From positions 12,028,001 through 12,092,000 of the forward strand of contig OZ004610.1 in the NCBI GenBank assembly GCA_963924565.1: DNA of 64,000 bases, in the 5' to 3' direction. Positions within the stretch are counted from its first letter, which is position 1; every line of letters begins with the position of its first letter. The notes below the pieces were generated by a model. That model saw only the letters and a list, made by a program, of their open reading frames with translations, was not told the origin of the DNA and did no database searches. Shown piece by piece: positions 1-64,000 of this stretch. The stretch comes from Ascidiella aspersa (lineage: Eukaryota). Made by a program: the position numbers and the translations under genes.

Positions 1-52
1 TGGCACACCGCCCTCCTGAACCCTTTGACAAAAATATAAACATATTTTACAG

Positions 53-675
53 TCCTTCAATAGCCGATTTCTATGCTATTTCTTATATGCACATCACGCT
101 TCTTGGATTTTTGTCAACTATTATTGTCGGCGCACTGGTCAGCGTAGCAACTGGTGAGTTTACGTTTCTTTTGTTAAAATGACTGCAATTAAAACTAATT
201 TAAAAGGCGAAGGACAATACTTATTTTGGTTTTAATAAATAAATTACAGTCTTCTACAATTTTTGCAAGATTAGAACAAACTACCCTTGAGCCAAAACTT
301 TGTTCTATATGTTATCGGGCATTGCAGGAAAGCTTGAATAATCTTCACACGTTGACTTGGCTAAAAAATTGTATAAAAACTTTTGACAGCGAGATTTATT
401 GGTTTGACACCTGACAGTTCAAGATTTTCTTTCTTTTAGGTGGAACAAAAAACAAGCCGCCTGAGAAGAAACTGCTAGCACATCCATTTGCTAAAGAGCG
501 TCATGATTCTCGTGATTTAAAGAAACAAGCGAAGATAACTAGCGCGGGCGATTTGTCGAGCCATCTGATCCAGGAAAAATCACTCTGGCCAGGAGCTTCA
601 AAGTCTGTGCAACCTTTAGTAAAAGAATGCCAGCCAAGACAACTCGACGTCCAGGAAACTGATCCGTATATTTAA
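53..675 (+). CDS. 3' end (last two exons) of an SLC5-family sodium:solute symporter (SMCT/SLC5A8-like), upstream tandem paralog
   Basis: Exons 53-153 (PSIADFYAISYMHITLLGFLSTIIVGALVSVATG, the last TM helix) and 440-675 (GTKNKPPEKKLL...ETDPYI*), with AG/GT borders and matching phase. They align with the last two exons of the gene at 2613-10251 ([34 protein letters not shown]). Confidence 0.88.
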
Positions 676-2612
676 CAGACTTTACGCTTAAGGCATACGA
701 GAAAAATTAAAATTGTTAGGAACGATAGGCCTACCTATACGCGCAGAAATTTAAAAGCTGTGTTATACTTGTGGCAGCTCTTACTCTTCCGCATTGCTTA
801 CCTTGTCCTCCAACAGTATGTTATACTGTTTTTCATTACTTAGTCGCAAAACATGTCTGCTAATTTAAAAGTCGGATAAAACTGTAAAGCATTTAGATTG
901 TAGAAGAACGGCATTTCTAACATGTTTGTACATTGAGTTATATAATCATTATAAGTAATTTGGTTGCTATAATAAAAAATACTTATCAACAGATTTAGAG
1001 GCCCTGGCCACCGTTCTATCTGACTCCTTTATTATGAAAATGAATAAACTGTCTCAATATTTTAACATGTATCACACCAAGTTGCGCATTTTAAATACAT
1101 TTTATATAAATTGTAGATAAATTCCCTTTCAACAAATTTCACTTTCGCAGTGACGTAAAACAACGTCACTCAAAAGCAACTGCGTTAGACTTATTGGAGT
1201 TTACCAAGCTGATTCTTTTACACGGCATCTTGTAACTAAGCATCGGCCGCCACAATGAAATGCAAAACGTTACTAATTGCTTTCTAAAAAAAACAGTAAG
1301 CAAGTATAATAAAGGTGGACACCGGGCAAACTTCTAAGTTTGCCATTCAAATTAAGTAGTATAATGAGGTCTTCTTATACAGTTAAATTCGTCAGAAAAC
1401 GTGCCTGAAAGCCACTAAATTCGAAATGAACTTTAAAAGTTGTTTAGCTGATAGAAATGCCTTCAACGAATGATTTGAAAATCGAAAACAAAAAGGAATG
1501 ATGAAATAAATGTGTGACAGCTACATTTTTATTTATTGAAATAATACGGCTCATTGGCAACTATATGAAAGACTTAAAAAAAAAAATTAAATAAAAAAAT
1601 GAAGCCTACTTTTCATATTGCTGCCACATGCTGAGTTGCAGTTGTTTTGCACAAAACAACATTTCGGTTCGTTTCGTATAGGCCTAATATTTGCCTTTTA
1701 ACTCGCATGAGCAAATACGGAATCCGCCTGTTCGCCGGCAAAACGGCGTCCGTGAAAAAGCTTATCCCAACATAAACCAAACAGCCCCTATTTAAAAGCG
1801 ATGGAACAATGCGAAAGCCAAGCTAAGCAAGCACTGACCGTTACGCTCCAATTACTCAAGCCAGGCCTGCAGTAACACTAAGATGAGGGACGGCGGCAAT
1901 GTGCGGTCTGCCGTACAGTCCGCCTCGCAGGAAAAGTCAAAGGCTCAATTAGTCAAAAGATGTGATTAAGTATGGAATGGCGCGGTATTTATCCGCCTCG
2001 TTAACGCTATCGGAATTTCTGCGTGGGAAATTTAGTTGATCAAATTGCCCCCAACGTGAGTTTAAGGCCATAATAAAGTGTCTGCGAGTTTGATGTTCCG
2101 ATAAAGGTATCCCAAAATATGCCTTTCTTTCAAAGTGGTAAAAGGGGAGAAGATAACTGTCGTAAAAAACAGTCTTGTTTTATCGTTATAGTGCAGTTGC
2201 GTAGTCCTTTTAGTGTTCAAATGAAAAAAGGTATAAACTTTAAATGAGAAAATAGATTACTTTAAATTTGTCCTGTAAGGCAAATCAGAAATTATTTTTA
2301 CCTAATCTAAAATGCTAGATCGGTGAACATCTTGTCGGAAGTATCGATTAGTATTTTTTCCTTGGTATGCTCTTTTGCAGGAGTTCTGTCTCCATATTTA
2401 AAGAGCGGTTGAATGCCTCTCTTACATGGTAATTCTAGTTAAATATTAACAGATATACGATCGTACAATGTGTAGGCCAGTTGTGTAACTGGACTGTTAA
2501 TTCCGTTCTCGTCAAGTCGATCAGCCACTTTGTTATGATAAGCTGCTATTTAGTTCATGTGACGTGGACCTGGTAGAAATTTACTGATTACTTTGTTTGC
2601 TGTGCATCAAGC

Positions 2613-5600
2613 ATGGGCGTTACTGATTTCGCGACAACTGCTGCAGTTACAACGACGACAATTGCAGGTGTGCTCAATTGTGTTTTGCATCTTTTTTTGT
2701 AAACCATTGTTTAAGTAGCCATTACATACTTTTATAGCAGCTAGTTCCTAATCCAAAAACTACAGCAGACAGTCTGCATTTATTTTCAATGATAAACTTT
2801 GGTTGTAAATTACCATTCTTTTATGGTGATAAACCATAAATCAGTCTCGCTTGACAACTGCATTAGGGCACATAGTAGTAAAAACAAGAGCTATAATGCT
2901 TCTGTGAGGGGCCAGTTCACTTTTTATACGCCCAGTCGCTCAGTTCAAGATAAATACGAGTATAAACAGACGGAGCTTAAAACGTTAGTCAAACCATTCT
3001 TTTGTTTTCCAAATACTTTTTATTTTTTTATTTAGTATTGTAAACTGTTAAAAACGGTAGAGCAATTCATTTGTAAGTTCATCACCTCATTCAATTGACA
3101 TGTGGTCTAATTTAAAGCAACTTACTGATATTGTAGTCGACGAACAAGTTTGGTAGACGACAAACAAAATTGTCTATAATAAATAGCCATACATGCTCAA
3201 CATTTAGTTATTCATCTTAATTTGTGTGTTTCTAAAACGATACATTAGTGAAGCTTTGCTATAGCGGCAAGTATGAGCAGGCCTACGAAGTAGTCTATCG
3301 CACTCATAAACTGACATACTGTACCTGGCTGTAATTTTGCAATCTATTGTATTTATGTAGATGTGGGTGCCACAAAAAACCTGTTTCAACCGATCGACTA
3401 TGTCATTTTTGTTATTTTGCTTATGGCCTCGGCTGCAATCGGCCTGTTCTTTGCCATTCGCGACCGAAGACGAAAGTATGGAAACGATACCTCAGAATAT
3501 TTAATGGCAGGACGACAGATGTCTTTTGGTAAGAAATACATATTCACGTCTTTCCGACATAAAGGCAGTTTGGTAAGGATACATATTTCTTTAAACTATT
3601 TCCTAATGTATTCCGCGTGGTACTGCTTTTTGCAAAAAAATATTTTCTTTAACTTAGTGGCAGTTTGCATTTATATAGTTTAATCTGGCACAAAATATAG
3701 CACCCTCTTCAGAGTTTATTTAAATTTATACCGAATGACAAAATATTTTGTTTAGGTCTAAAAGTTTGGCCCCTGACCTTAAAAAAGAGTATTGGTGGAC
3801 GCTATAGTGATTCTTGTATGTATAATGTTATTTTATCTAATCAAAACTAATGCTGAATTATCGGATCAATTTTTTTCAAATGTTGTATGAAAGAAGGGGC
3901 ACTGAACAGTAGTTTGGTCAGATTTATCTCCTTTCAGTTAGTAAACACAGCAGAACAACCACACAAATAAACATCTCCTATTCAACCATTACCAGTGCAT
4001 ATTTTAATCGAAGCACAACTTTCAATTTTATTCAGGTCCCGTGACAATGAGTTTGATCGCCAGTTTTATGTCTTCCGTAACGATACTGGGGGTTCCGGCT
4101 GAGTATTACATCTACGGCACTATGTTCACCTGGTTTGCGCTTGTCTACGCCCTGGTGGCCGTTATCATCGCCTATGTTTACATGCCGGTGTTCTACGACT
4201 TAGGTGCACACAGTACATACGAGGTTCGTTAAAGCCGGGTAAATGGAAACTTAAAATATAGGTCACCTTCGTGTTAAATAGTACAATTTTCGCGCCAAAT
4301 GCACAGCGTTCCGCTCTGAAAATCACGCATTATTGAGTGATGCCTTATCTCAACTGGTAGGCTTGCTATTTTAATCCAGTGGTATAACATGTTTATTGGA
4401 CGAAATATTTTTAACACTACCTATATTCAAGGACTTCACAGTTCTAACTTTACTCACACCGTTTTATATTTCAGTACTTAGAAATGCGATTTCATCGGGT
4501 CACCAGGCTCATCGTCACGTATATGTACTTTATCTTGTCGGTGAGTTTTTTTTTTGTTATCTTTACCCATACACAAACTTAAACTTTCCTATAATGCTTG
4601 CCCAGTTGCTGTACGGTGGAGTTGTAGTATATGGTCCGGCCTTAGCGCTCCAAGAAGTGACGGGATTTGATCTGTGGGTTGCAATCCTTTCAACAGGCTT
4701 GGTTTGCATGTTCTACACTGCACTGGTGGGTTTTTCATTAGGTATCGTAAAACACCTATATATGTATGTTATAACGCCAGTATCTACAAAAAAGAAAAAC
4801 ACAGTTAAAAACCTGCCACAGTTTGTTCCTATTTTGTTGTCTTATTTACAGGGTGGCTTGAAAGCTGTTATTTGGACAGATGTATTGCAAAGTGTCGTTA
4901 TGATGTCGGGATTCTTTGCGGTCATTATCCAGGGAAGCATTAATCATGGTGGTTTCGCAAACATATGGAACGCAGCGTACGAAGGAGGACGCATAGATTT
5001 TGTGCAGTTGAGTAAAAACGGAAATATTTTAATATAAATACAGCATTATATGTGTGTGTTAACCGCTGGCCCGCTTTTAAAACCTGCGTGTTAGGTTGTT
5101 TTTGGAATAAATGCACTGAAGCAGGGTAAAAACTTTTTACCATCTGTTTACGCCAGGGCTTTTCAATACGTTTAGGAAAGTCCCAGATACGAACGTTCAA
5201 AATTTGTTAAAGTCCGGCAAAGGCAACTACATACTTCAAAATAAAAGAAGTTTTATGTTTTCGAAATACAAAACTATTTAACTGAGCTTGTAGATAAATT
5301 TACGTTTTCTTATTTCTTTGCGAGTTCCTAAAATGCCACCAAACCGTACATCTGAGTATAGTTAATCAACCCAAACAAACTGGAAATTAATTGAGGGCCA
5401 TGCACATTCCAAAAAAACAGCCATCCAAAAGTCCAGATGTAGAACGAAGAAAGCGATTTAAGTTGTCCTGGTATATTTAATGTCGAATGAAATGTTGCAA
5501 CTTTGGTTTTGTAACTATAGTACCGTAAAACTCTGTCATTCCCTTTTTCTTCTGCAGTTTTGAGGCTGACCCTCGTATACGTCACACTTTCTGGTCCATT

Positions 5601-8600
5601 CTCTTGGGCGGAACAGTGTTCTGGATCGGCATCAACGGCGTCAATCAGGCGCAGGTGCAGCGCTACGTCTGTTGCAAGAGCAAGAGCGACGCACGAAAGT
5701 AGGCCTGATCGGATTAACTAAGCCAACACGAACAACGGCTGTCTTTAAAAAGCTTATTGCGAAATCGCACTTTTTTCAATTTACAAGTTTAACGTATATA
5801 CGCATTTACCAGCCAGTCAATGGAAGTTTCAAAACATGTTTAGAAGTATATTGCTTCGCAATAAAAAATATGTAGGACCTAAAATAGCATTTTATTTTTT
5901 TAAGGAAACGTAAAAATGAATTGCAATTACATGCCAAACTTTTCTGTGGTATACCCCTCATAATGTAATAAACCTTTCGTTTAACGGTGATACAAAATTT
6001 ATATTTGTTGCTTGCACGTATACGCGGTATAGTTATGCGACACTTCAAATTAATGTATTTTTTGAACTATTGTTAACAATTTGATGTGGATATTCGGAAA
6101 ACATGTAGCCTAACAATTGTGTAAAACTGATATAGGTCCATACTCGCGACTCCTAGAATTCGTGGCACTCCTTTAATATTGGGAAGCGCTGGTTTGTTAC
6201 GTTTGCTAATCCATTGTTTATGTCTTCTTATTACAGAGCAATTTTGCTGGACGGCTTTGGTTTAATAGTTATTTTAGTGATGGCCGGAATGACCGGACTA
6301 GTCATTTACGCGACCTATAAAGACTGCGATCCATTGGACAGCAACGCTATCAGTAAATCAGATCAGGTTTGTAGACAATTTGCCTTTCTTAAGCTCTCAT
6401 AAAAAGATCCAGCTTATATAACGTGTATTCATATTTTTCCAGCTTTTTCCTTACATTGTAATGGACATCTTGGGATATTTACCAGGTGTCCCTGGCATCT
6501 TTGTTGCTGGCGTTTACAGTAGCTCCCTGAGGTAATGTGTAGTATTAATCTTTTTATTTTACACAGATCGTATTGCTTATCAATACTTTGTTATGAATTC
6601 TGTATTATATACTTCGTCTTTTTTGGAAAAATAATGCTTTAAGAAATATAAAGCCATCCAAACACTAACTTTTGTCCAAAACTTTTTATCGAATCACTTA
6701 TCAGAGATAACTATTTAACGCTTTCTAAACTGTCAGGCGATATTGAAACGGAAGCGATGGTAATCAAATTGTGATATTTGTGTCGTGCTTGCATGAATTG
6801 AATAATGCTTCAATGAATTGAAGACTTTTAAACACGTTGTGCCTTTCAGTACTATATCTTCGGGGATGAATGCCATGGCGTGCGTCGCTTTGGAAGATGT
6901 CATCAAACCGAATACCAACTGGAGACCGCGCACCTACCTAACTGTCTCTAAGATCCTCGTCGTAGTCTTCGGGGTTCTGTACATTCTACTAGCTTACATG
7001 GCGTCTGTTGTTGGCGGACTAATTCGTGTAAGCACATACCAATTTATTAAAATTGGCCAAAAATACAGTTTGGGGCGCATTGACAAGTGACCCTATGTCG
7101 ATCCATCCCTGTTATTATTTTTACTTTGTCTCGGCGTCCAGGATTGTCTTATCAAAAGCTTCCCCTTTGTTATTAGTCATCCATTGTTGTCGTACACCTA
7201 CACTAATTGAATATTAATTTGCTGTGATTAATATGTTTAGCCAACTTGCTCAGCTACAGATTTACCGTAAAAGTAATGGCGCGTCTTCCATGTTAATCCA
7301 AAAAAAAAATAATAGTTCGATAAGCACTGAAACAATTATTCCAGTAATTTATCTGAAAACTATAAATTTTAAACAATAATCGTCGATTCAGTGTTGTATG
7401 ACTTAAGGCAGTGATCGGCAAACTGTTATTGTCGAGGCCCAAAATACCCTTTTCGAGATGCCTTAGAATATATACCGTCTTTAGGCGGAATAGATTTAAG
7501 TAAAACCGATAAAAGTTAATTTCCATAGTTAAACTTAGCTAAAAGTATAGTTTATGGGAGGGAGACATGGCCTGGAGGCCCTTTGATGTAACAATGAACC
7601 AAGATAAATCAGTACACATAAACTTTTACATAGTGCGACGAATGTACCGCTATCACGCGGCCCACAACTGCTTGATTAAACTAATTTATCGAAAAGTAGC
7701 TCGCGGCCTAATAAACATGACCAAGAGGTCCACATTTCTTTATAGTTTGCCGACCACTGACTTAAAGCAATGAATTTTATTTTTTTAAGTGTCTTTATTA
7801 TTTTATTTTAGTGAAAATGACTTGACTTGGACTTGCTGTTCAAAGACTTGTACTGGGACTTGACTTGGACCGAGTCATTTTAAAATGATTTATTTACAAC
7901 ACTGCGTCGAATACATGAATATTAAATAGAGCTTAAAAAACAGGATAACATTATTATATTGTTGGTTGCAGATGGCATACAGCATTCTTGGAATCATTGG
8001 TGGCCCGATAGCTGGAGTTTTCACGTTGGGAATGCTCATGCCGTTTGTCAATCACTGGGTGGGAGTTCTTGTGTGCTGTATATGACCGATGTTTGAAACT
8101 TGGGATCCAGGACTTTAGGGGGTGGTCATAAGTTTTTTTAGAGATGTCGTCGAAAAATTATGTTATAACGTCACGTCACAAAGTTACCTCAGTGCGTGAC
8201 GCCTTAGAATACAACATACCTCGTTTATTTTGTTAAAGTTGAAAGGTGTTATACTTTCGCTGCAAAAGCTACATTGCAAAATGTTATCGATTCGCGCAAA
8301 GAAAAAAAATTATGTCGTTTGATTTGGAACTTACGTGAAAGACTGTGCGATGGAGACGCAGGACGTATTTTGACTAAAACGACATTTAACAAAATAGGCG
8401 AAGCTTAAGTCATACCAGAAACTTTTCAAATTAAAAAAAATCATATTCGTGCGAAACGCGAAATATTAAATACCCGTTATGCCATTTTAGCGGATAATTA
8501 AATCAGTTCTCCATAGCGAATTGATTGTAACGCATCCACTAGCTTATAAGTAACAGGTAAAGGTGTTTGGTTTTTGCTTAATTTATCTAAAATAACCTCT

Positions 8601-10251
8601 ATAAAATCATTTTTAAATGTTTCCGTCTAGTTTTTTGTATAAAAAATGCGTCTTCTATAAAATGTAAATTTTGCCAAAAAACAAACTGCGAAATTTCTCA
8701 CGCTTCAATTGATTTATCTATTTGACAACATTTGACAAACAATCAATTTTTATTGACAACAACAAGCTTCTTTAAGTTACACATTTTATGTGATTACGAT
8801 ATGACGATTTTTACGATATAACGCATGTTATGATTTAGCGTATTTTACGATATGACGTAAGTCATGCTCAAGTACCAACCCCTAAAATCTTGAAAAGGTT
8901 TAAAAGCGACCCGGTTTAAGGTCTTAGATTAAAAAAAACAGTATGTGTATATTTATATATGTATAATTGTATCATTGTTTGTTAATTAAGGGTGCAACAT
9001 CTGGCGTGCTTTGTGGTTTAGCTTCAACTGTTTGGGTTTTCATTGGATCCCTGGTCTATCCCAAACCAGCTGAATTTTTTGGCGCACTGCCGCGGACCAC
9101 TGAAGGGTGTTCAGCAAAGGATGCCGTCATAATCTCCACCACTGCCCCTCCTACCAATTTCACGACGATAGGTCTCGTTTTGGCAAATGCAACCACCACC
9201 GAAACTATGCCTACGGATACCAGGTATAAGCCAACACTTTGTGGTTTAATCATTGTAAGTTGTGTAAAAACACGAGGACTGCAATTGGCTGATATAAATT
9301 ACAACTCATTCAAAAGCCTGCATATAGCTCAGTTGGTAGAGCGACGGTCCCGGCTAGACCGGAGGTCGTGGGTTCGAACCTCACTGCAGGCTAGTTGTTT
9401 TTCTAGCCTGCTCTGCCTGCATCATTAATCGATAGATTCGGTGAGTGTGCAATGGCTTTCAGTGTACATTAGTCAAAAGATTGGGAAATAGCCAAATGGT
9501 TAGCTTTCCTACCGTACAATTCATTTTGCAAACGTTTGTATGGCATTTAGTTTTGTGTAGGACCTAAGCCCACTCACCAATTATAAAGTCACACCTAATG
9601 GTGCACATACCAGAATAACTGTGGAGTATTATCTGCAGTAAGGTTCGATTTACTACTTTTTGCCAATCCTACCTTTTTGCCTTAAATTTCCAAACATTGC
9701 ATAATTTTTATGCGTTTTAACTTCAACTGCGTGTGATTTAGGCCCCCGATCGCGGATTTTTATGCGATGTCATACATTTACATCGCGCTGCTCGGCTTTG
9801 CAACATGCATCATTGTTGGGATTTTGGTCAGTCTAGCCACAGGTATAACTGAACAAAACTATTTAACTTTTGTTAAACGTTTTTCTTAGCTTAATTGATA
9901 GGCCTTTGTTATAGCAGATGTTTTACTGTTGTTTTTTTAGTATTGTTTTTGTAAAAAAAAATTAATAAAAAACGTACTCACATTTCGATACACGTTGGAT
10001 ATCAGCCTATATAATTTGGCACAGGATGCACCAAGAAAAATCCTCCGAACAGAGAACTTCTGTGTAGCTTTCTGAGATCAGGGGATGACGATGCTAATTC
10101 CGTTCTGGAACGTTCGGCCAGCTGGCACGCCGCCTCCCATCACATGGTGCAAGTCACTGGCGACATTGCAGAAGCCCAGCCTCTTCAAACAGCCAGGATA
10201 AAAGACGATGAAAAACAACCCTTTTCTGCCGAGAAGGAGTCCACTTTTTAA
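2613..10251 (+). CDS. SLC5-family Na+-coupled monocarboxylate/anion symporter (SLC5A8/A12/A5/A6 clade), about 645 aa, 14 exons
   Basis: Exons 2613-2667, 3361-3528, 4036-4223, 4475-4540, 4606-4725, 4852-5006, 5558-5698, 6237-6366, 6443-6531, 6850-7027, 7972-8058, 8991-9223, 9742-9842, 10025-10251. All are GT-AG and phase-consistent (1938 nt). Family motifs: [76 protein letters not shown]. Confidence 0.93.
7815..7905. repeat. Fragment of a GACTTGACTTG-rich MITE family
   Basis: tgacttgacttggacttg...gagtcattttaaaatga...acaacactg matches the end of the longer copy at about 40620-41028; another fragment lies near 59700-59760. Confidence 0.6.
9316..9470 (+). mobile_element. tRNA-derived SINE (intronic copy 1)
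   Basis: Head 9316-9391 folds as a tRNA-like cloverleaf: GCCTGCA/TGCAGGC acceptor stem, A-box TAGCTCAGTTGGTAGAGC, B-box GGTTCGAACC. It is followed by a non-tRNA body shared with the copy at 19421-19560. Confidence 0.8.
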
Positions 10252-11299
10252 ACAACGACATTATTGTATTTTTTGTTTTGCCAGTTTATACAGAATTGCG
10301 TCGTTAGTGCTTAATACGCCCTTCGAGTAGTCAGACATGGAACAAAAATGCCCGTTAAAGAGTGAGTATAGTGCGGACGTAACTCTGCCATAAAATTGAT
10401 CAGTTTTTGCTTTTAAACTGTTCGTAAACGACGGTTGGTTTTCTATATTTTTAATTACTACTTCCTTATGATAAACGACTAATCTTAAGCAGAAAACCAC
10501 TAAAAAAATGTGTAAAAATATTATAGACGCCGCAGTTCTCCAACTGCCGCCATTTTTACCACTTAATACCTTTTGTCTCACTAACTTTGCATCCACTAAC
10601 GTTGAAACCATAGTTTATTGTTTTGTGGTTTTGAAATGAATGATCCTACAAATCAAGATTAGCATCTAGGAATACTTTTATGAAGTTGTCATTTCCTTTA
10701 GCGTAGTAGTCCAGTGTTTTAGCGTATTGATCGCGACCCAAATTTGAGCTTCACGATATTTATTTTGGATCACTTGTCAAGATACAAAAAAAAACTTTAA
10801 AAATTGTAGACAAAGTTGAAAAAAGAATATTAAGAAAGTTGTAAGCGTCACACTTGATATATAGCATTGTTGCCTCATGGTTGCAACATGTTAAACGAAA
10901 AACACTGCAGTGAATGAGCTTTACCACGTGTATATTGGGCGATTTCATATAAGTAATACACCAAGACAGACCATAGATCGTGCCGTGTTATAAACAAGTA
11001 ATTTTGAAATGACTTGCGTGCTAGTCAAGTCATTTGGAAACTGTTTGCAAAAATGCAAGTCCAAGTCAGGTAAACTAATCCTTGTAAGAGCAATATCTCA
11101 ACTGAAAAATATAAAAAAAAAACGCAATGACACACCTCCGGGAACGTCGCGGCACACCTGGCTTGGTCTCGCGGCACTTTGGAGTTTTAAAAAAATGTTT
11201 GCGGTGCGTTAAACCTTGCGAATGATTTCTTGAAGTGTGGTACGCAGGTTTTTTTTTTCTTCTTTTTCTCAATAAGTCAAATTGTGGACTTTTAATGTT

Positions 11300-12200
11300 C
11301 AGCGCATGTTTATGCGGTGTTAAATACAGCAAGGTATCTTGCATTGCATCTTATTATAACAAGAAGCGGACGTACAAGGAGGTGTTGCATTGACTGGTCT
11401 TGTCCGAAGTCACATAGGGTCGAGTCGTCTGAGTATGACAATCTTTGTGCAATGTGTGGTTGAGGTTTAAGAGATGTCCGATATAAGATTACCGTGGGCG
11501 AAATGGCGTGATGCATTGTCTTTACCTGCTTTAACAAAGCATTGACTCTAGCTTCTCGCCGCATTTTCGGTATGTGCTGGGGTGCCAGACAGTTGTTGCA
11601 TAGTCGTAAAAGCGTCGCAAACTGGTTTTAAGTCGGATCTGTTAAAATTGTTAAGAAAGCATCTATTCCAGCTGCCTTTCCTGACTTAGGATTCTATATT
11701 TCTTTGCTGAAATCCTCAATGGTAAAGCGGTAAGTGAAGCCGAGATGTTCATCAGAGCATGGCCTTTTTGGCTTGATATTTTAGCTTCTTAGGATGACTG
11801 GATATATCTTTGCCATTTAAAAGAAGTTGGGGGGGGGAATCTGGTTGGCGGACCTCACATAAATAGCCTGACTCACATAAATAGCACTTAAATACTGCTC
11901 GTGAGGTGACTCTACTACTAGAATGATGCCTGGCACTCCAGGACGGACCAGTTTCAACCTCGGTACGTCTCCTGTATACATAGCACGTGACAGTTGTGAT
12001 ACACACATGACCAAGTTTGTGATTTTTTTGAGTAGAAACCTTCCATATTGACGGATAACACAGTAAGATATAGGTCTAGGGCTCACTTTTGGTTTATATT
12101 GGTATCCTTTTGACAGTTGAGTGGCATGCAGAACTAGTTGGCATCATTGGCTTTATGGAAGCACTTTTTTATGATTAGTTTGCCTGCCAGGATTGCGCTT
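11300..12200 (-). mobile_element. Decayed non-LTR retrotransposon (LINE) fragment, RT/C-terminal region, Vingi/Ingi-like
   Basis: Broken minus-strand frames give ...YSDDSTLCDFGQDQSMQHLLV(R)P, resembling the C-x-CG-xx-QTM-x-HLL-x-C tail of Vingi-type ORFs, plus degenerate RT-like segments (RLKLVRPGVPG; GRFLLKK). Many stops and frameshifts; boundaries approximate. Confidence 0.55.
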
Positions 12201-13499
12201 TTGCATTGACAGCGGTTCTTTATACAAGTAAAAATGTTCCCATGCACGCCTAACATCGTTGCGCGGTACACCGCAGCGCAGCAGTATATCGTTACGCATT
12301 ACTGTGATTAGCAATCAATTAACCAATAACATACCTCCCCGTAATTTCCTTCCCTCTATTATACATCTTTCTAACAATTGCCATTCTATGCAGACGTGAT
12401 ATAGAGGTAAATCATAGTCTTAACCAACGATAGGTTTAGACGGGTGTCGGGTATAGACCTAGACTAACAGTGTAACAACATATAAAGAATGACATAATTC
12501 AGTGTTAGGATATTTCAGGCCCCTGATTTCGAGAATGTAATTATACTTGTTTCGAATTTGCTTTAGTTTTAAGAGGGTAGTTTTTTTTCGCCGAAATAAT
12601 TTTTTTCGCTTTTTTTGCATTGGAATAGCCTACACACGTCGATCGCCACGTAAATGCCATGGGCAAAGTGTGAAGTAAGTCCAGGTACATTTCGCAGAGA
12701 TGAAAATACTGTTTAGTAGCCTATACTGCACTGCTTCTTAAACTTTTTTAGTTTCGTTCACCCCTAGCATCTATCTCCAGATTTCATTCACCCTTGTCTC
12801 ATGATATGATAAAACTATCTCGTCTATATATAACAGCACAAAAGACTTTATGTTGTTTCGATTATTGTTAAAATCAACTCAAGCTAAGTTTTACCATTGT
12901 TAATCTACAATTTCGCTAGTTCAGGAATATTAAGTTAAAAAAACACAAAACAAAGTCACCAAATTGTTGTACTTATACTAGGACTAAGTAAAACGAAAAT
13001 AGAATTGTTACGTTTGAGAAATACGTGCCATATCCACAACTTTTTTCAGCAGCGGCACCCTTTGTAATTTTCCTATGACTTGCACCCCTACGAAAAATAG
13101 AATTTTTAATCAAATATCACTGAGACAACAAAAAAATAGTGTAGTTTGTTGTCGGTCGCGAGAAGCGCGAAAAGAATTGGATTTAATTGGTTGAATTGGC
13201 GCTAAACTGTAAAATCATGAGGCTTTTCGCAAAACATTTCTTCCCCCTATTGCTAGCCTGTTATCCAATTATATAAAATATGGATAAAAAATAGTTCGAA
13301 CGGTGGATGACTTTTATCGTTTATCTATAAGTTAGAAAAATTATAATTAAATATGGCCGTTATAGCTTCGATGATATGAAAGCATGGAATGGCACTCAGA
13401 GAGACTTTGTGCTCAACAAAGTAAACAAAATAAGATAACAGAAGATTCGCAAATTTTTTGGGGTCAGTTTTGATGTTAAAGTTGGCAAAAACAGAGTTT

Positions 13500-13939
13500 G
13501 TGCAGCACTGTAGGACTGGTGTACAACCAAACCAAAAACAATACCATTATCATAGCAAAAAATTTAAGACTCGGGACTTGACGGAGTCACTTTGTTTTTC
13601 CAGGAGTCGGACTCGGGACTCTAGTAAAACCATGTAAAACTACTCGAGTTCCGAGTCCGACATGCGCATGCGTAGTATTAAAATTTAAAGTCAGTTAAAA
13701 TTTAACTGACATTGCCGCAAACTGTAAACTGTAAAGGTTGAATAACAAATGGTGGTTATATTCCAACAATGTATTGTAAGTGGATAAATTATATTACACT
13801 CTGATAAGGGATTTCTGAAAATCCACCTAAATTTAGTTGCGTAATTGGTGAATTACATGCTGTAGAGTCGGAGCCGGACTCGGGACTCGACGAAATATAA
13901 GAGACTCGGGAGTCGAACACAACCGACTCCGCAGCCCTG
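13500..13939 (-). mobile_element. MITE with GAGTCGGACTCGGG subterminal repeats
   Basis: Multiple gactcgggact/gagtcggactc motifs and a ccgactccgcagccctg terminus; homologous to 32070-32487 and 56865-57225. Confidence 0.7.
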
Positions 13940-14215
13940 ACAGAAACCACATTATAGTATAAGGAAACTGCTTTTCGCATGAGTTTAACAATTGTTTTTG
14001 TTTTACCTTCACTTATTTTACAAATTCGTTGACTGGGTCTTAAGTCATTAGCTTTTCCAGCAGTGCCACGCAATCTTTAAATTTTAAATTACACACACAC
14101 AGATTTTCAAAATAGTTGTTGTGTTAAAATAAGTAAAAAGATTGAGTAAATTTTAATTCACTTAAATGCTTTTGCAGGTCATTTTAAAGCCGATATCACA
14201 TTGTTAAACGATAAC

Positions 14216-17200
14216 ATGAAAGATTCACATGTCATTGGGTTCATCCTCATTTGCTCTTTACCGTTATCAGTTCTTTCACAATTACAGTGCACCATGGTTG
14301 ATTCCTGCAGGTAACTCGAAGATTACGGTGGTCGTGCTGCACAATAAATTGATCTGTTAACCGTTATTTTTTTCTGACAGCTGTCAGCCTAACAATGCCG
14401 TTGCTGGAAACCTCATAAACTTGCACAGCATAGCTTCGGTGGATGGAGAAGCAAAATTTATCGTTGAAGAAGGTGGAAATACTTACTTTTTTAATCCTTG
14501 CATTGGCTTTTCTCTTGGAACCTTTACCGATCTAGCGGTGAGTTTATATGGAGTGCCCTTTTAAATCCGGATCAATCGCGGATCATATTCGTTTTTTTTT
14601 CGTTATGTGCCTCATTTTGGCCCAAATAACGCTTACGAAATCTAGGACTAGGTAATTTAAACAGAAAATTGTAGAGCTTAACAAATTTGGAACAATAGAC
14701 GGGTAAACAATGTTTAGGGATACTTGCAATGGATTTGAATTTGGTGTGTGATGTTTAATGAATCTTTAATCGTTTTAGACACTATTTGTGTTTCAAATAG
14801 GTAGGGTTAATTTTTAATGTAATAGTTTGTTTGTTATTCAGGTAGCCAAACGTACGGCCGCTTTAATGGTGGTAGATATGGGCATACAGAGCAATGTGTC
14901 GTTTGACTACAGCACGAATTATCTCAGATTGCTGTATACATCGGCGGATAACGGGCAGTAAGTCAACTTGCAGATTTTTTCTCTTATTTTTTGTTTGGTT
15001 TTAATTTTTTAATTATCGATTGCTTTCTAAATGCGCTTTATTGCCCACAAAGCGTTCGTAACAACTTTTTTGTTATTATTTTTAGCCAATCCGTCGTTGT
15101 ACTTAAATGCAACGAAACGATTGGAGCAGAGGTTAGCCTTACATCAAGTTGGCCAACAGTAAGCTAGTTTTGCACCAATTTTTTTTTATTTGTGAAAATT
15201 TAACCTACTGTTATTAAAATGTTTTTTCTCATTACAAAAGACATTTTATTTTTTAATTTTCATACGACAAAAGTAACAAAGCTAAACATTATTTTATGTC
15301 CGTTTACAGAAACTATTTGGTTTACCTAAAGATATTATAAAATTAGATTATTATAATCTCTTTGGGTGTACCTTAATTTGTGTTAATTAGGAACCTCTTA
15401 CGGCCATTCATTAATCCGATCAACTATGTTCAATTTCATATTTTATTACAGACATTCGACCTTGTTTCGGCTTGCGCTTGTCCAGGCTTTTGCGACGACA
15501 ACGGATTAAAATGTAAAGATTTGAAATGTTTGTTAGAGATTACGTTTGTACAGTGTATAAATGACGGTTTCATGTATAACGGTGGTTCCCAACCTTTTTG
15601 TTGTCGTTTTTGAAAAACGTGCCCGAGTTTTCGGTGTATTACACTTTGTCTTATACGGTATAAGCCATAAGGGTTGCCATACTGTCCTTATTTCTAAGAT
15701 TTGTCCTTTCTTTAAAAGAAAATGTCTTCGAAATAAATATTGTCCTTATTTCTAAGAAATGCCCTTCTTTTTGACTTGAGTCCTTATTTTGTATTTTTTT
15801 CAACAATTACAAACATTTCTTTCAAGAATTTATGAGATCTTAAAGCGCAAGAAGACTTGTTATATAATAATATCTTGTTCATGCAAAACACCAAAGCAAA
15901 CAGAGAGATCTGTTTAATGGTGAAAATAACGGCCCAAATAGACGTAAAAAACGACATGCTTTATTGTTCAAACGTTTCGGCAAATGCTCATGCCATCATC
16001 AGTGATATGACCCCAAACAGAACCAAAATCCGGTTCCAAAGCAGCAGCACCCTGACGGCGCCGGTCAGACTAGGCCTAGGACGTCCAAACATAGTCGCCG
16101 AAACGACCGATGCCAGACCGATGGCCCCCGACCGTCCCATACCCTCTACCGACAGGTTCGGGCGTTATTTTGGCCATTTAAGCCTTCTTCCGGTGATTTT
16201 AGGCCTTATTCCGACAGATTTAGGTCTTATTTAGACGATTTTGATCTTATGCTGTACTGGATAATACTGCGTATTTGGCTGTATTATGTCGTTGGTCTTA
16301 ATACTATGGTTTTATAGATTTTTCTGCTTTAGATATTGTTACTTTTTAGGTCTTATTGTGTTTTCCCTGTCATTTGTACACCGTTCCTATTAATATTAAA
16401 CAAGGCTATATTATTCTGGAGCGTCGGTATTAATGGAAAACAAGAGTAATATAGTGATGTCATAAACAAGGCTGGTTCACCAAAGCAAAAGTCATTGTTA
16501 CAGTGAATGTTATTCTTTGCTACTTCAATGTAAAATTTTACTTTTCGGACAACCTTTTCCATGCACAATGGACATTAATCTTACAGATTGCAAGTCATTT
16601 ACCTAAATACTAACTTCACACGATCAAAAGTCTATTTTATAAACAGAACAATATATAAGTACTTAAGTAACCTAACAAAAAGGAACTCAAAAAGGCACGA
16701 GTTATCGTTATTGTAGGAGTACAGCCTTGCTAAACCATGGCTTGTCGGATTATTTGCAGTGTTTTGCGGAGCTGGTCGAGACTTGTTCGACCACGGCGTA
16801 ATTGAGGTTTGGGAAGATTGTGATGCGGTGAGTGGAATATTGACCTCAAATGATCCGAACAAAGTACCTTCGATTACAATTAGCGCTGGACAAGTTTCGA
16901 GATTTGATGATAATTGTGCAGTAAGTAAAATAATTATTGTTTTTTTAAATAATTTATTTGTAAAGATATAATAATCATAATTGACTTACACAATCGTGTC
17001 AAACCTTTCTGTTGTAAGTTTAAGGAAGACACTAAGACAGACCTGGGCAACATACGGCCCGCGGGCCAGCTCCGGCCCGCCAAGCAATTTAATCCGGCCC
17101 GCGGCTTATTTTCCTTACACTACATAGGATAAAACAAGGGCGAGTTTCTATATGTTTGGTTGAATCGTAAATACTCTTTCCAGGGTCGGATCTAGTCATG

Positions 17201-20200
17201 ACCCCGCCAAACTTTATATTGTTTTTTCGCGCTCCCCGCGCGAATCTCTGTATTTTCTCGTATGTTCTGTGTTTCTCGTATGTTACACGCGATTTTTGGG
17301 CATCTTTACATACAAATAGCGTCCTATGCACTGTGACAATCTCCCTAACGAAAGTTTAACAAACTTATTCTAAAAAAAAGTATTCCGTCTATAAAATAAG
17401 AACGAAATACCGACGGTTTTCTAAACTTTGATATATACCGATTCACATTTCGTCAACCTAACTGAGTTAATGCCATGTTGTGTGTTTCTCTCGATGTATA
17501 TCGTCTTTGCAATATGGCTATTGTAACGCAAGTAACACATCGGTAACTTAAAATCTTAAAAAGCCAAAAAAATTACATATTTTATTCCTAACCTTTGGGT
17601 CAACGCTCCCCACAACTTGCTAAACGCTAATTTATCAAGCAATGTATATTTTTTATTTGTGTTCAATGCGTCATGCCACCTCTAAATCTAAATTAAAGTT
17701 TACATTTTAAAACAAATATAGTGGCATTTTTTTCGTGCTTCGCGCGACGTCTTGTGGCCTTTTTCAAATTCGACTTAAATTGCATATTTTCGCACAATTC
17801 CAAACGTAATACCAAATTTGCTAACCTATTTGTTTTATGACGTCATATTGCGTGAATTTGAGATCCTAGGTTTCTCATGCGGAAATAATTGCCCACCCCT
17901 GATCTAAAAGGTTAACCGTTCGAAACGGAAAGATTTTTTAGATTGCGTGATCTGTAAACAACATATGTGTGTTAAAATGATATATAAATATTAATAAATA
18001 ATACGTTTTCGTAGCATTCATGTGGACTACCGTGTGCAGATGGCCACTAATAACTACAAACAATATTGTGGGATCAATTACTGAAAACCATCATAGTTTA
18101 GGTTTTCAATATTAACGTTACGTTTTTTAATATTTACTTTATTAAAAGATCCACTTGAAAAAAAGAATTCGCATCGATCTATAGTTTACTCTATAGCCTA
18201 TTAGCATTTCGCATCGCCTTTGTATAAGGTTTCAAAAAAAAGTTTGTTAAATCATTTAACGCAATTTTAAAAGCAAAATAAAAAATACTTTTTCGAAAGG
18301 CCGCTGCGGACTGTTCCAGGTTACATTTAACACTGAATCGAAGTATATGCGAAAAAGTTTTACAGGTTTTAATTGAAAACATAAGCAAAAAAAAACATTG
18401 TCGAAACATAATTTTTCGGAAATAAATGATTTAACTCATTTAATACCCAACTAACCTACTAACTTTAATGACGCGCAATTCGATACAAAATCTTGTCTAC
18501 ATTTCTGTAATGTTTAAATGTTATGACAATCTAAATTCAAAAGCCCTTAGTTTAGCTGCCGCTATATGAACTGAAGTGAAATTGACAAACAGAACTGTCT
18601 TTTGTTTTACCGTGCTTAACTAAATAGCGGCCAGCGCTACTTTGAAGGCCAAAAATCGAGCTAGCAAAACTATATTTTTTGCAAACTTTAACAATGGTAT
18701 GGTATAAGAAGCAACTGGCCGTTTAAAGGTGAAAATCGCTATGGCTATTATTAAACGTTTTGCAACGACGCCCGCTTGAAGCCTAAGAAGGGAGTTATTA
18801 TTTCGTCTTACAACGAACACCCGCCGTCCTGAGTCCTTCGAACAGTCCTAGCCAGATTTAAATAATTTATTAGTTTTTTAACTCGTATTAGCTTATTTTC
18901 ATAGACAAACATCTTTCCGTTTTCTCAATAAAGCTTTATTGGCAAAATAAAAACTTTACAATTACAGCATATTTCAAACGTAATCAAACTGATGTTTTCT
19001 TTTAGATCCATGAGGGAAATGACTCTTCTGGAGCAGTTCTAGCTGGAGTCTCTGAGGGTGGTATGTTTAACATTCGAGCTTCCGGTCAATCCATGTTTTA
19101 CGAATGTACGTTTTCCAACAACGCTTCTTTAACACTGTTGTTTCAGTCAGGTAAAAAACGCAATACATTATAATTTAGACAAGATTATTGGGCCAATATT
19201 ATTTTTTTATCTTAGGTTTATGCTATGTTACGTTCAAAGGCAATTTTGTTAAACACTTAAAAATGAAAAGCCCTATTTTCAAGTGGCTTGCCTTTCATTT
19301 TTGTTTTACACAAAGTGTAGGGTGGCTGTAAACTCCCTGCCATAGGGACAACGGATCGCAAGATTTTAAGAAGTGTATAAAAGCATTTAAACAGTAAATT
19401 ATGAGGAAGTACCATTAAGGGTACACCGAAAAGCCATCGCAGACTTACCGAATCTGTCGATCAATGATGCAAGCGGGGCAGCCTATAGAAAAACAAATAT
19501 CCTGTGGAGTGGTTCAAACTCACGACCTCCGGTCATACCGGGACCTGCGCTTTATCAACGTCAGTAGCGAAATAAATACAAAGTATTGTACATCCTAAAT
19601 GTTAATATTAATGTTGTTATTTTTCAATATGTTTTATAAGCAGAGTTACCATTTGCTAAGACGAAAACTAAGCAAGACTGCACTGTTATGACGCCAGATT
19701 GAAAACTTTGAATATTGCGCGATTGATATGTCTATAAGCAGCTAAAATTGCGAAACCGTTAAAATTTGTGCGGCTGCAATAAAATTACTTAAATAAAACT
19801 TGCGCGACAGCCGGCAGCAAATGCATTATTACAGAAAACCGTAAGCGCGACTGAAGTTTTGCACGTATGCTTGACGTTACGCAGCAGTTGAATGCATTTT
19901 ACAGCGATTTTTGCACGAATTGTGCGGATGCTGCAAAATAAGCACATTAATATTTTCTTAGACAACATACCTAAAATAATCACGAATCTTATATATATAT
20001 TCACGGAGAGGCAAACCTGTTTGTAGTTCATGTACTATTAAATAATAGGCCTCCTTAATAGATTTATTTTTTGACCCAATTATCAAAGTATAATTACTGT
20101 TGGGATATTCTAGCCGTAAGTTTGTATTACCTGGTTAAATGTTATACAATGCTACATTATTGTCATGTGAAAAACCGCTATGTAAGTTCGCTAAACAGAT

Positions 20201-23200
20201 ATGCGATTGCAAGCATTGATCAACGAAATTTCTGCAGACTAATACTACCGAAAGCAGTGTTTCTTGATTTTCTTCAGTTTATTTGACCACCATTGTGGTG
20301 GAACGCTACGTGTTATTCAGTCAAATACAAACAATACGACAGTAACAACTATACATGTGCATTGTGCATAATGGGCTTAAGTACCAGGTTGTTGTAAGGT
20401 TTTTGTGGGGTTAGAATTTTTGTTGCACTGCAATTGGCAAGTATTCATAAAAAAATGATGTTTGCTGGATCTTTTTTAGATTAGGGCAAGTTTACAAATG
20501 GGCACAACCTGCAGTATAAAGTATAACATAATCACCTCTTATTCACCCCGTTTCACTTTTTTAAGAAACACTTTATTTTACATGAATTTTTTATATAATT
20601 TTAATGTGCTTTACAAAATCATAACTTTTATGATTGCAGAGAGCGAACATGCTTTGACTTGTGGGGAGCAAACATTACTTCGGTTAGTTCTAGTTTAAGA
20701 TGTTATAGCCTGCTCGTTTATCGCAAGAACATGCTTAATATAAGTCCTTAATTTTGTAATTCTTTTATTTAATGTAACATTTCGGCCAAAAAATCAATTT
20801 AGTTACTCAATCGTTGATTTTTCATTGTGCATTTGAACACGGTAAATTAACTTTAAATTTACTCCCCTTTTTGTGGCTAAAATATTACAATACATATTTA
20901 AATTGATCTTTTTTCTATTTGTCTTAGCCTTGAAACGGCTGATTTGACAGAACTTAACGCGCAAATGGGCGATACGCTTTACATTGCGACAACACGCGAC
21001 ACAAATGCAACAAGTGTAAACCCCGCTTGCAGAAAGGTAGTGGGAACCGATGATCTCGAGTTTTCATTTGCAATTAACGAATGTGAAGGAATAAAGATGG
21101 TAAGTAAAATTTGCGAAAGAGTTCAAATGGTAGTCGAATTAAAAAACTTGCTTTTTACTAAAATGGCCTTCTTTTCTATTGCGTCTTCAAATTGTGTTTC
21201 AAACGTTTCAATTTTAGAACTGTTAAAATTTTAAAACACTGCAGATAACTAAACAAGGGAATACATCCAGAGGGATACGAGGTGATAAACCCCTCTTCAC
21301 AATATTTTTTCATTTTCATTATTCTTAAGCAAGTTTTGAGGGAATCTTTTGAGCCCATGGCACTCTCTTACTAAACGTTTTTTGCCTGGAGCGAATGTTT
21401 TGGTCTGTTTAGGCAAAAAATTATCTCTATAACATAACGAGTCTAATCAACTTACAATATTTTACCTTAACCAGGAAAATATTTTCAATACCCCCTTTTC
21501 TATGCGACTATAAGATATCAAATAGAATATCTAAAATTAGGTGTTCTATACGCCGCACTTTAACAGGGACAGTCCCATTTTTATGCCATGTCCCAGAGCC
21601 CCGATTTAGTCAACCAACATATTCTATTTACGTTACATATCAGCTTGTGGTAGTGGGGTCTTTACCGAGTTTGATGAGAAATGATGTCCCTGATGTGCGT
21701 TTTATTTCCTTGTGTTAAAGATGAATGTAACTGCAACGTCACTATAGCATACAATTTGTCAATTGTTGATTGTGAGCGCTTACTTCTAGCGTAACAGCAT
21801 GCTAGTAGTATTTTCTGCTGCGATTTTTTAAGAAAAAAATATGATATAGACCTCCTAAATAAAGTATAGCTTATATTAAAATAGTTTACCGAAAAGTACA
21901 ATGGGTCGATTATGTAAATGTACAAATATTTAAGTTTCTTGTGGTTTCTATAAAATCCATCGGTTTTTCTTGGTGTCCAACTTATTAGGTTGACCCGGCA
22001 ATTGGAATATTTTACAAGCGAACTACAATTCCTTTGGTCGGAGAAGACTCTCTCAAAATGCAAATATACTTTAAAATCTTTTGCATTTTTGTATAGATAA
22101 AATAGTTAAAATATGGGACATATAGCCTTGTGTCAACTATTTGAGAAAGGGTCGCGGACTGGATGAGTTAAACTGGCGGGCCTGCGGGCCGTATGGTTGC
22201 CGACCCCTGGTCTTCATAACCGAGATAAAAGCTATTTTAACTGATTGCAAACTGTTTTGGTATAAACAGTGTTTTCAAAAAAATAATGCAAGTGTGGCCT
22301 AATGAACCTAGTTAAAGCAATTCTTTACGAACACCTCTCACAACAAGGTTCTGCGTGGTTTCACGATATACAGCTGTAAGAGCAAATATCTCCACAGCTT
22401 GTTGCCAAAAGTCATCTTGGTAAATGCAATTATGCCACATGCAACAATGTGCCAAACTTTTTTTAGCTTTTTGTAGGTCCAGTCTCTTTTTGTTTAAAAG
22501 TTGCCTCAGTCATACCCAAATATTTGATTTTCGTAAAATAGGAAATGCCTAAACTTTCGATGGTTAGAATATATGCTAAATTTTTTGGACAGAAAACAAG
22601 GTTAGAAACATATAAGATTTAGAAACATATAAAAAATAAATAACATTTAATCTGGAAAAAATATCTTTTAAGGACTTAAAAGTGCTGAAAAGATTTAGTT
22701 CTGGTCCATGTCCTTCCCATCCAGTATATATATATGGGCAATATGTACGTTACAACTTTTATGCTTTATACCGGTACTAAAATAAGCTCATTTCATTTTC
22801 CTTATAGGAGAGCGGCGATACTTTAGAAATCACTTATATTGTTTGGAACGACAAGTTCCTTGTTGTTTCTCAAGCGATTCAACGTTACTTCATCCACTGT
22901 AAAAATTACACATGCGTTTACAACACCACGGAAATGGTCGACTCACTTGCCGTCGCACCAAAACTAAGGTAAGGTAATACTTTTCCACTATTTATATTGT
23001 TTTACCATAACACAATAACTTTCAAAAAGAGCAAAATCATCACTAAACGTCTAAAAAACTCTCTTGTTAGGACAGTAAATGTGTAAATGCAATCATTATT
23101 ATTTAAGGTATTGGTTAACTCACGAATTGTTTACAATGCATAATGAATATATAACCCAAAATACAATCTTGTGTGTTGTCCATGAAATGGATCGACTAAA

Positions 23201-26200
23201 TGACTAGTCTGAATTTATATCATTATTAAGTAGGAAGACGCGAGCATGCACCGTGTAATTTTAATCAAAGCTATCAAGCTGACTGTATAATCTTAATCAC
23301 TTATCCGTGTTGTACCACCATTGTGTAAAACACTGTAAGTTTGCTAAAGCCGCATGTTGTGGCTAGCGATTCAAGAAAGACAGTAGCAACTTAACATACA
23401 ACTAAATTACAATGTTTCTGAAATGGAACAACAAATTACAAACACTGTACTCACCAAAAGCACACAACACTTGGCTATGCATGTGACACACATTTTACGT
23501 AATGAAAACGCGTGACATATATCGATCGGAAATTACTTACAAATGTTAAACATTAATTTGTAGCAACAATCGTTCTACCGTTATTCAAGTAATATACTTA
23601 ATTCAGGTACCAAACGTCAAACGTAAGGACCATCCCGTTTGAAAATAAAAATTGCTTACTGTGTAGGCCTGTACCATATGTCCTCTTTTAGGAGGATTTG
23701 TCCTCTTTTCTCGAGAAAAGCGAATGGTCCTCCGAGGACGCTCAAAAATGCCCAAATGTCCTCTTTTTTCGCATTTTGAGTTAGTTGCTTATACTTTCAA
23801 CAAGACTTTAAGGAGAGACAGTGTATTTATTTCCAAAAATTACTGTAGCCATGAAACATGCTGAATTGCTGGTTTAAAAAATGTTTTCCAACAAATTGTC
23901 CTACCAGCTCTAACTTCTTAATTGTTATTGCAAACGTTGCTCCCGAAAAAACTGTTAAGGGAACCGCAAAGTATTCATGGGCTGAATCTGAAAAATAAAT
24001 TTTATTTGTTGTTATTGTGTCGGTTTTTGTAACTTTTGCTTCGCTTTTTTTTTAAATGTCCTCTTTTTGGTTGCTGAAAATATGGTAGCCCTATTACTGT
24101 GTAAACTGCTGCAATAAACGTGAACTCTCAAATCATCATCAAATTATTCTCGGGTAGGTTTGTCGTAAGATGTCCGTATAATTTTCTTGGTGCCTAACAA
24201 AATGATATTAAAGATACGGCCCGGGTTGTATAATTGTTGTCTCATATCGTTAGGAAAATTGGCTTTACTGCCGACCCGGTTATTGGAGAGTTAACAGTCA
24301 ACTTCGATTTGTCACTGACTGACAACTTCACTGATCCCTTGACCAGCGGTTCAACTGTCTTTGTTCCAGATTTTGTTTACGGACAGATCAGTTTACCAGA
24401 CATGCCAACTGATGCCACTAATTTCGTAATACAGGTTTGTTTGAATGTATTGCAATGTTATGAAAGCTTTCATGAAAGACGGTAAGCTAAGCCTAACGAT
24501 ATTTTGAAGTTGGCCTACTATCGACCTTTAACACGATTGAGTTGTCATGACGTGTACTAATTAACTTTTGTTTAATCCATTTTATCGGATCTATGTATTT
24601 CTGTTAAAATATAGATGACAAGTTGTTGGGCAACTCAATCTTCCGATCCCGCAAGTGGGCCAATATATCCCATCATTGAATCAAGGTGCCTGTTTACAAA
24701 CATAAAAACTTGAACGTTAAACTATGGTTGCAAGCCGGTTTTAATTTCAATATAAAACGCTTTGCATTCCGTGTGTGCAGTTGTGAAGCCACAAGTCTAT
24801 CGGAGCCTAATGGGACGGTGAACGTCATTCGAAACTACCTTCCACTGTATGGAGTTTTTAACTTTAAATCCTTCGAGTGGACGAACGTGACTTCTGATGA
24901 ACAAGCCATCTATGTTCACTGTATGGTGACTATTTGCGACTCTAGCTTGCAAGGAGCGGATTGTTCATCACCGGTAAATAAACTGTTCTATTATTATTCA
25001 ATGTCTTCCAGATGACGAATAGCGTGACGTTAACCATACCAGCAGTGCTCCGCAACCTTTTTATTTGCGACATATTAACATGGATTTAAAATTCTCAAAC
25101 ATACACATATAATGAAAATGACAATAACGTACCGGTAACGAATACAGTTAAAAGCATAGAAACATTTCAATGCTGACGGCAAGGAAGAAGAAAGGCGCAA
25201 ATAAATTTAGCATCATCTTAGTGCGAAACTGGTGTATAATTAGGATGCAGTAACTATACTTACGGTTAAAGTAAGGATGAATTATTTTCGGTTAACTGCT
25301 CTTACACGGCACACCAGTTGCGGAGAGCTGCTCTTTACTAGTACTCTGCTGCTGGCGAGGCCTTCCTATAGGAGTGTCGCTGTATGGAAAGTTTTTTTTA
25401 GCTTGTGCTTCCAAAGAACTTTAACGGTTTATATCACAGAACAGCCATGTTTGCCGTATAAAATAATCTAGGTGAAACCATAAAATATAGAAACAACTAT
25501 AACTTTTAAAGATAGTTTTACATTTCAAAGGTCAACTGCATGTTCCGAGGAATTGCCCAAAGTTGTCATTTTGAAATAATTTTACAAAAAAAAAAATTTT
25601 AAGGATAACGTGCCTAAACTATACATAGTTCTTTTCAGCCTTTCTACAAAAGAATCCTAAAGAAACAATCAATAGATATGCAATAAATTTGTAAAAATTG
25701 TCCTTCATCGCCTCGCATTTAACAAATTTAACTTGGTTCAAATTCTAAAATGGAATTTAAGCACACAAAAACATATTCAAGAACAATGACATGTGGGAGG
25801 ATACTGAAGATCTTGGGGCTTTTAAGCAGTACGATAATCCTGAAAATTAGAAAAATTTAAATCGATTTACGACTGCACAAAAGTCTGTTTAGAACTTGTT
25901 TTGTTTCATTAAATGCGCTTTTTCGCTTCGAATGATTGCTTGCCTTTGTAGTCTGGAATATAATTAGTCCTTTTTCAATTGCATAAAAATCCTGATTAGT
26001 TCCTGATTGATAGGTATTATCTCATATACTGCTTAAAAACCATACATTTTAACAACAAAATTGTTAGTGGTGTAATTAGTAAGGCCTTCCGTAACCGCTA
26101 AGTTTGGTGTTGGCCCGTACTTGGAAACTACGGTTGCCCAGCCCTGCCACAGGAATCGAAAGTTTAAACCACCAGACTATTTTTGTTTACAAAAAGACTT

Positions 26201-26581
26201 TGGGAAACTGACTGATAGCATGCATTCTAGAAAAGTTTTGTGGATAATACTTATTCTGAGATTAATACTTAGCCCAACAAGAGCGGCAATAAAATAAAAA
26301 ATATTACTCTGCTCTGCTCAAAGAATTTGGAACACATTTTAATTTGTTGTTTGCAGGCTTGCCGAAAACGTCGCTCTCTCGGTGATGCAGTGAATCATGG
26401 TGAAAGACACTCTTTTGGTCCAATCTATGTTTCCACGTTCCCAGAGGAAGAAACATTTACTGAGATACACGTGATGGAGATTACAAAGGAAAACGATGAA
26501 AAAATAAGTGTAGCGTCAATAGCTTGCATCGGGTTGTTTATGGTCGCGTTTGCTACCTTACTTCGTTTCATAGGAAAGTAA
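14216..26581 (+). CDS. Type I membrane ZP-domain protein with N-terminal MRH-like and CUB-like domains, about 617 aa, 14 exons
   Basis: Exons 14216-14310, 14381-14537, 14842-14957, 15086-15158, 15452-15512, 16760-16920, 19006-19150, 20640-20682, 20928-21099, 22808-22968, 24254-24434, 24615-24685, 24781-24973, 26357-26581 (1854 nt, phase-consistent). Signal peptide MKDSHVIGFILICSLPLSVLS. ZP-C motifs MTSCWATQS, IIESSC, FNFKSFEW, IYVHCMVTIC. Furin site RKRR, external hydrophobic patch SFGPIYV, C-terminal TM helix. Confidence 0.88.
17038..17901 (+). mobile_element. hAT-type non-autonomous element (intronic)
   Basis: Termini CAGACCTGGGCAA...TTGCCCACCCCTG with ggcccgcgggcc subterminal motifs. The TSD is degenerate (cactaaga/atctaaaa). 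Confidence 0.65.
19421..19560 (-). mobile_element. tRNA-derived SINE (intronic copy 2, more diverged)
   Basis: The reverse complement reads ...aaagcgcaggtcccggtatgaccggaggtcgtgagtttgaacc...gcatcattgatcgacagattcggtaagtctgcgatggcttttcggtgtac, collinear with 9335-9468. Confidence 0.78.
23664..24093. mobile_element. hAT-type MITE (TAGG-terminated) with 8-bp TSD
   Basis: TSD ttactgtg at 23656-23663 and 24094-24101. Ends are TAGGCCTGTACCATAT...ATATGGTAGCCCTA, with internal tgtcctc repeats. Confidence 0.8.
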
Positions 26582-29500
26582 AATTTAAGCTTAACGATGG
26601 TTTAGAGCCAAAACCAACTATCACTTTTAATCTGAAACCTTTTTTCATTCATTCGTAAAATCCATTTCGCCTGCGTTAACCAGGTTTAATCTTTATTGGA
26701 CGTTTTAAGCTTTGCGCAAATCGATCACATTTGTGTAGGCTGATATGAAAAGTTAAACATCTACAACCAAATTTTTGGCAAATTAATTTATTAACTACAG
26801 GTAAATTATATAGCTCTATTGTGATTTGTTACTGAAGTAAGAATTCTAATATTTCACTCAATGTGTTGGTGTTTTTTGTTCATTCATTAAGTGGGGATTG
26901 TTTTATGTGTAAACGGATTTTTTGTATGTTTACCTTATATGTGTAGCAATAAATAGACGCTGTGGTAATTGCCAGTGTGTGTACCCTTTTGGGTTCCCAA
27001 TCTTTTAGTTCGTGTAAACATTTTTATATTTTGGTCAGTCACCTTGTGATAAACAAACGAGCGAAAGGCGCGCGCCTTCTGCAGCGCGGTTTTCTATTGA
27101 GAACACTTAGGGGCGTCAACGAAACAATCAACACGTGTAACAAGTAGCAAATAAACTAATGTACACACCAACTATGATCTGTAGCCTACAAGCCGAAAAA
27201 CATATTGTTTGTTTTTGTACAATCGAAGCAGCTGCAAAATGCTGTAATCAAAATGACTATAGTAACAATAATCCATGTTGGCGCACTATACCAGCGTTAC
27301 ACGACATTCAGTTATATAGGCTACAGCATAAATTTTATTTAAAATGACGTCAATGTTCTTACACCGAGATTATACTTGATTTACTTAGCTCTGACAAAAA
27401 TATAGCCACCGCTTAGCCCGTTTTTTTTAACTTTTAAACAAAGCATTAAACATGTTCTTACCGGCAGTGCGAGAAATCTAACCGGTGTGATTGAGTGTTG
27501 GAGAAACTACAGACCCAACAGTGAACCGTCTTACAGAGCAAAGGCCTTAAGAAGATAATCCATTGACTCATTTTGCTGCGATAGCTTAAGTTTGTTGATG
27601 TGAAAACGGATTCTTGCTTTAATATTGACACTATTCCTGCTAATTTAGTTTATTGCTTGCTTGCGAACAAGAAAAAGGCGTAATTGTTAAACGACCCGCT
27701 GAACTGCTTTGCCCAACTTATCGATAAGCATTACGCGTATAATGATGTCACAAGGGCAGATTGAGATTAAAAGTTGCCTGTGGTTATAGTGCAAGAGGTG
27801 CGCAACCTGCGGCTTTTATGTGGCTTCGTACATGTTTGAGAAAAAACAAGTGTTTGCGAGTGTACATTAATACAAACGTTTTTTCAAGTTCACAGCAATC
27901 AGTAGCTTCAGTGTAATAAGTTACTAAACGGACAGACCTGATGGTCCTGCGAAAAGGGGCAGTTTTATATCCCTATTTACGAGAATAAGCTCGATTACCG
28001 AAATTGAAATTCGGTGACCGAAGACCCCAATAGCGAGTCGGTAATATGTTAGCTGATTTTGCGAAATGGGGGACCAACAAATTAATAAAAGCGACATTTT
28101 GTAAATTGCTTTAAATAAATTCAACAAAAAGTTTAACACTGTTAGGAAGGGTTGCCATAGGCATAGCAAATACGATGCATTTGGTCATTCTTAATGTCTT
28201 ATAGTTGCGCAAAAAGTGTATCGTAAGCCATTTAACGAAAAAATGACCTTCAAAATTGCAAATAATTAGTTACGGATTATTAAATTAGGACATTCAATCG
28301 ATCTGAAAACAACAACGAATTTTCGCATAAGGCCAATCGTCAGAGCCAGTGGGTGGCAATCAGCACTCGCCAAGAGCGAATTGCACTCGCATTAGCGAGC
28401 GGACGAGTGCATAATCCCAACCATGTTATGCTTAAATTGATTTTTATACCATCATTGCATTTCCATGTTTTTAATAATGAATTATGACAGTACAGACCTC
28501 TTTGTTTGTTTCGGTGTTTTGCCAGAACGTAATACTCTTATTATATAAGCACAGTGGCGTATCCAGCCGAAAATTTTGGGGGTGGGGGCAAAAAGTTTGA
28601 ACTTTTTGTTTAGCTTTTGCCATTATATTTACCGCCGTAACGAACACAATAACAATGTTAGCAAACCGTTTCGAGCAGCAACTGACTGAGTGTTAACGCA
28701 ATACTCCATTTCCAAGAAAACCAATCAAACAGCAAAAACTGACTTTTAAGTAGTAAAACTACATTAATGTATAGCAAATGTAATATTAACTACATCGTTT
28801 GTGACGTAACAGTGCATGACAATTGAAGGTGTGGCATGCCTGTGAACGACTGTTGTGGTACTGCTCACAAATGTTAAAAAAACAAAGAGTTAAGAGTAAA
28901 ATATTTATAAATTTTTGGGGGGGCCATGGCCAGCCACCCCCCCCCCCTCGTTAAATTGCTTACGATACACTTTCGCCCAACTACAACTAACCATTGACCA
29001 AACGCATGGCATGTTACATAAAACGTCCTAAACGTTCAATATTTCGATGAACAATTAAAACGATCCAATGGTGAAGAAAATAGTTATTTGCTGAACATCA
29101 GACCTAATAATATTTCTCAAGGAGAGATTTCGCGCTGTGAAAATAATATGGTAATAAAAACTCACATAAAATCATCTTGCATAATCTTGATTTAGAAAGG
29201 CGGATTAAAGCGGATAAAAATATTACCCGCAACATGCCAAGACTACATTCCAAACGGCTCACATATTGTTAATAAGATCGCTCTCTTTAACTATCAATTT
29301 TTATCCGTTTTTATTTTCAAAATCAGATTATTATTTGGCTTCTACATGTAGTTATAAACGAGCGAAAATTAAATTGTTCGGTTGTCCTTCTTTTCTTCTG
29401 CCGATGGTAACCCGGCCGGTATATAAGTTCTTAAATTTTCGGAGGAAGTCTTTGGCATTTTTATAAATAAGACAAAATAAGGTTTAAGTCAAACAGAAGG

Positions 29501-30336
29501 ACATTTGTTTTTTCTAGAACACTGTCCTTTGAAATATGGACAAATATTACAAATAAGGACCGCATGGTATACCTGCTTAAAAGGAACCCGATTAGCATAA
29601 TTCGAATGCCTTCCGCCGTAGGATTTTCGACCAAAATTTGTTAGGTTTTAACTTATTTGTGGCTGCAGAGAAGTGCGATACTTTTAACTTCGATACCGAT
29701 GTTTTAAACAGAAAGCATCGGGCGATCTGATATCAAATGACGTCATAACCAGGGGCAGGTCCTGGGCAACAGGGAAATGACCTCCAAATGATATATTTTA
29801 TGTTAACTTTACCCACGTGCATTAATGGATTTTCGAGCCTTCGCAATATGTTTTGCCAATTTTATAAAAGTAGACGGAAATAGTTACACCTTTTCTATGT
29901 GTCGATAGCCTAGCGCCGTGTGGACTCAGATACGCTACAAAATGCAAGTTCTGCCTATTTTTTTAGTTGACGCGATGTTTGCTGTTTGTGCGAATCTATA
30001 ACGTTTTCGCCATATTGCCATTGTATCGTGAGTAAGACCTATTAAACTTGCAAAAAAGCAATGTATGATTTTTTTGCACCGTGCTTTCGGTTCCGCAAAT
30101 TAATTGTGGTCCAGTTAATATTGTTAATTTCAAAACAGTTTTACATCGTAAAAAGCGAGATTAACTTTGCTTAAGTTTGCAATTATAAACAAGTTCATTC
30201 GAAATCAACACGAAAGCAACATAGACGTCACAAATTTATATTATAACGTCACCGATGCCAACCTAGTATCGAACGAGTACCAATAATAATATTTGACATC
30301 GGCTTATCCGTTATTATTGACCATCCCTACTAGCGA

Positions 30337-30408
30337 AACTTACTGCTTGGATGAAAGTCATTTACAAATTGTAACTTACTGCTTGGATGAAAGTCATTTA
30401 CAAATTTT
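30337..30408. repeat. Tandem duplication of about 36 bp
   Basis: aacttactgcttggatgaaagtcatttacaaatt occurs twice in tandem. Confidence 0.85.
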
Positions 30409-32069
30409 ATTTTATTTGTAAATGAATGAAGTTATTTTATTTAACCCATTGCCTTTCGTGTAGAAATTGTCCTTGCGTTGTATCCAAATCATTCCCTTTC
30501 ACTTGAATTTTCCAAAAATATTCAAATTCAAACCGAATTGTTGCGTGTTTTACGGCTCAATTAGGTGACGCGTTTCACTGCCAGTGTTCCGCCTTCGTCT
30601 TCGTGTGACGTTGCGCATCAAGATCGGAAAAAAGTGTTACCTTATAGGGGTACAACACTCCAGTATGTAGACAACTTTGTCTGTGTGTTACTAACTCCGT
30701 CTAACCTTGCTTGTGAAACGTATAGGTCACGTCAAACCAGCTTGTATTACTATACAAAATACCAACCGCTTACTTTTTTCTCAAAACAATTTTTCTCGTT
30801 TTTTTCTGCGCTAATTTGACAATGCGAATCCATTCTCGAATCCATGCGTGTGTTTTTTAATAAATTGTTTACTGAACATGTATATTTCCAAATCTTATAC
30901 GGGGTGGATCCAGGCATTTCGCCCTAAACCTGTCTGTTTTAACCATACGCTTCGCGCAAATCTCATCTGTTATTCTTGTATGTTTCACGTGTGTTCGGAA
31001 CATTTTTACACCCTCACTATGACACTCTTTTATACTAAAGTTTTCCAAACCTAATTTTCATAAATGCATTTTTGCATTTCGATCCGCTTTGTTTTTAATC
31101 TAATTTAGTTAATGCCGTTTTTTGTGTTTTGCCTAAATAATACGGTCCTGCTGTATTGCCTTAAATCACACATCTGAAACCTAAATAATTGAAGCGCATT
31201 GTAATTTTTTGTGCTACGAGCAGTTTTTTACGTGTTATATGTTCAGCTACAAATTTGGTCATGGTGGGCCTTACAAGTTATGGGTCAATGGCCTTTCCAA
31301 TTTGATAAATGCATCGGGCTATTTGCGTATCTGCTTAACGTGTTTAATGTGTCACGCCACATCTAAATCTAAATTTAAGGTTATGTGTTTTAACAATTTT
31401 CTTTCGCGCATCGCGTGACGCCTTGCTGCCTTTTTGTAAATTGGATTGCACTAATATTTAAGAGGGTTGCCGGCTTGCCTCACAATTTACGTCTTTGAGA
31501 TAAACCGAGTTTATTAAGGTAGGCAAAAATACATGCTTTCGAAACACAATTCAGATCCGAGCGCAAAGAATTTCTGCATTTACGTAGGTAAAATCGGCAA
31601 AATATACAGTTGAGGGCATGACCAAGTGGTCCTGGATGGTCTCCAGGTTTTTTTGGTATTTTAATTTTTCCTGTCATTTCCGACATACAACCCGAATCGA
31701 TGTACCAAATTAACTATACTAATTGACAAACCGTATTTACAAGTTACAGGTTAGTTCTGATAGGTTTTAAATTTTTCCTCATTGCTGATTTTATTAAGAT
31801 TTCTATTCTTGTTGATTAATTAAGACCTCTATGACGCACGACTTAAAAAAAAATTTGTACTACATAACTGTGAATTAGCGTAAAAACTAAAAGAGTAATT
31901 AACTGTATTTTGTGGGGAAGACAAAATGCCAAGACGAATTCCAAGGTGTGATTAATTTACTGTTGAAACATTATCTAATTTTTAAAACCTAATGTTTTTT
32001 TGTATTGTGATGTATCATACATAAATCTTTATTTTATTAAGACCCGGCCAGTTGGTAATCTGTCGCAGA

Positions 32070-32487
32070 GGCACACTGCGGAGTCGGTTAAAAATAACCC
32101 GAGTCCAACTCCCGAATCCGACTCCGGCCAAAAAATAAACCCGAGTCCTACTCCGGACAAATGTGCAATTTCGTTGAGTCCTAAGTCTGGCCCTGACTTT
32201 TAAACTTGTATTTCAACCATTTACGTAATTAAAATAACGTGGATATTCAGCAATACATTCTAGAGGTTTCATATAATTCATTCACTCACAAAACATGGTT
32301 GGAAAACATTCCATTATGTGTTATTCCACCTATACAATTTTAGATTGGCGGCCATATTAGTTTTAAAAGTACTGCGCATGTCGGACTCGGGACTCGGGTA
32401 GTTTTATGTGGTCTTACTCGAGTCCTAAGTCTTACTCCAGCAAAACAAACCGACTCCTCGTGCCCTGAGTCCGACTCCGCACCCCTG
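32070..32487. mobile_element. MITE, GAGTCGGACTCGGG family
   Basis: ctgcggagtcgg...ccgactccgcacccctg termini; the interior is homologous to 56865-57225 in opposite orientation. Confidence 0.7.
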
Positions 32488-33187
32488 GGCAGAGCCTCGA
32501 CATTTATTTAAAAGTTAAAGTGTGTACACCTGAATTAGTTAACGGTCACAAAAATTTTGAAAATAAGTTTGAGTCATTCTAAGCACACAGGTGTGTAAAA
32601 GTTATAATTGCACACGACTCATGGAAGTTTGACGCTACATTCTCAAAAACTAAAATTCCAGGCGAGTCTGTATTTCATGGCAGTCGGAAAATCATAAAGT
32701 GCACATGGAAATTTAAACAATACCCGAGATGGACTTTTTTTACCTTTGTTGCATCGGTCACCCACTTTTTTTTCAGTCCTGCACCTACGAGATCTGCAAG
32801 GCTTTTTAGACTGGCACCTGAAGTTTCGGAATGTTACACACATCAACTTTTTGCTGGAATTTAGGTGTGCAAGTTACTAATTTTATAGTGTGCACACAAA
32901 TTGAATATATTGGATGTGCACTTGCCACAGAAAGCAGACTGGGTCCCAGGATGCCAAACAAAGAAAGCTTAAACATGATATAAAATTTTATTTTTATACC
33001 CTTGACTAGGTTTGCAAACAGTACATAGTCCACTGATTTAAAAGCGCATAGCAGTAAAGCGATATAACCCACAACCTTGCAATTACAAAAATACAACTTT
33101 TTGATGTCCAATTCTAGAAATCAGCCATTATCACTTTTTTTAACAGATACTGATAAACAATTTTTTATGTTATGGACAACTGATAAC

Positions 33188-33575
33188 TAGGGCGAATATT
33201 TTTTGACCTGAAAAATCAAAAAAATTTGACAAATTTTGACCTGAAAATAATTTACTTTGACAAAATTTTGACCTGTTAGAAATACATTGATTTAAATAAC
33301 CTAGGTGACGTTAATCACGCGTGTTTTATACTGTATGTTGCTCTAATCAAGATATAATACAGTTAAAATGACTTCATTTTTTTTTATAAAATGAGAGATA
33401 AATTTCAAAATAACCGAACGACCAATTTCCAAAAGCTGACTTTAGTTTTTTTTTTAATTTTGTAAGCGATTTATGTGCAATTTGATTTGATTTTAACCTA
33501 CAAAAATTTGGACCTAACGTGTAAATTTTGACAAAATTTGGACTTGTTTTGACAAGTCAAAAAATATTCGCCCTA
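33188..33575. mobile_element. hAT-type MITE with 8-bp TSD
   Basis: Terminal inverted repeat (TIR) TAGGGCGAATATTTTTT(T)GAC / GTCAAAAAATATTCGCCCTA; TSD ctgataac on both sides. Confidence 0.88.
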
Positions 33576-33998
33576 CTGATAACCAATACACGCACCATTT
33601 TACATGGGCTATGGTAATAATTCAAAATAATATTAACTTTATCTACTTACTTTCATACAACTCTTTTTGAATATTAACTTTGTATTTTGCGGAACAAGTT
33701 AAACCAAACACTATGATAAATCAAGCAGCCATAAAAATAATGGCCAAGGAGAAATTTTTAATTTAAAAAAGGTAATTAGTTTATTTATAAGGAAATATAT
33801 ATAATATTTTAAAAGTAAAATATCGGTCAAAACTTGCGAATATTATTGTTAAACTGATATATATCGGTCTCTATCAAATACATTAGGAACAGAAATACAC
33901 TTTTATTATCAATATTTTTTTTTAAGTTTGATTGCTGCATATTTAGTTTGCTTCAAGTAATGTGTTGGAATTTTCGATAGATATATTTTTTAATTCAG

Positions 33999-35669
33999 GA
34001 AACACAACAAGTGAACTTTTAAGCAGCCACCTTCCCTTTGATCCTGAATTCTATGTAAAGAATTACTGTAGCAACATTTTAAAAAAAGTTTACATACAAC
34101 TTTACAATGTTTCTCACATACTATGCACTTCATTAATCCTGCAACAGAATAAACTTAAAGCATTTTTTTGCTTTAGAAATAAAGAAGGACCATGTAAGGT
34201 GAAATTGAACAACTCTGTGTCTTCAAGTGGCAAAGTACAAGGTAAATAAATTTTAATATAGTGCTCAATAAATAACATGCATTATCATATAAAAGTGTAA
34301 AGTACATGATTTAATTAAACAGTGGCAACATATAATAAGTTAAAGAGGAAACATATTCTTCAAGCTGCATTTTTGCACATTTATAGGTCTTACTTTTTAA
34401 TCAACCTATGTGTGGTGCACATTTTTATCAATGATTTAGCACAAACTATAATTAAAATATCTAAGTCATGTTTAGCTTAAACATGGCACTTTATGTGATT
34501 TAATTAATCATACACATGTTGATAAACCTTGCTCAACAGTAAGTAGTTGGAAGAAGTTAAAAATAAATTTGTTGGCCTCAGTTTAGTTGCGTTACACTAG
34601 GGGTGCGCGAATCTCAGTTTAAGAACTGGGAAGATCTCAAATGCCTACCAAAGTTTAATAGTTAGGTGATGTTTTTTTTGAACTAGTTGATTGTACAGTT
34701 TTCAAGGTTTGACAAATACATATTAGTTAAGGAATTTATAAGAATTACTTTATATTGATAAATTCAGACCAGAATCTACAAGCTGATAATAGTGAATGAG
34801 TGCCAACACTGTATTAGTAATTTCAATAAAACATTTGTTTTTCAACACCACTTCTTGAATTTATATCAGAATACTTGTCTGGAAGTGTTCTCATTATTTG
34901 TCTTACTAGATGAAATTACTACCAAAGAAGACCAAATAAAAAAAGAAATTGGTTGGTGTGTAGACCAACTCCGTATGGGTATTTTTACACAAAGATCAAC
35001 TGAAAAACAAGGTAGAAAACGTCAGCAGATACAGTATTTATTTAAATAGGTATGATGTGTTTTTAACCCGTTAAAGTTATTAAAAAAATTAAAGAAATTT
35101 TTTTTTTTAATTTTTCTTTAAAATGTGATGTTAAGACATTTTACGACTATATAAACTATGAATTTTGTGATGCAGCTAAGGAATGTGACCGGGTCATAAG
35201 AATACTGACATCTTCCAAAACTTCCCTCGTAAAAAAGCGTCAAGCCATGCATCAAACGTTTGGTGACTATCGCAAAAAGATTCAAGAAGAAGAATTAAAA
35301 TGGGAGAGGGGTAATATTTTTAGATTTACATTTTTTTATTAGGCAATGGTAAAGAACATAATATTTTATCCAAGCTTTTTATTCAATTATAATGCTATAT
35401 ACTTTATTTTGTTATGCCATGTTTTTGAAATAGATATGGCAAAATCATCAGAAAAATTCTCCTTGAAGCAGCACGATCATCATTTACCACAAGGACAATT
35501 TCTCAGAGTTGCTACAACAAAAACAAACGAGTTTGGCTCCATGTCAGACAATTTTACAGAACAGTCTTCTGAAATTTTAATAAAGTATTCAAAAAATTGT
35601 TTAGATAAAGAACCAAAAGAAACACATCTTTATAAGTTTAATTTTGAAATTGACGGGGATGTGCAATAA
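33999..35669 (+). CDS. UPF0488 / C8orf33-like (DUF4615) protein; 5' end unresolved
   Basis: Firm exons: 34910-35011 (QIKKEIGWCVDQLRMGI...KQ), 35176-35310 (KECDRVIRILTSSKTSLVKKRQAMHQTFGDYRKKIQEE) and 35434-35669 (ending YKFNFEIDGDVQ*). These match the C8orf33 hallmarks WCVxQL, KRQxMxxxFGDYR and a terminal FxFNF. Probable upstream coding exons lie within 33999-34241; the start codon was not found. Confidence 0.8.
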
Positions 35670-35734
35670 TGAATGTCATCTATTTAATCAAATTTTGTTT
35701 GTTTTTGTCATGATGGCGAAGGCTCTGGTTAGAA

Positions 35735-36518
35735 CAGGGGTCGGCAACCTACAGCCCGCCGATGTAATTCATCCGGCCCGCCGCCTCTTAGACAAATTAG
35801 ACACTCGTGAGTCTATTTCACAAACTTTTTGACTATTTTAACTACGTAATGGCGAAATATTTTCGCGCTTCGCGCGAAAGTTCATTCTACGTTCCGGTTG
35901 TTCACATTTTCATGCTACCTTTTCAACTAGATCAGCGATTCTTTGCCGTTGCGCCGTGGAAGGCTGCCAAGCGCGTCGCGCAAAAACGGAAAACGTTTAA
36001 AAAAATGCTGGACATATTTTTTAACATTACTTTATTTTTTATTTTCAGCAATGTAATACAAACTTAAAGAAATACCGGTATAAATTAAAAGAAAATACAA
36101 GAAATTAAAAGAAATACCGGTATACCCCCCCAAAAAAATCGCACTCGCTTCGCTCGCCATATACGCGACTTAAAATGCTTAACAAACACTGACACTGAGC
36201 TAGATTAACTTTAAATGTTATTGCATTCCCTTTAAGTAGTTTTATTATACTTTTCATTAGTAGTGTTGATGACGAACGTGTGAACTCGAATTTTAAACCA
36301 AATAAACGTTGTTTTCGCGCTTTGCGTCAACACTTTACTGCCTCTGTAAATGTAATTAAACACGTTTTTAAGTGCAAAAAATATCCGAGCCCCGCCTGAT
36401 TCACAGTCGTTCTAACATTTTAAAAACACAATTCTTAGTTAGCATTTTGTGCGGCGCCCACAAAGATCTTTCTTAGTTTGGTTTTGGCCCGCGACTAGAA
36501 AAAGGTTGTCGACCCCTG
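35735..36518. mobile_element. hAT (Buster/Charlie-like) non-autonomous element with 8-bp TSD
   Basis: TIR CAGGGGTCGGCAACCT / AGGTTGTCGACCCCTG; perfect TSD ggttagaa. It starts 66 bp after the C8orf33-like stop codon. Confidence 0.9.
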
Positions 36519-36945
36519 GGTTAGAAGAAATGTGGGAAGCTAGACGCTATGTCCCAAGTGAGCCTTGGGAGGCGTTTTTTACTCGGAACGATTTAGGGCA
36601 GTCCTTGCCAACCTCTGGGCCGCGAAGCATTTCTAAATGTTTCAGTTCAATAAAACTTGCATTAAAAGTGGGTCATGAACTGAAAAAGGTTGGGAAGCAC
36701 TGATTTAGGGAATATAAGTTCTACAGGTTGGCAGTTAAGTGTTTGTATACCTATCTCAAAAATGTTTTATGTTTGTAAAAATATGAAACGTTTTATATTA
36801 ATAACTAATCAGCTGGGAAAAAAAGTTTGTGCCGTACATATTAATTGGTGATACCATGGCATACTGACCGACTCCTATGATTTACAAAATTGTTAGCCAA
36901 ACAATTTTGTAATACATAGATTTTCTTACAAGCATTATTCCACTG

Positions 36946-37409
36946 CGTTGCCTTACTTGACGTCGCAATGCACGTCACCAATGTCCACTATATGTGATAA
37001 ATATGAATATCCATATTTTTTCGCTAAAGGGGGTTTGCTGGAAAGATGTAGCCAATATAAGGATTGCGTAGAAATTCCAACTCTGTATCGTCACAAATTT
37101 CGGAGATCTTGCCCAAAACCAATCTCGGCGCGCCTAGTTCGCCCAAGCGAGTGGGATTGGCGTTTTGTGAATTCATTGTACTTTATGCTATTCGATTGGA
37201 TACAGTTAGATCCTAGCGGTTTGAATCCTTGTGTTACGATATTATGTGTACTGAATTTGTCAATATACGCAACAAGCAAAATAAACTAAAGTGACTCTAT
37301 CTAGAGTTCAGGAAGTTAATGACAGGTATTTTAGCGGCCTGCTCCTTGGAGTCCGGTGTATGCAAGGAACGCGTAGAGACTGTCGGCCCTCGCCTTACCC
37401 GTGGCAACA
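36946..37409 (+). mobile_element. Candidate solo LTR
   Basis: Ends are (C)GTTGCC...GGCAACA, consistent with a TGTTGCC/GGCAACA inverted terminus carrying one change. Internal AATAAA near 37280. The 5-bp flanks are imperfect (cactg/tactt). Confidence 0.45.
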
Positions 37410-37567
37410 TACTTCAACGCTAAAATACTCCCAGTGGTGTCTGATTGGAATTAGGGGGTAACGTAGAAGTTTATTTTATTGTTAAGTACTCGCACGATCT
37501 TTCTTGTATTTGAACACTATTGTAGCAGTGTGGCTTAGAAAGACATTTAAAACAACATGTTGTAAAT

Positions 37568-38419
37568 CAGGGATGACCAACCTTTTAGCTAATGGGCCGC
37601 TTTCCCACTTTAAAAATTTCGATGGGTCGCAAAACCCGTTAAGTTAATGGGGTGACATCATAAGTTACGTCATAAAACAACTTAGCCTAACTTATAAAAC
37701 ACCCGCATCTCGGCCTTAAATTGAGTCTATAAATGCTATATCATGCCATTGTATACGACACCTTTTCGGCTAATATATTTCCTTAAAACGGTCCGCAAAA
37801 ACACACATCAACAATATTGGGTGCACAAGTGTTGGATTGATGTTGAAATACGACATTAGGCTCGATTATAGTCTCAAAATAAATATAAGATTATACGTAC
37901 ATCAAATACTCCGCATTCTACACGGTTTGATGATGGTCGAAAGTGGAAACAATTGCTTTAGATCAGGGGTTCTTAACCTTTTTTGTATGTTTTACCGTTT
38001 TAACAAAGATGAATATCAAATTTACCCCCAATATATAAAGTGGTGCTCATTTATTAAAAAACGAAAGTACCTTATTACATCAGTCATATTCAGTGCGACG
38101 GCCGCCCTTGTTCAATATATGGTAAAGTAGTAGATAATGCCCAACGAGTATCTTCAATATGTTAAGTTGGTTTCATGCTCTAGGTTTATAGTAAGGAATG
38201 CAGAGAAGCCGATTCGCATAGGTTAGTTGAAGAAAATGGAACCAGAATATTCAGAGCTTGAGTACATATCCTTGGATTTACCCCCTGAAACTAGGAAATT
38301 TACCCCCTGGGGTAAATCTACACCACCTTAAGAAAGGCTGCTTTAGATAAAGGTTACTGAAAGTAAGAATAAGTGGTGGGCCGCAATGCGGCCCGCGGGC
38401 CACAGGTTGGACATCCCTG
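37568..38419. mobile_element. hAT-type MITE carrying a nested insertion
   Basis: TIR CAGGGATGACCAACC / GGTTGGACATCCCTG; perfect TSD ttgtaaat. Same family as 49122-49606 in opposite orientation. Confidence 0.9.
37964..38340. mobile_element. Nested hAT-type MITE
   Basis: CAGGGGTTCTTAACC...CCTTAAGAAAGGCTG flanked by perfect TSD ctttagat (37956-37963 and 38341-38348). Confidence 0.88.
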
Positions 38420-40619
38420 TTGTAAATAATTAATAACTTAAGACAACTTAAATATTCAAGGTATGTTAGTTTTAATGGCGTACCGTTATCGCTGTTTTTC
38501 TTAGGGTACGTCACACACTTTGATTCAGGTTAAGCGTAGCTAAAAAGGTGTTAAGGACGGTTGTTTTGGTGCCTTTGGGCATTTATTTTGGAAAACTACA
38601 AATTAAAATTGTGATTTAAAGAACTAGTCCTACGTACAGGTTATAAATACCTAACTTGGGACAATAATGTTGTTTACGTATTTAAAAAATGGTCAGCAAT
38701 CGCTAGGGTTGTTCGAAGTGGTATATGGGGTCTTGGGGACCTTGGATTCGCCTAATTCTACCTTTCTGATCATGGATGTGAAACTGCTGTTAATTTTATT
38801 CAAAATGCACATATTTCTACGGGTGAATGTTGCGTCTATAATTCTCTTGGGGATACGCTGTGGTGAACACATGTAGGCTACATTTTAGGCCTACATGACA
38901 CTGTACCTACAGTGTTTGTTTTCAATGCAGCAATGCTGTGTGACGTTTTGCGGTTTTTTTTTTCAACAAATTACTTGTCGATACCCTTCTCCTATAGTAT
39001 ACTGTCAAACAATAGGCTTGCGTGGAAGAATTTTTGCAATTTCCCTAAATGCGTTGAGTTATAAAATTAATTTTCTATTATAAATGGCCTCTGACACAAT
39101 ACGCTACACGCGGTTCAGACACACTTCGAAACTAGTACCGAAATTAGCTTGAACAACAACCTAGCATATGCTGTGGTTTGTTTTTAATACATTTATTATT
39201 CGCGCTGTCGCATTCAGGTGCGGATTCCGGTGCAAATTTTTCACGAGTGACCATACTTACATGGTTAGGCGGTTTTAATTAATCTAACTGATAATGAGAT
39301 ATACTAGCAACATTTTTTTCTTCGATTTTCTCCACTCTTCGGGGGTTCGCAAGTCGCCACAACTGGTAGCCTTTCTAAATGCTTATAAAGAAAACATCCA
39401 ACCGCCAGGCGCGTGTAGGGCATATCATAATTGTAGATTGCCGATTACGAAGTAATGTTAGCTTGTATCGTTTATTCTTTATTCCATCACAGAAGGTAGA
39501 GTTGAAGGAAAGCAAGAAGGAAGGCCAGATAAAGTTAGGTGTGGTCTCAGACAAGAGAGAGAGCGGCCTCTGGCGAAGACAGTGCGGTCTCTGTGAAGAC
39601 AGCAGATACAGAAGCATATAAGCAGAGACAAGAAGACGACGAATGATACGACACAGCAGGAATGTTCTCCGCCGGTATAAACGGACCTATAGAGTCACTA
39701 TACGCGCATGACTTCATTTGTTTGGCTGATTATTTTACAACGGACCAGCAGGGGGGAGAAAAGGTGAAAAGGGCTCAAAAACAAAAAAGTAGGTATACTA
39801 AACTAAAGATTATACGGCTTTATAACTTATAAGTCCATCATTGGGCAAAGGGTTTAATTATGTCCACGTTTCAATAAGGAGGAGATTGGCCACCGTACAA
39901 CCTGACTTCATAAAATCGAATAACTTCTTTGACAATCTAAACGTGCATAATGTCAGATTGCAGAATTTAATTTATATTCGAAAAATTCAGCATAGCTCAC
40001 CATGTAGCCTATTACCTACCAAAAGTATAATGGAGCGTTTATGTAAATTTAGAATAACCTAAACGTTGTTTTGTTTCCTGAAAATGAATTATATTACCTA
40101 ATAATTCTATACGGAATAAAATACCAAGATTCCATTAATATTGGACTTAAGATGTTTGCTCGTTTTACAGTACATCTTTCCAGGCTAGAATATATAAAAA
40201 ACTGAAAAAAATTGTTACTTTATAATAGCATAGAATACTAATATACCAAAAATATATTTCTATTGTTGTGTAGCAATAATCCGTAACGAAATCCACGGAT
40301 GTTTTTTTAACGCAACACATCCTGCTCTTTAGTTTAGCGTTGCAAAAATAGGCTGCAGTTACGTTAGTTTGCTAATCGTTATACTACTTAGCTTGGAAAA
40401 GTATAACGATAAGCAACCAGTTTATTATTGAATAGTAAGGTAATGTTTAGCCACCAGTTTATTATTGGGTCGTACCAGGGTTGATCATATAAAAAAAAAA
40501 AAATTTGCATACTCGCTATAGTTGGAATAGTAACAATCAGCACGAAATAACACTCGCCACATGTCGGCATGGCGTCTGCGGATTTTAGCCTGATTAGATG
40601 ATATGCATTTGCTTTTTTT

Positions 40620-41028
40620 AAATGACTTGACTTGACTTAAGTCATTTGGACAAATGACTTGGGTTAAAATAAATTGTTTTAATCAAGCAATTAATTATAA
40701 AATTGCGTTATTTATCCCAAAATTTGCACATAAAAGAATTTGCTTGTTATATGCTGCTTTTATGTTATTTTTGACTTAAGTTGCTCATAATAATCGGAGG
40801 AGTTTGCCGGTTTCCATAGTTTAAAGTTTTATTTTTTTGGCAAGGGCTGGACTTGAAGTTGACTTGCTCTAATTATGACTTGACTGGGACTTGACTTGGG
40901 CAACCGATGACTTGGACTGGGACTTGACTTGTTATTGATTCAAAAAGTCTTGACTTGTACTTAAGTTATTTTACGAATGACTTGACTGGGACTCAAGTCA
41001 TTTCAAAATGACTTGTTTACAACACTGC
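40620..41028. mobile_element. GACTTGACTTG-repeat MITE
   Basis: Dense gacttgacttg/gggact arrays ending ...tttacaacactg; shared with 7815-7905. Confidence 0.65.
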
Positions 41029-41114
41029 ATATATGTATGCCTAAAAAATTGGCACTGCATAGCAGACATCTTGATGTGAAAAGTAACTTTTTTATAGATA
41101 CAGCACTTCAATTC

Positions 41115-42391
41115 GGGTGGTACTAAATACCGAATGGTACCGAATGGTACCGAATGGTACCGAATGGCACCGAATGGCACCGAATGGCACCGAATGGAAC
41201 CACATGGGATTGAATGCTAACGAATGCCAAACAAACTAAACGTCTGTTTTACTCCTAAATCTGATTTAATTTTACACTGAAGCATATCTTGTCGCGTGAG
41301 AGTATTTTAAAACGTATGAAGCCTAAGGAGGGTTGCAATGAACATGGTACCGAATGAAACCGAATGGCACCGTATTGAACCCAATAAAACCCATTGTAAC
41401 TCGTAATAGAAACACTAAATACCGAATGGCACCGAACGGAACCCAATAGAACCGAACGGAATCCAATAGAACCCATTATGTAGCTCGTAATAGAAACACT
41501 AAATACCGAATGGTACCGTATTGAACCCAATAGAACCCATTATAACTCGTAATAGAAACACTAAATACCAAATGGTACCGAATGGCACCGAACGGAACCC
41601 AATAGAACCGAACGGAACCCAACAGAACCCATTGTAACTTGTAATAGAAACACTAAATACCGAATGGTACCGAATGGCACCGAACGGAACCCAATAGAAC
41701 CCATTGTAACTTGTAATAGAAACACTAAATACCGAATGGTACCGAATGGCACCGAACGGCACCGAACGGAACCCAATAGAACCGAACGGAACCCAATATA
41801 ACCCATTGTAACTCGTAATAGAAACACTAAATACCGAATGGTATCGAATGGTACCGAATGGCACCGAACGGAACCTAATAGAACTGAACGGAACCCAATA
41901 GAACCTATTGTAACTCGTAATAGAAGTTCCGTTCGGTTCTATTGGGTTGCGTTCGGTGCCATTCGGTACCATTCGGTATTTAGTGTTTCTATTACGAGTT
42001 ACAATGGGTTCTATTGGGTTTAATACGGTACCATTCGGTTCCATTCGGTATTTTGTGTTTCTATTACGAGTTACAATGGGTTCTATTGGGTTTAATACGG
42101 TACCATTCGGTATTTAGTGTTTCTATTACGAGTTACAATGGGTTCTATTGGGTTCAATACGGTACCATTCGGTACCATTCGGTACCATTCGAAACCATTC
42201 GGTACCATTCGGAACCATTCGGTACCATTCGTTACCATTCGATACCAATCGGTATTTAGTGTTTCTATTACGAGTTACAATGGGTTCTATTGGGTTCAAT
42301 ACGGTACCATTCGGTATTGAGTGATTCTCCTATGAGTTGTATTGGGTTCCATTGGATTCCATTCGGTACCATTCGGTATTTAGTACCACCC
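41115..42391. mobile_element. Foldback-type (Mutator-like) element built of tandem repeats, 9-bp TSD
   Basis: Ends GGGTGGTACTAAATACCGAATGGTACCGAATGG / CCATTCGGTACCATTCGGTATTTAGTACCACCC. TSD cttcaattc at 41106-41114 and 42392-42400. Arrays of the 10-bp unit ACCGAATGGT/C and a longer composite unit flip orientation at about 41925. Confidence 0.9.
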
Positions 42392-42930
42392 CTTCAATTC
42401 CATATTTATGAAGATTTTTCTTTCTCAGACATTTTGGAATAGTTACTAAAAGTTGCAAATTGCTTCTTTCGCCAGGTATTTAACTTCACATTTAGAGTTT
42501 AATTCCAAACTCATTCTTCCACATATGTAAATTGATTGTGTACCCTAGTTCAAAAGTTAAAGTCCGATACCAGGTTCTGGGTCAAACAGCCTCTTGCAAA
42601 AGTTTTTGTTTCTTGTTTGTTACAGTAATTCCTAGTTTAATGTTATCTATACTTTTTTCTGTTCTTAGTGTGAATAGACATGACCTGTTCAATTGGTGCT
42701 TAATTAGGTTCAAGCTGTGTGCAATAATATTGGCAACTTTAATAAAAACACTAAAAAATACACTCTTCTGTATTTTACCAGCTCTTTTACATTTAGACGA
42801 CTTCTAGAGAATTGTTGATGAGTAAGTAACTGCTAATGTATATTAATTTTAGTTTTAACTAAAAAAAAATGTTTAATTCAATTTGTGTGTTTTAACAAAA
42901 GTTCAGGTTGGTCCCTCCAAAACTTCTGGG

Positions 42931-45900
42931 ATGATGTTTAATCGCAGACACCGGGGTTGGATACAAACCAGTATTATACTGATACTTATCATATCCCTGG
43001 GTTATGGCTTTTACCTGTATAACATTTTACAAGTCAAAGTGAAGCATTTAGACACAAAAGCGGAGAGATATCAATCACAACACCGATCCCTATCATCACA
43101 GTTGCAAGGTCAGTGATAGGCTGCTAAATTATTGATTAAAAAAGTTTTAGTTAAGTTGTATAAATGTGTGTTTATCTGCTTTCAGTTGTATATGAAGATC
43201 GCTCACGACTTGAAAACTCTTTGCATAAGGAAAAGCAAGATCATGAAAATACAAAGCAAGGTTTGTACAGTTTATTATTTAAATGCAATTTTTTATTTAA
43301 TATCAAACCTAAATTATTGATGGTAAATTAGCGGATCAAGGATTCCTGTTTGAAGGGGAAAAGGCATAAATTTTTTAACTTTGTTAGGTCACTTCCTATA
43401 AAAAATTGAAACACCTGACAGTTGTTAAAAAAAATTGTGTGTATTTAGTTGAAATTAAAAAAAAACTCTAATTTAAGTGATGTGACACTAGGGTTCCTCT
43501 CGGGAATGTTTCGACGGGAAATTCCCGGGATTTCCCGCAAATTAACAATCCCGAATCCCGGGAAATTTTTTTTATAATCCCGGGTATTCGGCAACCTAGC
43601 AAAACTTTAAAAATATTGCCGTTTTTGACTAATATAAATAAAAAAATAGTACCAACCATGTTAACGTCGTTGCCTGAGTTGTTTTATTTGCGCTTACCAG
43701 CGGAAAAACCTAATTAAATTTATTCTAACAAAAAAAATACGTCATGCATGCGCATGCATGCACAAATAGCGGTCCTGACTCGCATTAGAGAAGGTCTGGC
43801 GCTCCTTCAGTTATGTTAGCGTTTGGGTAAGGGTGGGTCAAGGGTTATTATTAATAATAAACATAATAATACTTGACACACCCTCACCCAAACGCTAACC
43901 TGTGGTATGCGGTATTTCTTTCTTTTGTTTTTTTTTGCATAACTTTCCACGTACATAAGTGAAAGAACGCCCATAAATGAGCTTAATTAAATGTTTGGAG
44001 CTAAAATAAAAAAAATACAAACCTCAAAATGACATAATTTTATGTATAATTTTTTCGTCTGGATCCCGGGATTCCCGGGAAGTTTCATTTTTCAATCCCG
44101 TTTCCCGGGAGTGAAAAAATCCGGGAAAAAGAGGAACCCTATGTGACACCTTAGGCACATAAAAGAAAATTGCATATTGCTCAAAACAACAGAATTCATA
44201 GTCTAATTTAACAAAAAATTCGCTTTGAAGAGCTTAAGCCACACAGCTCAACCTCCCATAGTATGCATAGCGCATTTGTAGACCTGAATAAATTCCTTAA
44301 AACGGACAATACATAGTAAAAATGGAAATTTTTTACCTAAAATCGATTTGACATTACGCGTTTAATTTTTATATTCATCGTGAAAAGTGTTACTCATTTT
44401 GTAAATTATAGTTAGTCTGTAAAACACCTGCATTCAGGGGCATTATGGATTTGCCACACATACTATATACGATAGGGAGACATGGATTTTTTGTCCCCTC
44501 AAACTCTGAAATTTTAATCCTAAAAAATACACTTTTATTGGACTCTAGATATATGATTTTTTCTAAATTATTTGAATTATGACATATATGGCCAGCAAAA
44601 TCAGTTGCTGTTGCTGTGAAAAATTGTTTAATTCGGTGATAAACTTAGTTGTTCATATGGCGCAGTTTTCACGTTCCATATAAAAGAATATATACAACTT
44701 ACAAAAATTACAAAATAGAAAAAAAAATTAAATTTAGAAATGGATCGCTCTCAAGAGCAGCACCAACTAGCAATGGAAGAGCTCGAGAAAGAACACAAAT
44801 TAAAGTTGGATGAAATAAGTGAAAAGCATCAACAAGCAGAGGTTTCTTAACTGACAGTTTCACTATACAGTATATTGCTATTAACCTAGGAGACTGTATT
44901 TCGCTGTAAATATACATTTAGATATAAGAAAACATTTTTTTGTTTTTTCAAAAATATTACTATGTTGCTAAACATATTAAGAATAGAAAATTGCAGTCAT
45001 TCAATCAGTAATTTTTATTTTGAGGTACTTTAAGAATGAATGTTCTGTTTAGACAGGAATGTGCATATAAATATAATGTGCCCTGTCAATTTAAAATTAA
45101 TTTTGTTGCAGACTGATTTAGAAAATGCCCGAAAGCAAGTACTGAGTTACGTAGAAAAAGAAAATGTCATGAAAGAAAAACAAGACAAAGAAGGTGAAGA
45201 GGTACGCAACCAGAAGTCTGTACTGGAACAAAGCAATGCTGACTTACAAGGTATTTATTTATTTTAAAACAGTATTATCTGTGTGATTAAGTAATGTAGG
45301 TGCATTGCCACAACTGTGGTTATGCAAGTCCTTGATCCATTATATTGTTGAAACAATAAAGAATATTTTGTATGGATTAATTATGTACTAAAATTTGAAA
45401 CAAACCTACTATTTATTTAAATGGTAAGAATTGTAAATTATTCACTGAAGTCTAAGCAAGGTAATTTTTAGACAAAGTATGTTTAAAAATTTTTAAATTT
45501 CAATTAATTTTAGTTTGAGGATTTAAAACCCAAAAAATTACGAAGCTTAAAATTTAATGATTTATTACACAAAAATCTTAGTTGAACCATTCTAAGTCAA
45601 ATCATGTAAAATAACTTAAGTTCACTCAAGGTCTAAAAAAACATAGGTTTTGCACTTTAAGTCATACCTTCTGTAATTACGACACTGGTAAATATTATTC
45701 GTTCGTATTTCATTTACATACTATTGTCCTCTTGTTGTAAAATAATAAAATACATTGTTTATGGTGGAATTGACTGCAATTGTTGTCAATTAGGTGTAAA
45801 TATTTTCAATTTTGTGAGACCACTTATTGGCCATGAATCCATGATAATCGTTTTACTTACAGGTAACAGTCATAAAATTTATTGTTGATAAAAGTCCTGG

Positions 45901-48900
45901 TTTAAAATTATACACCTCCTGTAGTATTGGGATATGTTAATTTAAGTACCCATGTGCATTAATTTTTGCTTTGTTAGACAAACTTAACCAGCTGAAAAAC
46001 GCACATGACAGCTTGGTTATATCAAAAAGTGAGTTGCAGCGACAACTGGAGCAATCTCAGGTAATCAGTATATATAGACTTTTGTAGTAGCCATTTTAGT
46101 TGTAATCGACAATAAACATGTATGTGCTTTAGATTTTAATATTATATATATATACAAACAATTTCCATGAAATAATAAGACAATGTTCAGATTACTCAAG
46201 AATGTCAAGGTATTTTAGCAAGTTGTTTTCCTAGATTGGTTCTCAAAGCTATCTAAAGCTACGTGCCCTCCTGAGTAGCATTGGTTCCGATGTAGTTAAT
46301 CTTGGTCACCAAAAGCTGTCCTTGCTTGCACCTGAAGATCGCAAGTGGCTGTTTGGTGAGTTTTGAAGACTGTTTTAACCCTATTTTTTATGTTTTTAAG
46401 GTTTTATTTTTTACCTATTCTCGTTCTTATATATTATCTCTTTTTTTTTGCACTTATGAGTGCCTAATGTTTGCTAATTTAGTATGGAATGACGGATACA
46501 TTTAGTTGAATGTAAATCCTTTTTGTTTGTTTGACATGCATTAATTCAATTAAAAGGATTTTAACCTCAAAATTGTAAATATAGATTTATTTAGGCAACA
46601 ATTGGCCCTCTCCTCATGTGATTTCAATTTGTCTAGACTCTAGCCAAAAAATATCTGCCTAAAACATATATATTTTTGAAGAATTGGATTATAGAGTCTA
46701 TAGCAAAGTTTTTGTTTTAAGAACACTTTGGGGGTAGCCCAAGCAATGCTGGCCAAATGGAAAGTCTACATCAGCAAAGTTTAAAGGACAATGAAACACG
46801 AAGACTTGCCATTCAACAAAGAGATCAGGACAAATTGCAACGCGATCAAATGATTGCTGCGAGAAATGAGCGACAGCAGCACCCAGAGTCAATTACTGAT
46901 CCCAAAAGTATGAGTATGGTCAAATAATAGTACAATTTTACACACATGTCTATATTTTTATTGGGCATCAGATTTTGGCAAAAGGTTGTATTTAGAATTA
47001 ACTGTCCAATTTCGAGCCAAAATTGTATTGAAATGCAATCTACTGCTTAGTTTACTATGTGTCTCCACGTCGTCATTTAGTCTTAATAACTAACAACAGC
47101 TGAGAAAAAATGTTGTAAATTTCTTCCTCACGTATTTGATTTGTTCTAGAAATTTGCTTTCTGCCAAAAGCGTTTGGAACTTGCAGTGGCCAAGAGTCGC
47201 GGTATTACTATGAGCCCAGCTTAAGTTCATGTACCCACTTTGTTTACTCGGGATGCGGGGGAAACACAAACAACTTTGCAACACACGAAGAATGTGAAAA
47301 AGCGTGTCAAAGTAAGTATTACTGCTCATCTCTGTATTTTACAACACTAGATTTTGTCAATTGGCAGAAAATAATACAGTAATACTGACCATAATACATG
47401 CTGAAATATGTTTTTGTTCTTAAGATCTTGCCGGACAAGCCCAAGCTCCATTGGGCAACCAGCCAGGAATGCGAGATCAAATAATGGTTAACCAGGATGA
47501 GAACATAGCACATGTAGACAACAAACGTCCTGACGACAACTTGATTGGAGGCCAGAATCAAAATCAACCTGACAACAATGGTCAAATTCAAGGTGAAATT
47601 TAGTATTCTGTGATAACGCTTACAGTCTTTATCAGACCAAGTCAAAGCATAGTGTGCTTAAATGAAATTATACGCACCTGATCTTGTGGTATGCCTATCA
47701 GCTCATAACTATGCTCCAATACACCAACGTATGTCCAACATGCCCACATCGCTTTCGTGTACTTAAATAACTGTAAATATTTCTTCTTGCCTTAAAACAT
47801 TGATCGTTTGACTTAAAGACATAGCTGCAGCTGGCGAAAGAGAAGGTGAAGTTCACCAACCAGATGGTGGTGAAGACGAAGAGGAACCGCTTCCTCAAGA
47901 CCCAAATCATGGCGTCGTGCCAGACAACGACGTTCAAGGAAAACAAAATGTAAAAATGAGTTTACGCCTTTTTTAAGGGAAGACCGCTAAGACAAACTTG
48001 TGACATCAAAGCCATTGATATTAGTTAGGTCTTATTGTGTAGTATTAAAGTGTTAAACTGGCCACAATTACACAAGTAGTCTAAATTTGAACCTAAAGCA
48101 CACTCCATAAACAATATTTTGTTTTGAATGAAAAACAAAAAACAGTTGAGCTTAAATGACAAGTTAAATGGAAAAAAACGATTTATGTGATTTTGAACTG
48201 TGTTGATTTTGAAACGATGTGAAAACTTGATTTCTATTAATTGCGTAAGGCACAACTGAAGCAAAAAAAAACATTGTTTATTTAATTATTGTACAACTGT
48301 AACTAATTTATTCCTGTTAACGTTACTATTAAAAATAAAGATTTAAAAAAGTTAGTTGTGGCTCTATATTAAAGTGCAAAAAAGCTCGTTTTCTTACTTA
48401 TTTTATGTGTCAACTATGTAAGCTTCGAACTTTAACCAACAAGACTGTGCAGAAGAAATTGTGAGTTCTAACCCTTAAGAAGAAACCGCTTTATCATAAA
48501 GACATTGCACACGAATTATTTATGCTACTGACGTAACGCCATTGTTTTCCAACCTCCATTGTGCTTCAAACAGGATGAAGACCGCAGTTACCGAGACACG
48601 GAAGACGAACGCGAGATGGATGACGTGGCAAGACAGGAGGAGAGAGCAAAGCAGGAGGAGCAGCAGGCTCAGTTCGAGCTCGATCAACAGAAACAACGTG
48701 AAAAGGACGAGGTCAGATTATAGAGTTTTTAAAACGTATACCAGGTACTAATAATATCGGCCGAAGGGTCTTAAATAGTGTCAAGCGTTTTTTAATAATG
48801 AGGGATGTCTTATATAATTGGTGCTTTATTTCGATACCCGACCCGATATTTATACACTGTTTGAAATTTCGTCTTTCCGATGGTCAAATAGGCAAAATTA

Positions 48901-51900
48901 ATTAAATTAAACTTGCAAACGCACTTTTTGTTAAATATGTTAAGCGAAAAAATACTCCAACGCTTGGAAACTTGGTTAATTTATTGCTAATATGTTACTT
49001 TCTAAATAAAATACCTTTCAAAGTGAAAAAAACCTCGTTTAAATTCAAACCATTATTAAATCAGTGGCAATACCACTCTATCAGACGAGACCTATGCTAC
49101 CGCATCGAGTATGGCCTAGAACAGGGATGTCCAACCTGCGGCCCGCCTGATATCTACGTGCGGCCCACCACTTATTGTCACTTTCAGTAGGCTTTATTAA
49201 AAGCAATTGTTTGATTATCACAAAAACGTGTAAAACGCGCAGTATTTGATGTAGGCGTAATATTATGTTTTTTCTGAGACCATAATCGAGTCTAATGTCG
49301 CATTTCAACATCCATCGAACACTTTGTGCACCCATCATTGCTAAGAAGATGTGTGTTTTTGCAGACCGTTTTAAGGAAATATATCAGCCCAAACCTGTAA
49401 AAACTCAAAATTTCACGCTTCGCCATAATAAAAAAAAAATAAGGTCGAGATTACTTGCATATTTACGCACGACTTCACTCTCGAAGAACAGATGTTTATA
49501 AGTAGGCTAAAGTTGTTTTATGACGTCACCTCTTTAATTTGAGAGGTTTTTCGAAATTTTTAAAGTGGCAATGCGGCCCATTCTGCTAAAATGTTGGACA
49601 TCCCTGGCTTAGAACAATGATTCTCAAAGGTAGCCACTTGGCTCACTTTGGGGGGAATTTTAAATTTTGGGGAGGAAATGTGGATACAAATGGATCACTT
49701 TTTATTATTTGATAATTAAAACATAACTAACTGCACAAAGTTTAAATGGGAACGTCTACTTACTATAAGACTTAAAGTACCTTTATATGAAAACAATATG
49801 CTGCTTTAACTGTGTTAATCTACGTCATAATAGACTCTGTTTGGTTTACAATATCTATTGTTTCGTCACAGTAAGTAAAGTTCACTAGCACCAGTTGTCT
49901 GTTTTATATTGTTTGTTTGTTTTAGCATGATTGTAAAACTAATATGCCAATTTAGTCGTTGCAGAGCAAACAGTTCTTCCATTTCCGACTACACATTTAG
50001 TCGAATGTGGTTTTAGTGCCATTAGAGATATTTTTACGAAAAAAGGATCACTTTACATTTGCAAACGCTGTGATCTTGGGGCAAAACTGACATGCTTTTC
50101 TCCTTAATTTTCATTGTTTTTTGAAACATGTTCACATTAACAATGAATGACGCTTTGGAAATACGTATGAATATTTCGTTTGGTAAAATTGTTCTTTGCA
50201 TTTTTGTATTGTTTTTTAATTATACCTTAGTTTTGTAATGTTCACTGTTATCTCTGAGATAAATCATAAAAACGCACGTTGCACATCCTATCCATATGGG
50301 TACTGTGAAGTTTTGGCAATATTCCTTTTGGGATTTTTTTGGGAGGGATTAACATTGTTTGAGTCTTTAAGGGAGAAATACGAAAAAAACTTTGAGAACC
50401 ACTGTCCTAGAATATCGAATATCCCCCCTGAGATAACCATCACTGCTTATCCGGTTTAGCACTGATTATGCGACGCAATCAATACTAATCGACCACTCCA
50501 TCGAACCCAAGTCCCGTAAAACGACAAGGCACGTTCAAGTGTACTTTGTGCAACGGACAGACTTTGTATACGATGGCTCGTTGCGATTCAAGAAATCGTC
50601 GTGTCATTAAGATTCAAATGATTTTAAGTTGGTTATAAACGCAGCCTGCGCACACCGCAACGATATGATTATGCTTGGCGATCTGCGTAAACCAGAGTTG
50701 AGCGCTTCTTGTTTCAAGCGAAAATCGTGTTATTTACTTACGTACTTTGAACAGCTAAAATACACACAGACTCTTCTGTTGTGCAGTCGCAACACACGTC
50801 GAGCTTTGAACAAACCAACTGACATTTGTTGCTCATTACGCTGCTAAGGCGGCGATTTTGAGCTGATCGGAACTCGTGCTAATCGATAAGCTTGTCGGGA
50901 CTGGCGTGACGTTGTGTGTGCGCCCGTAGCACGTCCTGTCCTAATTGACGTTAAAACGCGTCACGGTCACGCCGGGCGCGTTTGAATTGAAAAATGTTGC
51001 GTAGAATTAGTGTGACTGAAATGCAAACCATGGTGTACTACAGGGGTTCCTAACCTTTCCCCCTTATTACCCGTTTCTGTCCAGATCAAAGTCCCATTAC
51101 CCAAACAAAACAATTCTAAAAATAATAAAATATCAATGTGCTTGATTGGTTGTTTTAAAATGACTCAAAACATAAAAAAAAACACCTGCTATCCCACAGG
51201 TTAAAAACCCCTGGTCTACTAGAACCACACTTAAATTGGCATGACTCTCTATTTTTAAAAGGAAATTCTGTTTAATACAGTTTTTGCAAGTCCTCAAGAT
51301 TAACAAAGAATAAAAAAATTAAATACATGTTGGATCTTACAATTATTGTTTGGTCCAATGTTTCCTCAAAAAGTGCAACTAACTCGCCTGTTCCCGAATA
51401 TTTTTTTATTTGAAGAAGAGGGTAAACTTAGGGCATAGTTTGAAATGGGGCTCAACTCTAATAAAACATACCAGCAATGACTTCCCGCTAAACAAACAGA
51501 ACGGCGAGGAAGGTCCCGGTCTCCAGGAAGAGCAACAAAAGCAGCTGAACGAAGAGAATGCGGGCAAGGATCCAATCGAGAAGCTACGTGAGTTGCAGGA
51601 ACAGCAGGTCGTCATGGTGGACGAGCAGGCCAAGGACATCGACCAGCTGGTCAAACACCAGCAGCAAGTCGAACACAAGGAAGAGAAGGCGCCCGCCGGC
51701 GAAGAGCACATGGGTCAGTCTAAATGCACTTTAATTCATTTTTTTCTGCCTTGTATTTTTTTTTTTTTGGTATTGACTGATGCACTTTGCATGCATTCTG
51801 TGGTACGGCAGGACCATCTGACATGATATTGCTAACTGAAAAACTTGTCACGGCAAATTATGCTAATTTGTCTGTTTTATCGTGCAACTTTAATAATAGT

Positions 51901-53917
51901 GTGTCGATGTGTTTAAAAACCAACCCTTGTGATCGAAATAAGCCTGTAATTCACGCTGTAAAGGTCAACATATAGTCAAAGAGTAAATGTGCACCGTCAC
52001 TAAAATAGTCTACCGGCCTATTAATCTTGAATGACTTCGTAAATAAAGACTTTTTAGATATATATATATATATATATTTTTAGGCGGTGGAATATTTTAT
52101 CTGCCTTCTTGTTTTCCAAGTTGTATTTTTTACCCCCTTTTATATCACCGTTTCTCATTTGAAACCTTTTGATTGTTTTTACAGAAGAGGGCCAACTCCG
52201 GGGACGCGTCTTCGAAGAAGAAGCTGCCAATCTTGCAAAGGACGAAGGTGAAGAGGACAAATACGATGATGTGCCAGTTGCTGGCGATGCGGGGAGAGTC
52301 GACGGTAATTTGGTTTGAACTTCTTTCCGACAAAGTTTCAGCTTGTTATTGACAAAGTTTTAGCTTGTTATTGACAAAGTTTTAGCTTGTTACCTACGTA
52401 AATATAATCAATCATCGGTTCGCTCTAAAGCCATATGTCCTACACGTTTAGATGAGCAACAGATCATATTGGAAATTCTAAATAGGTGTAGCGAACCTAC
52501 CGATGTGCATCCACGTTCTACGAAGCGTGCAGATCGCCTTTTTCCTATTTCGCAATTGTACATTTATAAACGCGTGTTTGAGCTTTTGCTACCCCTTTAC
52601 CTTTACCTTGACTTAACCATGTCGCAGCTACGCAATAAAGCACCAACCGCTTTATAGGGATGTTTATTATCGAATCAATGGCGATACCCAATGCATGTGG
52701 TAGTATAGGCAATCTTTTAAAGTATTTCAGGGACCACGGCGGCCTTTAAAATATAGTCGCATCTACAAATATGGTTATTTTTCGTGTCGATGTCGAGCCC
52801 AAAAAGGCTTATATGGATACAAAGTTTAACTATACGCTGTGGTAAATTTGAATGTTATAACTTTAAAAGTACCTTGTACAAATACGGTTACAGTCGGTTA
52901 TATTACCCACGATAAACCAACTTGGCGCAATTTAATATAGAATCTGCCAAGTGCCAAGCAAAAAATAATAACTAAAATTAAAAATAGGTAATCAAAAATA
53001 CTTGTGCCAAACACAATTGTGGGTAGCTAAAAATCTGCGCGACTTGCTTAAAATATAACTTTTTTCCATTGTAAAGTGTTATGAGTTTGACCTTTAGATG
53101 TAACATGTATTCAGCTTTTTACTCAGCTTCAATTAAGAGTTTGCTTTTGTCGCAGATCCTGATGCTCAGGTCGACGTACCCCCTGCTGGGGCTCATGAAG
53201 CGGGCGCCCCACACATGGTAATGAATGCCCCACTTATTAACGACGGTCAGAACAACCAAGGCGAGAACGAATATCAAGAGCCGGTACGTAGAAAAATAAG
53301 TTAAACAAGTTGGTGAAATTTTAAGTTGGTTCTTCTTCTTGATTGATGTTATCTCGTTTCTTTGGAATTTCTTTAAAGTTGAAATTCTATTGACGCTCAA
53401 GTTTAAGGTGATTTAAGAAATAAACAGGCCCCTCCTATGGCTAAAAATGTTTTACACTTGGTTAACACATTGTTACACCAAAAACTACTTCTGATATTTT
53501 TTTTCTGAATGCCACATAAATAAAACACAGCTCTGTTGCCAACATGATATTTATTTTCCTCGCGCGTAAACCCAAACGATGCCGAGCGTACCTGCTATAA
53601 TAACACAACACGCTTTGTTATCCTGCTTTCGATCGCAGAACTTTGACGGTGGAAATCGCGAAGCAGAGGGAGGCGCCGAGGAGGAGGAGGAAGAAGACGA
53701 AGAAGAAGAGGGAGGAGAAGAGGACAATTACGAGGACGAGGGAGACCCACACAACAACAAAAACGATGGTAATGATGCTGACAACAAGCTCCATCTTCCT
53801 CCAGGCGAAGCGGCGGAACAGGATGGCGGATACGCAGAGGAGCGCGGCGGACGCGAAGACGCGGACGACCAGCGCCACCAGGAGGCGCTCGCGGTCGCTA
53901 TGCGTCGCGAGATGTGA
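42931..53917 (+). CDS. GOLIM4: Golgi integral membrane protein 4 (GPP130) ortholog, type II membrane; about 741 aa with the Kunitz exon, about 687 aa without
   Basis: Exons 42931-43108, 43186-43260, 44738-44841, 45112-45250, 45978-46060, 46235-46355, 46722-46907, 47150-47311, 47425-47592, 47819-47949, 48574-48711, 51500-51713, 52185-52304, 53156-53283, 53639-53917 (2226 nt, phase-consistent). Short basic tail plus TM helix, then YQSQHRSLSSQLQVVYEDRSRLENSLHKEK (compare recalled human YQQHQESLSAQLQVVYEHRSRLEKSLQKER), coiled coil, acidic luminal region and C-terminal RREM (human RRAEM). Confidence 0.9.
43489..44141. mobile_element. hAT-type MITE with CCCGGGA subterminal repeats and 8-bp TSD
   Basis: TIR TAGGGTTCCTC / GAGGAACCCTA; perfect TSD tgtgacac. 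Confidence 0.9.
47150..47311 (+). CDS. Kunitz/BPTI domain exon within GOLIM4 (phase 1-1, 162 nt)
   Basis: ttgttctag|...|gtaagt. Translates (K)ICFLPKAFGTCSGQESRYYYEPSLSSCTHFVYSGCGGNTNNFATHEECEKACQ: six Cys in Kunitz spacing and the signature FxYxGCxGNxNNF. Confidence 0.92.
49122..49606. mobile_element. hAT-type MITE
   Basis: TIR CAGGGATGTCCAAC / GTTGGACATCCCTG; TSD gcctagaa/gcttagaa; homologous to 37568-38419. Confidence 0.85.
49615..50404 (+). mobile_element. Internally deleted Buster/Charlie-type hAT element with transposase C-terminal remnant
   Basis: Ends CAATGATTCTCAAAG / TTTGAGAACCACTG. 49961-50104 encodes AEQTVLPFPTTHLVECGFSAIRDIFTKKGSLYICKRCDLGAKLTCFSP, matching the Buster dimerisation motif PFPTTYLxExGFS...DLR..L...P. 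Confidence 0.85.
51041..51213. mobile_element. Short hAT-type MITE
   Basis: CAGGGGTTCCTAACC / GGTTAAAAACCCCTG; TSD gtgtacta/gtctacta. Confidence 0.8.
52329..52392. repeat. Tandem repeat, about 3 copies of a 21-22-bp unit
   Basis: gacaaagttt(c/t)agcttgttatt repeated about three times. Confidence 0.85.
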
Positions 53918-54077
53918 GCGGATAGATGTTGCTTTTACTACAATGTCGATACCGCTTGTTCCTGACTGCTTGTGGACGAAACCTGAAAAAACGGCGCGCG
54001 CTATTGACGACGATGAGCTTGCTGCTAATTCAGCTGCGGGCCGGTACATCTGGCGAAAATCCCAAGATGCTTTAGAT

Positions 54078-54325
54078 CAGGAGTTCCCAACCTGGGTGCC
54101 ATGCACCCCCTAGGGGTCCATGAGCCTTTACGAGGGGCCATGAAAAAAATTGAAAAATAATATGTTTATTGTGTGTTTTATCATTCTAACTACCGGTAAT
54201 TGTATAAACCATTTTTTACTCAAAATGACGTTTCTTATTTTGTTTAAACGGTTGAAAAAAAAAACAGGGGACCATTGATTTCAAGTATTTGAAGGAGCAC
54301 GGTGTAAAAAGGTTGGGAACCCCTG
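54078..54325. mobile_element. hAT-type MITE in the probable GOLIM4 3' UTR
   Basis: CAGGAGTTCCCAACC / GGTTGGGAACCCCTG; perfect TSD ctttagat. Confidence 0.88.
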
Positions 54326-56864
54326 CTTTAGATTATAGGCCATAGCTTAGATGCTGTATATCGGCGATATTTTCCGTACAGTTTTTGTCGAAATCCCAAA
54401 CTCTAGAATTTTTACATCGTTTTTTTCTATTCTGGGCGGTTGTATTCCGTGTGAGTTGATATTTTTTTCCAAGAATTACAGTGATCTGGCTTTTGTGTGG
54501 ACCAAACGCAGTCTTAGCTGGCCTTGAAGCTACCATTGCATTGTTTGTTTTTTGTATATTTTATGCATCAAATCTCAAAAATGCTGTAAGTTGTTATATG
54601 CCGTAACTTTTCTCAAAGATTATTTACCAATTACCTATCAACACATTTTATGTATTGATAAAAGTATATATCAATCCGTTCACCGTCGAATGGAAATTTT
54701 TTCGTCCAATATTACGCTTTTCTTGCTTGCTCTTCTATACTTTTGGTCACCTTTCAAAACAACGCATCGCACTTAAATGCACTGTTTTGGAGTGACTGCT
54801 TTACGTAAATCTATTTTCCCGCTAAATTCTTTCTTTAATTCTCTTGTTTAAAATTCGTAAGTTCTCTATTCAAAACATTGATTAATTAACCAGGGCTTCT
54901 ATAGATGTTCGGCTGTAAAACGTTTCGCTGTTTGACTGTTTGTTAAACACTCAACCTTCACATAGAGTGCTAAGCCAATGTTCTTGTTGGCCTCCTTTTT
55001 AATTGAACAAAGTATATTAAATGATACCTTTCAATGCTCCAACCCTTTCCGTGTAACCAAACATGACAGCCCCCACCCCAGCTGAAATTGTTTCGGGGTG
55101 CTCTGCCTAAAGTTTCGAGAATACTCCCCGAATGAGAGCCATTCATCTAAATTACATATTGCAAATGTAAAAAAAGTTTTCCGACAAATTACATTCAATA
55201 GAAGACCTTCGAAAAGGCCCTAAAAAGACTTCGGGGTAGCAAAACGTTATTTATCTTTTCTGTAGTGGGGATTATTTTTAATTCACAACAAAACACCGTT
55301 ATAACTTAACCGCGGAAACCTGGAAGTGACCTTACCATGTCTTGTTGTAGACGAATAACTTCTGTTGTAAACACTGTACACAACCTTAAACTACTTTATG
55401 TTAGATTGGCTGCATGAGATTCCAAAGCAATTGACAGATTTGCACCAACTTTTACTTGATTGTAACGAGAAGTAACATCGCGATGCGTGCTGTGAATTGC
55501 ATATTGGAAGCTATTCCGACACTCCTGCTGACGTTAGTGGGTTTATGACGATATGTTTATGTGCTAGTTACTCGTTTCTCCACCTTAAAACTTTGATGTC
55601 TATTACTCTTTTATGTATAGCCTGTGACCATCGTGTCGTTACACTGGACTTCAGGACAGGACTACATTTCACTACTTTATGGTGCGTCCGTCATGACCAA
55701 CGCAGCGTGATATTCTTTATCCGTTTTCGCTTGCTTCGCAGTCGTATATACTGTGCGTGTGTTTGCGTATCGTAGCGTAGTAAGTATTTTACACGCGCGT
55801 ATTATAGCTATATTCAATAAGCGTATTTGAAAAATAAACCATTTAGTAAGTTATTTGTCCCAATCGTTTTACCGAAAAACTGTAGATTTTATTCATTTGC
55901 TTGGTATCGGCTTCATATGTGAAGCGATCGATTTTTCATGAATTACCAACAGGTCGCAAGTCACGCCATGGTCATATGATTTTCGGTGAGTAAAAGGACC
56001 CGTACCTCAACAAACAAAATATATTTTTTTTAGGCGACAGCACTGACCAGTGAACAACCTGAAGCCAATAGTTTGGTAAAGTTGCCAGGTGTAGTGAAAT
56101 TCGTACTGTAGTTCACACTAATACATACATTGTTTTTATGAACCACGAAAGGGTTGCAAGATTATTGTTTCTCGACCTTTTTCAACTCGCTGTCAAGTTT
56201 TACTGAGAAATTCAATAACGCCAACGATTCTGTGAGGGATTTGTCCCAAAACACAGCTATAAGGCGCACTGGCTGACAATCGCTGGCCTACGTGTGGCAT
56301 GCGCCAAAACGAAGAGATGCTCTACATTGTGCCATCTATTTCAGTGAAATTCGCCTTTAAAGAAACAGTTCTGTAATTCTCTCTTCAACGTTTGCAATAA
56401 AACAAATAAATCAGACGCGTGATCACCCCAACAAAAAAATTCGACGTGTAATCACCCCTGCCCATCAGTTAGGTATGCTTCATTAGGATAAGGTCGTTAA
56501 CTCGCCAAGCTAGGTCAAAGACGAAAATCCCGTTTGAGTTGCGCTCAAATGGGCTTAAACGAGTGACCCCAACGCTTTTGCTTAAGTGCAAGGGATCCGT
56601 GAAACAAATTAAAAACAATGGTCTTGTTTGAGTTGTTTGAACTTAGACAGTCCCACTGAAAAAACAGAAGGGCGTCGCCCTTCCCCAAAAAATATATTTT
56701 TGGCCCAGTTATCTGTATGAATGAAAAAAAATTCTGACGTTAATTTTAAACTACTTTGTAATATGATTAAGCCCGTTATGGGGAAATCGTTTTAGTACAA
56801 ATGCTTTTTTGTGTTTCGCGCAAGTGACACTTTTTTTAATATGTATAACATCTCGAGCATGCAG

Positions 56865-57225
56865 CAGGGCTGCGGAGTCGGACTCGGGCCTAAGGACTCG
56901 ACAGAGTCGGTGTGTTTTGTCGGACTAGGTACTCGAGTAAGACCACCTATAACTACCCGAGTCCCGAGTCCGACAAGCGCATGCGCATCACCAAATTTTG
57001 AAACTGATATGGCCACCAACTGTAAATTTTGAAGGCGGAATAGCATAATATGGTGGATATTTTCCAACCATGTATTGTGAGTGGATGAATCATGACACCC
57101 TTATAAGTGGATTGCTGAATATCCACTTTATTTCGTTACGTAAATTGGCGGAATACAGGCTGTTGAGTCTAAGCCAGGCTCGTGACTCGACGAAATCTCA
57201 CATTTAGCTGGAGTCGGACTCGGGT
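56865..57225. mobile_element. MITE, GAGTCGGACTCGGG family
   Basis: cagggctgcggagtcggactcggg start; body homologous to 13500-13939 and 32070-32487. Confidence 0.7.
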
Positions 57226-58059
57226 TTATCATTATGCGACGTTTTCGGAAAATCAGTTCAGTTTTGACTTCAAAACACTTTGTAGCTAATTAGGCTTTAC
57301 TACCGTCCTTGCAAAATAAAGTATGCTACGAGTGAGGGTACCAGATATTGTTTTGAAAAGAGTTCAGTTTAGACTTTTCGACTTTTGATTGCTAGACTTA
57401 TTGCCGGTGGCTCATGCCGCGACTTTCTCTTGCCTCAAACCGGACACATTTGTTTTGATAGTCACCTTGTCTGCAGTGGCTCATGCGAGCTTTGTTCCGC
57501 TTCGCGTTATAAGTTGCCACCTTTTATGCTCAATTGTCCAGCTGTACCCACGCTCCCTGTTGTTCAACACGTGAGTTTGTTTGTTTACACAGATATCCAA
57601 TACTGTCGTCGGGTAATTTTATGACTTAAAACAGCAAAATTAAACTTTTTATTAACAAAATCGTTTTACAAAACATTCTTCACAGTTCTTTAAAAATTAA
57701 ACAAAACTGTAGAGAAATTACTCGCAGATTTTCAAAACACGTACGAACGGATAGGCAAAACAATTTAAAATTATGTTAACTAAAGTAGTAATATAAAAGG
57801 TAAAATTAAACCTTTTCGGTGACAGTGAGTTAAATATAAATAATCTTGCTTAATTATCTCGCGCGGGAGGAATCAACCTATTTTGAATCACGAAGCGCTT
57901 GGCAACAACATTATTTATAACGAGCCAAAAAATTACCTAGATAAAACAAAACGACAGCGAAAAAAGTTACGTTTTCACTCAAAACTGGCGTGCATGCGAT
58001 AACAGCTATTGCACAAACATGATCCTATTAGCAGGCACAGGATCGGAAAGGCTGTGGGG

Positions 58060-61005
58060 CTACTTTCGCTTTTTCTTTTTGGCGCTTCCCTTCTTGCCCT
58101 TTTTACCGCCTTTCTTCTTTTTCTTCTTCTTGTCCTTAGGAGGTTCGGGGGGCAGCTCGAAGGTGAGGTGGTCGTTTTCGCCTGGCAGCTGACCGGCGAT
58201 CGCAGTCGTCGCCAATCCGTTGCGTTTGGTCACGTCGAGGCCCGACGCAAGACCACTAAAGTTCAGGCTCCGCTCGGACCCCGTCTGTACGCCCGTTGCT
58301 AGACGCGGAACAATGCACGTGTTTACCGGCGTGTCTTTACAATAGGTTTCATCCCTAAATCAACATGGCCAATCCGCCCTCGCAGCGCGAGTATCAATCA
58401 GTATCCAGATACGTCGGAGGAACGAATATTTAAAGTATTAACATCAATAACTTCGCTGGTGGTGGATTAAATACAGGCCGCCTGTTATTTGGATAATGTT
58501 ATTGCAATGCCATAAATTACCTATTTTAAAAAAGTTTTTTTTTGTTTCTTTTTCAGGACGTTTATTTGCGTATACCCTGAATGGAGGTGTCTGTAAGTGG
58601 TCATTTAAATCGTTAATAATTTGTTACATTAAAAACATATTACATTTCGTGGCAAATTGTTAAAGCCTGCCTAAAACTATTTAGGTATCCAGACCTTTAT
58701 CACTTTATAATTGTATTTCTTTCTTGTGACTTTTCAATTTTGTTGGTCAGCAAGGTTTATTCGACTAATTAAAAAAATGCAAGTGGTTTCGTTTGTTTTG
58801 ACGCTTGTTTGTTTTGAAGCAAAAGGGGAGGTTGGTAAACGCAATAAATGTATACCTCTCGTCACGTGGGTTGCCAGGATATCCTCCATCCTGTTACAGA
58901 CAGCTGCCTGCTCTTCTGTCAGGTTAAACCCCACGTACATGGACGAGGCTATCAGAGGGATCTCGGTCAGTTCCGACGCGTCTTTAAGAAATTTTTGTCC
59001 GAGGTTGAGAAGAGTTCGCACGAGGCACAGCCACATGACGTACTTCATTCCTGTTCCAGAAAAGAAGTGTAAATATTTGGCGGATTTCGGCAACAGACCT
59101 CACAGGAGGTGCTTACGTTGTATTACAAGTGACTTCGCGTTATTAATGCGCTACAATAGAGGTGGTGACAGGTTGGCTCTAAGAATCAAAAGCCTAAGAT
59201 AAGGGTTTTGAAAGAAACGTGTTTTTTAGATTTTGTTTCGAAACCATTTGAACAGAGGAAACTTAGTCTAAAAGCAAGTCATATGGACCTGTTTTGCCGA
59301 CGACAATTGGTATTTTTTCGGACAGGCATGAATTCAATTACTAACCAAACCTAAAGTTATTTATTAGCTTCCGTGCTGGAGGTGCAACCTATGCTCAGTC
59401 TTATTAACTATGTTTGCAAAATATAAAATCGCCATACATATTAAGTAAAATTCAAAAGTGCCCGGCTCGCAAGATATATTTGTGGTCCTCACCCAAATAG
59501 CGACTTTCATAACGGAGCGAAATTACCGAAATATGTACAAAACCCCTGTCGATTAACTTGATTTAACCCTGTCGATTAACTTGTCGATTAAAAAGAGCCG
59601 CTTGACGATTTATTAAAAAACTGTATTTGTATATTCTGTACTTTAAAAATAACACGGATGTCCTTTTTGTATATCTAAAAACACTCACTGTTGTAATATA
59701 TTCAGTCCATGACTTGAATTAGGTGCACTTAAATCACTGTTTTTGGACTCGACTTGTCTTTAGTCTTTTGGGTAAATGTCTGACGTTTTTGAGACAAAGC
59801 CTTAACTCAGACCTAGGTGTTTCAAACATTTTTTCGTAATCTTTATTTATTTATTTTTTACCCAACTTTCTGCTTAATAAAACCGTTTGCTTTCTAATTC
59901 TGACCTTTGTATCGGACGTGTTTACTTTAGTTTTAAACCGTATAATACGTAAGGTTACTTTGCACATGACTTGACATGTATTTCAGTAAACTTAATTTAC
60001 CTAATGCAAACGGTAGTTTTCAAAATCAGAATCTATCAGCATTTTAGCGAACTTAAACGAATTTGTTCAACATATCGCGGCAATCCGGTTCTAAAAAACA
60101 AGAGTTACCTGGGTGCTTGGAGTCGACGCCCTTCGGGTTCAGGTCGCCGATGTCGAACGAAGTGCCGACGAAACCCTTCCAGTACTGCAGGTAGTTGAGG
60201 ATGTCTTCGAGTGGCTCCAGCTTGCCTTTCTTAATTGACTTATAGAAGTCGCGCGCGATCAAGTTGAGCCCGCGCAGTCGCGCCACCAAATCGATGTACT
60301 TGCGGATTTTGTTGCACTCGCCGAAGTATCGCCGCGTTGCTAGAATCTCGGAGCGCTCCTTCAGCTTCTTGTAGGTTTTTGCCGTGACAGTCGACTCCTT
60401 CTCGTCGAGCCGCTGGGCTTTCTCAAGGGCCTGCTGTTTAGTGTGCCGTCGACGTCAGTCGTTTGTAATAATACATTGACTAACTGTATGTGTGACAACC
60501 GAACGGACGCTGTGTTAGTTATATCTATACCACGACTTCAATTTGTAGATTTTTTCTTACAAGTTGTGAGATTGTAGACATATAAAACTTAGTGGGTTGC
60601 ATACTGTAATATTTGAGCAATTTAGCTAACTTAAAATACTAGGTCATATAACCCGTTCGATGTCCCCGTGGACTCATAGATTTTAAGGCCTAAAACATAA
60701 TCATGTCTTGCCTCAAGGACAACACAACTTTATTAGTTTTCATACAGTATTTTACTAAAACGTTTTACCTTGAAAGCTTCAAAATCCTCTTTTTCCCAGG
60801 CGACGTACTTGGTAGTAACAATGCTCATGTGCCTTAAGAGAAAATCGACAAACACCTTCCACTTGTCCTTTTTCTTCTGTAACGATTTTTCCGCTTTTTC
60901 CAATTTCTTTTGTTCGGCAGGTGATAACGAGGTTTTATCTGGTTCGGTGTCGATAATTCCGAAACCCCCGTTAAGGCCTCCAGAGCTATCCATTGTTGTG
61001 TCCAT
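58060..61005 (-). CDS. Protein of unrecognised family, about 330 aa, with lysine-rich C-terminal tail, 4 exons
   Basis: Exons 61005-60769, 60430-60109, 59050-58856, 58298-58060 (993 nt, GT-AG, phase-consistent, GC-rich codons). Ends PPEPPKDKKKKKKKGGKKGKKGSAKKKKRK*. Probable polyA signal (+ strand tttatt) near 57648. Confidence 0.85.
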
Positions 61006-62344
61006 TTTACACAGCTCACTTCGAACGCACTATCCCTCAAAACACGGATTCATATGCGCTCTGTTGTGTTGAAAACAAGGTTTAACAACATAACATTCAC
61101 AGACAGACTGGTGCTAACTGTATTTCGACAAGTAATCGCGAGGCGACTGTTACATTTACCTTATAGCGTGTACTGCGTAGCAACAAGCGATATGCCGGAG
61201 AGGCATTGTTTGCTTTGCGCACAATAGCCCTCTCTTGCCCAGTCGTACGCTCAACAGTTTCTATTTTTACAGCACGTCAAGTTGTTTGCCCAGTAGTTAG
61301 TAGGTGACGCAGTTGTAATTTACTAAACCATGTATGTTTCTATCACAACTGCTTGGTAATACGGCTAACCTCGCCTAAAAACTTTCTAAAAGCACTTTTC
61401 TTGGTTCAATACGTCTGTGTTCTGAGGTCAAACCGCCCGACCATAGGTCATTCACTTTCAATCAGTCGCCAGGTTCGATTACACATTCACAATTCCGCGC
61501 ATATACGTAATGCGATACAGCGGCTGGAAATTAAATATTGCGTATTATTTCCTAATTTATTTTTCTTTAGTACAACGAGGTAAACTAAGAACAATATTTT
61601 TTCAAGCGACCAAAATCTGGAATAAGTTCATTTAAATACTAAAAAATGTATCCTTCCATAGGGTAGGTTACAACTATAGGGGATTTATGTGTGTTCATAA
61701 AAGTTTTGTTAGAAATTAACAGGAGTTTTGGTCAATTTACGATTTGACTGATTCACAAACGGCACAAGACACATCCCGGGGTTAAGAACGAGGTTCTAAC
61801 CGTGGGAAAACCTTTTTCAGCTTTGGGAGGCATCGAAAACATCTCGGAAGTTAGATTTACTCGGCCATTGACCATTGCAACATAGGGATGATAGCGACAT
61901 GTAAAAAAATGGTATCGATTACGAATTTCCCATATTTTTTCGTAACTCCACTAAAAGCAGTACTACGGTAAAGTAATCAAATTAGGTTAAGTTAGAAACA
62001 TGCAAAAATAATGCCAACCAGGTAGCATAGCCGGAATCAGTATTTCCTTGGTATCAAGCGGGCATAGGTATGTGAGCTATACGGTTTATAATCTCGCGCT
62101 GCGAAATTTACCTAGGAAGTCACCTGTTTATAATCAAATTGGCAACTGATTGCATTTAGAACTAAATAGCTTTAAACAAAAAAATCTAAAACAATATGTA
62201 TTTTAAGGATACAGAACATAAAACTTAATATACTTGTTGCATTTTGATTTATCAAGTAATTTGTCATTACTTGTGTTATTTTACAAGCAGTTATTGTAAA
62301 ATATGTCGGTTATTTTTTTAACATATTGGATTTATCCTGCATAG

Positions 62345-63094
62345 CAGTGGTCGGCAACCGCCGGTCCGTAGCAGGGTTGCCAGATTAAATTTTGAAAAGT
62401 ACAAAAACAATTAAACCCTTTTTTTATATTTAAAACTCGCTCACTTTCGTTTAAATATACCCTTGGTTAATCTTTATGATAAAAAATAACAATTAGTATC
62501 AAGCTCTCGTGAGTTTCAAAACAAGGTGTGCTGTGGCCACTTTTTTTTAGTTGCATATATAGGCTAAAAAAAGTCCCTTAAAGAAATGAATTATTATTTT
62601 GATATTTAAGCAGGAAAGGTTTCAAAAAATCTATGGCTTTGAATTTTAATTAGTTTTAGCAAGCCTTTATAAAATGACAGAAAAAAGCCGAAAAGCTGAA
62701 TGTATTTTCTAAAATTAAAAAAAGGTAAAAAATCTGGCAAGCCTTGTACGTAATTTTCAGGTGTACTTTTTCATTTTTGCCATTAAAGTTTTGTATTACG
62801 CAACTATAGAAAATGTCGTGTAGGGCTGGTGTAAAGAAAAACCTTATCTAAAATACTTTCTTATATAATAAAAAGTGTGACTTGTTACAAAAGAATGGCC
62901 TGGAAAAACGGCTCAAATAAGCCGCGGATTGGGTTTAAAGTTTGACGGGCCAGATGCCGCCCGCGTTAAAAGTTCGCATTGCAAAAAGTTGTAATAAATC
63001 TCCTTGATCAACATTTGTTTATATTTAAGGCCGGTCCGCGGCAAAATTTCAGTTTTAAACCGGTCCGCAGGGCAAAAAAGGTTGCCGACCACTG
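62345..63094. mobile_element. hAT-type MITE with a probable nested element (about 62372-62746)
   Basis: Perfect TIR CAGTGGTCGGCAACC / GGTTGCCGACCACTG. An inner CAGGGTTGCCAGA...TCTGGCAAGCCTTG element interrupts the left subterminal region. Confidence 0.8.
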
Positions 63095-64000
63095 CTCTAT
63101 AGAATTTTAAACCCGAAAAAAATGACTTGCTGTATAGTGTATAGTCGTATAATTCAGTAGTATTAGTCCTCGTTCAGTCATTATTTGGAATGTAACTAAA
63201 CTTATTATTGCTAAAGCTAATTGTGGACAAATACCTTGGTCAAAATACCTTTGATTACATCAACTATCCATTTTATTAATGGCAGGCTGCACCAGGCGCG
63301 GGGTTTTAGGTTTAAAGTTTTAGGTTGGAAATGTGTTACTTTCAACACAAAGATTATATTACGAAATGTTATCGATTCCCACAAATCAAAAAACGCCTTT
63401 ATATTGTTTAAGCTGCCAAAACCTTCATTGTAGGTGCGATGAGGCGCACGACGTCTTTAGGCTAAAAAAATAAACAAATTCTCGCGAAACGCGATTTTTT
63501 ACATTTACGTAGTGAAAATAGTCAAAAAATATAGTTTGGGAACATGACCAATCCCTGGCCTGCACACGGCACGCTTATTGGCCACATGGAGTAACAGTTT
63601 TCACTTATTTTAAATAGATACAACTTGTTTGCGTATTGCGCGATCGATCACTATAATACTTGCTGTAAACATTGGCGAAAGTAACAATTTGCATAATTTA
63701 TTCACAGGACCGTGACCCACAAAACACCAGATCATCCATAAAACTATATTTGTTTCCCAATTTTCACTACGTAAACTCTAAACACAACCTTTATTTTACT
63801 TTTACACGTTACTATGTTTGTTCCCGTTTTAAGAAACTATATACCAGTGGTTATCAACCTTTTTTTCACTGCGTACCACCTCGAGCTTCTATGATCTTGT
63901 TGCTTACCAACAAAATGTCGAAAAACTCAACTTTACTCAAAATGTATATAGGATTATTAACAGGGGTGGATTAGCTAATTAGTTAGCCCGGAAATTCCAA

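Follow-up and report, generated by a model that had tools for sequence, protein, structure and literature searches.

The locus examined here, within a 64,000-nucleotide stretch of the Ascidiella aspersa genome (contig OZ004610.1; hereafter the window), raises the question of whether a head related to the mannose-6-phosphate-receptor-homology (MRH) domains, a CUB-like segment and a complete ZP module are carried by one and the same protein and, if so, what such a head would do on a ZP filament. Fourteen exons on the forward strand, from 14216 to 26581, splice into 617 codons plus a stop, with no internal stop and with GT-AG borders at 13/13 introns. All the motifs quoted in a first-pass annotation, which had been made from the letters alone, were reproduced, together with its 617-aa length, its RKRR site and its hydrophobic helix at the C-terminus. 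The first AATAAA 3' of the stop (26948..26953, forward strand) is a likely polyadenylation signal. The window DNA is AT-rich and intron-dense, no second MRH or ZP gene was found inside its 64 kb, and the depth of the locus is even outside the intronic repeats in two DNA runs (X1 and X2) of one study. An earlier splice model, with an acceptor at 16717 and a different exon-1 end, contained stops and was discarded.

The ZP module, its cleavage site and its anchor occupy the C-terminal exons. ZP-N begins in exon 8 (20640..20682; aa 270-283, C277), continues through exon 9 (20928..21099; aa 284-341, C318 and C336) and ends in exon 10 (22808..22968; aa 342-394, C377), which also encodes part of the linker and an extra cysteine, C372 (22898-22900). 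Exon 11 (24254..24434; aa 395-455) holds linker and the start of ZP-C, followed by exon 12 (24615..24685; aa 456-478, C459) and exon 13 (24781..24973; aa 479-543, C480, C526, C531 and C540). Exon 14 (26357..26581) supplies C545, the RKRR site (aa 546-549; 26363-26374), an EHP-like SFGPIYV (aa 562-568), a hydrophobic transmembrane (TM) helix at about aa 593-612 (about 26504-26563), a 5-residue tail and the stop. Exon 13 matches Pfam ZP-C (PF00100) at 33.5 bits against a cut-off of 24.6 (E 5e-8) and exon 12 at E 7e-4, the four ZP-N and six ZP-C cysteines are kept in 14-17 of 17 relatives, and the GPI(T) motif of GP2 and uromodulin is aligned by the ZP-family profile. The complete ZP module with furin site and TM helix proposed at first reading thus stands with all its parts intact. 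Additionally, the mature chain contains 23 cysteines, the odd one being C372 in ZP-N; as this residue is absent from GP2 and uromodulin, and present in 11/17 relatives, it suggests an intermolecular disulfide between filaments.

With exon 13 as query, 29 library representatives were returned at E ≤0.001, and among the 20 of these that were looked up, 19 were ascidian (Phallusia, Clavelina, Ciona) and one came from a frog; short exons aligned poorly together with full proteins, and such mixed alignments were left out of the searches. The closest relative is the alpha-tectorin-like protein CAB3266892.1 of Phallusia mammillata (P0003), with 42% identity over the ZP module, whose own ZP search returned 3 of 1157 candidates, and the best PDB matches of the family are GP2 and uromodulin. 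A ZP tree with 23 rows places the model beside P0003 with support of 90/77, below the tool's bar, and this sister grouping is not strongly supported. The heads of the relatives vary widely: two CUB-like domains (P0003, P0015, P0017, P0019, P0039), FN3 repeats (P0023), NIDO-VWD (P0012), TIL with several CUBs (P0050), or no head. Judged by these matches, the CUB-ZP-TM part is a member of an ascidian uromodulin/GP2-like family with frequent changes of the N-terminal head. The four CUB-CUB-ZP-EGF proteins of Clavelina lepadiformis (P0015, P0017, P0019, P0039; 30-35% ZP identity) share with P0003 and with the window protein a first CUB with four aligned cysteines, a basic cleavage site, the EHP and a TM helix, whereas P0003 and the Clavelina proteins each have a second CUB of their own and no MRH head, the latter also carrying an EGF after the cleavage site.

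The middle segment, which had been called CUB-like over roughly 100 aa, is encoded by exon 6 (16760..16920; first half, aa 168-221, C170, C188 and C220) and exon 7 (19006..19150; second half, aa 222-269, C255, ending at a phase-1 donor), the assignment being based on homology and on the fold of the homologous region. Residues 168-272 score 14.8 bits on a profile of the first CUB-like domain of five relatives (top shuffle 8.4) and 18.9 bits against P0003 alone (top shuffle 10.2), compared with -0.6 bits on the relatives' second CUB-like domain, and the four cysteines in aa 170-255 all align with those of the first CUB. Positions 5-118 of P0003 align with 150-264 of the model (E 8e-6), positions 24-127 of P0003 superpose on CUB models with TM 0.77-0.81 in 10/10 of the matches listed, and its AlphaFold model (mean pLDDT 61.6) matches uromodulin as well as the tandem-CUB proteins PCPE-1, neuropilin and cubilin. 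PF00431 matched neither exon 6 nor exon 7 when these were scanned singly, nor did it match P0003, despite the CUB fold of the latter. By one step of homology through P0003, the middle domain is a divergent CUB, in agreement with the original call.

Vertebrate counterparts offer a further frame of comparison. Uromodulin, GP2 and CUZD1 resemble the window protein in the 4 + 6 cysteines of the ZP module, the cleavage site, the EHP and the membrane anchor, and CUZD1 forms one cluster among the structural matches to the CUB of P0003. The head of CUZD1 consists of two CUBs. The window protein has one CUB only, against the two that a CUZD1-type CUB-CUB-ZP layout requires, and searches of intron 7 for a remnant of a second CUB stayed within the range of shuffles, with p 0.49 for P0003 and larger values for four other queries; a CGGTL at 20285 in that intron, considered as a lost CUB exon, was rejected at the same p of 0.49. 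Likewise, no trace of a second CUB or of the EGF turned up in the introns examined, with p<0.05 in 2 of 49 query-intron tests, which is the chance level. Uromodulin differs in its D8C/EGF head, as described in the accessible part of PMC7737619.

The head itself begins in exon 1 (14216..14310), which provides the ATG, a predicted signal peptide (aa 1-21, the windows of highest hydropathy beginning at aa 3-10) and the first MRH-like residues (C25, C31). It continues through exon 2 (14381..14537; aa 32-84, with INLHSIAS and YFFNPC), exon 3 (14842..14957; aa 85-122) and exon 4 (15086..15158; aa 123-147, C131), and ends in exon 5 (15452..15512; aa 148-167, C155, C157 and C161), eight cysteines lying in aa 25-161. 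Residues 33-161 match positions 4-141 of a 142-position MRH/ATG27-type profile at 31.1 bits; the profile was built from 10 domains of six invertebrate proteins and is rotifer-biased. Shuffled sequences reached at most 7.1 bits (plain, 947/1000 reported) or 8.7 bits (cysteines fixed, 973/1000 reported), and the reversed sequence 1.7. An hhalign comparison of the head with this profile gave a probability of 95.3 and E 2.4e-8. Furthermore, the exon-2 reading frame is the top match of the profile among all open reading frames of the window (E 7e-5; next E 2.1), a result that holds whatever the splice model. An MRH-type domain after the signal peptide, with the boundaries first proposed, is supported.

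The homologues behind this profile were reached by screening contigs from metagenomes for a motif of the family, which gave nine loci, and by searching with the aligned pieces. Three of the nine (L004, L008, L009) are real-looking MRH-type genes, and the remaining six were discarded as chance. The MRH-piece alignment returned nine proteins from a set of 750 candidates 252-2000 aa long, four of the nine being named 'MRH domain-containing protein' in UniRef. One profile member, P0044, matches ATG27 (PF09451) at E 1.1e-15, has CD-MPR-like clusters as its nearest Atlas matches, and finds as its best PDB match 2KVA, a 148-residue CI-MPR domain (E 0.0017 alone, E 9e-4 as a profile); its AlphaFold model has a pLDDT of 39. 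Through P0044 and 2KVA, we infer an MRH beta-barrel fold for the head. As a sole query, exon 2 found none of 32 candidates and no PDB sequence, and a Pfam scan of 13 single exons returned no MRH-type or CUB model, ZP-C being the sole meaningful match. The invertebrate CD-MPR-like/ATG27-type proteins (P0041-P0049, including an Adineta 'MRH domain-containing protein') share with the window protein, besides the whole-domain profile match, the NPC, L.C and C.C...C motifs and the position of the domain right after the signal peptide, and in them the MRH domain is already mobile, occurring in tandem pairs and in MRH-LRR fusions.

Carbohydrate binding by MRH domains depends on four essential residues, Gln, Arg, Glu and Tyr. 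As far as the accessible text of PMC7481795 goes, these domains are beta-barrels of about 150 residues, carbohydrate is bound by 4 of the 15 CI-MPR domains, and a legend gives four essential residues, the last of them printed as Arg. The window protein retains C33, C72, C131, C155, C157 and C161 of the conserved cysteine set, while the middle disulfide pair is replaced by F80 (exon 2) and A86 (exon 3), and the sugar-binding positions are taken by K87 (Gln position, exon 3), H123 (Arg position, exon 4) and, also in exon 4, S144 and T147 or a gap (Glu and Tyr positions). In the aligned invertebrate domains the middle pair, like Q, R/K, E and Y/F at the sugar positions, is present in 10/10 rows, against 0/4 sugar positions and 0/6 positions overall in the window protein, and the alignment of the sugar positions is consistent with 2KVA. 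The layout of P-type lectins, with a TM segment and a cytosolic sorting tail right after the MRH domain, is likewise absent, the sole TM helix standing after the ZP module and being followed by the 5-residue tail. With neither cysteine of the middle pair left and none of the four sugar-binding residues conserved, the head is probably an MRH-fold module and not a mannose-6-phosphate lectin of known type. The idea of a matrix filament displaying an MRH head keeps its three domain calls and their boundaries, but the claim is lowered by the loss of the middle disulfide and of the lectin site.

A separate question is whether such a pairing is known. Among 50 ZP-derived relatives (13 of at least 550 aa) none has an MRH head, the best MRH-profile score being 4.5 bits, and none of nine MRH relatives has PF00100; both searches were shallow, resting on shared words or one short exon, and do not imply absence from databases. 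A full-text search, which covers few subscription journals, found no paper on an MRH-ZP or ATG27-ZP combination, although supplementary domain tables could hold one, and the word 'mannose' is absent from the main text of PMC9265791, PMC3543715, PMC3390340 and PMC13361971. The statement that no MRH-ZP protein is known thus held within these limited protein and literature searches. In their accessible parts, PMC13361971 treats the joining of shuffled domains to ZP modules as a general phenomenon, and PMC3390340 describes an Oikopleura house protein that has a ZP domain. Of the lineage-specific novelty suggested by the first-pass annotation, the pairing itself was not found elsewhere in these limited searches, but the ascidian family already swaps heads and the fusion hangs on the predicted junction of exons 5 and 6; read from the sequences, an ascidian ZP family of known, head-changing type would have gained a new head.

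That junction, across intron 5 (15513..16759, which contains high-copy repeats at about 15600-16500 and, before 16717, an alternative acceptor), decides between one gene and two, and we think it probable that exons 1-14 form one fused gene, with splicing from exon 5 to exon 6. Both of the splice sites concerned are of phase 1, the donor at 15512 and the acceptor at 16760, which scores 7.0 (leave-one-out matrix; range -2.1 to 9.1) and opens the CUB at a point matching the start of the mature chain of P0003; the first MRH domain of the metagenomic locus L008 likewise ends at a phase-1 donor-like site. An unlikely reading, though one of some weight, would have a small secreted protein of MRH fold encoded by exons 1-5, ending at the read-through stop at 15611 or in a further last exon, next to a separate single-CUB ZP gene made of exons 6-14 plus a first exon inside intron 5. 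It draws on the exon-5 donor, whose window allele scores 1.9, the weakest of 13 (range of the other 12, 2.3-9.4) and equalled or exceeded by 19/100 of 588 intronic GT sites; yet both other samples, X1 and X2, have the consensus G at +5 (15517), which raises the score to 4.4, inside that range. The exon-5 read-through stop has an AATAAA at 15732 beyond it, but the read-through tail stops where a high-copy repeat starts. Similarly, an in-frame hydrophobic stretch immediately 5' of FCG follows the alternative acceptor at 16717, which scores 8.5, and the CUB of P0003 begins directly after its signal peptide, but there is no Met from 16717 to FCG. Among the best 25 of 135 candidate ATG-start exons in intron 5, none convincingly encodes a signal peptide and also has a good donor, the top-scoring ones lying in high-copy repeat DNA and being unlike signal peptides. 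The filtered reads of about 6/100 of one RNA run contain no exon joints, and depth over 13 exon bins is 0-0.17, which favours neither the one-gene nor the two-gene reading.

On the one-gene reading, the mechanism that we consider reasonably likely combines an intact ascidian uromodulin/GP2-like CUB-ZP-TM region with a degenerate MRH head. Five MRH-type exons would have been joined to a CUB-ZP-TM gene by exon shuffling, phase 1 to phase 1 between exons 5 and 6. In the accessible part of PMC7737619, uromodulin is described as a membrane-anchored protein that is cut at a basic site, loses its EHP and forms a head-to-tail polymer with its N-terminal domains as branches. By analogy, the precursor would be cut at RKRR by a furin-type protease, releasing the EHP and permitting head-to-tail polymerisation into an apical matrix filament, from which the MRH-CUB head would project as a branch, while C372 may cross-link filaments. 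Expression would presumably be restricted to one tissue, for which our guess is the surface of gut or pharynx, with egg coat or gonad not far behind and any other site least likely. For the head, the favoured role is protein contact, or that of a spacer, in such a tissue-restricted matrix, and not binding of mannose 6-phosphate.

If the junction is real, the MRH fold joins the known heads of ZP filaments and, its lectin site rebuilt, takes up a place in the extracellular matrix, offering a clean test of sugar-blind MRH binding. The surprise is modest, since ZP proteins swap heads readily, this ZP family has five other head types, and the invertebrate MRH domain is already mobile. Variable ZP proteins are involved in ascidian self-sterility and gamete recognition, so a head that proved polymorphic and egg-coat-specific would carry greater weight. 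In a bolder but improbable version, the MRH fold would have been taken from lysosomal sorting by an ascidian and stripped of its sugar site, and would now top a ZP filament, where it would be polymorphic and serve in recognition (of gametes or of self and non-self) or as a microbial decoy; diversifying selection would act on it, and C372 would link the filaments to one another.

Two other readings turn on the differences between samples, of which the best-supported 40 of 240, from the two runs of one study, were listed. Six of these are exonic, all in exons 2, 3 and 6, and produce five codon changes, 5/5 of them non-synonymous, for which the chance is 0.005 at a dN/dS of 0.15, 0.035 at 0.3 and 0.28 under neutrality. 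It is quite improbable, in our judgement, that the head of the fused gene serves in recognition and evolves fast, in an egg-coat or self/non-self matrix protein, after the manner of the EGF repeats in HrVC70 or of the repeats in VERL. The all-replacement pattern in exons 1-6 would fit this, as would the richness of ascidian vitelline coats in ZP proteins reported in the accessible part of PMC9265791, yet neutrality predicts an equal count often enough, and because the differences are the best 40 of 240 chosen by support, diversifying selection and relaxed constraint are inseparable in them. As described in the same source, CiVC57, HrVC120/HrVC70 and HrVLP-1/2 share the signal peptide, the variable N-terminal head and the C-terminal ZP module with the window protein, but the ascidian coat proteins named there bear vWF or EGF-repeat heads and not CUB, a comparison made by description only. 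Least probable, to the point of being remote, is the reading that the fusion is young or the gene decaying, with an MRH head that serves no function under selection. The lost sugar site and disulfide, the amino-acid-changing differences in the head, the weak donor allele of the window and the lack of an orthologue among 50 ZP relatives would suit decay; against it stand 617 codons free of stops and frameshifts, 26 intact splice ends, the joint loss of both partners of one disulfide with the others kept, and the absence of exonic indels among the 12 listed of 31. Taken as an observation in its own right, a run of five non-synonymous differences out of five is unlikely under strong constraint and ordinary under neutrality.

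Across the probable MRH-CUB-ZP gene, divergence between the window and the contigs of X1 and X2, two DNA runs of one study, is greater in the 5' part (13900-19450; for example, 17 differences in 1714 letters and 11 in 537) than over the ZP exons (19600-27300; 4 in 2769 and 10 in 3303). Where the window has 929 nt of intron 6 (17040-17968), both X1 and X2 carry 416 letters of another sequence, which is likely an insertion polymorphism. Very high-copy intronic repeats, with summed contig depths ranging from thousands to more than 100,000, lie at 13800-13950, 15600-16500, 19212-19662 and 23270-24170, and it is because of these repeats that RNA reads were placed on the window.

At the 5' end of the gene, the interval 14170-14215 holds a good acceptor, TTTTGCAG, 37 nt upstream of the ATG, which could serve as a spliced-leader trans-splice site or close an intron in the 5' UTR. 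Further downstream, a CGGTL stretch at 20285-20371, with a second cysteine 23 residues further, resembles in pattern the second CUB domain of the closest relative, Phallusia mammillata CAB3266892.1; compared with shuffles, this candidate remnant scored no higher (p 0.49), and both X1 and X2 carry a 3-nt deletion within it, at 20295. The ZP-N region includes an additional cysteine, C372 (22898-22900), which is present in 11 of 17 relatives, whereas GP2 and uromodulin are without a counterpart. With C372 the cysteine count is odd, and the residue may act as a filament cross-link.

Upstream on the same (+) strand lies a sodium:solute symporter (SLC5-type) gene (~3315-9430), whose ORF at 4375-5034 matched PF00474 in the Pfam scan (E 7e-7). 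Acidic, Gln/Glu-rich ORFs at 51383-54113 (+) are probably exons of another gene; a Pfam scan of two of them gave no match. Repetitive ORFs at 41499-42113 derive from a tandem-repeat-like stretch.

Beyond the window, the Adineta proteins P0046-P0049 combine leucine-rich repeats and an MRH domain in one protein and are a further fusion of this mobile domain. Among metagenome contig loci, L008 (~609-1855, - strand) encodes at least two MRH-type domains in tandem, and L009 (~1014-2731, + strand) a single MRH-type domain, after which come a stalk rich in Ser/Thr and then a TM helix.

Follow-up and report, generated by a model that had tools for sequence, protein, structure and literature searches.

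We think it likely that the single GOLIM4/GPP130-family gene of the ascidian Ascidiella aspersa gained, within the tunicates, a phase 1-1 exon encoding a Kunitz domain, that this exon is spliced into the message, and that the domain either binds other proteins in the lumen or is an inhibitor whose specificity is not trypsin-like. The gene lies in the window analyzed here, a 64,000-nt stretch (C4:12,028,001-12,092,000) of a genome of 308.6 Mb in 75 contigs, in which exon 1 is single-copy; positions below are those of the window. The exon structure, its expression, the reading frame, the identity of the domain and its orthologous position are established in this work. In the mechanism that we propose, tunicate GOLIM4 would have acquired one such exon in an old event, and the type II topology would place the encoded module in the lumen of the Golgi and endosomes, between a conserved stem and an acidic tail, so that its three disulfides could form. 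There it may bind other proteins or inhibit proteases unlike trypsin, or it might, once convertases have cut the protein, act as part of a released fragment.

The gene is assigned to the GOLIM4/GPP130 family because exon 1 matches GOLIM4 and GOLIM4-like proteins and because the Styela orthologue matches vertebrate GOLIM4. Exon 1 encodes ~10 polar residues followed by a hydrophobic stretch of ~20 residues, a predicted type II anchor with a short N-terminal tail, one transmembrane helix and the rest of the chain in the lumen. Together, exons 1-9 form 405 open codons from the start codon at 42931, and they order the chain as a short tail with a hydrophobic anchor, then a polar, helical stem of some length, then the Kunitz domain and polar/acidic sequence; the coiled-coil-like stem and a conserved post-stem segment are encoded by exons 3-6 (44738-46355, + strand). 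The spliced model was joined only for counting phases and stops, and homology searches were run exon by exon. The donor of exon 9 at 47592 is predicted from its GT and the frame. Exons 10-15 are tentative, placed by splice rules and homology, and the C-terminal motifs that they encode are shared with the orthologues; no RNA joints were found for them, 47819-48711 lying within the region sampled for RNA. With these exons included, the full predicted chain to the stop at 53917 would comprise ~732 residues, with a predicted luminal tail of 384 residues (29% D/E). A preliminary description of this DNA had placed the Kunitz domain between the coiled-coil stem and the acidic region of a type II GOLIM4-like protein, a placement that the frame and the homologues support.

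Table 1. Exons of the A. aspersa GOLIM4 gene and RNA joints within it, in window coordinates.
Feature	Position	Strand	Content	Evidence
Exon 1	42931-43108	+	start codon, short cytoplasmic tail, TM helix, stem start	sequence, phmmer matches
Exon 2	43186-43260	+	conserved V-Y-E-D-R-S-R-L-E motif	sequence, loose RNA ends at 44736
Exon 3	44738-44841	+		splice sites, phases
Exon 4	45112-45250	+		RNA joint 45248>45976, splice sites, phases
Exon 5	45978-46060	+		RNA joints 45248>45976 and 46058>46233, splice sites, phases
Exon 6	46235-46355	+	conserved in orthologues	RNA joints 46058>46233 and 46354>46721, splice sites, phases
Exon 7	46722-46907	+	186 nt, phase 1-1, Q/R-rich linker	RNA joints, per-exon BLASTP
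Exon 8	47150-47311	+	162 nt, phase 1-1, Kunitz/BPTI domain, ~residues 297-349 of the model	RNA joints, PF00014
Exon 9	47425-47592	+	168 nt, phase 1-1, start of poorly conserved polar/acidic luminal region	RNA joint 47311>47425, read depth, frame
Tentative exon 10	47819-47949	+		splice sites, frame
Tentative exon 11	48574-48711	+		splice sites, frame
Tentative exon 12	51527-51713	+		splice sites, frame; tblastn of P0002 residues 533-579 to 51536-51679
Tentative exon 13	52185-52304	+		splice sites, frame
Tentative exon 14	53156-53283	+		splice sites, frame
Tentative exon 15	53639-53917	+	includes stop; tail ends ...RREM	splice sites, frame
RNA joint	45248>45976	+	GT..AG	7 reads
RNA joint	46058>46233	+	GT..AG	5 reads
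RNA joint	46354>46721 (cut +1)	+	GT..AG	7 reads
RNA joint	46907>47150	+	GT..AG	10 reads, 9 start points
RNA joint	47311>47425	+	GT..AG	10 reads

Exon 8 follows a polypyrimidine tract and AG (...ttgttctAG), ends at a GTaagt donor, and is read from 47152 (47152-47310) as 53 codons without a stop. Its product has six cysteines spaced C-x8-C-x15-C-x7-C-x12-C-x3-C, all of which are invariant in an alignment with 10 other Kunitz domains, and it matches the Pfam profile PF00014 over positions 1-53 of 53 (70.1 bits, E 1.8e-19; cut-off 21 bits). When the sequences of solved structures were searched with exon 8, the best matches were all Kunitz proteins, with SmCI at the top (6.9e-31), followed by boophilin. 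AlphaFold2, run on a small alignment, gave a model with a mean pLDDT of 76.5, strands at 14-21 and 26-33, and a helix at 45-52. All top Foldseek matches to this model were Kunitz domains at TM ~0.7, the nearest being those of collagen VI alpha-3, textilinin, APP and HAI-1; the leading entries, 1knt/2knt, reached TM 0.73 and are 50% identical to the exon 8 domain. Exon 8 thus encodes a complete six-cysteine Kunitz domain, modeled with the expected hairpin and C-terminal helix. The preliminary description, which had seen an intact 162-nt exon with canonical splice sites and a full Kunitz domain and had proposed a PF00014 scan, is borne out by the AG and GT borders, the six cysteines and the end-to-end profile match. 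The exon is missing from the list of open reading frames only because it lacks a start codon; a + strand open frame at 47140-47379 spans it.

Splicing of the Kunitz exon into GOLIM4 mRNA was confirmed with one stranded RNA-seq data set from the same species (X4), which was sampled at ~6% and aligned to 44650-48800 under a 95% likeness filter; joints were listed from 3 reads upward, a threshold at which up to 2 skip reads would go unlisted. The first mate lies on the minus strand in all 82 reads, which fits + strand RNA in a standard stranded library. Both inclusion junctions that the preliminary description had named, from exon 7 into the Kunitz exon and from there into exon 9, were recovered (Table 1), and with the frame intact across them the exon does lie, as claimed, in frame between two phase-1 GOLIM4 exons. 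Loose read ends at 47150 spell the end of exon 7, and those at 44736 (9 reads) spell the end of exon 2. The individual sequenced for RNA differs from the reference at 47479, 47483, 47501, 47534 and 47567 in exon 9, four of the five being third codon positions. Read depth was 16.8 over the Kunitz exon versus 8.5 and 10.8 over its neighbors, the latter value belonging to exon 9. Past 47592 it falls from ~11 to ~2 and then to 0.3 over predicted exons 10 and 11, which could be due to allelic divergence beyond the 95% filter or to an alternative 3' end; the predicted link from the Kunitz domain to the acidic tail in A. aspersa is taken from orthologous proteins and the frame, not from reads.

Canonical splice sites flank the exon, which sits in a 517-nt gap between GOLIM4 exons, and the Ciona proteins and P0001, a relative described below, manage without a Kunitz domain. 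These features would suit a separate nested transcript, or a chance or neutral exonization without function. However, the reads join the exon to GOLIM4 exons on both sides and on the gene's strand, the reading frame is kept, and the position and scaffold of the domain are conserved over three ascidian orders. Moreover, among the sequence differences listed for X1, X2 and X4, none falls in the Kunitz exon, whereas several fall in exon 9 and in the introns on either side of the Kunitz exon. We find an origin of this kind scarcely credible; the nested-gene and chance-ORF readings in particular are ruled out by the RNA joints.

The distribution of the domain was surveyed with a phmmer search of exon 1 against 1.84 billion representative proteins, which returned 33 relatives, and with a search using residues 1-400 of the Styela orthologue. 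GOLIM4-like proteins matched exon 1 at 59-76% identity. They include P0001 (623 aa, 76%), the 'GOLIM4-like' P0002 of Phallusia mammillata (CAB3250249.1; 722 aa, 71%), P0003 of Styela clava (LOC120327588; 750 aa, 66%), the 'GOLIM4-like' P0004 of Ciona intestinalis (638 aa, 62%) and P0008 of Clavelina lepadiformis (LOC143448870, XP_076804904.1; 661 aa, 59%), the last of which is named 'BPTI/Kunitz inhibitor domain-containing protein' in UniProt. More distant matches to exon 1 came from amphioxus, a lizard GOLIM4-like protein and Nematostella GOLIM4, and the best matches of the Styela query outside Styela were vertebrate GOLIM4 proteins (E 2e-11). Kunitz domains occupy residues 311-361 of P0002, 326-377 of P0003 and 303-353 of P0008; none was found in P0001, in five Ciona sequences, in seven amphioxus isoforms, or in the lizard, Nematostella and vertebrate GOLIM4 matches. 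The vertebrate proteins retrieved are in agreement with the earlier statement that vertebrate GOLIM4 is not known to have such a domain, and the amphioxus and cnidarian proteins lack it too.

In P0002, P0008 and P0003 the Kunitz domain stands directly after the homologue of exon 7, as judged by per-exon BLASTP and alignment; exon 7 itself is homologous to residues 248-302 of both P0002 and P0008. By per-exon BLASTP, exon 8 is 42-59% identical to the three Kunitz-bearing orthologues, a higher conservation than that of exons 3-7; exon 9 could not be aligned with them. The Phallusia protein (P0002), the Clavelina protein (P0008) and Styela isoforms X1 and X3 (P0060, P0003) have in common with the A. 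aspersa protein the type II anchor, the stem motifs, the Kunitz position, a non-basic P1 residue and the acidic tail that is predicted for A. aspersa; their Kunitz domains are 42-57% identical to that of A. aspersa. Bearers of the domain span Phlebobranchia, Aplousobranchia and Stolidobranchia. Its presence is patchy, with P0001, the closest relative by exon 1, and Ciona both lacking it. Because the domain holds the same position in Phallusia, Clavelina and Styela and was not found in the proteins retrieved from Ciona, amphioxus, vertebrates and Nematostella, its gain in GOLIM4 is an old tunicate one, already visible in automatic annotation. Nor is the exon a recent copy, since the closest paralogous Kunitz exon in the genome is only 46% identical. 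The simplest reading of these sequences would be that the domain was gained once, ahead of the ascidian radiation, and that in Ciona it was later lost or has gone unannotated. The architecture had been presented as hidden, and here the preliminary description does not hold: the public records of three other ascidians already contain it, an outcome that its author had named as lowering the novelty.

Ascidian lineages might instead have gained Kunitz exons independently at the same GOLIM4 intron, with no ancestral gain and no loss in Ciona. The Styela domain is 42% identical to that of A. aspersa, and paralogous Kunitz exons of the genome are 41-46% identical, which would fit such a history, as would the weak support (40/23) with which the four GOLIM4 domains group in a Kunitz-only tree. 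Yet the best tree needs only one change, the domain directly follows the exon-7 homologue in all four ascidians, and the unusual loss of a basic P1 is common to all four domains. We regard repeated gain as highly improbable, and a single ancestral gain as the better account.

Other searches added little to this distribution. A search with residues 1-100 of P0002 returned only P0002 itself, and the candidates from a profile search (A1) were swamped by low-complexity sequences. A metagenome scan yielded only two contigs, both of which encode P0001, with no Kunitz sequence on either. On these JGI metagenome contigs of 9.2-9.6 kb (L013:5788-7656 and L014:4949-6817), P0001 is intronless and the flanks hold no other long ORF; P0001 could be a retrogene or could come from an intron-poor tunicate. 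A literature search found no paper that links GOLIM4/GPP130 with Kunitz domains or that deals with tunicate GOLIM4 proteins, returning incidental co-occurrences only.

P1 of BPTI-type inhibitors is the residue that follows the second cysteine. Among the four ascidian GOLIM4 domains, 18 of 53 positions are invariant, namely the six cysteines, the G-C-G-G-N-x-N-N-F core and other scaffold residues, whereas P1-P1' differs in each, being S-G in A. aspersa and E-N, T-D and H-D in the others. By comparison, eight other Kunitz exons in the genome have K or R at P1 and A or G at P1'. A trypsin-type site combines a basic P1 with a small P1'; the A. aspersa domain has a small P1' (Gly) but Ser at P1. 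The scaffold thus appears to be under constraint and the canonical trypsin-type reactive site does not. Because the scaffold is conserved while P1-P1' is non-basic and different in each orthologue, a conserved role as a trypsin-type inhibitor is unlikely, and we infer either a module that binds partners in the lumen or an inhibitor whose specificity is different and varies by lineage. BPTI variants with Ser, Thr, His or Glu at P1 can still weakly bind some proteases, and PDB entries among the structural matches include complexes of BPTI P1 variants with proteases. The proposal that the domain controls proteases of the secretory pathway, made in the preliminary description, is doubtful given reactive-site residues that are non-basic and differ in every orthologue. 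The canonical Kunitz exons with K or R at P1 lie in clusters (G000:C1:9333475-9337659, G000:C2:24017841-24022954 and G000:C1:14185199-14185817; L002-L011), one of which consists of four nearly identical exons ~1.6 kb apart; these clusters are probably multi-Kunitz inhibitor genes.

The same residues bear on whether the exon is a switchable cassette, whose inclusion or skipping would toggle a membrane-tethered serine-protease inhibitor in the secretory pathway in the manner of the APP KPI or HAI-2. The exon is symmetric, in phase 1 on both sides, and its removal keeps the frame; the Kunitz fold and all its scaffold residues are intact; and RefSeq isoform X4 of Styela clava (P0061) differs from isoform X1 (P0060) in lacking exactly the 56 residues of the Kunitz cassette. 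Nevertheless, isoform X4 is a computed model, and Styela is the only one of the Kunitz-bearing tunicates with an annotated skip isoform. In A. aspersa, inclusion is apparently constitutive in the sampled RNA: a skip joint 46907>47425 was absent at 3 or more reads in ~6% of the one RNA-seq data set, against 10 inclusion reads on each side. The P1-P1' pairs of the ascidian domains also stand against the K/R and A/G of the genome's other Kunitz domains. We consider a protease-inhibitor switch quite unlikely. Skipping as such is plausible in Styela, where the frame would be kept, with regulation not implied by the predicted isoform, and sampling at ~6% could have overlooked a skip isoform that is minor or confined to some tissues. 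The idea of switchable inclusion, which also came from the preliminary description, meets only inclusion joints in the sampled RNA, and its sole sign of skipping is that predicted Styela isoform. For A. aspersa we retain a spliced-in luminal module as the preferred reading.

APP and APLP2 also carry one Kunitz domain, KPI, in their luminal/extracellular part, encoded by a single symmetric phase-1 exon that is a cassette in APP. APP is a type I protein, however, and its KPI, with Arg at P1, is a potent inhibitor, whereas the A. aspersa GOLIM4 is predicted to be type II, has Ser at P1 and showed no skipping in the sampled RNA. HAI-1 and HAI-2 (SPINT1/2), whose structures 4isn and 4u32 were among the matches, are membrane-anchored Kunitz inhibitors that act in the secretory pathway. 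As membrane-tethered proteins with lumen-facing Kunitz domains they offer a possible working analogy, although they are type I, have two Kunitz domains with basic P1 residues, and lack the GOLIM4 stem. The C5 domain of collagen VI alpha-3 (1knt/2knt) is a Kunitz scaffold, not known to inhibit trypsin, inside a large non-inhibitor protein, differing in its extracellular matrix context. Vertebrate GOLIM4/GPP130 resembles the ascidian protein in its type II topology, the S-x-Q-L-Q-V-V-Y-E-x-R-S-R-L-E start of the stem, and, as far as the predicted tail goes, the acidic C-terminal region and the ...R-x-E-M end (PMC12250082), but no Kunitz domain was present in any vertebrate protein retrieved.

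Luminal shedding of human GPP130 is carried out by PC7 and furin, which cut at H-R-S-R70 and K-P-T-R277, within site S1 (PC7/furin; H-R-S-R-L-E-K) and site S2 (furin; K-P-T-R), respectively (PMC12250082). The D-R-S-R-L-E encoded in exon 2 (43197-43214) is equivalent to the S1 region and resembles that site (PMC12250082). A second motif, K-L-Q-R-D (46832-46846; conserved as K-x-x-R-D), resembles S2; it precedes the Kunitz domain by ~22 residues, and all six tunicate-type relatives in the alignment share its Arg. If both putative sites were used, the Kunitz domain would, speculatively, travel on the shed luminal fragment.

To our knowledge, little is understood of what GOLIM4/GPP130 does endogenously in the lumen; the protein is known mainly as a trafficking receptor for Shiga toxin and as a manganese-sensitive cycling protein. 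More recently it has become known as a convertase substrate (PMC12250082). A folded luminal module that is conserved across three ascidian orders would be a natural handle on the luminal contacts of GOLIM4 in the Golgi and endosomes, and the exon provides a clean, RNA-verified case in which a phase-1 Kunitz exon was shuffled into a type II Golgi protein. In practice the finding carries modest weight, since public tunicate annotations already show the architecture and any activity of the domain is putative. A bolder and tentative proposal, which we think possible but would not expect, is that tunicates made their sole GOLIM4 a luminal receptor or inhibitor by means of a retargeted Kunitz loop, which would capture a specific protease or cargo of the secretory pathway as GOLIM4 cycles between Golgi and endosomes, or would be shed, and whose presence cassette splicing would regulate in at least some species. 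If true, GOLIM4 would have a defined luminal ligand-binding function that is genetically dissectable in ascidian embryos.

A satellite array (41128-42384) lies ~550 bp upstream of the GOLIM4 start codon. A 10-bp subrepeat, ACCGAATGGA, underlies its units, which measure 62-102 bp, and the array yields many spurious ORFs on both strands. The array consists of two halves in opposite orientation, which meet near 41930.
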